Source: Klebsormidium nitens
Lineage: Eukaryota; Plantae; Klebsormidiophyceae
DNA: 64,000 nt
Reading direction: 5' to 3'
Assembly (NCBI GenBank): GCA_000708835.1
Contig: DF237285.1
Location: 37,252-101,251 of the forward strand
Shown piece by piece: positions 1 through 64,000 of the stretch. Within the stretch, counting starts at the first letter, position 1, and each line of letters opens with the position of its first letter. The notes below the pieces were generated by a model. The model saw only the letters and a list, made by a program, of their open reading frames with translations. It ran no database searches and had not been told where the DNA came from. A program made the translations under genes and the position numbers.

Positions 1-837
1 AAGGAGGATCCCTGTTCTTAGGAATAATTTCCACAATGTTTTTGACTTTGCCATAACGAGAGAACGCAGGACTTGCATGTCTTTGAGCAGAACACATCTT
101 CCTTAATGCAGCGAACAAATTTTGCAGTTCAACTGGCGTTAGACCCAGGATTATTGAGAACGACACCGCTTGGCAACGTCGTTTGAGGACCCGCCCTGAT
201 CATTGCTCCCGGTTATATAATCCAGCTGGCCGGAACAAGGGCCAAAATACAACCAAAAGACCAAGACGTGGTCGCTCGGAAGAGTCTGTCCGCTCAGAGA
301 GTCAAGCAGGACAAAGGTACGTGAAAATTCTGAGTATCGAGCACTGTTGGCAGTTGGTTCAGTAAGGTTCTTTGCTGATCTTGGTAATAAAGGTTACGGT
401 CAGCAGTGCCAGTGTGAGTGTTTCGAGGTTGATTGACTCGTATAATAATTGCATGTTTTATATCTGTCAACAGAGTCAGTACGACGTTTTTGATATACTC
501 ACTATGCTCCTGCTTTGCGTTTATATGGACCATCCACACACCTTTTTCGTAAAGTCTCGTGCCCCTGGCATCCCAGCCATTTGTAAGCAATCAGGAGCCG
601 GCGGATGCGGTGAAAAATAAATCGTGGCACGCATGCAAGGGTATTGGTCCTTTTTGATAGAATTTGCTCATCAAATTAACCAGATGTGGCTCAAAACAGT
701 TTGTTGACGATTTGATCAGCTCGTTCCTGCGCGTCTTGGCCAAGTTCGACTCGTCGGTTTCACAAAAAGGAGCACAGGCAAGCATATTTCTTGAATGCAT
801 GGGCATCTTGTTTGACTCTGCCTCCATTTATCTGCAG

Positions 838-1178
838 CCGTGCCAAACAACCGCACCGCCGTCCTGCAGCTTCTCCAGGTCATCAATGTGAAGCTTGACA
901 ACCAGGCACCCAAGCGGCATAACAGCTACGCCCGCGATCTTCCGCAGGCCCTGCGTCCTATCGCCGTCACCGCGACTGGCGGTGCGCATCCTGTGGGGAG
1001 TGTTCCGCAGCTTCAAGATGCAGGCGGCATATTCCCAGGCACGGTTCAGCAGCTGTTAACCCTGAGCCCGGCTCAGCTTGATGAGTTGCGAGCGTTTTAC
1101 AACGATGACTTCGGGAACCAAGTAGGTGACGGGGTTGAGATACAGCGCCACAAATTCGCTATGTACATCGGATGGTAG
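838..1178 (+). CDS. Terminal exon of a Mug135-like C-terminal-domain protein (upstream exons not resolved)
   Basis: ORF 840-1178 follows a tctgcag acceptor. It reads ...RHNS...LRPI...FPGTVQQLLTLSPAQLDELRAFYNDDF...QRHKFAMYIGW, resembling from memory the Mug135-like C-terminal pattern (N-x-P-x-FP-x-T-x-L-x-L-x-FY...R-x-F-x-IG). No search was run. Confidence 0.5.
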
Positions 1179-1743
1179 GTTCAACCGTCCTTGCTGGGTT
1201 TTTTGGGAGGCCCTGTCAGGCGTTGCCTCGGATAGCATATGCACATGGACTGCAATCTCCCCGCGACTTCAGCTTTCGTCCGGAGCTTAAGTCGGGTATG
1301 TAGAAAAGACATTGTCAACGGTCATGCCGCTTTTTGGAACTGAAGTAACACGTGATGACAATCAATGCTGCTGAACCCAATCCTTGCTCGTATCAGCAGG
1401 AAGATCACTGGTTGTGTAATCAAGCACGCGGGCTTGGAGACCTTACAGGCTCGCGCACCATTGGATTGTGTACATCTTATGATCATTGCCAAGGAGTCGC
1501 TTGCACTATGCTGCGTGCTGCATTGGATATAGACGTGGACCTGAGCTGCGCAAGGTGTCGCTTGAGCATATCCTTTCCTCAGAAGGGACTTGGATGGCAG
1601 AGGTGCATATGATCCTCTTTCTCAGATTGGCATCATGCGAGCCATATACAATATGGAAATACGTTCCGTCGGACATGACCGTGCGTCACACTGGTCGTAT
1701 ATAGAATAGGAACGTGTGTAACAAGTTTCTCGTTGGCCGGGGC

Positions 1744-4700
1744 TCAAAGACTGCCATCTTTTAGAATATCCTGGAACCACTCTTTATTTCGACAGCTAGC
1801 TAGGTCGTCGTCCGCCGCAAGTTCGTCGGCTCGAAGGCGCCTCAATCCCTGGAGCTTGGTCAGCGCGCCGCGAACTTCATCCTCGTGGCCAGCCAGCGCG
1901 GCTGTAGCACAAAGGGGGAGAAAGGAATGACTGAGTCTGTGAATGCGCCGTACATGGTAGACTAGAAGAACATAAGCAGACTGGCCGTCAAAGAGCCCAC
2001 AATACGGTGCTCCACTTCAACCGGAAGCTCTCGACATAGCAAGTAAAAGGTCACGTTGAGCTGCGCAAAGAGGACGGGAGATACCTACTGAATCCGGGTG
2101 AAAAATCCTTTTTTGTTGTCGATCGGCCGGTCGGCTCGGAAAGAGCGGTGATCCAGCGGACGACCAAGCTAGTCAACGCCTCCGTCCTCAGAAGAATAAG
2201 TCGACCACGCACCCCGCCAATGAACCTTCATGCCATCTTACCCGGAATAACTCAAAGGCGGCCCCGAAAGAATGATACTCCTCACGAACAAATCATGACG
2301 TAAGGAAAGAATAACCCACCTGCGCACGCGTAGTTGTACATCGCATCGCACCACTCCGCAAACCCGAGCCCCGCCGGCTGCCCCCCGAGGGCCTCCCGGT
2401 ATGCGGCAGTGCTCCGTTCGAAGTTTTCGTGGCTGGCTTGCGCGTCCCCGTCCTTGTGCTTCAGCTTGCCGGCGAGAAGGAACACGTCGGCCACTCCCAA
2501 TTTCGCGTCGACGTTGTTGCGGTCGATCCGGAGCGCGGCGCCGTACCCCTCGTCAACGGCGCAGGTGAGCAGCGAGTAAGCTTCTGCCACGTGGCCGCCT
2601 GAGCAGGTAAAAAGAAAGTCTGTCCAATAGCCTCGGGCAGAGACACATGGTTGGTGTACCTTCGACGCCGGAGATTTGAGTATCCAAGTCTGTCGCTAGA
2701 AAGGTAGCCGCGATCATCTCGTCTGCTGCAAGCGAGAGCTTCGTCCTTCGTTTGTAACATTTCCGTAACACTGTGGCGCGTAACACAGGCAGGCACACGA
2801 GCAGGGCTTGGAAGAAAGCATTGCGAATGATGCCAAAACCAGCGTATCTGGCCTCTCTGCCTGTTCGGATAGTGCAGCTATCTCAATCTGAAACCTCGAG
2901 AAGGATTAGACACAACTATCAGGCGCTTACGGCTCCTCGTTTGCTCGTGGAATTCCTACCTGTTGATTTCTGGAACTAAAGAGTTCCATCGTGGACTGCA
3001 TTGCTGAGAAAAAGCTCACTCCGTCTTCAGCGAACCAGTTCGTCTTACCAGCGTGTGCCCTCTCTCCATGCCCGCTCAAAGTGTCGCCCAGGGTGACACG
3101 TGGCGCCACGTCCGTCCGGCTGAAGTCAGCACCGTGACGCAGTTTCTCCTCGGCCTGAGCGAAGAGCGCCAAAGCCGCCGTGGTCTCAGGACAGCGCTGC
3201 ACGAGAGTACGTCCCGCTTTTCAGAAAGATAATACTTACAACGAATTTTGTGTCATAACGTGTTTTCGTATCAGGGAACTCGCTGATCTACTCTGGCTGG
3301 CAATGCACGTTCTAGATTCTCTTTTGAGCAGATTTGAGGATCTCCCACGTCATCGGGCTGGTGAACTGCCACGGCAGGACTCTCGGGGATACCAACCGTT
3401 CGAAGCGGGCTATGTGGGCCGGAAAGATTATCGCCTATTTGCCTCGAGCTTTCCGAACGTCAGTCTGATAAAATACTTTCACGATGCACGCGTCCAGAGG
3501 CCTCAACGCAAAGTCCCCTCCTCGTTGCTTCAATTATCACAGTCCGTCAGTTCCAAGGTAGGTTCGCGCCCAATAGTAAACTCTCGTTCCTCACTTGAGC
3601 AGCCGAGAAGAGCCCCGCCCCCCAATTCAGCAGCAACCCCGCCAAGTCGTCCCCCAGCCTGACGTCAGCAACCGAGCAACCGGCGGCATATGCCTGCATC
3701 GCCCGCTCGAACAGCGGCCCCGCTTGGTCCCACTCTGCAGGACGCGAGGAGTGTGGAAAGGGCCCGCAGAGCATCTCAGCATGGCGGACTAGGCAGTCCC
3801 CGAAGTTGGTCAGGGTCTCGATGTCGTCCTTTTGGAGTTCTAGGGCGGCAGAGTACCTGCGAGGGGCGTTCTCTGGTGTCTGTCTGGATTCGTCTGTAAG
3901 ACAGGCAATCTACGCTGGAGGTTTCTTTTGGGTAGTTTGCAAGGGTCCAGGTTCGCCTGTGGATTGTGTATCGACTGGTAGACGTGAGGTACTTTGGAAG
4001 AGAGTTTTGATCAAAATTGGGAGAGCAAGCGACTGTCATAACCGCTGAGGGCCCGAGGAAAGGCTGCCAAAAAGTGCCTGTTCCGGAGTCCCTTGGACAC
4101 AATCTACGGTCAAAGACAAACTTGAACATCACCTTTCTCCAAGAATGCCTTCAGGAAGCCCCATTACTAAAGCCTGCCGTTTTGTGGGCAACAATAACAA
4201 TAATCTCTGACTTAGACAAAAGTGGCTGTTTAGACACGCAAAATATGTGAGGCGCGTTGTAACACGGCTTTCGTCGCTTGAAACTTGCAAGCTTCCACGT
4301 CATTCCCTTGATGGTCGACTGTAGCAATTGTGAGCATCGAAATCGCTTGAAAAGCAACTTCCCGGAGTATCGAGTCGAGGAGCAATTTCCGTTACTATCA
4401 TCCTTTACTTGTTAAAACACTGCTTCTCACCTCCCTTCAGCTCGCTCTAACAGCGTGCTGGCTCTTTGCGCCCCTCCCCCATTCTCCTTTGGAATTTCTG
4501 CAAGGGCGTCCGCCCATTCAGCAAGTGCATTCCCGCTGTTGACAGTTGCCTCCAGCCAGGCAGAGGCGCGCTCTGAGGTGTTTGCAGAGGCCTGGGCATC
4601 TGGGGCTGTGCCGGCTTCTGAAATGATGGCTTCATAAGCAGAGTTGCTCTGCAGACAGAAAAGTCTTTACGCTCAGGAGGGAACTTGGAAGCTTGCAGGG

Positions 4701-5609
4701 GAAACTACCCGGTCTTCAAACGCAATCAGGAGATCACGGTCTGCTTTGTCCGGATTGTTGCCATGTTCCAAACTCCAGATTGCAGGACCACACTGAAAAG
4801 CAACGAAAGCTGTCAATGCAAGCTGATCATGTGAGCACTTGGCATCAACCAGATTAGAGGAGCTGCTCACTTCATTACAAAGACTGGCCACCGCCATGTG
4901 GACTGCAGTACCCCGTTCTTCGCTGCCAGAGTCGAAACTTGCTGGCCCGCTTCTCAAGTGGGCCAAGAGGGATGCGGACCACTCCAAATAAGCCTCACCC
5001 TGCAAATCATGACACTTGAATGACCGAGATGCATTTGTGTAACTTACTGGAAGGATGACTCTGTGCATATATCGTTCGCAAGAAAGGTGTGCAGTGGTAT
5101 TCACCATGTCAAAGAGCCGGCATGCTCCTCATAGCATTGTCTCCACAAAAAGAAGAATTTGACTTTTGTTTTGTCAAAAACTCTTTAGGTAGGCCCAACA
5201 GAACCAACGATATACATAGTTGAACCTCATGAGATATTTGGCTTCTCCAAATATCTCATGAGGCTTCAAGTTGAGCACAGATCTTGAAAAAGGCCTTTCA
5301 CAAAGGTTGTCAAGAACAGCTTCCAAACTTTTTCAAATCCCTTACCAAGTCATTCAAAGCATCAAGCCTTTGCGAAACCGTAACATCCAATTGTAGGGAT
5401 GCCCTGTACTTGTCAGCGCTCTGTTCAAATAGCGCTGCTGCCTCTCGCCCTGCCGTCTTCCTCTCAGCAGCTTGCTTCAAGCGGGACGCCTCTGCATACA
5501 ATTCTAGAAAGAAGAGAATCTGCCACGGTCTTCCCAACAACCGTAACACCAAGCTCTGAGGTGGTACGCTTCCTCCAGCCAACAGACTGGAGGCCGAATG
5601 TGGCATCAA
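1744..5609 (-). CDS. Multi-exon tetratricopeptide-repeat (TPR)-like protein; 5' end unresolved
   Basis: Spliceable minus-strand exons: ~5500-5360 (ELYAEASRLKQ...LFEQSADKYRASLQLD), ~5000-4880 (GEAYLEWSASLL), ~4640-4430 (LEATVNSGNALAEWADAL), ~3858-3594 (YSAALELQKDDIETLTNFGDCL...GDDLAGLLLNWGAGL), ~3200-3050, ~2590-2320 (YREAL...WCDAMYNYACA) and a last exon ending DILKDGSL* (TGA at 1744-1746). The motifs are repeated TPR-like helical pairs. Confidence 0.75.
5225..5263. repeat. Perfect 17-bp inverted repeat (hairpin) in a TPR-gene intron
   Basis: cctcatgagatatttgg (5225-5241), loop cttct, ccaaatatctcatgagg (5247-5263). Confidence 0.9.
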
Positions 5610-6425
5610 CTAAGAAGATATATGATGCGGCAAAGCTTGAATCAGAGGAAGCCGGTTCAAAACAAATACTCCATGTAGAGGCAATCAAGAGCAGCAAGCA
5701 TGCACATCTCACACCGCAATTTGGTGCCACTTCCATCCACCCACCGGCCAGCATTAACTGCACTGGCGTCAGCACGTCCTTCGCTTTCTCTCCTTTCTTC
5801 CCATCCTTCCATCTGGAATTGCGTGCATTGCGTGACATTGGAGCAGTGGCAAGCCCGGCGCATTGAGCATGCCAGAAGAGCCCGCAATATTTGACCACTA
5901 AGTATAGCAGTGCACCAGCTAGAAAGGTAGGTATGCAACTTGCAAGAAGCTTTCAAAAAAAGCCAGCGACCTTCTCAGCTGTTGCAAATTCAATTCGCCC
6001 ATTGGCATCAGCATGAAGCCAGCATGAAGCTGATGTTTCCGGGTTCCCTCTCCTCTATGCCGTCGATTATAGAGGCTGTGAAAGTCGTCGACGGCCAGAG
6101 CTAAACACAGTCAGTTGGACGGGCGCCTTCCGATGCAAGATACCTTTATCGGATGGTCATGCTGCAAGATTCCAATCCTCTTGCTGTTGGCCAGGACTAG
6201 CGCTCTGCTCGTCACTGATCTGTGGCGTTGCAGAAGCTTCGTTGCTGGGGACGCCTCTACTTGCCTCTACTGTCGACTTCCAAGGGAGCTCACTTCAGCA
6301 AATAGTACAGCTGCCCTCTTTTTCCGGGAGGAAAAGAAAGCAGAAAGGTGCTGAAAAGCAGCAGGTGCAGCTCGTGAATAAGTGCGCAGGGCCACCACAA
6401 AGGAGTTGCTGATCAGAGTGACAAA

Positions 6426-9400
6426 ATGGTGCAGATCTGTGAATTGTATCCCCAATTGGCATTAAAGCGTCTGTATTCGTCTTCGTTGTTTCTTTGAGCT
6501 GTATGCAGTCTTCCTGCCCAATTTGCTCTACAATCTTTAGGTTTAAGCAATGCAGTAGTAATCCCAGCTTCCTGTTTTCTGCTTGTGTCTGCAGCTGATC
6601 GATGGCCCTTGGCAAGCAGTTTCTTCGAAGTCAAGCCAAGATGCAGCTCATTGTGCCTTGTTTTTGGCTGAAAGATTTCATCTTCATGGTCAAAACCTAG
6701 AAGCGTCTAATCCCCTTGAACAATACAGACCAGGTACACTTTTGTTGCTTTCCCTTGACCTGCTCCACTGACAGCCGTATTTCGATGCCCTACACGCTGG
6801 AGGAATACCAAGCCGCTCAGAGTTTTATGGTGATGAAGATGCAGCAGGAGAGCTCAACTTCGGAGGAGGGAGTGGAAGTTCTTGAAAACCGGCCGTTTGA
6901 AAATGAGGAGCTTGGGAAGGGGCAGTACACCCGAAAAGTGAGACTCTTGCAATGATGTTCCAGTATAGGGGCTGTGTTCCAAAGGCCAGTCACAGGTCTG
7001 CATCAAGCACCAGAGGTGCTCAGTGTACATTCGACTTCTTTGTGCTAGCGCCCTCAACCCATTTTCAAGATTTAGGGTTTTTTTGAAGATTGTTTTGTGC
7101 TTTCCTGGCAGATCTACCACTTTGCAAGCAAAGTCCCTGTGTGGCTGGCGGCGGTTGCACCGGCAGCTGTGCTCCAGATGGAGGAGGAGGCATGGAATGC
7201 ATACCCCCGATGCAGGACAATAATCAAGGTGCGCTGGATGGGGAAAACTTCAAGTTCTAACAGGAGGGGTACTGAGCTGGCTTTTGGTAATGTTGTCTAG
7301 AGTCAAGTAGTAGCTTTCAAACAAAGGTATACCTTTTCAGTGTGACAGGCTGCTTGCACGACTCCTTGTGGTGTTCTTAAAGTCAAGCGGGGCACAACCA
7401 CTGTTCACTGAAGCAAATTAGATTCTGAAGTGGGTAGAATGTTGATTATCTGTAATCTGAGCCACTGGCTGACCCGTTCAGCTGAGATTGAGAACCTCGC
7501 TCCAAGGCCTGAGCTTGATGCAGGAATGTCGCTGTTCTTCTGGTTGTCGACATGTAGAAGGTTGTAGAAGATGATTGGTCATCTACTCCTCCATGACACT
7601 ATCATCATATACTCCTTAAAACTCACTTTATAGTACAGAAAATTGCGGAGATAGCTTCATGATCACCCTCTTCGTCTCTGCTTGTCATTGTGCAGTGCCC
7701 TTACTTCACTTCCTTTAGCATCACCATCGAATCCAACCACGCGCCTGACCAAGGAACATCAGAAAACGTGAGCGTCTGCGTCACAGCTTGTGGTTCAAGT
7801 TCCTGAAGTACTGAAGGACTGCTTTTCAATCAATCGTAGCTTGTATTTGGATCAGCTGCTAAGGTCAGGGAAGTTCGTGAAGTCTTGGAGATGCTAAAAG
7901 ACTTCCAAGCAGTGAAGTCGATCAGAGTTTTTCAAAGTCAATACCAACACAGTCGCATGAAGGAGACGATATGTCGCCTTCAAGGCGACAAGCACTTGAC
8001 CATTCCGGGTGCCGTCAAGCGTGCGTTTATCAGTATTGCTTGTCTTTTTCTGTGCAGTTGCTCGACTTGAACGACCAGGACCTTAGCTTGCGGGTCATTG
8101 ACCACGTAGATATTGCTGCCCCTGCTCCTGCGGCCGATGCATGGTACGTGGAAGTGGGAAAGGACGAGCCATCCGAGTTTGTCTCGAAGAAAACCGGCAG
8201 GGGACCTCTTAATGAAGGTTGGCAGGTAAGAATCGCAACTCCACCCCAGATAGTACTTCGTGGTCCTTTTGTCATGAACTTCAGGGTCGGGAGGGAGTAT
8301 ATTGTCGAGTTGCAGGAGCGTCCTTGAAGTAGGTCAATTAGATTGTCGTATCGAGTCTTTCAACTCTTTTTGTGCATCTGCAGATGTTCAATTTCGATCA
8401 CAAAAACTTCAGGCTTGTGTTCGATTCGGGCGGAGCTTGAAGCGGTTCTGAATGCCTCCAAAATTGGCGTTATTTCTGCTGGTTGCATCAAGAAGCTGGA
8501 GACCAGCATCCTGGCCCTCGTTCTGAGACACCGTTACTGTTCGCAGAGAACCAGCGACCCCATCATGACAGCCTATAAACTTGTGAGAGTTGACGCCCCT
8601 ATATGGGCCATCGGATGGAAATTAGAGCAGGCGGTGATCCAGGTGAGACGTTCCATTGCGATCTTCGCCCTTCGACAATCGCTCTTTGCTAGCCCTCGCA
8701 AATTCCTTACGACATACGTAAAGGTTTATCTTTCAGGGAACGACCTTCCTTCAGCGTAGCGAATGCATGCAGACTGGGTCTTCGCATTGCATAGTGTTCG
8801 AAGTCACTGGACAGATGGCGACCGCAATTCAAGCAGAAAGAAGCATGTATTTCTCTTACACGATGATCTGCCCTTGTGGACGACGTACTGTGAACTGCGT
8901 GAGGCTGAGAATGGTCGATTGGTGGCGGTCGACTCGGCAATTGCATCAAAGAAAGAGGCTGGCTTTGCTTCAGAGGCAGAAAATCATCATTCATCGTTCG
9001 TACCGATCGTTCAAAACAACCACCACGCGAAGAGATCTTCATGTGAGGTTCCCAAAACGATCATCTAGTTGATCAAATTTGGACAAGGGTCTTCGCATTG
9101 GCCGGAAAAGCAGTTTTAAAGATGCTTCTGTCAACAACAAGCTCTTACCTTTTCCTTATCGCCTTTTCCCCGGTCTCTTCATTTTCTGCAGGCAGAGCGG
9201 GCCCTGTTTCTGGCGAGCCATAAACGGTCCTTCTGCTGGATGGACGACTGGCATGGGCTCACCATGGAGCAGCTGCGCAAGATGGAAAAGAAGAACGATC
9301 AAGAGCTCAACAAAGTGAGAGCCTTTCCGCAAGATCCAGTTGGTGACAAGATCCTGTTCGTGTCTTTGGATGGTAATCCGTTAGCTTCATTTGGCCCTCT

Positions 9401-9746
9401 TCCAATGTGCTTCCTCCGCTCGGAAGGAACTGTGTATGATTGCAAACGTTTTGCCAGCTTCCAACGGGCGTGGATACTTATTACGCTGGTGCTTCTCGTA
9501 ATTGCTGCTCTATTTCGATTTCGGGACTGCATCGGTCTGACGTTCATTTTCTTTCCTAACGATCTGTCTGATCGTATTGTGCAGAAACGGGGCATCGTGG
9601 ACAGCTCGCAAGACGCTGCGACCAAGTCGACGATGATAGAAGCCGCGAGCTTAGCCGGAAGCAAGATCGATCAGGAGACTGGGTTAGCAGCTGTTGACGG
9701 CAACGATCGGAGTCAAGGAGCCCAACGTGTTGCGGTCCCTGCATGA
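6426..9746 (+). CDS. PITP: Phosphatidylinositol transfer protein (IP_trans/PITP family), about 8 exons
   Basis: Spliced product: MVQICEF|RISMPYTLEEYQAAQ...EGVEVLENRPF...GKGQYTRK|IYHFASKVPVWL...EEAWNAYPRCRTIIK|CPYFTSFSITIES...|LLDL...DHVDIA...SKKTGRGPL..GWQ|...MTAYKLV...LEQ|...HKRSFCWMDDWHGLTMEQLRKME|...*. These are hallmark PITP motifs, and the junctions are GT-AG. Confidence 0.93.
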
Positions 9747-10990
9747 CCAGTCAACAAATCTGTCGCGCCCATACTGCTTGGAATGGACTCGAGCTAGGCA
9801 CACAGATTGCGCAGCTATGATTGTCGACCGTGTACACATACTCTCTTTTATGCAGCCAGTTGCCTCCTGCCCGCGTTTGGAATCCATTGAGCTTGTTTAT
9901 GACCAGAGCATTTGTGATGCAGGCGATGTGAACCAAGTCATCGCCTCTATCATGCATGTGTGCCGGGCATGGTCGCGTTGATCTTAAGAAAGAGTAAACT
10001 GCATCGAGCTGTATAGGTCCAGCGCGGCTGCCTATGTCTATGTATGCAATCTTCGACTGCATGGCACTATGCAGAAGGTGCATAACAAATGTAAGCAGGT
10101 TAGGAATTGTGGGATTCGACTGATGTATTCCATGATTGGGCCGAAGCATTGAATTCTTTGAACTGCTTTGCGGAGAGCATGCATATACATTGAATGGCGG
10201 CCACGGAAGCTTTTTCTGGCATGATCTAAAGTACTTTCAAGGCATCATTAATGCGGTTGAGCCCACACTATGGTTCGATGATTATGCAACCTCTGCCTAT
10301 CTGCACCCAGCCAGCTATAGCAGCGCTGCGACTCGAAAGGCTTCAAGGCACCTGAAGCTGATGCCATGAAGACTCGACAAACGAGATTGTCAGGCCACAT
10401 CCGGCCGAACGCGCATGCAGAATAAACCAACCACAGACGCCATTTGATTGAAGGGCCCAGAACCAAAGCTGACCGTTACCGTCGAGCGACGCGGTGGCAA
10501 ATTTGACTACGATCTTGGTACGGCCATGTGCAGCAAGCTTCTTTGTTCGCATGGGCTTGCAGGATAGCAGCGCTGCAAGTGCCTGGTTAGGGCCCCGTTT
10601 CAAGTTGGTCTGGAATAACTTTGCCGAGCTTGACTCAAGTCTAAAACAGGAACCGACTCCGCGACGGACTGAGTAAGATATCTTTTCTTAAACAGTCGGG
10701 TTGTTGCGTGTAAGATTCACAACAGCTGCCGCCAATATCTGCTGGCGGCCCCACATTCTCGTTCTCATTCTTATCTTCGTTCTCATCCTTTGATGATAAG
10801 CTGCATCAACATCTCGGCCGCGTTTACTTTACTCTCCTAGGGAGTAGAGACCCTCGGCGGGCTGAGAGCTGGGCTGAGATACTGTTCCGTTCGCCCTATC
10901 ATCTCTGGGAAGTGGAGCGCCAGGGGCAATCGAGGGCTTTACGTTGAAGGCAGTGTGCGCAACGGTCGCACCTTTGATTCTGAATCTGAA

Positions 10991-12983
10991 ATGGAGCAAC
11001 CGCACCAAGGCAGACCAAGTTTGGAGGATGATGATGAGTGCCACGAGACGAATTTCGGTTTCGCAATCAACAAGAAGGAGTTTAGCGACCGCTTGCTGGA
11101 CCTCATTGCAACTTCAGGTGATTGATTTATCCTTAAGAAAACATTCCAGAAGGTCAACGAGAACTGCTCGAATGCATGAGATTATACTGAAGGCAGATTG
11201 AAACAATGCTCTCTCTTCTAGATTCGGGAGGCGCAATTGCTGTGCTTGTTCTATTGCATCATTGAAATTGATCATAATACATCTAAAATATTCAAACGTG
11301 AATATTTGTTCGATCAGACGCACCTCACAGCAACTTCCTTTGTCAAGTTGTCTGTCCGACAGCAAGGATCAGCCAAAAGATGCTCTGCTGCCATCATACT
11401 TACTTTCTCGCTGTTTTCATTGGTCAGCGAACGGTGATGAAGAGCATCTGAAGCTTCACGTGAACAGCGCCATCCTATCTGCCAAGAGCTCCTACTTCAG
11501 AGCTTTATTTGCGAGCACAACATCCGTCAACGTGGAAATTCGGGTTTCTCAAGAAGGTCGGTCATAGTCCCTTCTTTTGGATATGCGAGCATTAGCAGTA
11601 AGCAAATCCAAGGCCAAATATGTGTGGTGCTCTCTTCAATGCCGACCAGTGTGGGGTTCAATGTTGCTAAACCCTCAAAAGAAAGATAGAAGTTGCCTCT
11701 CTGCTTGGGGTCACCAGTATTTGCGGGTTTACAAGAGAGGTAGCTTTGAAGCAAGAGATGTGGCTTTGACGTCAAAAGTCCGTGTCAAGCATAGTTGCAG
11801 GCTAACTACTGGTCACTACGCATATATATGCCCGAGATTTTCGGCTTCTGAATCCCCTCTTGTCATTTCTGCAGACGAGGAGGCAGTAAGAGAGATGCTC
11901 TGGTTCTGCTACGATGAGAAACTTTGCCAGTGCATCATCAAAGGTCCCAAGGGTGTGGACTTTCTTCTCAAGGTGCTTCGAATTGGTCATCAGTTTCAGT
12001 GCAAGCAGGTGATGAGAAAAGGCCTTTCCGAGCTGCGAGGACTTCCGAAAACCTGCACCCTTGCTGACACAGTCTTGGCAAGTCTTAAGGAGACTCCGAA
12101 CAAAAATCTTCTTGAGTTTAAAGAAGTTCAAGAGCTCTTGAGGTACGTCCTTGACATCCTCTACTGGGAGTATGGAGACGCTTCGTCCTGGGGTTTGCCA
12201 GAGTTCAAGTCCCTCAGGCTCAGTTCTGTGAAAGCTCTTCTCGAGTCTGAACACTTACTAGCGAGTTCAGAAGAAGAGATCCTCGACGGGGTTCTAGCTT
12301 GGGTCAGGTCAGCTTACCGCACCGTGACTGACCGTAGGATTGCCATGCTCCAAGTAGCTGAGCACGTGCGCTTTGCAGTCATGAGTGGGGAATATCTTCA
12401 GACAATCCTGTCAGTGTCGGAGATGAAGCTGTGCCAGAAGGCCATCATGTCAGCAGTCTGGTACAGAGCCTTTTCAGAAACGAGGCGACTGGAAATGCAG
12501 AAAAAACCAGCTTCTGACCTGCAATACGGTGAAAGAAGCGGCGTTCTTCGAGGGCCCCGACATATTTTGCGGTCTTTTCAAAAGGAAGCAATGAAGGATC
12601 TTGTCCCTTTCGCTCGGCCTCTCATGACCGAGTGCGTCCAGATCAAGGAACACATCTTCATGATGTGCCCGCAAAGGTGCACAACAGAGGCAAATCCGGA
12701 CGGGTGTGCCGCAATACTGGTCAACTACTCTCGAATCTCTGAGGACGCGCCTCAACTGGAGATGCTGCTCATCACGCTTTATGCGAAAGCCTGGCCGGAG
12801 GGCGAGTGGCAAAAGCTTGGCACGTTGTCTCACGACGTCAAGGACCCGTCGGCAAGGAGAGTCTGCGTAGGCCGCTGCGACGTAAGCAAAGAAGCATGGA
12901 GCACCTTCATCAAATCGACCAAGTGGTTCGACAAAGACGGACAGCTTCATGTGCGTATCAGAATTCTGCCTTTCTTTAAGTAG
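10991..12983 (+). CDS. BTB/POZ + BACK domain protein (plant LRB/POB1-like group)
   Basis: Exon 1 MEQP...NFGFAINKKEFSDRLL; exon 2 ...LHVNSAILSAKSSYFRALF; long exon 3 from ~11879 with EEAVREMLWFCY, LKVLRIGHQF, LSSVKALLESEHLLASSEEEILDGVLAWV, HVRFAVM (BACK domain); stop at 12983. Confidence 0.85.
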
Positions 12984-13751
12984 CCTTCCTGTTGTTCGTG
13001 AACCTCTCCTCTAAGTCGATCAGGCATGATCAGACAGCCTGAACTTCGTGCCTGGACGAAGTTAAGAACCTTCAAGAAACTCGGCAACTATAGCTCTTTG
13101 GAAAAGCTAGACCAACTTAGAAAAAGAGAACTGATCTGCAGATTTTGATTAAGGAATTTGGGAGAGTAGTCGAGAACGAAGACATTACTAGTCGCAGGCA
13201 AAACTAGCGGCTTGGTCTGACATGCTCTTCACGCAGCAGGAGGTCCGCGTATATATTCACCAATGTCGATCCATTCTCCTACAGACCACATGCCAGCAGG
13301 CTTGCATTTTTCACCGAATTGCAGCACAGCGCTCGATCCTGATGGTCCTGATTCCTATATGCAATGCAGACTCTGCAATCAACGTCCGTTCGATTTTACT
13401 GGTACTCTCTTATATATAGCTTTAAGAACTTACCCCGCTAAGCATGAAAGGCATGACCATGTTTCTGTCTCTACAGAGCTCAAGTTGTGAGAGGAGTCTA
13501 TTTATAGGGGCATGTGCATTCCAGGTGCACTGAGCTCAAACTCACCAAGGCACGTGCACGAAAGCAGACCAGGCATGCATAAAGTACAGAGGGGCTCTCA
13601 AGTTTCTACCCTCATGCTGGATGTGAGAAAGTCTTCGCAAGAAAGGGGCTTGGACCAAGTTCGCGACAAGGTTCAGCTGATCAGTGCTGTTCATGTACTG
13701 CAAAAAAGTGTCCATAATGTATCGAAGGCTCCATCTATCTACAAGGAAACA

Positions 13752-16700
13752 TCAGGCCTCAATTCCCGACCCGGCCGCTGCCCGTTGGGCATGTTTCATA
13801 GCCAGCGCAAGCTGCAGCCTCGACCGCTCCCGGTGCAACTCCGAGACCCTCAGACCGAGCATCCCGTCATCGCCGTTCCGCACCGGCTCCATTTTGATTA
13901 GTTCTGTTTTGGGCTTGCCTGCCGCCGATACCGGAACCTCGCCACTGTCCACTCCCGGGTACCCTTCTCGCAAAAGCAGCCCGTCTTCTTGCAATCGCGG
14001 CCCCGCCCCGAAAGAACGTGCCGGCCTCAGCACGTTCCGTTCCCCAAATGGGCTCATACTTCTCGAGGCTCTCATCACCTTTCTCGACCGAACTTCCTTC
14101 CCCGGGGTGCTCGCCCCAACCACCCCGTCCTCGTGCCGCTTAGTGCCAACTTTGCCCGGCCCACCGCTTTCCGGATCCGTTCCGTTGGCCGCCCGGAGCT
14201 CCCGGAGCGCCTCCCGCTCCCGCTTCTCGCGCTTCCGGACGCGCCTGAGAACCGCGTTCGCGTCGTAACCGACTGGCCTGCGCTTGAGTACTGCCAGCGG
14301 GGCGTCAGCGACATTTTCGTTGCCGCTTATTGGTCGGTCCGGTTCCCGCTCCGCTCTGTTAGCGGAACCAGTCTGAACGGCCTCACCCCGTTTAGAATCT
14401 ACAACAAGCCTCGCTTGACCAACCCCCTCCCGACCAATCCCTGCCGCATCCCCGTTATCAACTCGCTGGAAAAGTCTCGTAACGCGGTTCTCCGTGCGCC
14501 ACACGTCGTTCCCTGCTTTCCCAGAGTTGACCTTCTGGCCCATCGGTTCCGGTCTTCCGCTCCCGTGTACTTCCACAGTGAGTTTTCCGTTTTCCGGTTC
14601 CGTTCCTCGCCGGCCTTCCTTCTGCACCATCCGTGACGGACCCCTTGCTCTTGGCCGCGGTCCCGCATCGCCGCCGGGCGGCCAACCAGCCTCTGCCACG
14701 TGGCGGAGGGACGGCTCATCGCCCAGGATGGCAATGACCTCAGCGATGCTGTCCCCTGCGGTTGCGCCGCTCGCCGGGCTTCCGGCATCCGCTCCGTTCC
14801 GATCCCGTTCCCTTCTGCCGAGCTCCGTCGTTGATCCTGGCGGACTCGCCACTTCCTTTAACACGTCCAAACCGCGCCGAGTATTGCGTCCGGCATCGCT
14901 ATCAGGCCCCCCAGTACCGACCGTCGTCAGAGATAGTTGTTCGGATGGGAAGCTATCTGGCGGCAAGTCCGCAGACTGGGCTTCCGTCTTCACAGCCAAT
15001 AGGCGGTTGGCTGCCGCCGCTTTACTAGCAACAAACGAAGGGTGCCGACCAGCAAGGCTTGGTTCTGGAGAAGAAGACTTGTCCACTACTGTAAGATAGT
15101 GGGGCGAACATTGCATTGAGCGACTTTCGCTCGGTTGCGCGTCAGGGACTCCGGCCACAGCTCGCTGCGCAACGCGTCCTTCTTCAACAGGGACTCTTTC
15201 CTTCCGGATCTCATCCTCTGGCCTTCCGACCGATTGCACCTCATCCCAACTCGCCTTCCCAGACGGACTCTCTCCTTCCTTGTCTCGGGTCGGTTCAACG
15301 AAGGACGCGCTAACCGTGTCCTCTGGGTTCTCAATGGTCTCCCACAGAGTCCCCTCTTCCTTCTCCAATTTCTCTGACTTCCCCGCTTCGAACGACCCAA
15401 GTGGGACCGTTTCTCGAGGGGCTGACGTGGCACCCACGTGGCCCTGCACCGAATGAACCGACTCCGCTACGCTCTCCAAGGGGCCGCCACTCACACTCTC
15501 AACCTGGAGCCCGTTCACACCTCCCGACAGCCCACTCGTACTCTCCTCCCCGACCCAGTGGACAGCCTCTTCTCGGTGCCCATCCGCACTCATACCCGAC
15601 AGCCCGTTCACACTTTCGTCACCGGACGCATTCTCACACTCGTCTTTTTGCCCCTGTGCCTGCTCTATGCTCCTCAGCAGCAATTCAGACTCCCGCTCAA
15701 TTGCGTCCCAGTCAGAGCGCTCCCCGGCCTTGTCTATCGCAGGCGATGACGTCATTCCTCCCGCAACTGTGTTCCCTTCGATTTGAGGTTCTCGCCCTGC
15801 CTCCGCGTTCGAACCCGTCACTTCCGCCGTTTCTTCCGCCGCCCTCTCTGGCAGCCCCTTCAGCTCTGGCTCCGTTTCCATTTGCGTCAGTAACGTTGTG
15901 ATACTGACGTCCCCTCTCCCGTTTCTGACGTCATCCTTCCGGTCAGTGGACGTCTCCTCATCCCGCCCAGAGAGCGCTTCGTCTGAGGCCCCGTCAGCGT
16001 CGCCCCTTCGCGACGACCGCCCCCCTCTGTTAACCGCCTCAACGTCCTCTCTTATAACCTGCCCCCGAAACGACCGCTTCTCAGCTTCCAAGTCTACCCC
16101 CTCGTTCTTGCGCCCCCCCGCTGCAACCCAGCTTCTTTCATCCCCCCCTTTAGGGGCCGTTTGCCTGAGCAGCCGCCTGCTGACGTCAAGCTCCTCCCGG
16201 GCCGTCAGCAACTCCTCCCGCAATTCCCGGAAGGCTTCCGCCTGCGTCGCCAGGCGGGTCTTCCCATCCTCGATCTCCGCCCGCAGATCCCGGAAGAGGT
16301 CCTCCTGCCTGGCGAACAGACTCCGCCCCGCCAAGAGCTTCTCTTCGAGCTGCGCCAGACGCTGCCGGCTGGCCTCGACTTCGGTCCACGCTTTCTGGGC
16401 GTCCAATTGTGCAGCGGACAGCTGTTCGCGAAGGGGATCGTTGGAGGGCTCTGTCTGATTGGCGGCTGTGTCGTGTGCCGAGGGCTCAACGGAGATGGAG
16501 AAGTGACCTGCACGAGCAATCAAGATAAGCAGATGTTTGTGCACGGACATATCTAGGCGTAGACACAACCGGGTGTACACAAGCTTTTAAAAGAGCTCTG
16601 CTTTTCAAAAGCAAATCTCCATACGTTGTTCGTTTACGACCAGCGTGAACTGCTTGTTAGGCACACGATGTGGAAAAGAGTAGATTGCGAATCCTGTCGT

Positions 16701-19700
16701 TGTCACGCTACTCTTTGCCTGGAAGATCGGGAGCCATTTGTGCGGAAGAAGATTTGGCATCGCAGTCCGGCTTGCTCGACTTTGGAGAAGGACAGAGTTG
16801 CCACGTCACAATATCATGGCCGTCCAAACGTCGAAGCAAAATGTGAGCGAAATCCCCGGCAGCATTATCAGAGCCATTCTGTTGAAGTCAGCGTGTCTTG
16901 CAGATTATCCGGCATACCATCCGACACTCAGGCTGTCGAAGACCCAGCATGCTCGATGCTCGGTACGACCGCACCTCGCGTCGCCACCACAAAGCTGCGA
17001 CGTCCACGTTCGCACTCTGACAACGATCCAAACAAAGAAAAATATCGGCTTGGGGAGAGCCCGCGTTGTAGGGCCCATTCTTATTTGAACGCTCACCTTT
17101 GCTAGTTTTTGAGTCAGAAGCAATGCCCGGCTGACTCGCCGACCGCGCCTGCTCGTCCTGTTCCCTCTTCGCCGCTCGCAGCGCCTCCATCAGTCGCCCG
17201 TTCACCTGCAATCAAGCAGACCTTGACTCTAAGAGTTGCGTTCTCCGATTAAGGAAGCAAACACTTCCGCGGCTGATGATCTTAACTTTGTGCTCTGACA
17301 TTCAGTTATCCTAGTCGATGCGAGTCTGCATGCGGTCGAAAACTCTCAAGCAGCTCAAAGGACGTGCAATATCACTGAAGTGCCTCGTAACGAGAAACAT
17401 CAGCGTCAAGAGGACGCCACAACAAAGCTTCCTTCTTTATCGACATATCCATGCCAGATATGAAGAAAACGGAGTCAGCTCCGTCAAATCCCAAAGCGAT
17501 CATGATCATCACCAAGCCACAATCTCTTTATTGGGGCCACTAGCGTGTGTCAGGCCTAACGTTCGATTGACTACCGTGGTCTCCGATCGGAGCACGAACA
17601 ATAACCAAGAGAAAAGACAGAAAAACCAAACAATCAGGATTGGAGGAAGAAATCCAGACACGAAACACGACGTTGAGGAGACTGGTTACCTCTTGCAGCT
17701 TCTCAATCTCCTCTTGCGCCGCGCCCAGCAGCATCGACCGCTCGCTCTCCGCCTCCCCAAACCACATTCCTCTTCCGTTCTCCCCAGATCTTAAACCGCC
17801 GCCCGATTGATACGCCGCTCCATCCGACAAAACCCGTTGCCCTGGTGGTGACAAGTTCTCTTTCCCGATTTGTTGAAGGTTTCCGCCACATTCCGCCATT
17901 TCCGGCTCCATGACCGGTCCGGGGGCCTCCAATTTCAGTGTTTCTTTGCCCCCCGGCAGGACCTGAGCGCGCGTAGATCCAACCCCCTCCCCAATCTCCC
18001 GGCCCTCTCTTTCCTGAGCGGCTTCACTCTTTCCGGCGTCTTCACTTTGCTGGGCGTTCAGATTCTGATTTTCCTCACTTGCTTTGGCTTTCGATTCCAC
18101 CGCATCCAGCTGTTCCCGCAGCACCAACACCTGGTGTCTCAGCCGCTCGACCTGGTGTGAATGCGCGCTCCGCTCCTCTTCCAGCTGCTCGACTTGGTGT
18201 GAATGCGCTTTCTGCTCCTCTTCTAGCCGCTCGACCTTGTGTAAATACCCCCTCCGCTCCTCTTCCATTCCGCGCTCCAGATTAGCACACCGCTCCCTTA
18301 ATCGCTCCGCTTCTTCCTCGAGTCCCCCTCTCCGAAGCTCCGCCTTTTCCGCCTCGTCCAACCGTTCGCGTAACTCCGCCGTCTCTGTTTGCAGCTTCTC
18401 GAGCCGCTTCTCTATTTCCTGAACTCTCTCTTTGGCTTCCGCTGCCTCCCGTTCCGCGTCTTGCCTCACAGATTCCGGCGTTCCGCCGCTTCCCATTCCG
18501 CCCCCAGCCAACGTTCCAATGTCTGCCTTGACCCCGTTCCCCTCAAACCCAGCCTCACTGAGCCTGTTCTCATCAGTCCCCTTCCCACTGCCCCCGTTCA
18601 CACCACTCTCTTCCCATGCTCTCACCCGCTCATCGTCTTTTTCTGCAGCCTTCTCCCAAGCCTCAGCCAGCTCTCTCTGCAGGTCTCTGATCGTTTCTTG
18701 CAGCCGCGTCCGCTCGGTGTGAAAACCCGCGCGCGTTTGCTGCAGCTGCTGGTCGTACCGGCGGAGCAGCGCGCCCGTGTCGTGGCTCTCGAGCTGCCGG
18801 ATGCGCTCTTCAAGGCACTCCACCTGAGAAGATTATTACGAGCTAGGGATCTATGAAGAGAGTAGATTGAACGTTTTTCTTCGCCTTTGCTGAAACAAGA
18901 CAAGAACGGAGTCTGGTGAAGGCAGGGCTGATAAAGAAATTACCCCAAAATGCAAATATTTAACGCGGTGACATGTTAAGAGTGGGAAGAGGCCCTGAGG
19001 AGTCGATTCTCATTATATGAAACCTCGAGAAACGTCTTGAACAGGGTCTGTTCTTGGACCCAACATGCAGACGCAGACCCGGCGGTTTGCCACTCTCCCA
19101 CACGTCGGGCATACACAGACAAAGCCTGGTCAGCCTTTAAGGTCCCCCGTTTTCATTCGCTAGCTACCGTAATTACACGTTAAGCGCCGCCAGTAAGAGA
19201 CGGAAACTAAAGAATGTTCAGGATGGTCGGGATAATTGACCTAGGCAGAAGACAATCGTCTCACAAAAGCCCGTCTTTCGTCAGACAGAACCAGGATCAC
19301 TAAACAGAAGGGTGCAGTGCACCCCAAACCCCGCCAGCTCACCTCCAACTCCGCTTCTTTCCTGCGCGCCTCCTCCCCCTGCCACCGTTCCTCTGCCGCG
19401 CCCCCCGCCGCGCGCGCATTCTCCACTTCCTCTCGATACTCCCTCAACTCCTCCCCACACTTCCTCACTTCCGCTTCCAACGCTTCCACTTTCCTCTGCC
19501 ACCCTTCGACCTCGCTTCTCAGCTCCAGTATGCCCCGCTCTAGTTCCTCGCCCCTCCTCTCGGACGCCGCAAGGTCTTCGCGCACCATCCGAAACTGGCG
19601 CCCCTTCGCTCTGTACAGCAACCGACTCTGCGCAGCCTCCATGACCAGCCGCTCTCGCTCGCCTCGTTCGGCTTCCAAACCCTCCGCTAACCGCGCCTCG

Positions 19701-21453
19701 GTTAGTCTGACCTCGGACTGGTTTTCAGCGCGGGCCGACTCAAAGGCGCGCTGCCACACCTCCTGCGCCGCAGCCAGGGCCGCCTCGCCGCTGAAGTCAC
19801 CTGCTAGGATCAACAGATATGCCGACGTCAACGGATGGGCGGAGTGCTTCTGTGCTCACGCCACGAAACGCGTCGGCTTGTTGAATTAAAGACCTGCTCT
19901 GCAGATTTTCACAAGCTTGGACGAGGAAATGATGGGAAAGAGCATGTTCGCAAACATCACCTGCTGCCGTAATCAGCGCATGGAGCTGCGTGTCGAGGGC
20001 CGCGTTGCGCGCCTCAAGGTCGTAAATGCGCAGGCGGAGGGACTCGGCGTCGCGGCAGGCGAGGGCCTTCATGCGAGACTCCTCGTCCAGGGCAGTGCGA
20101 AGATGCTGTAAAATTGGGAGTAAGGGGACAATCAATTTCTTTGGATTTGATTCGTTCAGGCCTTGCTCAAGGAAGGGTCCGGCCATGTGAATCAGACGGT
20201 TAGGGGTTTGAGCGATGTGGCTTTTGGCTTGAGATATACGAGAAGGAGGAAGGCATTCTGTATCAAACTATCGACAGATTGCAACGCAGCTTATGCGAGA
20301 AATAGGCAACGGGCGACCCCTTTTGCAAATATCAGAGTATGGCTTTACGAGTGGGCAGAGATAGCTTCGGCTGAAGTCAAGAAGGGCCAAGACGAGGTTC
20401 GGTATCCTGAATAGTGCAGCCCGCTTGTGAAGTCGATCCAACGCCCAACACTTTTCATCTCAGCTTCCGATTTGACGAACCCCTGGGGCCCGTATAGACC
20501 GGGTGTTCAGTATGGCAACAGGCACAACTCATCCGCTTCCCTGCTGTCTGCTGGGACTTCGTCTATGAGCCCTCCAAAAGGTCTGATGATTGGACAAATG
20601 AGCAGAGCTTCTCTTTGCACAAAAGAAACATAAAAACAGAGCAGTTGCAAGAAGACTGGTCGATATAAAGGCCAATGTATTGCCACAGACAGAGCAAAAG
20701 ACTCACCGACAATTTTCTCAACAGCGCTGCATCATCCGCGCTTGGCAGCATGCACCCCAGCAGTTCTTGCATCTCTCGTCGCTCATCGTTAGTCCAGCCT
20801 TGGCTTGATGCCCCCACATCCTGCCTGGATAAAAGCGCCCCCCCCAACGTTTCCGCTCTGCCCAGGGCCAGTTGGAAGTTCTCGCTTTCAGGGGGGTGAA
20901 ACTCCCCCTGCTGAGACTGCCAGACTTGACGGGGTACAGGGAATGGAAGTTGCGATTTTGAGAGGATTTTGCTGACTAGGGGATCACTCTCTGGCTGCCA
21001 ATGCTGCGCGGGGAAGGGCTCCTGAGATCGTTGTGCCTGTTCTTGGGATAAAGCCTCGCCGTGAGGCCCATCTCTCATCCCCCATGGTTCTCCTTGACCA
21101 TGGCCCCCAAGGCCTTGTGAATGGCTTGGCGGCTTCACTTCCCACTGCAGCTGCCCAGGGGGCTCCGGACGCTCCTCCTGAAACGGGGCCTCGACATAAG
21201 GGCCAAACTGGTTCCATCGGCGCATGTCCTGGCAGTGCGGAACTATCCCTCCTGAGGGAGGAGTCATGGCTAGGGAGTAGGTTGGCTGTTGGGACTGTGA
21301 TTCAAATGCTGGCGCATGCACCCCTTGCAAAGGGTGCGCCCTTTCCCCCAGCTCCTGCTCGCGTCGTTGACCAGAAGGACCCGCCGCATATGGTCCATCA
21401 GTGGACGTCTCAGCCACTTGAGGGGTGGGTCTACCATGAAGTCCTTGACCCAA
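13752..21453 (-). CDS. Large multi-exon coiled-coil / low-complexity protein of unknown function
   Basis: Consecutive long same-strand ORFs (20563-21453, 19797-20186, 19241-19831, 17540-18823, 16888-17211, 13752-16580) are rich in E/R/K/A heptads. A 42-nt internal duplication encodes EEEQKAHSHQVEQL/EEERSAHSHQVERL (~18140-18240). No catalytic motif was recognised and the start codon is uncertain. Confidence 0.7.
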
Positions 21454-22916
21454 TCGAAAGCGTTCTGGGCTGTCGCCAGTTGGCGCTGAGGCGCTGACAG
21501 GTGTCGCATCAACGTGCTGTTTCTGATCACCATGGTTGGCCCCCGCTGAGGCTTGGAAGCGCCGCCGGACCTACAAGATTGGAGCGCTTAGCAATCCTCC
21601 TTTGATTTGTTGATGTGGGGTGTACTCCTGCCGTTGCTAGAACTTAGATAGATAGCAGGTGATGACTGCCAGGAAAAAAAAGTGACTACCTTTTGCACCT
21701 CTTAATCTGAAACAAGCCTTTTGCGGTCTACATACAATGGTACAAACTGCTTCTGTGGAGAAGGAATTGGATCATTAACCACCCCTTATGCCCAAAAGCT
21801 TCCAGCCCCACTACCCTTTCTTTCTCACTGTGAAGCAGTACAGCATTGCCAAATCCAGGCCCATGCAAGCCACACACGAGCTGTCAGAACAAGGCGACAG
21901 TGACTTACCGTTTTGAACACCTGGACAGATGGGCATGGGGGTGCCTGGTCCTCCATTGGATTTACCCACACTTCTGATGCTCCAAAACCTGCACAACACT
22001 CGAGATCGGATATCCTTCCCCAATCAATTAGGAACACATGTATTGTCAACTGCTTGATTGACATGCAACCACAAGGTATATCAAATTGTCATTGCTGCCA
22101 GGTGTTTGCACTTGTACTAATGCAAAAGCTGCGGAGACATTCTGTGAGCTTGAGCTTATGACACCTGACGCAACCAACTGCGCTTCAGAAGCCTTCATCA
22201 TTGGCACCACATTCTTTGGGGGCAAAGGAACGACGGCTTTGATATGCATTGACGGGTAATCTGCACGAGTTGCAGCTTTCTGATCATGTGGTATGACGTC
22301 CGGCCAGAAAGATAAGAGCGTATCTGTGAGGCATGCTGAACGAATCGCTCACCTGTCATTTCAAGAGGCCGGGCCGAATATCGAGTCTCCGTATGCTGAG
22401 CTGCACGACTGTGAAGATCAAGGTGCAATGAAACTTCCCAAGAAGCGCAAAGCGCGGCGTAGGAAAGTCCAAGTCTGTCCGTGCAGGCCGGTGTCAAGTT
22501 TCCTGAGTAGGCAGCCCATCCCTTGCGTCCGCCTTTCAGATATTTAGGCGGGCTAAGGGCTTAACACCCGTGATTATCAACACAAGCTCAGTCCGCCGAC
22601 TTTCTGTTGAACAATCAGCAATGAGCCATGGCCGCTGCCAGTGGCACCGCAACGTCTTGACTCGGAGATACATTGACTAGTGCTTGGGCCTCAAGGTACC
22701 TGCAGGAGCTCCTGCTGGTATTAGTAAGTATAAAAGGTGCGCAGGGCATCATGGTCCATGGAGACTACGTACTCAAATACAGGTAGCATCATGGAGACTA
22801 GCATCATGAGACGCGCGGCCGCCACCAAATATGGCGCGAAACTTGAAGCAATCGGGTTTGGAGGGTTTAAACCTTGTGCACGTCGATGCACTGCGGGCGG
22901 CACGAGCTCTTGCTCT

Positions 22917-22961
22917 GCGCTGAGGCGGCCGCGCACAACGCACGCGCGGCCGCCTCAGCGC
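22917..22961. repeat. Perfect 18-bp GC-rich inverted repeat (hairpin), intergenic
   Basis: gcgctgaggcggccgcgc (22917-22934), 9-nt loop, gcgcggccgcctcagcgc (22944-22961). Confidence 0.9.
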
Positions 22962-23286
22962 TACATCATGGCATGCACACTGAGAGCTAGCGCCCTAATA
23001 GCCTATAATATTAAGACTTTAAGCTAGCTAGCTGCGCTGTCAGTGTTGAAACAAATCGAAACAGAGACCATGCAAGTAATTGAGGGAGTTTTCAGCAGAT
23101 CAACCACGCGCCTTCTGAATACCGTACTCTTGGTGCTGTGAGGCGGTTAGTTTTCAACTTTCCTGCAACTCCTTAGTCCTTCTTAATCTATTTGTCATAT
23201 CAGATTGGGCAGACAAATCAGCTTCGAACACCAAGTACCGTTCCGCTGGCGGGATTTACTTCTTCCAAACTTGCAAACAGGATACG

Positions 23287-26200
23287 ATGGGCAGAGTGAT
23301 CCCCCGCAATGGGAGCGGCCCGCTTGCGATGGGCACCCATCACCTGTTGCAAGATCAAGCGGCAGATCTGCCGGACGAAGATGGGGTCATGTTTGAGGAT
23401 GCAATTGCCGGTGTGGAGAGCCTTGACTATGAAGTTGTGGAGAGCTTTGTCAACCGAGAAAACCAGGTGGGCATCAAATGGTCTAGTGCTGTTTTATGAG
23501 CATGTCATACTTTGTCGGCCATGTGGGCATGCAAGGTTTGGGCTGGGGGCATCAATTGTGTGACGCTATTTATCGGCCATTCTGAAATTTTCAACCGATT
23601 TTACAGTGGTTTATTGGCGGCCAACGCTAAATCTGGGCAGCTCACAAAAACATGGTTCTCTGTGATATTTTCATCCTTTGTTGCTTGAGATTACGGATCA
23701 AAGTACTTTGGGTTTTCCTCCTTGGCACTGGAGACCTCTCCTGTGGTTCATGACTGCTTTCTGGTGCCGGTTCAAAGCTGAGCGCCTCTTTACTTGATTT
23801 TAGAACATTTAGAACTTTCCATCAACGATCTCAGTTGAGGACTGCTCGTTGCTTCATCAACGCTCCCCATTCACCACCAATTCCCACAGGCCCATATAAT
23901 GCAATCTGTAACACCCTTGTGCGAAATTCCTTGGGGTCACAAATAAACAGACGCATCAAGCGCAATTCCAACCACATGTGGAAGAGTCACTCCATCTCTG
24001 GTTGTTTTGGGGCTACCTTCTAAAAGTATTTTGAAAGTAAGGAGCAGCAGCTATCTCTAGCGCAATCGTGGCACGCCTCCAGTGCTGGACAAATGTTTAC
24101 TCTCCATGAGGGTCCCAACAGCATTTCATATGCCCCCCACAATTGATGGAATTTTGTCTTGAGTCATTTTGGGCGGTGGCATCAAGAGTACGTTTTCGAT
24201 ACATCAGCCGATCAGCCCACCACCTCCTTGTCTGATGAAACTGTGTCTAACCAGTGCGCTTCGCCGCTGCTGTACAGGCCCGGAAGGGCTTCGTCGAGCA
24301 GGCAACGTATGTGGCTTTGAAGTGGCTGCTCGCACTGCTCATTGGAATTGGTACGTGGCATGACCGCTTCCCCTGGTGCACATTGCTTGGTATTCGTATG
24401 TTTTCTTTAGAGCTAGAGCCAGTGACTTTGATATGCTAGAAGAAGCCTGCATGAGGGTCATGTCTAGTATTAGATTTTCATCCTATGTAGTGAAGATAGA
24501 CCAACTCAGGTCACTCGTGGGTGACAGAAAGTCAGGCTAAATCAGCCCTCCTTAACCAATCTGGTTTTCTAATTATGAACCTGCTGAACTCAGCCTATCT
24601 TAGTTAAGTCCATACCCTGCTAACCCTGCATAACCCAACATTGTGACCTGCAGCCACGGGCCTGGCCATCTGGTTCATCAACCTCTCCGTCGAGAACTTC
24701 GCCGGGTTCAAGTTCTCGGTCACCTTCGCCGCGATGCGCTTCTCGTACTTCCTCTCGTTCCTAGTTTACGCCGCGTTCAACACCACTCTCGTCCTCATGT
24801 CCGCCGTCGTTGTCTGTTACTACGCCCCCGCGTCCGCCGGCTCCGGCATCCCCGAAATAAAGGGTTATCTTAACGGCATTGACATGCCCGGTGAGTCATC
24901 TCGGGTCCTGAGAACGTACCCAGTCACGCGTGTCTGCCAGTTGGCAGTTTGCCCAAGGGCCCCAGAACTGTTTCGAGTCAGAGACCGATGGGTTAGTGCT
25001 GCGCCCCAAGAAAGAAAATTAATAAATTGCCAAAATAGAATAAGACTCATTCTTGCATCTGCTGATCAGCCGCCCTGGTCCGTCGTACTTAAAGGAACGA
25101 CCATCTATTCGCTACTGAGCTTAACGGGATTGAGTGATTGAAAACATCGGATTAGCACTCTTGCAGATGTCAGACTTGCAGCCGTCGAAATAATGTTAAG
25201 ATAATCAATGATACGAAAGCCGTGTGCCGCTGCAGGCATCCTACTCGCCCGCACTCTGGTGGGGAAAGTCGTGGGCAGCATCGGCAGCGTGGCGGGGGGG
25301 TTGGCGCTGGGCAAAGAAGGCCCCCTGGTGCACACGGGCGCATGTATCGCATCGCTGCTGGGGCAAGGGGGGTCCACCAAGTACCACGTGTCGTCGCACT
25401 GGGTGCGCCTCTTCAAGAACGACCGCGACCGGCGAGACCTGGTGAGTGGGGGCCATCGTTCTAGTCTGACTCGTTTCATGAAGAAGTATGCCACGTTTCA
25501 TTCTAATTGCTCTTAGCTGCAATTTGCCGCTTACTCGTAGTTACACGAATTTGCGAATCGAAGCTGGTGACGCCCAGTCCCGACCAGAGCTGGTTTTGGG
25601 GATTGGCTAGCAACGTATGTTCGATCCAGGACGAACCCCAACCGTGGGGCCCAATCAACTCCCAACAGTATCTTTTTCTGAACGAACGCCTCACACTTGA
25701 CCACGGGTCTGAGAAGCTGTACGCTAAAATCGTACAATTTACTTTCGTCGAGGGCGCTGGACTAAAGATACCTGTTGCACGTCATAGGTGACCATTGGTT
25801 CCGCAGCGGGAGTCTCGGCGGCGTTCCGCGCTCCCGTTGGGGGCGTCCTGTTCGCTCTGGAGGAGATGTCGTCATGGTGGCGGCCCGCGCTCATGTGGCG
25901 CGTCTTCTTTGCGTCCGCAATCGTGGCAGTCACGGTACGGCGCTTTGCAATGCCTTCTTCTACGAATTTCTATCAATGTCTGACGGCTTTTGTCCTCAGC
26001 ATGTCAACGTGTAGGCTTTGAAATATTGGATCGATCTCAATAGCGGGCTGACAAAGATATCAGCTTCTTTTCACTGGATGCCGCGTTCTGATGAGTCGCA
26101 ACCGAGTACTTCACGTGGGGCCAGCTCTGACGTAGAAGCGGGTGACACAGGAGGTTGCACATTCCGGTGTGCAGGCCAGCTGGGCACATTGAATTTGATT

Positions 26201-29200
26201 CCTTCCTTACGAACAAAGGCAATATGCATCCTGTTGGAGGAACCCCCCACAAGCAAGTGGGAACACCTGTTCTGATCATCGTGCGCAGGGCCTCATCTTC
26301 TGCTCTTGTTGCACCAGGCGCACATAAATATAACCTCGCCGGCGAAGCCTTCGTATGCTGCCTAGTTGAGCGACCTTTTCGACATCTCGCCAGGTTCGTA
26401 CGGCAATGGGCTGGTGCACGCTCAACATCTGCGGCCACTTTGGCTCGGGGGGCTACATCTTTCAAGCGCTGGGGACCGGCCTGCAAACATAACTCACAAC
26501 AAGAGAAGAAAAGAAATCACAGAACACTTCAATACCTGACAAATCATGCACCACTTATCTAGGTGTGCACGCGATGGGTTGGTGCACGCAAAATAACTGC
26601 GGCCACTTCGGCTCGTGGGGGTAATCGTCGAAGCAGCCTGCAAAATACTCCACCGGCCTGCAAAGCACCTCGCCGAATTTCAAAAATTCTCAAATTCTCA
26701 ACATATCTATAATACTTCTAGGTGCGCACGGCAATGGGCTGGTGTGCGCACAACAACTGCGGCCACTTCGGTTCGGCGGTTGTCATCGTTCAAGCGCTGG
26801 GGGCCGGCCCGCAGTAACTCCTCAACATTAAAAAACAAGTACTATTTCAGAACAGTTCAAAAACACTTACAAATCATGTACCCCTCCTCCAGGTGCGCAC
26901 TGCAAAGGGCTGGTGCACATACAACATCTGCGGCCACTTCGGCGCAGGGGGCTTCATTGTTGAAGCGCTGGGCCGGCCCAAAAAATGACTCCACGAAACC
27001 TGCGAATCCTTCAAAACATTCGTACAAAACTTGATCTTTTCAAACTGTAGAACCACGCTGGGAACCGGCCCGCAATAACTCCTACCACAAAAAAGAGTAC
27101 TGTTCCAGAACACTTGAAAAACCCCACAAATCATGTACTCCCTCAGGTGCGCACGGCGATGGGGTGGTGCACGCACAACAACTGCGGCCACTTCGGTTCG
27201 GGGGGGTTCATCGTGTACGAGCTGGTGGGCGGTCAAGAGGAGTACCACTTCAGCGAGCTCCTGCCGATGGCGCTCATCGGCGTCGTGGGGGGGATTCTTG
27301 GTGCCCTCTACAATCAGTTGACTGCGCTGCTCGCAACGTGGCGGCGGGACGTGCTGCACCCGCGCGGCAAGCACGTCAAGGTGAGGTGTTCCTCGTGATT
27401 CCCAAAATGGAGAATCTGAGGATTGTTGTGGCTTTCGCGCTTTCAGAGATCTAGATTGTTGCGCTGTGTGAGGTGATTTCGGCGCGCCGTGCAAGTAGGT
27501 TCGAGCGCTGCTCGCCACATGGCGGAGGGACCTGCTGCACCCGCGAGGCAAGCACGTCAAGGTAGGGCCAGAAGGTTCTGCTTAATTTGCTGTTGAAATG
27601 TCCGTTTCAGAATCTATGAAAGCTTAGGCACTCCGGCGTGCTCTTGAAGTACATCAAGCGCTGCACTTTCAATGATAACATGACTGCTTGGGGGCTCCCT
27701 TCGTTGGCCTTTCAGATTGCTTATACAACTTCACTCTTATCATGGACGTGGAAACTTCTGTTAGAAAATTTTGTGGTTGAGGAAAGACACAAAACCACTG
27801 CTTGCATTGCAAAATCTGCGCAGCTTTCACCAGGTGCTGATAGGGCAGTGTGGTTCCGCAATGTGCTCGCAAATGAGAACCCGAAAGACTTGGAACCCAT
27901 GCACTTCTCCAAGCCACTTTGTCCGCCTCGCAGGTGATGGAGGCGTGCGCGGTGGCGCTGCTGACGTCACTCTGCTCCTTCTGCCTGCCCCTGCTGACGA
28001 CCTGCACCCCGTGCCCCGACCCCGAGAAGTTCCCGGACGTGGAGTGCCCCCGTCACGACACGTACTTCGGCAACTTCGTCAGCTTCAACTGCGCCTCGGG
28101 GGCCGAGTACAACGACCTCGCCACGCTCTTCTTTAATACGCAGGTCGGGGCGGACGCTCTTTTCCACTTGCTGTTTTGCTGTCGCTTCTGACTATCTGTT
28201 GCGGGGCACTCCTCTCCGGATTTGTCCTCTTCCTTCCTGAAGTCTGTTGGATTCTTGGCTTTCGGGTTTATATTCCCTCGACTTTGGTCAATGGATCCCT
28301 CACAAACGTCGACGCCTCACGCTCTGTGTTACTGTCTACCCACGGTGGCAGAATCGTGAAAACATTACGAACCCTGCACTTTGGGACGTCAGGTTTTGTT
28401 TGCAGGACGGCACGTTCGGCTAGTTTTTCTGCTCGCATACGTACCAGAAGTACACGGTCCTTGCGTTTTTCCAGTTTTTGCAGCGGATCCTCGGGCGGCA
28501 ATTCAAGTTGGAAAAGAACATCTCATGACAATCTGAAGCCATGGGAACCTGATCGCACGACGACACCAACCGCAACCTGTTCAGCACGCGCACGTACTAC
28601 GACTACGAGTAAAACAGCTGCACACCATCCTCGCATTTTTCATCACTTGCGCCAGATCCAGGGGCGGCAATTGAAGAAGGAAACTCTCAAATCTATCGGA
28701 TCCTTTCGCAGGACGACACGGTCTACAACCTGTTCAGCACTTGCGAGTCCTGCGAGGAACGCTCCTCGCCCTTAGCATTTCCCGCCTGATTCTAGGGCCG
28801 CAGCATCACCCAAAGAAAGTAAAATAGCCGAATCCCCAGGCTTCTCTTTGCAGGACGACACGATCCGCAACCTGTGCAGCACGCACGTACCACTAATACA
28901 CGACTTTCATCGCCTAACAAAACTTTGGGTCGCCAGTTACCGACAAACCCCACGAAAAGTATAATTTCAATTCTAGGATCCTGTTTGCAGGATGACACGA
29001 TCCGCAACCTGTTCAGCACGCGCACGTATCACGAGTACTCCCCGCACACGCTCCTCGCGTTCCTCGTCATCTTCTACACGCTCTCCGTCGTGACCTTCGG
29101 GATCGCGGTCCCCGCCGGGCAGTTCGTACCGGGCATCATGGTCGGGGCGACGTACGGACGATTAGTCGGCATGCTAGTGGTCCACGTGTCGACCCGGGAG

Positions 29201-32200
29201 GACATCGACGAGGGCACGTATGCGCTGCTCGGCGCGGCGTCGTTCCTGGGGGGGTCCATGCGCATGACCGTCAGCCTGTGCGTCATCATGGCGGAGATCA
29301 CGAATAACCTGAAACTGTTGCCGTTGATAATGCTGGTGTTACTGGTTGCGAAGGCGGTGGGGGACGGGTTCACGCGCGGGTTCTACGAGGTGCACGCGGC
29401 GGTGAAGAAGATCCCGCTGCTGGAGCCGCACGCGAAGCGCTTCATGCGGGAGTTTACGGCGCGGGATGCGGTTAATCGGCAGGTGAGCGTGAACATGTTT
29501 GAGACGTCGGAATCTCAGGTTTCGATGTTTAGGGCTTTCAATATCTAAGAATTGTGGGCTTAACATCCTACGGGGTCCATACGGCAGTGAAAAAGGTTTC
29601 GTTGCTAAAGCCGCACATAAAGCGGATCCTGCGGGAGTCACAGCGCAGGTCAACCGGCAGGTGAGCGGGTTTAGTTTCAAGTGTCAGTTTAAAGCTTCAG
29701 GTTCAAAGGTTGTTGGTCTGGGCTTCTACGAGGTTCATACGGCGGTCAAGAAGATTTTGCTGCTGGAGTTGCACGCAAAGCGTTTCAAGCGCAATCTCTT
29801 GCCGCAAAGGATCTCGTAAATGGGCAGGTGAGCATTACGATTTGTGTGGTCGAGGAAGTATAGCATAGGTGACCATGTAGTGAAGTGAACGAGCAAAATG
29901 AAGGGCAGACACATAACCAAAGATTACACCAAAGAAAGAGGTCCAACAAAAAAGAGCACAGAAATAACAATGCCGAGAACAGCGAAATGGAGCATCACCT
30001 CGCAGGTGGTGCCGCTGTCGCGCATCGAGCGCGTGGGTCACATCGTGTCGGTGCTCCAGCGGGAGAACCACCACGCGTACCCCGTGCTGCAACAACTCCC
30101 GGGCGGGGAGGCCGCGCTGCTCGGGACCGTGCTGCGCAGGTGGGCCGCACAAGTACTTTCTTTTTTTGTCGAACCGATATTTTCCATTTTGTAGTGTCAA
30201 GGTTTGGCTATCATTGGGCTGTCCTTGTTTTGAGCATCAGTGCACAATATTGTTCCCATGAGGATGCGGGCAGTGCTCAGGGTCGCAGTGTGCAGGTGGC
30301 TAGCATTCCTCGCTTTTCCTTCGATTTTGGCGCCACGTGTCTTCATTGATGCTTGATTTTGTCACCATGTTCTTTCCCGTGAGAAGCCGTCTTGCTCTTC
30401 GCCTTCGTCGTGATTGCGAAGCAATGCAACATTCGTTTCTTATAATCCCGTGCGTAGTGTCAGAAAGTAAGATTGATTGCAGTCAGGAGGTCACCGTATT
30501 CCAGGGACGAAGGAGGAAACGAGTGAAGAGCAGAAGCGAAGAAGTGCATGGCCCCGCATGCATGAAGCTGCGAGAGTGTGTTTTCTTTTGTCCTTCCCCT
30601 ACCAATGCCCCTTCCTTGCCCTGCAGTCACCTGATATCACTCCTCATCGCTCGGCGGGATTTCCACGCGTCACCAGCGGAAGCGGCCGCTGAAGGCACGC
30701 AAAGGTATTTTTGTGGGGCCCGGCTAGGATTGCGCTTCGTTGCGATCCGGCTAGTATTGCGCTTCTTTGCCATCGAATGATGGTGATATCCTTTTGGGAT
30801 CCGGTCAGAGTTGCTTTGGCTGCACCCTTGACAAGCGGACATGGTTGCAATTGGTTAGCTTCTTGATCACTGTGCATGACTCTGATTCGTTCTGACTCAA
30901 TCAGGGCTCAACCGCGGAGGATATTATTCACACTTGGGTCTTCGAATCTCACAACCATCAGACAATGGAAGTCAGTGTCAACTCATCTACGCATGGATTC
31001 CAGTTTAATTGAAACATCGAAAGCATTGAAGTACCGAGTGAGTGAACCTTTTCACCTGAATACCTTCAAACCATTATGCCTTTCACCCCAGCGACGCACC
31101 CATCCATATCAGCAAGCATGTAGACTTTACGCTAAGTTTGTCTTCGTGGTTTTGGTGCCTAAGAAGCTGGATTTGAACCCTTGTGCAGTTACTATGTGAG
31201 CAATAACACCAGGCTCTTAATGTTCCTGGATTCTATAAGTCCTGGACCCCCAATCTGTTGCAGGTACGACGTGACCGACTTCTCGAAGCCTGTGAGCAGC
31301 CACGGTCGCGATATCGAGGACGTGCACCTCTCCCCCGAAGAGCGCGCCATGTTCCTGGACTTGCTACCCTTTGTCAACGCGTCGCCCTACTTCGTCTCCG
31401 AAGACATGGCGCTCAACAAGGTGACGCACCGCTTCTCAGTGGACTGCACTATTGCCTTTGCCGTTTCCTCGCTTTCCTATATTTCGATCCCTCCTCTGTT
31501 CTGTTCCTTCTTTTCCGTTTCCCCCTCTCAATCGTGACGTCATCCTACTTGACATTGCGCTCAACAAAAAACGCACCGCCTTGCAGAGGACAACACTGCT
31601 CCGCCGTTTCTTTTGTGTTCACTTTCTTTTCTCCGCTTTTCTGTTCCTTCTCTTCTTCATTCTTCTTCTCGCTTTTAAGGGCGCCCTATTTCGTCTCCGA
31701 AGACATGGCGCTCAACGAGGTGACGCGTCCCTTCTCGAGGATGACGTTTTCCTTCCCGCCTTCTTGTTTCCACTTCCGCAAACGTTGCCCTTCTCCTTTT
31801 TCTGACTGGAGTCCAGTGCTTTGACGCTACACAGGTGCTAGGGTCTTAGGAGTACTGCATGCCAGGAAAACGCACATGCCAGGAAAACGCAGAGAATCAA
31901 GTGCGCGTCTTCAAGAGGTTTCTGCTCCATCGCTCAATTTCTTGCACACGTGTAAACCGAGTGTTTTCAACGGTTTTTCTCGGCTGACTCGTTCCGCCGG
32001 TGCCGCTCCGCTGACTCGTTTCAGCTGCTCCCAGCTCTGCTCCTGCCACCGAGGGCTGCGTCACATGAAGGCGTTACGTGAGGAAGCAGCGGCCGTGTTG
32101 GATTCGCCTCATCAAACTTCTTTTTTCGCTTTCTGCTGAGATTCTACGTTTCCTTTTTCTGCTCCCAGGTCTACTCCCTCTTCCGCCACCTAGGGTTGCG

Positions 32201-32444
32201 TCACCTGATGGTCGTCCCGGCGCCGTCGCACGTGTCTGGCGTCATCACGCGAAAAGACTTACTACACGAAGTGCTGGAAGAAAAGGTGATGGGGTCTCAG
32301 GACGGCTCGCGGAGACCCAGAATACAGCAGCTCATGCGTAGGAAACGACGACGAAGCGAAAACGGGGGGTCGGAAGCCGGGGTTGCGAGGTCGCCGCATG
32401 TCGCGAGCAGCTTGCTCGACGAGGAGTCGGATTTGGAAGTGTAG
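23287..32444 (+). CDS. CLC-d: Voltage-gated chloride channel / anion-proton exchanger, CLC family, CLC-d-like, about 12 exons
   Basis: Spliced motifs: [116 protein letters not shown], then CBS domains ([16 protein letters not shown]...GVITRKDL). It ends ESDLEV* at 32444. The GSGIP serine-to-proline context and the GKEGP gating glutamate are present. Confidence 0.96.
26391..27146 (+). repeat. Degenerate ~160-170-bp tandem repeats copying the intron end and start of the downstream CLC exon
   Basis: ag|gtgcgcacggc-atggg-tggtgcacgc-caaca-ctgcggccacttcgg occurs at ~26391, 26561, 26720 and 26891; the true exon starts at 27147. Each copy is preceded by the intronic agaacac...acaaatcatg(t/c)ac. Confidence 0.88.
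28401..28990 (+). repeat. Degenerate ~140-155-bp tandem repeats copying the acceptor and start of CLC exon 28991
   Basis: gcag|gacgacacg..cgcaacctgttcagcacg occurs at ~28401, 28551, 28708 and 28851; the true exon is tgcag|gatgacacgatccgcaacctgttcagcacg at 28991. Confidence 0.85.
29620..29835 (+). repeat. Intronic copies of the 3' end and donor of CLC exon 28991-29482
   Basis: ggcag|gtgagc donor copies at 29661 and 29828; 29720-29830 mirrors ttctacgaggtgcacgcggcggtgaagaagatcccgctgctggag... Confidence 0.8.
31551..31730 (+). repeat. Intronic copies of the 3' end and donor of CLC exon 31264-31420
   Basis: cgccctatttcgtctccgaagacatggcgctcaacgag|gtgacgc at ~31682-31727 versus the true cgccctacttcgtctccgaagacatggcgctcaacaag|gtgacgc; a partial copy lies at 31551. 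Confidence 0.85.
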
Positions 32445-33130
32445 AGTCAGAGCATGACCCGTTGTTGTATATTTGCAATTCGTGTATACGTCTGATGGAA
32501 TTCTGCTGGCGGTTCTATGAGTCAGATTACGCAGGCCGTTGCTCACAACCGGCGGCTGGCAACCTTTTGCAGCCGCCCCCTTCTCATGAAAGCTTGTACA
32601 ATGCGCCACTGTCGGTTGGCTCAAACTCACCATTCCTCCGAATCGACCGTACTGTACATAAGCTGGGGATCAACAACATGCCCGCGGGTGGTCTTTGGTA
32701 CTATGTATAGCATTCCGTGTGCATGCAACCTGCTCAACGTGTCTGTTACCTATGAATGATCGATATCTGAAAAAGTTAGACTTGATTTCATCAGTAAGTT
32801 CATTTACGGTACAGGCTTTACATATGTCGCTCACACCTTTTGTAGCGCTGATAGCTGAGCTACATGCCACCTGTGTTGGAATGCGTGACGTGGCCAATTC
32901 ATTGATTGCAAGCGCGGGCCTGCGCACACATTAACATTATTTCAAATTCGAGCATCTCCAAAATAGTCGTTGGTGCAATTCCCACATGCCGGCGCGGACA
33001 TGCTTACAGGGGCGCATGTTATGAATCGAATATATGGTATACCAGGTGCTAGCTTAATTGTGTTGTCTTGAATGAATTGATGTATTGCGTTGGTTTCCGA
33101 TTTCGTGTGCACAACGTATACGAAGAAAGG
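32389..33130 (+). repeat. Copy A of a ~740-bp diverged direct duplication (last CLC codons plus 3' region)
   Basis: Starts ggtcgccgcatgtcgcgagcagcttgctcgacgaggagtcggat and is collinear with 38797-39530 through shared blocks (tgtatacgt, gcgggcctgc, tggtatacc(a/g)ggtgct, acgaagaaag); offset about 6.4 kb. Confidence 0.8.
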
Positions 33131-35120
33131 CTTTAAATCTCTGCAGCCATATGGCGGCGAAGTTGCCGGCGCGGCCGGCCTCCGGCTGCAATCGCGGCCG
33201 CGTTCGGCCGGGCCACCATACTGTAAACCCCTGCATATAACCCCTTTGCAGAGACTCGGCCGCCGGCGGTTGCAGCCCGGCCGCGGCGGCTGTACGTCGC
33301 GCGGACACCTCGCCTTTCATGGTGCATTGGAAAGCTGGAGCATGTGTCGCCTCTACTAGGCTCTATCTGCTGACCAACCTGAGTCCCCAACCTCGCTAGC
33401 AGGGCTGCCAATAGGTGCCAAATTCCCTGAGTGCATTACTGATCTGCTCTTTTGAGTTCCCCTTACAAAGTTACTAGCATTATTCTGGCTTCCTGCTTTC
33501 AAAGATTGAGCGAAGTGAGTGAGCCACCGTGGGGTCTGCGCCATATCCAAGACGTAGAAGAGACGCAAATTCAAACGAATTCAGAATGGTTGACATTCAG
33601 CCAGCTAGCTGCTGATCTCTCGAAAGCTCATTGCCAGCGCTCGAAAGGCTCATATCATCTCTAAGAAGCTGAGCAGAGAGCACATGTGGCCCCTTTGATT
33701 TTCTATAAAAGTAGCAACGCTTCAGCTTGATCTCAACGCACCCAGCCACAACTCCATCTGGAAACTGGGCATCGTTCCAGCATGCATGAACCTATCTTGT
33801 GACAGGTGACCAAATAGGAGCCAATCGCTGTAGCAATAATATTACCATGGATGGGATTCATGCTGGGCCGATGAGCCGTTGCACGCGGGTTGTGGGGCTT
33901 GGACGATGTTGGAAGAGCGCCCCCTTCCTGCAACAGCGCTCTAATGATGTGGCCAGGGTGGCCAGCAAGCACTTAATCTGTCCACCAGCGAGGGTCTCCG
34001 TGGCAATGCTAGAAGGTCAGCCTGACACTTTCGACGTATGCAGAGCCTCGGTTTTCGAGCCAAATGAGCATGTCCTTGTTGTCTGCCACAGCCAATGGAC
34101 CAAAGTCGAGCTTTCGACTGCAGATCCAACTTCTCGCACTTTGTACAGTTGTGTATCAGTTGTGTCGGCCACGTTTGACCTCAGAATATGCACCAGTGCA
34201 GATTTTTCAAAGCCTCAGCGGCCAGACTGCTGAGGTCAAGATGACAGAGGTCACAACGCCACGCTGACATCATTGGGAGAGACCGATTTGTTATGTATAT
34301 AGAAAGATCAAGTCGTAGCATGCGTATTTGAAGAGCCCGCCCTAGAAACTACCTGCCAGAATCAAATTCGATACTCTTGCAACAGGACTTTCCTTCTCTT
34401 CTTTTCAAGCAGTATTGTTTGTACAAGAAGCTGCAAAATCTCCATGCAAGTCTTCTAATTAGAACAGCAATTTGTCTTGCCAATTGTCTGACAGGGCATC
34501 TTGCAGAATTGCAGATTCAGTCTCGCCTTATGAACCACCAGACGATACTACGACAGGAAGAAGGCGCCAAGGTCTAGGCGTCAAAGAGCTAAACGGGTGG
34601 AGAAGACGAGAAAATCAGTACCTTCAAACAGAAAGAAAGGTGCAGACAGTGACCCTGAGGCGAAACCTTACATGATCAAGAGGACTGGATGACACGAGGC
34701 AATCGAGGTAGTTGTGGTGTGCTTTAATCATTGACGGGCTCTCTGGACCTGATCCATGATAGATGCTCGACAATCTGCTAAGCTGGTGCCAGTGTTTATC
34801 GAAAGACATGGTCGGACTTACAGTTGAGCATCTGGCCTCGCTTTGAGATCAAAGCTAGAACTCTTTGTTCTTATACAGAGCGACTTACGTCAGCTGGAGC
34901 TTCCAAGGCCGTCCAAGGTGGGCCTCTTCATTCGGACCACCGTCAATGTGATCTTCCTTTTCCTCCCATGATTTTTGAAAGTGTGACATCAGCTCACTTG
35001 TCTTGTGGTTTATGAGGTGCTGGATGATGTAGTGAACTCTGCAATTTTACGTTGCTTCAAAACTGCTGTTTTCAAAACTGTAATTGTGCCACCAGAATCC
35101 AATCGTCTTCTCTTTCTCAG

Positions 35121-38100
35121 CCCTTCAAGCCTATGCTGAGTTCATCGTCAGAGTCGACACCGTCAGTGGCGCCATTGAGGTGCCACCCGATCTGCCATTG
35201 GAGATCCCCCCGGGTCTAAGCAAGAGCATCATGATCCGTCCGTGCTACCTCCTGGTGCTGAAGAAACTCGGAGCCCTCGGCAATTCCTTCGCTCTGGTGC
35301 TCAGCGGCTCGCCAGGCATCGGAAAGTCCGCTTTCTCCGTTCTGCTTTTGCAGTACTTGGCAAAGAGGGGGGCAAAAGTGGCTTACAGGTATGCAATGCA
35401 CCATTCCTGGCTGACTGTGTAGTTGCTTGCTTGCCTTATGTTGTAATTCGCTGAGCAACTTGCTAGCAGACCTTCCGCATTGTTTGAGTCCAAATTTCCT
35501 GGTATCACCAGTTGAAGTCTGCTGTTGCAGGTACAAGGACGTGTGGCTTGGAGACACCGTCGTCTACTTTGACTTTTCGGACCTCTCCTCAATTTTCGTC
35601 AAGGTGGCTTCCGTGAACACTGTTCATTGGATCGCTCTTCTTGGTAAGCATGGGGTGTGGAGCATGATACGGCAGTGACGAATCTCTTTTGTGGGGCGGA
35701 GTGATGACCTGCTGGCTCAATTACAATTCCAAAACTGTGGGGCAAGGTGCCATGATGAAGAATGTATGCTGAAAACGAGCAGGTTTTGATTGTGTACTAT
35801 GACTATGTGAGCTGCTCACAAAGTGCCTGGTTACGGCCTGGTCACCAACGATCAATTTAATGATAAAGAAAGAGAGTGCCGTTTCGCTGTAGTAGCCGGC
35901 ACCCTCTTCGTTTCGCCACGTTCCCCCCCACCTTTCTGACCAATCTTATTACTGTATTTTGCACCCTTTACGTCTTGTACTTTTCTGCCCCCCCTTATGT
36001 GCGGCTCTCAAAAGAATTCTGAAGCCCTCTCTTCTCGCACTCCCTCCCCCCTCCCCCCCTTTGACTATTATTCCTCCAGAATCGGGTCCCTTTCTCTTCC
36101 TTTCTCTTCCTCCTTCCTTCAATACCCGTCTATTGGTAGTACTCTTGCCCCCGTTCATCCCTCACTTTCAACCCTGCCCCGGGGCCAATCTCTTTTTAGG
36201 ATCCCGGGCCCTTTTCCTCTCTTACTCCCCAAAACCCCCCGTTTTGCAGTCGATACCTTCGAAAAACTCTGGGCCCTTCTCTTCTCTCATCCCCTCCCAC
36301 TTTGCGGCCAATCTCTTTGTAGGATTTCAGGCCCTTATCTGACTGTCTCCCACCCCCTTATGGCCGATTTCGTTCTTACCCCTGGATTCAACGGGAAAGA
36401 AATGCCTTTGCTCCTGTCATGCAGGACTTGCTCGAGACGAATCAGTCTGGCAGATCCAGGACGGACAAGCCCCTCGGGCGCAGTCGCTGGCCAGAGGTCG
36501 CCACATCGTCCTGTCCTCATCAAACGTGGACGACTTCAGAGAGTTTGCCAAGGGGAAGTGAGTGTAAATCGAAACGAATTGCTGAGTTCTCCATTCTTGT
36601 GGAAGAGCCGTCTAACCGGAATCTTTGTCCACATTGATCTATTTCGGGGGTTAACGAAAACTGACGAATGCTTGAAGAAGAGGCACCACCTTGAAAAGAT
36701 CGGCAGGCGCCTCCTTTCATTGCTGGATTGTTGGTAGGCACTCGTTGTTAAGAATTTTGACGACAGCAGTCCCTCAGCGTGTCCACCACAGTTAACCCCT
36801 TCTCTTGTCCGCAATCAGGCGCGAGACAACCTTTCAACCGTCACCACGATGTGTGGAACCCTCCTTTGCACTCTACGTCCGGTCATTAAACCCAACTTAC
36901 ATGGTGCTGCAGCCGGTGTGAGGTATGGTGGCTACCGGTTTGGTCGCTCGAAGAGCTGCAGCAGTGTCGCCGGCTACTCTTCCCCCATGTTTCGGAACAA
37001 GTCATGGAGTCCCGGTTTTTGGAGTTCGGAGGCCTTATCAGGTTCGTGCTGGCGAACCCGAAGGCCTCGTTCCAGAAGCTCGCCGCCACTTTGTCGGCCG
37101 AGCAGGCGTTCTCGCTGTACCACTTGACGCTCGCTTCCGTGGAGAGCGACGTCAGGCACGTCTTCGCGCACATTGCGGTAAGCAAGCCCATCTGAGCCAC
37201 TTTTTTGGTTGGGAACGTATCCAGCCTAGAGGGCATGCTGTTCCGCTCGGGCAGGAACGGAAACGTGAGCACCGATTGCCGTCGCATCCACGCCTCGTGA
37301 TCGTCTATCAACGAAGGAGTGTTCCCGAAATGGGCAGAAACCCCATTCATATATCGCCGATACCAATCTGGGGGTCCGGAATTCTGGCTAATGGTCTGAT
37401 GCTCTAAGGTGGTTAGCGCGCTGGTCTGTTGAAGTGACGCCGCTACACGCCGCTACACTGCAATCATGAGAAGAGCAAGTTTTGCCTCGGTCTGCCCGCT
37501 TTTCTTTGACCCCGCTTTTTGAAACCGTGACAATCAGCATGTACCGGCTCTTGGAAGAAAACCTGATTGAGCTGATTGAGCTGTACGGCTGGTCAGCCCG
37601 GCTGCCGGTGGTAGGGCACGTCAACGTTTGCCTTCCAAAACATTCCCTCCGCTCGATCTTTTAATGCTGTACGTCGCAGCCGTCGTTCCGTGTGACGACG
37701 CTGCGGTCAGGTTGTGACGTCAGCAAGGAGGTTCGTGCAGCAGGTCTACGCCCAGACTTACGCTGTGCATTGTTCTTGCAACATGTTTAACGAGCTTCGG
37801 GTCCGTGTGCAGGTTGACGACAACCTGGACAGAACGGGATACTTCCTCGGCTCTCCCGACATCAAGGAGCTCGTCTTTGCCAAGTCTCAAGCGGGCCAAT
37901 GGCAAGGCTTAGTGGAAATGCTGCACGCTGGCGCGAAGGAAACGGAACTGGGCAGGATGTCGGGTGAAGCGCTTGAAACATACGGACATGCAGTGCTTCT
38001 CCGAGGGTTAGACCTGGACAGCGAAGACGTTCGGCAGATCTTCAGGCAGGGCCCCGAGTGGCGGCCAAGGCTGACAGGAGAACTGACTTCCGCACAGATG

Positions 38101-38628
38101 CAGACAATCGCGGAGATTCGGGAGTCCTTGCGGGGCCCTAAAACCCTGGTTTGGGATAGTCCGAGCAAAGTCTACGATCTGCCGGAGCTCACCCAGACAT
38201 ATGTGCAACCTATCACGGCAACCAACGAGTCCTGGGACTCGTTGATCTGCTCGGGAGATGCAACGGTAAACGCCGTCCAGTTCACGAGGAACACAAGGCA
38301 CGGGACGAAGGTGGGCGGAATCCAAGAGCTCTTGCGACGACTCCGTGCAAGTTGTAAGAAACTGAGAATTTTCCATGCCGTCCCGGCGGAAGTGTATGAT
38401 ACGTACACGTGGCAGCCTTGGGTTGGCGAACGAGCGGTCCAAAGAAAGAACAAGAAAGGGGTTGAGGAGATGGTCTCCAAAGTGGGGACTTTGTCGGAGG
38501 ATCAGGTGCCCACGGAGCTCAGAGGGATAGAGCAGTGGGTCGTGAAGCTTAGGTTGCCCGAGCCAGGTAGTGATACCCCAAATTTAAGCAGAGCATTCTA
38601 TTACGGTGAAATCTACGAATCGGACTAA
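35121..38628 (+). CDS. Crinkler/RHS (CR)-effector-like protein: P-loop NTPase + C-terminal restriction-endonuclease-fold domain; N-terminus unresolved
   Basis: Frame-consistent exons 35121-35388 (IMIRPCY...LVLSGSPGIGKS, Walker A), 35531-35643, 36425-36557 (WQIQDG...HIVLSSSN...FREFAKG), 36913-37176 (WLPVWSLEEL...FGGLIRFVL) and 37814-38628 (QPITATNESWDSL...VQFTRNTRH...IFHAVP). This is the motif order of CR-NTPase + CR-REase proteins. Confidence 0.8.
35940..36360. repeat. C/T-rich degenerate tandem repeat (~120-125 bp) in a CR-gene intron
   Basis: ggggccaatctctttttaggatcccgggccctt (~36181) versus gcggccaatctctttgtaggatttcaggccctt (~36304), in strongly pyrimidine-skewed sequence. Confidence 0.55.
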
Positions 38629-38796
38629 AGGTCAAGCAGACGTTCGTATTAAAACTAAGCTCCTAGCACCAGACGTCAATCGCCAAGGTCTTTGTAAGTG
38701 GATCCTGGAACGGCAGAACGAAACGTCGAATCATGCGGACTCATTTAAGTACCTGTTTCGCAATAGAGAACGAGACTATCACAACTCTTGACACTT

Positions 38797-39530
38797 GGTC
38801 GCCGCACGTCGTGAGCAGCTTGCTCGACGAGAAGTCGGATCCGGAGGCTTCGAGTCAGGGCTTGAATCGTGGTTGTATATCTTCAACTCCTGTATACGTA
38901 TGATGATACTCTACCATGCAGGCGTCGAAGTGACTTGCAACCGTTGCAATCTATTGCAGCAAGCCGCCCCCTTGCTCAAGCTAATCAACTAAAAGCTAGT
39001 ACAACGCGCCACTACAGGTAAGTTGGCCCACAGCTTGACTCGCTTAGTTCAATTCGTATCCCTCCGAATCGACTGCACATGAGCAGGAGATCACTGGTGT
39101 GGCCTGGGGGAACTTTCATACTAGCTATGTATGTGCAGACGGTAATGCTGTACAGCATCCCGCTTTGCGTGTATATGTTCCGTATTTGAGAAGGTATAGT
39201 TCAATTCATTGGTAAGTTAGTACCGTACGTGCTCTGTATATTGCTCGTACTTTATTTTTATTAGCTCGTATACGCCACCGGCCGTCGGGCCTATATGAAT
39301 GTGTGACGGCGCATCAATCGATCATAATTGCGGGCCTGCTTATCGCGTAGGTACTTTTGAGCATCGCAAGAAGTGGGCCGTAAGTCACTGTTGCAAGCCC
39401 CTGGACAGGGGCACGTTATGTACTGACGCATCTGGTATACCGGGTGCTTCTAGAGCTGTTGTATTCAATTAAGTGGCCGGTATTTCACGTTATAGTTTCG
39501 CGATAGCTCGTGTGCAAGGTACGAAGAAAG
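38797..39530 (+). repeat. Copy B of the CLC-3'-end duplication, starting ~170 bp after the CR gene stop
   Basis: ggtcgccgcacgtcgtgagcagcttgctcgacgagaagtcggat... collinear with 32389-33130. Confidence 0.8.
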
Positions 39531-40053
39531 ACTGAGATCATCACTGCGGTGGCACTGGCAATGCCGCCAGCTGATCGCGGCTGCGCTCGACTGGGGGCCT
39601 ATATGGAGCGCGGGCAGCGAATTGCCGGACACAATGGTCTAACTATACGACTCTGCATTTAAAGGAACCGAAGTTGTGGAGCTCTTGGCAAGGCTGCTGC
39701 ATATGCACAAAGCCTTCAATGCATACAATGTAGGGTACAACGCACTTTGTGAGGTCACGTTGCATGATCCACTGCAACACCCTGGCGCTGAGTGGTGGGG
39801 CTCTTCTGCTCTTGCACATTCGCACCAAATTATTTGATCAAAACGAGCCTCTTTAAAACCATGTTGCTCTAGCCAGCACAGGACTAGCTTGTACCTGTGA
39901 ACAGGGGCGGCTTGATGCACATATGCACCCTTCATCCATTCCTTGGCCACTAAAGCGACGCCACACACAGAGAGGTCCTATCTTAAGCTTCCTCGATGAC
40001 AGGCGCTCCTATCAATCAACCGTTCGTGATCACTCGTATCTTCAAGCCGGTGG

Positions 40054-43000
40054 TCACAAGTCGAACTTGTCTGACGACGTGGGAAAATCGTAGTCCATGT
40101 CTTTCAGCGGATCAATACCCGGCTTCTTTCCCGCTTGCGACTCCGTCCACGTTTTCGCGATCGTCTTCTTCATCTCGTCATCCCCTTCGTCGTACAGCGT
40201 CTGCAATCAAGGAAGAGGTGAACGTACATGACCAAATTGGCGATTGGAATAAGATAAACCAATAAGCTGATTGGCCTGCGAGGGTAATATGCACTCCTTA
40301 ACAGCCCTCAGGCCGTGAGTCTTTTGGATTGCACTCAACACGAGTATGAATGACACTTTCCGAACGAATCGCAGAAGGTCCCCGTAAGCGACTCCTGTGG
40401 GTGTCCAACAAAAACTGTTACGGTCAAGTTCCTCATGAGTCATTCTCGTGACGGCCTTAACATTGCCTTTGGGAATCGGAGACTTCCAAGGTCCACAGAA
40501 AGTCCACAGAAGGCCTCAACACAGAAGGCTTGAGAACAGAGAGGGAAGCCCGGGAGAAGGACCAGGTGCCCAGACTCACTTTCATCAGGTCCATGATCCC
40601 GGCCATCGGATTGTCCTTCGAAGCAGCGGTGTCCTTCTTGTCGAACTGCGAAGAAGTAAGCATGGGCTCAGATTGGCGAACCGGTACTTCCAATCAAGGT
40701 GGGCACAACGTTGTGAAAGCAGATTCGCACTGCTCGAGACCATTCGCACTTCGCCGTTTGATGTCCCACGGCTGCAGATGTCGGACAAACTTCGGCGCTC
40801 TTTGGCTGTGCTGCGCATTCCCAGGGAATGATAAATAAAGTAGCTGCAACAAAGGGCTCAACTGCGTCTTCGTTCGGGGTGGGCATCAAACGTCGATCTT
40901 CAACGAAAAGGACGAAAAGGCACCCTTCCTTAGTGTTACGGCGGTCACATGGTCGGAGGAAGCGCAACGGAACATGATCATCAAGTTCGCTGCCAACCTC
41001 TGTTCCTTGTCCGGGACGCAAGAAGCACGATCAGTGGGGTTTGAGTGTTATGCCACGCAAAGGCCTTGTCGATCTGCTCTTTGCAAGCCGACCGTCCCGG
41101 GTCAGCAACTTTTTCCTTCGCGGGAATCGATGAATTGTCCTCACTGCTCAGAGGAAGTTACAAAAGCAACAACCCGCAGAGAAAACATGTACGCGAAAAA
41201 GTCGGCACGACAGCAGACGACAACCCGGTCCACGTCTGATTCGCAGTCTTCCTCTTACTTGCTATTAGTAAAAGCCCTCAACACGAAGCCGCACAACCGT
41301 CAGTCGGGAACCTGAAGATCCGCCTCCGAACAGCTGCTCAGACCATCATAAACTCGTCGGCCAGGCAACGATACTGATAAAACGTTCCCCACCTCACCTT
41401 GCTCTCTTTATGGTACAGGTCCAGCCAGTGCTTCCGCTCCGCCTTGGGCATCGTAATCGTGATACGCTTCGGTTTCACCGCCACACTAGATCTCTTAGGG
41501 TCGATCTTGCCGTGGAGTTGGTGGACTGCCGCCCGAAAGTGCTTGCCCGCCACGTCCTGCAGCCGGACGTCGAATGATGTCGGTGTGAAGTCAGCGATGA
41601 CGCGGTCCTGCGACGCACCCTCGATGAAGATGTAGATCTGCAGATATGGTGACTTCTTCAGAATCTTAAGAATGACAGCAAAGATCTCGCAGGGATGTTG
41701 GGACAGTTTGAACAATATGAAATCTGGACAATGCGGCCCTACGACGCTCCCTCAATGGAAAATAAGATCTGCGAACCCATGAGGAATTTCAATGCGGGGT
41801 CCAATCTGTTTCACGTTTTTCCTTTCAAAGGTTTAAGAAATCTCGAACGAGCCCGGCGGAAACGTCAACACACCCAGATCTATGACGCGGTCTCAATGAA
41901 GACATAAATATGGACAAGCAGATGTACAAAGGGTTACGTGACCGTTTTCCCCCGCCTTCGGGGACATCGTTCGCAAAGGTTTTCTCGGTATAAGAGGAGA
42001 TGTTTTCAGCTTTTTTGGAGCTGTCATAAGAGACATAGAGTCCTCAACGAGAGAAAAGAGGAAAACGCTCCTTTCGGCAGCCTTTACTTCGTTGTCCGTC
42101 TTCTGTCCTGGCGTCTTTTGCTGGGGACTTGTGTTAAAACGTGTGCTCCTTCTGAAAGGGGTGCGGGCGAGACTCAGATATAAAAACACAGAGAAGCGAG
42201 AGTTGAGTCAGTGAGGAACCAGGATCAACCAGGCTCAATCCCAGAAAAGATGTGGGATAGTAAGGGGCCAGATAGATGAGAATTGACAATCTTCGTCGAA
42301 TTGGTTCGAATATCTCGCTAGACCTTTGTACAGATTCACTTAGAGATAAGGGAGTCTGTAAAAGGTTGCTGCCAAACAGGACGGTACTGACCATTCAAAC
42401 GCGAACTAGCATAAACACTGATTTGAATCATTGTCTCTACTGAAGCATTTGAATGACCATTTGAGCCCATCACCAACTGTCATGCACGATTTCAGTCCAA
42501 CGTTAAACTTACGAATCACTTCACGTTTCTCCGTGAACTTCAAAACGTGTTCAAGATATCAAATGCCGAACCCGCGCACCTGCCTGCAACCTTTACTTCC
42601 GTTTTCTCTAATTCCATCTACTTGATACTTGCCAATCTGGTCTAATGACCATATAAGATGCAATTCGCAAAATTGAGTACATACCTTGACTTTGTCGGAG
42701 TCCTGGTCCCAGCTGAGAGTCGAGAGCGTTGTGTAGTCTATCCGCGGCACCGAAGGCTTCACTGCGACGGGCTTTATCTTGATTCCATCAGACTTGTCCT
42801 TTTTCTCTGGTCCCTACACAGATCAAAGCGCCACACCAACAAGTCAATTGTGGTACTGTGATTCCTGTCAACGTAAGAGCTGGCTGATTGCTCAGAATAA
42901 CTGCGGCGATCAACCATGATTCTTGCATCCTAGAAGGAATGAACGCACATTTATACGCGAACTTCAAAGAGCACTGGGATTAAATACCATAAAAAGCAGT

Positions 43001-43948
43001 TGATAAGCTCAGATGAGGTGAGTCCAAGAGATTGCAAGACTGGTCTAAATGAAGGTTCGGTATCAAGAACAGGTTGCACTCACAGATGCGAGGAGGTATG
43101 CCAGGGACGATGATGTTAGCATAAAAATACTGCCCCTCAAATCTTGCTCTCAAGATGACTCTCAACTAATATTGGGCTTTGATTGCCACCGTCCTTTCAA
43201 TTACGAGGAAATGATCGCAGATCTCTAGGTGAGGCAGACTGTGGAAGGGTCACTCTGCCAATTGCAAGGCGCTCCTATCATGGTCTGACCACCAGCCAAC
43301 AGCCAATTGAAACAAGGATTTGATTTCAATTTGAGAAACTCAAAGGAAAACATGGAGGAACAGTCAGAACGACGACTCAAAAGTTGACCCTGGATCAGGC
43401 TTTCCAACTATGACTGTCAGTGAGTAACTTGAACTAAAAAGGTTTGAAAGGAGCGTTTCAATTTATGTGCAATGAATGCTGAGCAACATAGATTTATCAA
43501 TTAAAACCTGCTTGTGTTGGCGACAAAAAGAGGATAGACTTCCAGGAGAGACAAAACTCTCTACATACGGGGTCCTTTGTTCTAAAAGATGCACAATACC
43601 ATCCTGCTTAAGAGTGCTAAGGGTTTATGGCGGTTTGATAATAGATAGTTGATCTCTGATGCCGACAAACATCGCAAGGCTCGTTGATTGTTTGAAATGT
43701 TCTCCTAGATGGTGGTGAGTAAGCCAACAAATATGCTTTGCAAAATGAAGTACACGGTGGCACTATTGCAAGGGATAGCACAATTGGACCAATTGCAGAA
43801 GATTTTATTGTCAGCGCCACCTTTTCAATCTCCTGCAGCTCCTTCTCCAGCAAGCATTTCACGGCCGCTGGCATTCCGCGAGCAAGCGCTTGAGCTCCTC
43901 GATGTCGGCTTTGAGATCTTCCGTATCCCCGTTTGTTGCAGCCATCAT
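40054..43948 (-). CDS. CACYBP: Calcyclin-binding protein / Siah-interacting protein (Siah-binding N-terminus, CS domain, SGS domain); apparent frameshift in exon 1
   Basis: Exons: MMAAT...DLKADIEELKRLL / VKCLLEKELQEIEK; YTTLSTLSWDQDSDKVK; IYIFIEG...GKIDPKRSSVAVKPKRITITMPK...HWLDL; DNPMAGIMDLMK; TLYDEGDDEMKKTIAKTW...DKFDL* (TGA at 40054-40056). Confidence 0.88.
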
Positions 43949-44811
43949 GGCTGACCTCCTGCCCTGCTAGGACTTTCTGAATTAGGCGCACAGATGGGCG
44001 CAGATTTTGGGCTTAGAGCTCAGTACTTTGAAGTTTGACACTGACAGACTCGGAGCTCTCGACTCTCGAGCTCAGGACTTGTTCGCGCGCGAGAACGCGA
44101 ACAGTGAAAACCAATCGCTGGGGCGGCCGCCGAGCGTCCAAGTGAGGCCGACGTCACGATCCTGAGGTTCGACGGCGATGCCTTTGGAAAAGACGGGGTC
44201 GTTGATGCGGGTCGATGTCGCCCACAGATTGTTGTTCAGATTTTTTGATGAGGCCTAGTTGTGCGTTCCACGAAAGCCACAGGATCCGCTTAATGGGCGG
44301 CTCAAATCTCGTCTGAGCAAAACTGGACGCTCCAGATTGATTCTAGCGGATCGTATTCTTATCTTCGAAGACGAAACCGTCGAAGTGGGAGTTCCACTCC
44401 GGAAACTCGAGAGCGCTCAGCAAAAGGAGCGAGAGAGAAAGGGGACGCGTTCGGAGGAGGAAGAAGGGCCAAACTGCGGGCGTCACGGGATTCAAATTTG
44501 AATTCTAGGGTTCCATTGTTTGGTCAGCTGCGCGTTTGGTGCCTGCCCTAGCTGCAGCTGTTGGGCCCTTCTTGTGTGGCCCATGGGGGCTTCGCGTGTT
44601 TGAGAAGGTGCATACCCAGGTCATTTAATATGCATTGAAACTCTGGTAAGTGAACGCAGACTTGGTTACAGTGTGCCGAATTACGGCGGTGATCAGAACA
44701 CATATTGCAGCTAGTTTTTCCCAGGACATGGGGTATAGGTTGCTCTAGCTTACGAGGTTAAGCACACGGAATTTGGATCCTGTGAGTTTGTCCACACATT
44801 CAGCACCTCAA

Positions 44812-47800
44812 ATGGAGGGCCCCCCTCACTTCCACCACATGCCCTCCCCGTATGGCATGGTTGCTGAGCACGGTCATGGGATGCAAGCCCCCCATGGACT
44901 GCAGCAGTATCACCAGGTACCGCATCACCCTGAGCAAGGGGGGGCGCACCCTGAGGGGCACTTGCAGGCTCAGGCGCATGCTTATAATCCTGGACAGCAA
45001 GGCCATCATCAGGAAGGCCAGGTGCCGGGCTCAGGACTGGACCCAGGGCAGGAATATCAGGATGGGAGCCTGTACTCGGCCGTTGTGGAGGCTGGGATGG
45101 AAAAGGTGAGTGCCTGATGGATAACCAGACCTAGGATTGGGGGAGGTGTATAATGCGATTGAAGACTGGTCTTCAAGGGCGGTGGGAAGTGCAGATGGCT
45201 GGCTCAACGTGTATTTGAGGCTTCACCACCTTTACCAGGATTCCACCCACTCGTATCCAGGTAGCTTTGCTACTCACGAGCCTGTGTCAGACTGAGTGTA
45301 CTTAAAAGAGTGTATATAAGCATTGTGAGGAGCAGATAGCTGATAGGTTGTCTGCTAATGGCAGTGAAATGGCTTTTAGAAAACCATGGTTCTTTGAGAT
45401 AGTCTTGTTATACAAGAAAATGCTTTTGTAGTCCTTGGCGTTTGCTGAAAAAGGCGTGTCACTCCTACCGCTATCACTAGCGTGCTGGCTTGAGTGAGTT
45501 GTCTGCTTTCTCATGTATTTTTGAAGCCGCACAAATCCGATCTCTTGACCAGCTTCGTCGAGATAGAACATCAGTTCTTTTGTCAGCCGCTTTTGCTGGC
45601 CCTTTTTGACATAGCCTTTTACCTCTGCTTGAATAGGTGGCTGATCTCTTAGTTCTTTCCTGTTGACCAACACATCTGCAAGTTGTCAGAAGTACCGAGT
45701 CTTTTCAGCAATGCAACATCCTTGGACGATTCTCACCCGTACGGTGCAGTTCTGAACCTTTTGCGGAAGGCGCTCACCTTCTCGTCCCCACTCTCTCGAT
45801 GAGATGAAGCCAACGACGTCCTCTGAATCCCAACCATATTTTTAGCCAAGGTAAAGTACACCTTAAAACCAGTGTTCACCAATCATTACAGGCACCTGCC
45901 GAAGATGTTGATGACGAGCTTTTGGCCCGCGTTGAGGTCAGCGAGCTGACCGACGCCCAGATCCGGACACGTTTGAAGCTGCTAACCGCTGAGGCGCAGA
46001 AGCGGGGAGTCCAGGTGGATGACTGGCTCCCTGGGGTGCACCCCCCCCCGCTAAGCGATGCGGAGCAACTCAAGGTGGAGAAGGCGCGCAATGCCAAGGC
46101 GGAACGGCGTTTGGGGCGCATCTTCGAGGGGCTGGTCAAGGAAGTGGGGGGATATGGCTGGATCTATGGGTTCATCACCGCTTCAGGTGGGGGGGGGGAC
46201 TTGGTGCTGGGGTTTAGAAGATTCTCCCATCAATTGCTGAAAGCAGAAGTCCTCTGTATTTTGGAGGAAGTTGTACATCGGGTTTGTGTATCCAGTGTTT
46301 CAGGTATTAGCGCCGTGGCAGAAGAGCTCTGTACACTTGTGATGGGGCAATCGACGTTTGTTATGGGTTTTGAGTTCACTTTTTGTCATGTGGGGGGTAG
46401 CAACTAGGTGCGCTCTGGTGAAATGTTTTGTAGAGTCTACGCAATCGAGACTATGCTTAGTCGCAGGTACGATAAAGAGTACTTAGGACGTTGTGAGAGG
46501 AGGGCGTGCAGAAGTTTGCATCACTTTAAGAAGTGGCTACTAATACAGAAAGCAAGGATGCTCATCAGAACGGCGAAAGGTGCCTGAGTCTTAATGATGA
46601 AGCATCCGGGTGTCTTTTCTTTTGGGACAACTTTCTTATATTATTCAATTTTTCTTCTGACAAGGTTCTTAGCTTGTTTGCGTCTGCGCGATTGTACGTT
46701 GCTCAACTTCCGTCTCAACAAGAGCACTGCAATTGCTTCTTGTACAAAGCGTAGGGGGCTTCGCACGTTTCTCCTGCTCCAAAAACCTGATCATGTAATC
46801 TGAGGAGCATCTCACTCATCTTGCGCCCCTATTCTCACAGGCCAGCCCAAGTCGGGCGCGAGCGAGAGCATGCGCAAGTGGTGGCTCGAGCAAGTCCGCT
46901 TCAACGAGGTCGCGTGCCCCGACCGCAAAGCTCCGCTCAATGCGGCCCGCCTCCCCAAGACCGCAAACCTCTCCGACTGTGACGGGAAGTCACCGCAGCA
47001 GTTGATGATCAAGCTGACGCACCGGCAGCTGGCGTCGATGGCGTCCGAGTGGCTGCGGTTGTGCGAGCCCTCGGCGGCGCAGTACCCGCTGAACGGGTCA
47101 GGGGGATCCCCCCCTTGGTGGCCGGAGAACATCCAGTACAAGAAGCCGGACCTGCTGAAGAACCAGGCGCTGACAGAGGTGGGGGAAGCGCAATGAGTAT
47201 GTTGCATGAGACTTGTACGGCTGTAAATAGGCTATTGTCCAGAGAGTGTGAAGGTTTGAGAGTAATTGAGAGCTGCTGGTCAACTGGGACAGGTCTTTTC
47301 TCTACTCTTGAATATGCAGTACTTGTTTTGGCAATCTGGTTTTGTTTCTTCCTTATCATCTTTAAGGCTTGGGACCATCTCCTCAGGTTTCCGGGGCTGA
47401 CCAAGCTGGATGTCACAGATTGATAAGATCAAATTTGAGATGGCAGACACTTGACTTTGATGGCTTCCGATTGCATTTTGATTGCACATCCGGTCCTGCA
47501 GATTTCCCGCTTGAGGATCTCTGTAGCGAGTAACTGTATCCAATTCTATCTCGGTCTCTTCACTGGGGCCATAACAAGTTTGTATTATCGAGACTCCGAA
47601 GTTGCGCCCTAACCGACGCTCAAACCCTTTTCTTGACCCTTACAGGTCCTGGAGCTGGGCCTCAAGAACTTCTTGCCCAACATGTTTGCGACTGACGCCT
47701 CGGAGGTGCTGATCAAGATCCTGATCCGGTCCAAGGTCCTGCGGAAGGCAGGGGCTGCCGAGATCGCCATTGTGGTCAAGGTCATCAACACTGCCGTTGC

Positions 47801-48990
47801 GCTTTGGGCCAAGCCGGATCCTCGTGAGTGTCCCTTTCTCGCACTTATCCTTGCTTCCAAATTCTTCAAAATCGGTTGATCTTTTTCCCCTCCTGTGTTT
47901 TAGGGTCCTTTGCGTCCTGAACGCTTTCTCAATCTCTTTGCGCTCGAGGTGTGGTGGTGTCAATTTTGTCTTGTATCTTGAGGTGTGACAATCATCTACC
48001 CAGGTGAAGTTGATAGGTCTCTGGAGGGTTTAACCGGGGTAAGGACTCACTCGAATATCTCCAGGCAGTCATTCGTTCCCTCAACCTCGAGGGATGGTGG
48101 CGTATAGAGCTGCGATCTTGCAACATGTTGCAGAAGACGAGTTCGAACCAGATCAGAACCCTTTTGGATTCAAGATAGAAGTAACAGAAGACCAAAGAAC
48201 CTGTGCGATTGTCACCAGAAATCCGGACGATTGGAGGGTTGCCCACCCCGGTATATTGTAGAGGGGAGATCCAGTTTTGTCCACTCGTTGCCGACTGCTC
48301 GACTTGTTCTCTTTTCACTAGAAATGCTTCAGGACCGTAGCGCATCTTGATATGCAATGTGAAGCTTGACGGGGATGCTTTCTGGCGTGCAGCGAGGAGA
48401 GCAGCCGCCCCTGGTCAAGCGGGGGGGCGGCGAGGCCGGCCGAAGAGAAGCGAGGGGGGGACCAACTACTCTGGGCTGTTGGCAGGTAAGAAAGGGGCAA
48501 TACCAGGCAGTGTTCGCTGTCCGTGATTGCTCCTGCCCAGCAGGAAGTCTGTTCTTTGCGTCCTCCAACATGCGTTGTCAATCATCGATATCCGTGTTCT
48601 GAACAACACAGGAGATAGAAAATCGATTCCTGATTCGTTTCAGTCTGAATCATTCTCTCTCCACCAGGCGTTGACGGCTCGGGCTTCAAGCGGAAGCGGC
48701 GCAAGCGCGAGGAGATCGAGGAGCGGCCGTTCAAGTGCGAACTGTGCGACCACCCGGGGTACACGTCCCGGGGGGGCTTGTCCGACCACAAGTGCACGTC
48801 CGGCGTCCGGATGGATCACATGCAGGACGGCGGCCTGGGGGGGGCTCAGATTGTGGTCCCCGTGGCGTCACAAATGGGGGGGCAGATGGTGGGGCAAGGG
48901 ATGGATCCGGGAATGGATCATCCGGCGATGGGGTATCACCACGAGGACACAGCGATAGGCCAGATGCATGGGCATGGCATGCCGTCATGA
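44812..48990 (+). CDS. EIN3: EIN3/EIL-like transcription factor with additional AT-hook, NLS and zinc finger; 6 coding exons
   Basis: Exons ~44812-45105 (H/Q/G-rich), ~45893-46190 (GYGWIYGFIT), ~46841-47181 (SGASESMRKWWLEQVRF...LCEP...YPL...SPPWWP...YKKPDLLK), ~47646-47822 (LIRSKVL), 48393-48485 (RRGRPKR) and 48669-48990 (KRKRRKR...ERPFKCELCDHPGYTSRGGLSDHKC). The central block matches EIN3 motifs GFVYGII / GASDNLREWWK..VRF / CDPPQR.FPL..G.PPPWWP / YKKPHDLKK / VRQSK.L. Confidence 0.8.
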
Positions 48991-50142
48991 CACGACTTAC
49001 TACAGCGCTTTGATGCAATGAACAATTTCGAAGTGGTGCAAAATGACGGCGCACATGCTAGGTTGCATGGTAGGACTACTGTTGTTGCATTATGATAAGT
49101 AGGTCTAGGTTAGTGTACAATAAAAAAATGTTCTGGCGGATGGTCGATATGATTAAAGTAGACTCGGAAATGCTTTGCAAAATGAAAGTTGATGTCGCTT
49201 CGATGTACTGACGAGTATCGTGTCAAATGCAATTGTAAGCATCTCAGGCTGGATGGCGCCAGTTTAGTGTTCTCTGGATTGTGGTCTCTCATGGTTCTTT
49301 TTGGCCATGACAAAAGTTTTCCGGTTTTACTGTATAGTCTGTAGGCTTGACGCGCATGTAAAGATGGCGAGTATCCAAGTCCAGCGTCCAGTACACGATC
49401 GGAGGTGTGCTTTCATCTGACAATGTCCGCTCGAGTTTCAGTTGTTGTTCTAGAACAGTCACACAGCTCGCGCCAATCCCTACATGGACTCACCGTGGCC
49501 CCGGCTCATGTGCATATACCTATACAGAGATCGATACGATAGTAATTCTAGCTCGAGTCCCACCTGCATCATAGTGCAGACCGTCCCATGGCCCCGCGCC
49601 GGCGACCAACGATCATGCAACCAATTACGGCCGCGCACATGTGCTCTTAATCCGATTTACATGGCCGCCATGCATGGTCTGGCACTCACTGTGCCGGATC
49701 ATGCAGCTCCTCGAGCCACCGTCGAACATACATGATGTAAGGCGGCCGCGCCTACGACCCCAGGCCTGAGGCTTCATGGCAGCTGTGCATCCCAGGCCTG
49801 CGGCAGGACAATTGCTGCTATCCATGCGCAGTAATATACGAAGAAGGGCTCAAGCGCTCATGGTTCTGAACACTTGAAAGTTGGAGAAGCGCTTGACAGC
49901 ACTCAGACGTCATTCTTTTGACTAGGTGGATGAATCCTACAAGCTCTAAGGCTAGCTACGCTCTTTCAGCGACCAATCGACCTTTTGCCCACAAGCAGGC
50001 GACAGCAACCTTTCCCTATTCTAATTTTCACAGCGAGCTAAAGGCTAAAACTCTGCAACGGGTTACTCCTTGGTGCTCAGACCAAGTGTACATTGCAAGC
50101 AATTCGGAGCGCAAGTGCGTGCTGATACGACGACGTATCAGT

Positions 50143-52103
50143 TCAAGCCGTTCCCCAGAAGATGCCGAGCGCAATACCCTGGAGGGAAACAGCGCGCACT
50201 TCATCAGTTGCTTCCATTGAGAATTCCCATGTGTTCTTGAAAGGCCGAAGAGCTGCGGCTTCCAATAATGTGGGAGACCTCGGCAGAAAGCCCATTACTG
50301 GAGGTGGACTACAAACCAGAACTCCATGAAGTAGCAATAGAAAAGCGCACCTGAAAAAAGCGATGGATCGCCGAAGCGCGGGCGACTTACTGTCTTTGAA
50401 AGAGTCGCGATTACCTAAACCCAGTTTTTAAAAGGGTAACAAGCTCCCCGAAGGCGTTCACAATGAGCCTGAGCTACAGCCCTTTCAGTCCACACGGTCA
50501 AGGTGAGGAGTGTTCCTTATTGCTATGGCGTCCAAAAAGCAAGTAAGTCTTTTCTCTATGACTTTGGCAGAGCAGGTCAAACAAATCCACTTCACGACCT
50601 CAGCGAAGCACGAGGCAACACGCTCTCTTTGATGACGTCAAGGAGAGGTTCACCAGCTATCTCAGCGACTTTTCCGTAGCTCGAACGCTGGGCTTCATGC
50701 CCAATGACGTCACCAACACCAGAAAGAACCTGTCCCCCATTACGTCGGCACAAAAGAGTCACCCGCAAACAGACTCACCCACTGCTTGAGTGGAATCTCT
50801 TGAACTTGAGGCTGGCCTTCTTGCCGGTGCTCTTCGAATGACGTCAACAAAGAAGAAAAAAGGTTTTCCCATAACGTCAGCGAACTCACCCACTGCTCGA
50901 GCGGGTTCTTCTTGGGTTTCAGGCTGGGCTTCTTGCCGGTGATCTTGACGAAGTCCTCGATGATCTCGCGCTTGGTCAGCGAGACCGTCAGCCGTGGCCG
51001 CTTGAGCGGCTCCGGCTTGTCTCCCTCCTCGCGCTCCGCCGCGCGCCGCGTGCGCTTGCGCCTCTGCCGCGCCTCCGCCTCCAACTCCTCGTCCGAGTCC
51101 CTGAGAGACATGTGAAAAAGATCAATAAGATCCTGATGAAGATTAGAGAGTGTTGAGATAAAAGAGAGTATTGAAATGATAGCAAAAACGCTTTGGAACG
51201 ACGGTGGTTGAGTGCCGCGCCTCCGCCTCCAACTCCTCGTTCGAGTCCCTGAGAAAACGATGGGACGGATTGAGTCAAAAGTCAGTTCAGACTTGGATAC
51301 TGTTGAGATGAAAGGACAGGATGCGAGACAGAGTGAAGCTAGAGCGACCCTCGGACGTTATGGACCAGAAAAAGGAATGATACGGAAGAAAATACGATCC
51401 TAAACGATTGTGTGGCGTACCTCCGCCTTAGACTGCGTCTGAGCCCCTGGGCACAGGTTTTTCAAAGCACACCAGGTGACAGCTTACAATAAGGAGAACG
51501 TTATTGAAATTTTGAGTCCGTTTCAAAAGCTGTTGTTCCTGCTTTGTGACGCAATGTGCTTCTTCGCCCTGTAGCTCCTCAAAGGAAGCCCTGCGAAAAT
51601 CAGCCCGACCGTCTGGACGTTCGGATTCTGGTCAGAAATGGCGGAGCTTAATGACATCTGGAGCTGATAACGAACTTCGAGGCCACGTTTGGTGTGATGC
51701 GATTTGAAGGGCTTCAGATCCGCTCAGATCTAGGAACGTTTGGACCTCTGTTCCTCTCACATCGTGCATCCAATGCGATCCGATAGGCGGGGAAAGCAAG
51801 CACCAGCTTAGCGATATCTGGCTTCAGATCGACGTGCTTCAACTTTTGCAAGAGGCCTTTAAGACAGTTCTGCTCACACCACTACAACCCACTCACCTCT
51901 CTTTCGGCGTCCTTTTTACGGCGGGCCTCTTGCCCTTCTTCTTCTTCTGTTGCGCGGCTTTGATCTTATTCCGCGCCCCGCTGGCGCGCGCGGCCCCTCT
52001 CCTCGAAGGCGGCCTGCTGGGGGTCGCCTCCCGCTCCTCCTCGGGGGGCGTGGGCGAGTCTGAGTCAGCGCCGGCGCGGTGGTTGCGGCCGCGCTTTCTT
52101 ATC
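50143..52103 (-). CDS. 3' exons of a protein with a DUF1639-like C-terminal motif (last exon and start uncertain)
   Basis: Phase-compatible exons 52103-51897 (basic/acidic low complexity) and 51100-50891 (PRLTVSLTKREIIEDFVKITGKKPSLKPKK, similar to the DUF1639 pattern SLSKEEIEEDF..M.G.KP..RPKKR). Confidence 0.6.
50770..51450 (-). repeat. Intronic echoes of both ends of the DUF1639-like exon
   Basis: Acceptor-end copies at ~51215-51253 and ~51418-51450 (gactcg.acgaggagttggaggcggagg); donor-end copy at ~50771-50836 (actcacccactgcttgag...cttgccggtg versus the true 50884-50940). Confidence 0.75.
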
Positions 52104-52407
52104 CTGAACAAGAGTTGTGACGTCAGCAAGTTTCAGATCTGACCTTCTTCCTAGCTTGGACCAAGATTGTCGTGTCAGCATGTTAGTGTACCAGTTGACC
52201 TTCCAAGTCGGGGCTGTTGATTGGTTCGGACCAGATGATGGTTTCAGAACGAAAAGGTAACCTGCTCATCAGAAAAGGCATTTATTGTAATGTGGCAGAA
52301 CTGCTGTCAGATTGTCTGCATGTAGCGCTTGCTCTAAGGCACTCTTCTCAAAGGAATCGGTGGAGTGCAAGGAACAGTGAGAAATGATGTGTGTGAGAAT
52401 ACTAACA

Positions 52408-54707
52408 TTCGTTAGTCGCCCCGTTGCAAACTCCAGGACTTGTAGTAAGTCCACAAACTCTTAAGGGGCCAACAAAAGCAGGAGGTAAGACTGTTCTGAT
52501 CAAGAGTGACCTGCAGAGCAGCCAGTGATTGACCTCCTTTTAGCTCCAGTCTCTTTGCCTGGTGCCTTAGTCCAAACCTGATAAGAAAGTTGGTCGTAGA
52601 TCTGTGCTGACGCTGTCTTTCTCACCTTTTCCCTCCGCTGACTGCGGTTGCTGTCATCTTCTCGTCAGCCTCTGTACCCCCACTGGACAGCCCCTCTGGC
52701 GATGTGCCGGGCTTGCTGCATTTTAGAAGTAAGGCATAAGCTATGAGCAACCAACCATAAGCTTCACCTCCTGTCTCTGGTTTTGTGAGCATTGCAGGAC
52801 ATTCAAGCAAGATAAGGACAAGATGTGCGGACCTTAGAGCTTCTGCAGGGAGATCTGAAAGCATTGGGAATTATGCGACACATTACGTACAAAGCATTTT
52901 CAGAGGGCGGAGACTGTTGCTGGTGGTGTGCAAAGAGTGGTGCACTTGGCTGTCAGCGCTGCGCTCCACTAATCCTATTAAAGAGAGAGATTTTAGCAGC
53001 TCTGCATACCAACGGAATGAAGCAACAGCAGTTGTTTGCTAACCGCCGAAATGTTGAAGGAAGACTTCTGAACCCAAACCTGTAACTAAACCCCCCATAT
53101 GAGAAGGGTAGCAGGGGATCAAATGCAGATTAGAATGGCGTCATCTTACCCGTTCAAACCTCGCAGCCAGGTCAAAAACTTGTCGTTTTTTGAGCGGGCA
53201 CGACGCTTTTGCCCCTGCATCAAAAGGAGTCTACTTGTTATACACCAAGCTCATCAAATGCGACTCTGGTCTAATGTTGCACAATATAAATCAAATGCAG
53301 CTGCATTCCAATACTGGGAACTCTTTTCGGAGTACTGCCTTCAGCTGTTAATCAGCAAACATGGCAAAGCGGAACTCCTCGTACTTCAGAATGGCAGAGC
53401 GTGAGGTGAGCGCATCAAGTTTGCGGGCGTCGCAGGGACAACAATGATGCTCAGGAGTTGGAACAATGCCTACCATGACACAAGAAAAGGCGGAGACGAG
53501 GCAGATTGCCAAAACCACCAGCATTTCGCAAGAAGCAAAAATGAATATGTTTCCAGGTCCAAAAGGGCGCGCATAGGCATTTAGAGAAATTAACGTTTGT
53601 GAACGGCTAATGATTTGATGTGGAACGTTGGGCAACCATTGATGAGCTATCAACCTGGAAACAAAAACAGCAACTGTTACAAGAATAGAAACACGTGCGA
53701 TTGTATGCCACTAGAGAACTTGGATGTGAAGGAGCATCCTATGAGAAGTCTTCACCTGATCTTCTCCACCCATCGGAACTGGGTGACCAAACCAGCACAC
53801 AGCAGCAACAGGCCTGCACTGTAAATGCAGATATGAGCAAGTTCAGCTGTCAATCAACAAGACGTTCGTAAGGGCAAGAAAGTACTCTGCATAAGGTTTC
53901 CAGCCTCTCAATGAGACATTCAAAAGCTCTCATATAGGCACAGTCCATTGCGTCCTGAGTATAGTCGCATGTTGTGTAGCTGCGGCCCTCCCTTCCGACA
54001 AAGCAAATCTGCATACCACTCACTGATTTGCCACTCCAGACTGCCAGCATGCTGTCGTCACACTGAACGAGTCAACAACCAATCTACTCTGAATTCGTCC
54101 AGAACAAACCAAACGCAAGCTGCAGACAGTTGGCAAACTCAAGCGAAATGCACTTACCTTACGCGGGCACGTTTGGTCTGTTGTAAACTTTCTGTAGCGA
54201 ACGCCAACCGCCGCGTTGGGCACAGTTGCTTCTGGTTGTCCGACACCAAGCTCGCCCAAAGACTTCCCTTCTCGCAAAGTAGCCCTCGTAACACAGTGGT
54301 TGATCTGGTCGCTGCAGATCCGACTTGCTCTTGCTCCTGCTACTGCTGCACCAGTGGCAGTGCCAGCTATGAAAGCTTTCCCCGCAAACAGAGTTCTGCA
54401 AATTCTCGAAAGTACACTCCGTAATTTTCTTTTCCAGACCATGAAGTACCAGCGTGTGTACATGTCGCGTACTTCAGTTTTGAGGATAGGTACCTACCTA
54501 GGCTACAGCCTACAGCCTACCGGGCGACATTTCCCAATGCCATGAGCTTCCAAAGCGCCCGGCTATTACTGCCGGTTATGTTGGGCCAGTTCACACTGCT
54601 GATGAGGTCCACAGAATAATCGCTGAGGTCGTGGTTTCCGACCTGCATATGTGAAAAGGCTTCAAAGAGGGCCGGAATCACCGATCAAGACTTGGATGAT
54701 CATCTCA
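52408..54707 (-). CDS. Multi-exon coding region of unknown function, possibly the 5' part of the DUF1639-like gene
   Basis: Phase-compatible exons read by eye: ...TCPRK|ICFVGREGRSY...MRAFECLIERLETLCR, ELLKSLSL...KML|YLPAEALRSAHLVLILLECPAML...GWLLIAYALLLK, EFVDLLQVLEFATGRLTN. The ends are not resolved. Confidence 0.4.
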
Positions 54708-57304
54708 CTGGCAATGAGTTCCAAAAGCATTCCCCGACCACTCGATAAGTTAAAAGCTAGCCTGTTGAGGGCTCGGTTGATCTAATGGGAATGGCCCGGC
54801 CAGATCTCCAAGGTCACCGTGCCACAGTGGACACAGGTGAATAGACCCCTGACCTTGACACGTGTAAGAAGCAGCTCGCGTCCCTGTTGTGTGGCGGAAC
54901 CCCCGCTCGCACGCGCCTTATGGCGGCCGCCACGGCCGGGGCCCGACTTGCAGTGCGCGGCCGGCTGCCGAGCTCGACAGCCGCGCCCCGCAGCCTGGTG
55001 TAAGCCTGTGCAATGTGCAATGGATGCCCACTTCCAACACAAGGACAGCCCGACCTGCTGCATGTCGCCACCTGACCTTCAGGTGTAGGTATATGGATAT
55101 GGCTCCTGCCAAGCGACGACAACTTTTGCTGGTCAACGGAAGAGCGGGCCGCAAAAGCTTGCACGATGGGTGCACGAACCTTCTCCTTTTATATGATTGT
55201 GTAGGATTGTGGAGACCTATGGAATACCACAACTCTGGCTGGATCATGTTCTGGATTACAAATTAAGGTCAATCAAATCCATGAAAACTAACGCGCAGAA
55301 CGTTTGTATGAGTCTGCAGTGTGTATCCTTATTGTGAGGCGCTCCCCTATCTACCGTCCTCAAATCGTCGCTAGATAGGCCATCTGTCTCATCGGGTCAC
55401 GACATGTTTCTGCAAAAGAGTCCGATGATGAAAGTGACTTATGATGAGAATGTGATAATGTAGGTATCAGAGAGTAACTTTGAGAGCGTCCTCAAAAACA
55501 AAACTGGTGAAGCTATGCCAATGGGCAGTATATACGTGTTGACTGTTGAGACGTATTATGGTCTTTCCTGTCAAATTCACCCGGGGCAAATCCTCCATCC
55601 TTAAGCATTCCACGTTCAAACATCTCTCTCTTGTCCGAATCCTGTTCTTGGGTCATCTTGAACAATACACCGATTGGTACGGTACAGTCGCTCTACTTCA
55701 TAGATCTTCTACATCTACATCATATGCGACGCGAGAGTGCACACTGTGCTGGCTACTTTTGAGCCTGATTACAAGCTTTCGAAAGTACTTTGCAATGATG
55801 AGATAGATGCTTTAGCAATCAGTAAAAATTCTATTGACGTAAGAACTTGAAGCTTGAAACTCCATCTCTACCTTTTCAGATAGCCAGCAGGTCGGCTCAG
55901 AGCGGATGGTTACTCCCATCCACGTGACCAACGCAACCCAAACTCCCTTTTGTACGAATGACTGTTGTTGGAGATGGGCTTGAATTTCCTGTTTCGAATC
56001 AAGTTGACGTCGCTGGCTTTTTGCTTGTCAAATTCGACGATTGAAAGCCGTTGGTTACGTAGGAAGGTAGCCATGATGACGTCAACGGCAACTAGCAACA
56101 CTTTTGTCAGTCTACAAAGCTTACGGGCAACCTCTACTTGTTCTTGCCAACAGCGATATGTGCGTTTGACATTGTCTTATGTAATTACGAAATCGCAAGG
56201 AACATAGTCGTTCCTCGTGGAACATGCTTTTTACCACGAATACAGTCGTCGAAAAGGTTGCAGCCGTTGCTTGCTTCGAATGCCCCAAGTCTTCGTTTAC
56301 TGCACTTGTTAGCCGACTTGCCACTGCAATATATAACACAAAAGCGAATCACTGATCTGAAACCATCGCGAAGCTCGCCAAGTGGAAACAGGACAGAAAA
56401 GCATCGAACTGATGTAGGCGGCAAAAACCCTGCCCCTTCTCTTGTCAGCTCCATGTCTCTTAACCAGCATGTAACAGGTTCCTCAAGCTGGGACGCAATT
56501 CAAGTTGAGTGCCCTGTCAATACAACGTTCAGAGATTGCCACACAAAAAAGGTCCATACTATCAATCTGCAGGACCTGTCACTGCATAACTTGCATTTAA
56601 AAGGGCCGACTGCACGGAGGTGAACACAAAACACGGCCACCTTACCTGCAAGCCTGCCTGTTGGTCTTGTCTACCCTTTGGCTTCTCCTGTGCTGCCTTT
56701 GTCGCCTTGATTGCAGCCCGGCCTGTGGCACTCTGCTCAAACTTTTGCTGCCTGCAATCAACAGATAAGGAGTGGAGTCAAAGAGCGCTTTGCTACACAG
56801 CAGGTTGTTCTATCTCACCGGATGCTCGAGCAGAAGGCCGGCTAAGCACAGCCTGTCAAGCCCCTGGCTTTGTTCTGAGTGTTTTTGGAGACCTGACCCT
56901 ATCCATGCACTGATGTAGTACAGCGAGACTTCACACTGTAAGTATGATACTACCGCTGCCCTGGCTACTAGCGCATCAACATAAATCACACTAGAAAATT
57001 CCCAGTTTATACTTACTTGAAAGCAAGCGCGCACCTTGAATTCTGAAAGGTGATTACACAGAACTTTCGAAAGGACAACTGAATGTTGTTGGTCATACTG
57101 AATAAGTGAGTGACCAGACTGTCTGGCCGTTGTACAAGCTTCTCATGCTGTTACTTGGGAATCCTGAAGACAATTCTCTGTTCATAGCGCCTCTTCCTTG
57201 CAGTTGCATACCGTAACATGCTCCATATCCTGACAGAAGCCTTCTATACTTATCACGCTCTGTGAATCTTCCATTAGACTCCCATCTCGTGTGAACCAGA
57301 CAAT

Positions 57305-57904
57305 TCAGTTGCGTACGCGGGCCTGTCCCTGCTGTGACACTGCTTCATCTGATCTGAACAGCAGCAATAGCAGAAAAGCGAAGCAGGCGGAAAGAGAAGG
57401 CGGAGAAAGGATGCTCATCCTGTATTTCGTTTCACTTCTTCAGATTTCTACAGGTCCTTTCAATGCTGCTATATTTATAGTCCTGAAGGGTTGAAAAGTG
57501 CTTAGTTTGGATCATGTTGCCATTGATACCCAGCCACCAAGAACAGAAAGATACATAAGACATAGAGAAATTTCTGAGGCAAATCTTTCAATCATAGTGC
57601 ACAAAAGGGCTATTAGAAGAAGATACCAATGACACTTGGAGAATGCCTTCAGTCTGAACCTGGGGCTACTCATGAGGCCTTCAAAGAAAACTGATGCAGC
57701 TTTGTAACACAACAAGCCCAACTTGAGCGGAGCGTCCAGGATCTAGAAGGATAAGCAAAATCACCTCAACGCTGCTGCATTTGCAGCCTGCTGGCGGGCG
57801 TCGACATCCGTCCCAGGATCGCCCCCTAGCCTGCGGCCTGCTCCGCCTCCCCTGAGAGGTCCATCGTCATCTAAGGTAGCGCTCTTCCCACAGCACCCGC
57901 CCAT
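57305..57904 (-). CDS. Small (~62 aa) putative N-myristoylated/S-acylated protein, SVIP-like
   Basis: Exon 1 MGGCCGKS...RRLGG...DARQQAANAAAL(R) ends at a GT donor; a phase-matching exon 2 SDEAVSQQGQARVRN* ends at 57305. MG-x-CC-x-x-S is a dual-acylation N-terminus. Confidence 0.5.
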
Positions 57905-58594
57905 TCCGACCAATGTGTGCCGTGGGAAGGTTGAGATAAGCTGTTTAGACAGCCACAATGCTGTAATTCTGAAGGTAAGTTGTGGGACACAGCGCCGCCT
58001 TGCTCGCATTCCTAGCCTCTTTGACTCTGAGTCACTGGTCTGAGTACGACTCTGAGCAAGAACCACGATCAGGCCTATGCAGGGTCTCCCAACGAAGAAG
58101 AAAAAACGACCTCCTGTATGGAGATTCGACAGCATCGAACTTGCGCCCAGAGCTTGAACCCGTTTCTTTGAAAACCTAATTGCCGAGCATCAAAATGGAC
58201 TAGGTTGAAATGCCGGTTCTTTTGGGCGGCAGACGCTTCTTCATTGCGTATCTGCGCGTCGAACAGAGAGCTGACGGTTTACCTTCAACCATCTCCACTA
58301 CCATCGCCGACTTTCTTCAGCTGAGCTCTCCAGAGTCCAGCAACTGTTCGTTGCAAGTTGCAGCCTGCACAGCAAACCAAACGGACTTCGGCCTTAACTT
58401 CAGCCGCCTGATGGGCGCCACGTGTCCCCCCTAAGTCGATGGTCCTGCGCCCCGGAGGAATTGACCCGATTGCGCCGTCGAAGTGCAAATGCGGTTGGGT
58501 CAGTGCCGCCGGCGACCGTTTTTCGTGACCCTTACCGCCTACAATCACCGTTCCCGGTCTAAAGCTGTAACCAGGGGCCGGCTTTTGCCGACCA

Positions 58595-58655
58595 TTGCCT
58601 AGCTTTGCCTAGCTTTGCCTAAAGCTTTGCCCTAGCTTTGCCTAGCTCTTGCTTT
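58595..58655. repeat. Short 10-bp tandem repeat (ctagctttgc) x ~5
   Basis: ttgcctagctttgcctagctttgcctaaagctttgccctagctttgcctagctcttgc. Confidence 0.8.
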
Positions 58656-59023
58656 GATGACATTAGGGTTTGCCTTGGGCTTGCTTTTCCTAGTTTAGCG
58701 TTCATTTGCGATGCCCAATCAGCGTACAGGATTGAACTACGGGTCCGGGCCATGTCAAATTGAGTCCTTGAAAGGGTCGTGCTATGCAGACTCTGCGTTA
58801 AGCACGAGACGTGACTGGCACTGGGTGTGGGTAGTGCAGTGCCTGAATATTAAATTCTTACTTGTAGGATTGGCTTGCTGCTGGGGCTGCAAGCTACGCT
58901 GCAGGCGCTGTGACTCGGGAGCTGCACGACCATTGATTGATGCTGCAATGTAAGCCAGGAAGGGCTACAACTTCTGTTTAAGGTTTGTTAGCAGTATAGC
59001 TCCGCGTCTGGAAGCAAGGAGAT

Positions 59024-60743
59024 ATGGCAGCAAGTGCCTTGGCAAAAGGTTCGTGTCTTGCTGCTACAATTATGACACCTACCACTCCATCAATATCATC
59101 TTCTAGGAGAGATGCTGTCTTCCGAAAGTTTTCGGGACTCAGTCCGAGCGACAAATTCGAGCAGAATGCGGTGGCAATTGGAAGGAGCATTTCCAGAGGT
59201 GAGCTTGTTTGTCATTGTCCTTGTAGCACTCTTTGTTCGGTTATCAGCACATCTCTGGTTTGTTTTTCTTGTTTGAAGAAAATAGAGCGGCAGTCAATCT
59301 TTCCAGCTCAAGCATGAGTGAGGGTGGGCCTCTGACGAGTTGAATGGAGCTTGGCAATGGTCCATGTTCTGTCGGAAGCTGTTTCTCATGCGATTCGTTG
59401 AATCAAGGTCTGTTTACATACTGAAAATTCGAGCAGAAGGCAGAGGGACGATGATAAACCTGAGGGGTTGTTCCGGCAGGTCGATTCAGCCACTGCAGAA
59501 AGCCCCCTGTGGAACCTTCCATTCCTGCTCATTCACATGGTTCTTCGTTGTTTGGACGAAGTGCCCACGGTTCCTAACGGTCCTGGAGTTCTTGGATGCA
59601 GTGGAATTCTCTTGGTACATCCTCTCAGGCATGTGTGTTTCTCTGTCCAGGAACCGCTGCGCGTGGAAGGCGATACCAGAGCATCACGGCGGCGGAGAAG
59701 TCCGATGTCGTCCTCTCCGATTCTGAGAAGGAACTGCTACGACAGATGGGCAACCTTTTTGACAGCAAGCAGCAAAGCGTGCAAAGTCTTGAGAGTGGCG
59801 TGCAGAGTCTGCAGCAAAGCGTGCAAAGTCTTGAGAGTGGCGTGCAGAGTCTGCAGCAAAGCGTGCAAAGTCTTGAGAGTGGCGTGCAGAGTCTTTACAC
59901 AGAATTTGCGGCGCAGCAAACCAACCTAGACCAGCAGAGGCAGCTGCTTGGAACGCTCGTAGAAGCAAGTGCACGGGAACAAGTGCGTAAGATGTTTGGA
60001 GAGAATTATGAGAAATCACTCTTGGCCCGGTCCCTCCAGGATCTAGCACTGCTTCTTCCTGAGGAGGCTGTGCACAACTCTAGTAAAGCAAAGCAAGTTC
60101 TGAAGGGGCCCCTGGAGCGAGCCGTTTTTGTGAGCAGGGCCTGGTCGAGGCAGGCATTCCAGAGAAGCTTCTCATTAGCCTACAGGAGGGTGCTGGAGAG
60201 TCGGGGTGGCTGCGCGAGGACGGAAGATTAGACCGGTCTAGTCTCGGTAGATTCCTTGGCAGCACTCCCAATGCTGCGCTGAGGTCAACAATCGTGCGCC
60301 TTCGACGAGTCCTGCAGCTGGAGAAGGTAGATGACCAAGTACAGGAGCTCATTCTGTGTGAAAGCGCGGGGATCCTCTGCCTGATGGCAGCGGCATTCCC
60401 GGATATCTACTTGAAGGGGCAGCCGAACGTATTCCCCAGTGATGAACTGGAGATCGATTGCAAGGGGCGGATGGATGTAGCACGGGATGGGACTTTCTCG
60501 TACATCGACCTTGGGGAGGTGAAGACGCGCCTGGATTACGCCACTGCAGTCCCACAGTTGGGCTTACGTCTAGGAGCATTGAAGTGGTTTGTTTGCAAAG
60601 CGTGCGGGGCACAGACAGAGGGCGTGCGGCTTGTCGGACGCTTGTTCGTGTTCCAACAAGGGGTTGAGGAGTTCGTAGATCTTGCTCAGAGGGATGAGGC
60701 CTCGACAAAGTGGGGTTATAGCCTCTATCTGCATAGGGTGTGA
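59024..60743 (+). CDS. Heptad-repeat coiled-coil + PD-(D/E)XK nuclease-fold protein with a transit-peptide-like first exon
   Basis: Exon 1 59024-59198 (MAASALAK...S/T/A/R-rich) splices in phase 1 to 59651 (GTAARGRRYQSITAAEK...). It continues with (QQSVQSLESGVQSL)x3 and a C-terminal ELEIDCKG...IDLGEVKT...AVPQL motif. The frame changes near 60125-60185 (56-nt GT-AG intron or 1-nt indel). Confidence 0.7.
59770..59895 (+). repeat. Near-perfect 42-bp coding tandem repeat x3 (two heptads per unit)
   Basis: cagcaaagcgtgcaaagtcttgagagtggcgtgcagagtctg at 59770, 59812 and 59854. Confidence 0.95.
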
Positions 60744-61847
60744 AGGACTCAAAAGGAAACGCAGGACTGGAACCTGTACTGGCCTACAGGTTTGTACATC
60801 TCAAACCCGATCAAAATATTGTCATATTGGTAAATGAAGAAGAACATCTGTACAGAGGAGGACAGGGTTATATGTAGAAGGGACATACTTGTATAGAGGA
60901 GCACACTTGTCTGCGCACACCTAGCAACTTGGTCCTTATCAAGGTACTTATCTGTGGGCTGTCCTACATGAGCTGTTCTGAGTCGCTTGCACCTGTTTAA
61001 TGTAAAGCTATGTGCCATGCAACTAATGTGTGCTATAGTTTTCAGAATTGTAGCAAATCAATTGTGCACATTATGCACTGCGCAGATCTTCAGCATGGAT
61101 CGTTGAAGTGATTGAAGCTTCTCGTTCTTACTCATGTCAAGTACAGGAGGTCTGATCGTGCAGCCACGCTCAGAAGCATAATTCACCATTGTATGCATAC
61201 ATGATCCTGCACTGCGTTGGTTGCCTCGCATGCACTACAGTGCTATAAACGTACACAGCACTATCAATCATGTGGTGCCATAATAAAGATGGCCCTTTTG
61301 ATGTACTAAGGATCTTAGGGAGAATGCATAGGAGCTCGCGGCCGCACAACATATTTCAACATACGATAAAGAATATCATTGACGCGGATGCTCTGTCAAA
61401 TCGGGGTCAACGAAAGGACTGGTAGACCCTCTGGCAGTGCTCGGGCCACGTGCACCATGTGGCCCCTAAAGAAGTGGTATAAATCAAATTCATATGACCA
61501 TTCTGTATCCATGCATTACGTGCGCCAAGCAGCCAACGATGGCCCGGTCTACGTGCTATATAGCACGCATGTTAAAAAGACCATCGGCACCACCCGCCTG
61601 CATATGTACACTCGAGTGCTCGGAGATCCGTCCCATGCGGCAGATCGGAAAGCTGACGCGCTTCGAGAGCATGCTGGGCGGTGAGACGCCTCCGGTGGCC
61701 CCCGATGATCTCAGCGTGTGCCGCACGTTGGACAAGCGGTTCGTGGACTATTGGGCCTTCCAGGGTGACATGGGGGGCAGCCATATAGCCGATCAGATGT
61801 ACGCCTCATGTGGCAGGTGAGCCCTCCTCTCCACAGATCTCCACAAC

Positions 61848-62960
61848 ATGTTCAGGGTGTTCATGGTTTTGCACAAACTTGGCAAAGATAAATTTTCTCG
61901 GCGGCCCGCCGAATATGTTCAGGGTGTTCAGGCTTTTGCCCAAACTTTCTCACGAGTCAAAAATTGACACGTGGCAGTTTCAAGATGGTCAGGGTGTTCA
62001 AGCTTTTGCCCAAACTTTCTCAAGAGTCAAAAAAGTGACACGTGGCAGTTTCAAGATGTTCAGGGTGTTCAAGCTTTTGCCCAAACTTTCTCAAGAGTCA
62101 AAAAGGTGACACGTGGCACTTTCAAGATGTTCAGGGTGTTCAAGCTTTTGCCCAAACTTAGCAAAAATGATTTTTTCTCGGCGGCCCGCCGAATATGTTC
62201 AGGCTGTTTAGGCTTTTGCCCAAACTTTCTGGAGAGACAAAGTTTCCATGACACGTGGCGGTTTCGGGATGTTCAAGATGTTCAGGGTGTTCAGGCTTTT
62301 GCCCAAACTTTCTCAAGAGACAAATGTTTCCATGACACGTGGCGGTTTCANNNNNNNNNNNNNNNNNNNNNNNNNNNNNNNNNNNNNNNNNNNNNNNNNN
62401 NNNNNNNNNNNNNNNNNNNNNNNNNNNNNNNNNNNNNNNNNNNNNNNNNNNNNNNNNNNNNNNNNNNNNNNNNNNNNNNNNNNNNNNNNNNNNNNNNNNN
62501 NNNNNNNNNNNNNNNNNNNNNNNNNNNNNNNNNNNNNNNNNNNNNNNNNNNNNNNNNNNNNNNNNNNNNNNNNNNNNNNNNNNNNNNNNNNNNNNNNNNN
62601 NNNNNNNNNNNNNNNNNNNNNNNNNNNNNNNNNNNNNNNNNNNNNNNNNNNNNNNNNNNNNNNNNNNNNNNNNNNNNNNNNNNNNNNNNNNNNNNNNNNN
62701 NNNNNNNNNNNNNNNNNNNNNNNNNNNNNNNNNNNNNNNNNNNNNNNNNNNNNNNNNNNNNNNNNNNNNNNNNNNNNNNNNNNNNNNNNNNNNNNNNNNN
62801 NNNNNNNNNNNNNNNNNNNNNNNNNNNNNNNNNNNNNNNNNNNNNNNNNNNNNNNNNNNNNNNNNNNNNNNNNNNNNNNNNNNNNNGGATGTTCAAGATG
62901 TTCAGGGTGTTCAAGATGTTCAGGATGTTCAGGGTGTTCAGGCTTCTACGCAAACTTCTC
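61848..62960 (+). repeat. 71-bp minisatellite with 9-bp subrepeats and ~280-bp higher-order period, in a D5-gene intron (spans the gap)
   Basis: Unit gttcagggtgttcaagcttttgcccaaactttctcaagagtcaaaaaagtgacacgtggcagtttcaagat; tgacacgtggc at 61965, 62036, 62107, 62249 and 62333; variant unit ttttctcggcggcccgccgaa at ~61893 and ~62173. Confidence 0.93.
62351..62886. other. Assembly gap (N run)
   Basis: 536 consecutive N inside the minisatellite. Confidence 1.
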
Positions 62961-63849
62961 CAGACCTCGTGAACTGAACCATCTATGTGTGTCACTCACA
63001 CAGGCTCTGGTTCTACGGCAAATGGCATTTCTGGAACGGCCAGCGCTTCGAGGTGGACGGCACCGGAAGCTACGTCCGCTTCGTCGTCATGCACCAGCTC
63101 AGTCGGGTGTACCAACGCGTGCGGGAGGAGCTCCACGAGCAGCTGAGGGGCCGGTGTGGGTGACGACAAGGAGCGTGCGGCAGAGCTGCTGGCGATGCTC
63201 AAGAGCCTCAGAGACTACAACAACGTGGCGGCGGTCAACAGCACCATGGAGGTCATGCAGGGCAAGATGTACGCTCCGGATCTGTTCCAGCGGCTGAACA
63301 CGGACGTGCACATCATCAACGTGCGCAACGGTATCTGGCAGCTGAAGACGGGAGCGCTCGACGTACACAGGCCGCAGTACCTGTGCACCTTCATGACCGA
63401 CGTCGACTACAGGGTGAGTGTCTTAGACAGCCGCGAATGATCCATGGGTGGATTGGTTGGGCTGTTCAAGTACTATCCTTTTTCTTATGAATAATTCATA
63501 TAAGAAAAAAGAAAGGCATTAAACATGGACCAAGTCCTGTTCTAGAATGGGAGGGCCGACGATAGGTAGCTTGGGCCATGCGAGCGAGACTCTTGCCGCC
63601 GTATGCGCTTGGACACCTTGGATGGGCATCGGATTCATGGAGGTCGATGGAGTGGATGACGCAATTTCTCCATCTTTTCAGGGGCTCGATTTTCCATCGC
63701 CCGTACCAATGGAGTTCCTCCGGGACATCTTCAACAGCAACGAGGTCCTGATCCGCTGGATGCTGCGCGTGTTCGCTTATGCCATCAACGGGCTCACGTG
63801 CGAGGAAATCATCGTCTTTCTCGTCGGCGGAGGAGGTGAGACTGCCACA

Positions 63850-64000
63850 TGCCTCTGAACTTTGACTCGTGAGAAAGTTTGCGTAAAAGCCTGAACAGCC
63901 TGAACATCCTGAAAATGCCACGTGTCACTTTTCCCTTGATGAGAAAGTCTGCGTAAAAGCCTGAACAGCCTGAACATCCTGAACATCTTGAAACTGCCAT
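63850..64000 (-). repeat. Same minisatellite in reverse orientation in the next D5-gene intron
   Basis: cctgaacagcctgaacatcctgaaaatgccacgtgtcac...gagaaagtctgcgtaaaagcctgaaca is the reverse complement of the 61848-62960 unit. Confidence 0.9.

What the first reader, a model, noticed from the sequence alone, without database searches (positions are those of the whole stretch)
44812..48990. EIN3/EIL-like factor with an AT-hook and C2H2-like zinc finger: an unusual architecture for the ethylene master regulator family
The central exons carry recognisable but divergent EIN3 DNA-binding-domain motifs. Splicing at GT-AG sites in matching phase appends RRGRPKR (AT-hook core RGRP), KRKRRKR (NLS) and ERPFKCELCDHPGYTSRGGLSDHKC (C-x2-C-x13-H-x-C, preceded by a linker like (G)EKPF). 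Angiosperm EIN3/EIL proteins as I know them lack these modules and have an essentially intronless CDS; this gene has five introns. It may represent an ancestral or lineage-specific EIN3 with three DNA-binding modes, informative for how ethylene signalling was assembled before land plants.
Basis: partly seen in the sequence, partly recalled or inferred. Interest (0 to 1): 0.78.

Follow-up and report, generated by a model that had tools for sequence, protein, structure and literature searches.

The report
Divergent EIN3-like factor with AT-hook, finger
This alga expresses a gene whose protein joins a very divergent version of the DNA-binding domain of the plant ethylene regulator EIN3 to two extra small DNA-binding motifs; the combination is real and conserved, but nothing yet shows that it works in ethylene signalling.

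Summary
The six-exon GT-AG model (44812-48990, +; 506 codons) is confirmed exactly by spliced transcript contigs from four studies; two of the contigs each span all six exons. Exon 3 alone passes Pfam's EIN3_DNA-bd threshold (51 bits against 27). Orthologous loci from three other samples of one related alga (dS about 1.3, dN/dS 0.13) keep all six exons. The AT-hook core GRRGRPKRSE is identical there, and the basic stretch plus finger segment is almost invariant. The basic-stretch-plus-finger module also follows the EIN3-like domain in two paralogous lineages, one of them K. nitens GAQ79417.1, annotated 'Ethylene insensitive 3 family protein'. None of 197 canonical EIN3/EIL proteins I fetched has it.

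The gene lies in a small, very divergent clade, seen only in the K. nitens assembly and in unlabelled samples carrying near-orthologues of this gene. It is separated by a long branch from all canonical (land-plant) EIN3/EIL. Two of its relatives sit beside KDZ-type transposase genes. The finger is a C2H2 derivative that lacks the classical last histidine. No Pfam finger model accepts it, and zinc and DNA binding are untested. An ethylene role is unshown. I could not retrieve the locus the literature calls the K. nitens EIN3 (Kfl00014_0150). Searches of the joined protein were left out.

Earlier notes of this scan had already found EIN3-like genes elsewhere in this genome.

The parts
44431..44811 (+). 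5' UTR, with three short upstream ORFs (ATG at 44583, 44630 and 44728; 6, 2 and 6 codons)
   Evidence: Transcript contigs begin at 44431-44466. The upstream ORFs were listed.
44812..45105 (+). Exon 1: start codon and a 98-residue low-complexity head rich in G, H, Q and P
   Evidence: Translation; joint 45105|45892; composition. It is 60% identical in the orthologue. No Pfam match.
45892..46186 (+). Exon 2: acidic and helical N-terminal part of the EIN3-type region, ending in GYGWIYGFITAS (canonical ARGFVYGIIPE)
   Evidence: It lines up in the same order with canonical EIN3 (hhalign E 0.016). It is 80% identical in the orthologue.
46841..47178 (+). Exon 3: core of the EIN3-type DNA-binding domain, including PPWWP (47110-47124) and YKKPDLLKN (47137-47163)
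   Evidence: PF04873 51.4 bits (cut-off 27) and PF11001 35.4 bits (cut-off 31.3). Match to EIL3 structure 1WIJ, E 0.002. 90% identical in the orthologue.
47646..47823 (+). Exon 4: last helices of the EIN3-type domain (IRSKVLRKAGAAEIAIVVKVINTAVALW)
   Evidence: In the alignment it falls opposite the canonical SKCLQDKMTAKES..W region and the same part of the paralogues. On its own the match is not significant. 85% identical in the orthologue.
48393..48485 (+). Exon 5: AT-hook exon, with core RRGRPKR at 48428-48448
   Evidence: Joints 47823|48393 and 48485|48668 in four runs. GRRGRPKRSE is identical in three orthologous loci while the rest of the exon diverges.
48668..48990 (+). Exon 6: basic stretch KRKRRKR (48688-48708), C2H2-derived finger FKCELCDHPGYTSRGGLSDHKC (48730-48795), a tail rich in G, M, Q and H, and the stop codon
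   Evidence: Nearly invariant in the orthologues up to HMQD. Homologous module in GAQ79417.1 and in locus L004. Its matches among solved structures are C2H2 finger proteins.
48991..49249 (+). 3' UTR
   Evidence: Transcript contigs end at 49243-49249.

Best explanation
This is an expressed, conserved cellular gene, in the alga that earlier notes of this scan name as Klebsormidium nitens. It encodes a 506-residue, transcription-factor-like protein of a small and very divergent branch of the EIN3/EIL domain family.

Shown:
- The transcript and its splicing.
- The EIN3-type domain, encoded by exons 2 to 4.
- A strictly conserved AT-hook core in exon 5.
- A basic stretch and a C2H2-derived finger in exon 6. 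The same module also follows the EIN3-like domain in two paralogous lineages.
- Purifying selection on all of these parts.

Inferred mechanism:
- The basic stretch carries the protein into the nucleus.
- The helical EIN3-type domain reads a specific site.
- The AT-hook (minor groove of A/T-rich DNA) and the single finger with its basic lead-in add contacts beside that site. This would lengthen or change the recognised sequence, much as GAGA factor combines one finger with basic regions (from memory).
- The head and tail, rich in H, Q, G and M, act as disordered activation or interaction regions.

I take it to be a lineage-specific relative of EIN3, not a proven ethylene regulator.
For: - Spliced contigs from four studies; two contigs each span all six exons.
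- Exon 3 scores 51.4 bits on PF04873 against a cut-off of 27.
- Exons 2, 3 and 4 each line up in order with canonical EIN3 and with the paralogues.
- A model of paralogue P0003 matches the AtEIN3 DNA-binding-domain crystal structure 4ZDS (TM 0.74 by target length, rmsd 2.1 A).
- Orthologous loci L001, L085 and L088 keep all six exons. Summed dN/dS is 0.13 at dS 1.27. GRRGRPKRSE is 10/10 identical, and the stretch from GSGFKRKRRKREEI to HMQD differs at only four or five positions.
- The upstream neighbour (a CS-domain / Siah-interacting gene) is syntenic in L001 and L088.
- The basic stretch plus finger also follows the EIN3-like domain in GAQ79417.1 and in L004.
- phmmer of the 57-residue finger segment against solved structures returned 76 matches at E up to 10. 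All 60 listed are C2H2 finger proteins (single-finger chains such as Aiolos at 1.3e-4).
- In the language-model search restricted to named clusters, all ten best hits that carry a family share a family or clan with the best one, C2H2-type fingers. The tool notes that a third of shuffled proteins do the same.
Against: - No Pfam finger model reaches threshold for the window, its orthologue or the paralogue.
- The spacing is C-x2-C-x13-H-x-C and the classical last histidine is missing.
- AlphaFold on three sequences gave pLDDT 50. It showed only the expected hairpin and no helix.
- The fold test was done on a paralogue, not on this protein, and its alignment contained canonical EIN3 rows.
- Exons 2 and 4 alone do not match EIN3 significantly.
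- The basic cluster around the AtEIN3 K245 position is weakened: YKKPDLLKN against YKKPHDLKK.
- No DNA-binding, localisation or ethylene data exist.
Confidence: 0.65

Rival explanations
1. It is the alga's true EIN3 orthologue (or co-orthologue), perhaps the locus cited as Kfl00014_0150. It acts at the end of an ethylene pathway, and the AT-hook and finger are ancestral or lineage-specific additions to the master regulator.
For: - It passes the EIN3 Pfam threshold.
- Its exon 3 is closer to canonical EIN3 (26-33% identity) than paralogue P0003 is (18-26%).
- An alga's orthologue is expected to fall outside land-plant sequences, and every named canonical sequence I had is a land plant.
- The literature places the origin of EIN3/EIL at the ancestor of Klebsormidium and later streptophytes (PMC7027972) and names one K. 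nitens EIN3, Kfl00014_0150 (PMC4594257). I could not retrieve that locus.
Against: - The branch separating it from the canonical clade is very long: 1.41 + 2.2 changes per column.
- It lacks the canonical insert between PPWWP and YKKP.
- K. nitens has 'no definite counterpart' of EIN2 (PMC4594257), so the canonical relay to EIN3 cannot be complete.
- Earlier first-reader notes place a gene they call EIN3 on another piece of this genome (unchecked).
Confidence: 0.2
2. It descends from, or still serves, a KDZ-type DNA transposon. The family would be the DNA-binding accessory gene of such elements, and this copy is a domesticated or stranded one whose role concerns the element rather than host transcription.
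For: - GAQ79417.1 lies 1.3 kb from a convergent gene with the CxC4 domain PF18717. Its EIN3-like part is intronless and has a frame break.
- The P0003 locus has a homologue of that same gene in the same relative position.
Against: - No homologue of that transposase-like gene exists anywhere in the 64-kb window, nor in L001 or L004 (tblastx).
- This gene has five introns and a syntenic neighbour in related algae.
- It is transcribed in four studies, and dN/dS is 0.13.
- The direction of transfer (host gene captured, or element gene domesticated) cannot be read from an unrooted tree.
Confidence: 0.1
3. The C-terminal motifs are not DNA-binding modules. RRGRPKR and KRKRRKR together would form only a bipartite nuclear import signal. 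The finger would be a decayed relic, or a protein-binding knuckle that holds no zinc.
For: - The fourth classical ligand is missing.
- Pfam finger models fail.
- The model of exon 6 has low confidence.
- The stretch before the finger looks like the worn helix and linker of a lost preceding finger (alignment to CTCF).
Against: - A relic would not stay invariant at dS 1.27.
- Cys, Cys, His and His are invariant across three paralogous lineages.
- The AT-hook core matches the consensus R-G-R-P with basic flanks exactly.
Confidence: 0.05

Closest known systems
Arabidopsis EIN3/EIL1/EIL3 (Pfam PF04873; structures 4ZDS and 1WIJ)
   Same: The helical DNA-binding domain is homologous: GxxYGxI, SGASxxxRxWW, the PPWWP motif with the Pro216 position, YKKP, and the closing helices all occur in the same order. 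The fold is confirmed for a paralogue.
   Different: - Identity in the core is only 26-33%.
- The roughly 16-residue insert between PPWWP and YKKP is absent.
- The basic cluster around K245 is weaker.
- An AT-hook, a basic stretch and a finger are added. None of 197 canonical proteins fetched has a finger-like pattern, and only one has an RGRP, elsewhere in the protein.
- The gene has five introns.
- The link to ethylene is untested.
K. nitens GAQ79417.1, 'Ethylene insensitive 3 family protein' (P0005), and unnamed algal proteins P0002, P0003, P0006 and P0086
   Same: They form one clade with this gene (96% SH-aLRT; 88/99). All lack the canonical insert. GAQ79417.1 and the P0002 locus have the same basic stretch plus RPFKC...G[YF]...GL..H finger after the domain.
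   Different: - Their EIN3-like part is intronless.
- Two of them sit beside a KDZ-type (CxC4) gene.
- Their finger ends in the classical H-x4-H, where this gene has H-K-C.
- They lack the conserved AT-hook exon. GAQ79417.1 has an RGRP upstream of the domain, but P0086 does not keep it.
Fungal YDR124W-like helical bundle proteins (Pfam PF11001)
   Same: Exon 3 also passes this family's threshold (35.4 bits against 31.3). Fungal-looking members were hit directly by exon 3 (P0070 and P0076).
   Different: Only the second half of the domain matches. One of them, P0070, carries a fungal Zn2Cys6-type cysteine cluster at its N-terminus. No AT-hook or C2H2-type finger was seen.
Classical C2H2 fingers (CTCF, Ikaros/Aiolos) and single-finger factors with basic flanks such as GAGA factor (the latter from memory)
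   Same: It has an ERPFKC lead-in like the TGEKPF linker, C-x2-C, an aromatic residue, x5, Leu, x2, His, and a basic region directly before a lone finger.
   Different: There is one extra residue between the second Cys and the aromatic residue. The last His is replaced by a Cys two residues after the first His. No Pfam model accepts it.
AT-hook proteins (HMGA, plant AHL)
   Same: The core R-G-R-P is flanked by Arg and Lys-Arg, as in HMGA-type hooks (from memory), and it is strictly conserved.
   Different: There is a single hook and no PPC/DUF296 domain. No binding data exist.

Membership tests
EIN3/EIL (PF04873) | Match to the EIN3_DNA-bd profile above Pfam's gathering score | tested here: met
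   Exon 3 alone scores 51.4 bits against a cut-off of 27, on profile positions 83-174 of 252.
EIN3/EIL (PF04873) | PPWWP motif with the Pro216 position (PMC4564277) | tested here: met
   SPPWWP at 47107-47124, invariant in the orthologues.
EIN3/EIL (PF04873) | Basic cluster YKKPHDLKKAWK holding Lys245 (the ein3-3 site, PMC4564277) | tested here: inconclusive
   The window reads YKKPDLLKNQ. Depending on a one-residue gap, either the K244 or the K245 position keeps Lys. Without the gap, the K245 position is Asn.
EIN3/EIL (PF04873) | Conserved stretch TGxExWW...PPP between PPWWP and YKKP | tested here: not met
   Absent in the window, its orthologues and P0002, P0003 and P0006. Present in 11 of the 12 canonical rows and shortened in one.
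EIN3/EIL (PF04873) | Fold of the solved EIN3/EIL3 DNA-binding domain | tested here: inconclusive
   Tested only on paralogue P0003: 4ZDS, TM 0.74 by target length, rmsd 2.1 A. Folding the joined window protein was left out.
EIN3/EIL (PF04873) | Groups inside the canonical EIN3/EIL clade | tested here: not met
   It sits on the other side of a 96% SH-aLRT split. Each of exons 2, 3 and 4, placed separately, does the same (88/99). No charophyte canonical sequence was in the tree, so orthology is not excluded.
EIN3/EIL (PF04873) | Acts in ethylene signalling, with EBF-dependent turnover | not testable with these tools
   There are no functional data. K. nitens is reported to lack a clear EIN2 (PMC4594257).
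C2H2 zinc finger (PF00096 and kin) | Spacing C-x2-4-C-x12-H-x3-5-H | tested here: not met
   The window has C-x2-C-x13-H-x-C. The paralogues have C-x4-C-x14-H-x4-H.
C2H2 zinc finger (PF00096 and kin) | Pfam finger model above threshold | tested here: not met
   The only match is zf-H2C2_2 at 13.2 bits against a cut-off of 40. There is none for the orthologue or for GAQ79417.1.
C2H2 zinc finger (PF00096 and kin) | Sequence similarity to solved C2H2 fingers | tested here: met
   All 60 listed of 76 phmmer matches are C2H2 finger proteins. CTCF reaches 5e-8 (summed over its fingers), Aiolos 1.3e-4, HIC2 5e-4.
C2H2 zinc finger (PF00096 and kin) | Beta-hairpin plus helix fold, and zinc binding | tested here: inconclusive
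   The AlphaFold model has pLDDT 50. It shows strands at residues 20-22 and 29-31 of exon 6, where the hairpin should be, but no helix. Zinc binding cannot be tested here.
AT-hook | Core R-G-R-P flanked by basic residues | tested here: met
   RRGRPKR at 48428-48448. GRRGRPKRSE is identical in L001, L085 and L088. Pfam reported no AT_hook match; that model is very short.
AT-hook | Binds the minor groove of A/T-rich DNA | not testable with these tools
   This needs EMSA or footprinting.
KDZ-transposon accessory gene | Lies beside a KDZ-type (CxC4) transposase gene inside one element | tested here: not met
   tblastx with the L002 CxC4 gene finds a homologue in L003 but none in the 64-kb window, L001 or L004. 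The neighbours here are CS-domain and DUF1639 genes.

The most novel reading that the evidence does not exclude
The EIN3 DNA-binding domain entered or spread in streptophytes through a gene that also carried a C2H2 finger and travelled with KDZ-type transposons. On this reading, the window gene is the cellular form closest to the ancestor of plant EIN3/EIL, and the AT-hook and finger module was lost before land plants arose. That would tie the origin of the ethylene master regulator to a mobile-element DNA-binding protein, with older relatives in fungi (PF11001) and animals (NRF1).
Probability: 0.15. Interest if true: 0.85.

Novelty: new variant of a known kind. Interest (0 to 1): 0.55.

Why it matters
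EIN3/EIL is held to have arisen in the common ancestor of Klebsormidium and later streptophytes (PMC7027972). That conclusion rests on the Klebsormidium genes.

This work shows that at least two Klebsormidium genes that pass the EIN3 profile belong to a very divergent clade. These are the window gene and GAQ79417.1, which is annotated 'Ethylene insensitive 3 family protein'. The clade has a different architecture (a finger, and here an AT-hook as well), and some members lie beside transposase genes.

Claims that Klebsormidium 'has EIN3' therefore need checking gene by gene. The gene also offers a natural case for testing how an EIN3-type domain works together with two small DNA-binding motifs.

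I found no paper describing this fusion.

Tried and rejected
1. **Word-based protein searches.**
   - A search with a clade alignment, and one with GAQ79417.1 residues 105-345, found only GAQ79417.1 and one fragment. Low-complexity words filled the candidate list.
   - The third search, with a canonical EIN3, was swamped by angiosperms: 1916 hits, 120 shown, none from Klebsormidium.
2. **Metagenome scan.** A scan with a canonical EIN3 alignment, meant to find a canonical copy in the Klebsormidium-like alga, returned 80 land-plant-like loci only.
3. **Exact look-ups.** The four ATG-started exon ORFs of the window are not in the protein collection.
4. **The literature's K. nitens EIN3.**
   - Kfl00014_0150 (PMC4594257) could not be fetched, and no supplement text of Hori et al. 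2014 is held.
   - From the accession range, GAQ79417.1 on DF236979.1 is probably on the 30th scaffold, so it is probably not Kfl00014. This is inference.
5. **Pfam on neighbours.** ORFs next to P0002 and P0003 gave no match.
6. **Structure of exon 6.** AlphaFold gave low confidence.
7. **Earlier findings by sequence.** These searches came back blank.

Rejected readings:
- Exons 5 and 6 belong to another gene or frame. Single contigs span all the exons, so this is refuted.
- RGRP is a chance occurrence. A rough estimate puts it at about 1.5% per protein of this size, and it is conserved 10/10.
Full report
**1. The observation**

The exons are 44812-45105, 45892-46186, 46841-47178, 47646-47823, 48393-48485 and 48668-48990.

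- Every intron is GT..AG and the phases match.
- The exons total 1521 nt: 506 codons and a stop.
- An in-frame stop lies just upstream of the ATG at 44812.

I then laid the contigs of four public runs from four studies on 44300-49400.

- All five joints are present exactly where predicted.
- Two single contigs (2150 and 2120 nt) run through all six exons, from 44442 to 49249.
- The runs are only guessed to be RNA. But they hold the spliced form at high depth and the introns at a few percent of it, which is what transcripts look like.

**2. The EIN3 part**

I scanned exon by exon.

- Exon 3 (112 residues) scores 51.4 bits on Pfam EIN3_DNA-bd against a cut-off of 27.
- Exon 3 also scores 35.4 bits on the fungal YDR124W-like family PF11001, against 31.3.
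- It matches the solved EIL3 domain 1WIJ at E 0.002.
- Exons 2 and 4 are not significant alone. In a joint alignment, however, they fall at the expected places in the expected order: GYGWIYGFITAS opposite ARGFVYGIIPE, and IRSKVLRKAGAAEIAIVV opposite QSKCLQDKMTAKES.
- The PPWWP motif is kept.
- The conserved stretch between PPWWP and YKKP is absent.
- The basic cluster around the AtEIN3 K245 position reads YKKPDLLKN.

**3. Relatives**

I ran a full HMMER search of 1.84 billion representative proteins with exon 3. It found 85 proteins:

- fragments of an orthologue (89-91% identity);
- a small group, P0002, P0003, P0005 and P0006 (35-38% identity);
- about 75 canonical EIN3/EIL proteins (E 1e-6 to 1e-3);
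- two fungal-looking PF11001 proteins;
- a few repeat artefacts.

P0005 is GAQ79417.1, 'Ethylene insensitive 3 family protein [Klebsormidium nitens]'.

Trees separate the window lineage plus this group from all canonical sequences.

- With exon 3 the split has 96% SH-aLRT.
- With exons 2, 3 and 4 placed as separate rows, all three land on the same side, at 88/99.
- The branch between the two sides is very long.

Two cautions apply. The tree is unrooted. Every canonical protein whose origin I could name is a land plant, and an algal orthologue would fall outside land plants anyway. The window's exon 3 is nearer to canonical EIN3 (26-33%) than P0003 is (18-26%).

**4. The orthologue and selection**

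Three loci come from two JGI metagenomes and one set of Logan runs: L001, L088 and L085. They are one lineage of a related alga and carry the same six exons.

- The introns are unalignable.
- The upstream CS-domain / Siah-interacting gene is syntenic.
- Per-exon codon counts give dN 0.169 and dS 1.27.

| Exon | Amino-acid identity |
|---|---|
| 1 | 60% |
| 2 | 80% |
| 3 | 90% |
| 4 | 85% |
| 5 | 59% |
| 6 | 69% |

- In exon 5, GRRGRPKRSE is identical while the rest of the exon diverges and has an indel.
- In exon 6, the stretch from GSGFKRKRRKREEI to HMQD differs at only four or five positions, two of them between the two cysteines. The tail then diverges freely.

These motifs are therefore under strong constraint.

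**5. The finger**

The same module follows the EIN3-like domain in GAQ79417.1 and about 1 kb after the P0002 ORF in L004.

- GAQ79417.1: RRKRRRRCDITEYPFKCTAAGCEGHRGFVSAGGLANHRRANH.
- L004: RQKRRRACDISNRPFKCPHPDCSAHAGYTNKSGLDKHTRKKH.
- None was found after P0003.

Shared by all lineages that have the module:

- a basic run;
- [RY]PFKC;
- a second Cys;
- a His one to three residues later;
- G-[YF];
- G-L;
- a further His.

The paralogues end with the classical H-x4-H. The window lineage has H-K-C instead.

Other tests of the finger:

- phmmer of the 57-residue segment against solved structures returned 76 matches at E up to 10. All 60 listed are C2H2 finger proteins.
- The alignment to CTCF shows one extra residue before the aromatic position. 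It also shows that KRKRRKREEIEERPF lies opposite the helix and TGEKP linker of a preceding finger.
- The language-model search restricted to named clusters also returns C2H2 families, but at weak feature counts.
- No Pfam finger model passes.
- A three-sequence AlphaFold model is unreliable (pLDDT 50) and shows only the hairpin.

I therefore call it a C2H2-derived finger with an altered last ligand. Zinc binding is inferred.

**6. Is the architecture unusual?**

One has RGRP, in another context, and none has both. I found no paper on such a fusion. Multi-exon EIN3 genes in algae are already reported (PMC9136324).

**7. Transposon link**

- GAQ79417.1's EIN3-like part is one intronless stretch with a frame break near L002:10714-10728.
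- A convergent gene with the KDZ-type CxC4 domain lies 1.3 kb downstream of it.
- The P0003 locus has a homologue of that gene in the same arrangement.
- The window, L001 and L004 have none.

It makes a transposon origin, or capture by a transposon, a live question for the family. The window gene itself behaves as a stable cellular gene.

**8. Fold**

A model of P0003, built on a 23-row alignment that included canonical rows, has high confidence over residues 190-320. Its best solved match is AtEIN3 4ZDS (probability 1.00, TM 0.74 by target length, rmsd 2.1 A). NRF1 8K4L is far weaker. This tests the clade, not the window protein.

**9. What stays open**

- The literature names Kfl00014_0150 as the K. 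nitens EIN3 and reports no clear EIN2 (PMC4594257). I could not fetch that protein. I also could not find a canonical EIN3 from Klebsormidium, or establish whether the window gene is annotated.
- The organism name rests on earlier notes of this scan. It is consistent with the paralogue's record in GCA_000708835.1.

**10. Verdict**

This is a real, expressed and conserved gene. It encodes a new domain architecture within a divergent, apparently Klebsormidium-restricted branch of the EIN3 family. Its role in ethylene signalling, and the function of the two added motifs, are inference.

Noticed in passing
L002:10001-19312 (K. nitens DF236979.1): The public model of GAQ79417.1 appears to splice around a frame break in an otherwise intronless EIN3-like ORF. 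The gene faces a CxC4-domain (KDZ-type) gene. The pair recurs in L003 (EIN3-like gene at 5664-6731, KDZ-like gene at 11805-16337).
   Followed up: partly
L004:11313-12155: About 1 kb downstream of the P0002 ORF, a separate ORF starts with a basic run and a finger homologous to the window's. P0002 is therefore probably a truncated gene call for a protein with an EIN3-like domain plus finger.
   Followed up: partly
window 44583-44748: There are three very short upstream ORFs (6, 2 and 6 codons) in the 5' UTR of the gene.
   Followed up: no
window 47794-48422: Low-depth contigs (about 2% of exon depth) run from exon 4 into intron 4. Read through, that form stops at 47879 and would lack the AT-hook, the basic stretch and the finger. 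It is probably unspliced precursor RNA.
   Followed up: no
P0070, P0076 (hits): These are fungal-looking proteins with the PF11001 helical bundle. P0070 carries a Zn2Cys6-type cysteine cluster at its N-terminus. Exon 3 hits them directly, which links plant EIN3 and the fungal family at sequence level.
   Followed up: no
model of P0003: The NRF1 homodimer-DNA structure 8K4L appears as a weak structural match (probability 0.66). This echoes earlier notes that link the NRF1 and EIN3 folds.
   Followed up: no
window 41338-43954 (-) and 50740-51111 (-): The neighbours are ordinary cellular genes. Upstream is a CS-domain / Siah-interacting-protein-like gene, syntenic in L001 and L088. Downstream is a DUF1639 gene.
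   Followed up: partly
window 46187-46198, 46036-46046, 48425-48431 and others: Runs of 7 to 11 G or C occur in and beside the exons of this gene, for example the G run that starts intron 2.
   Followed up: no
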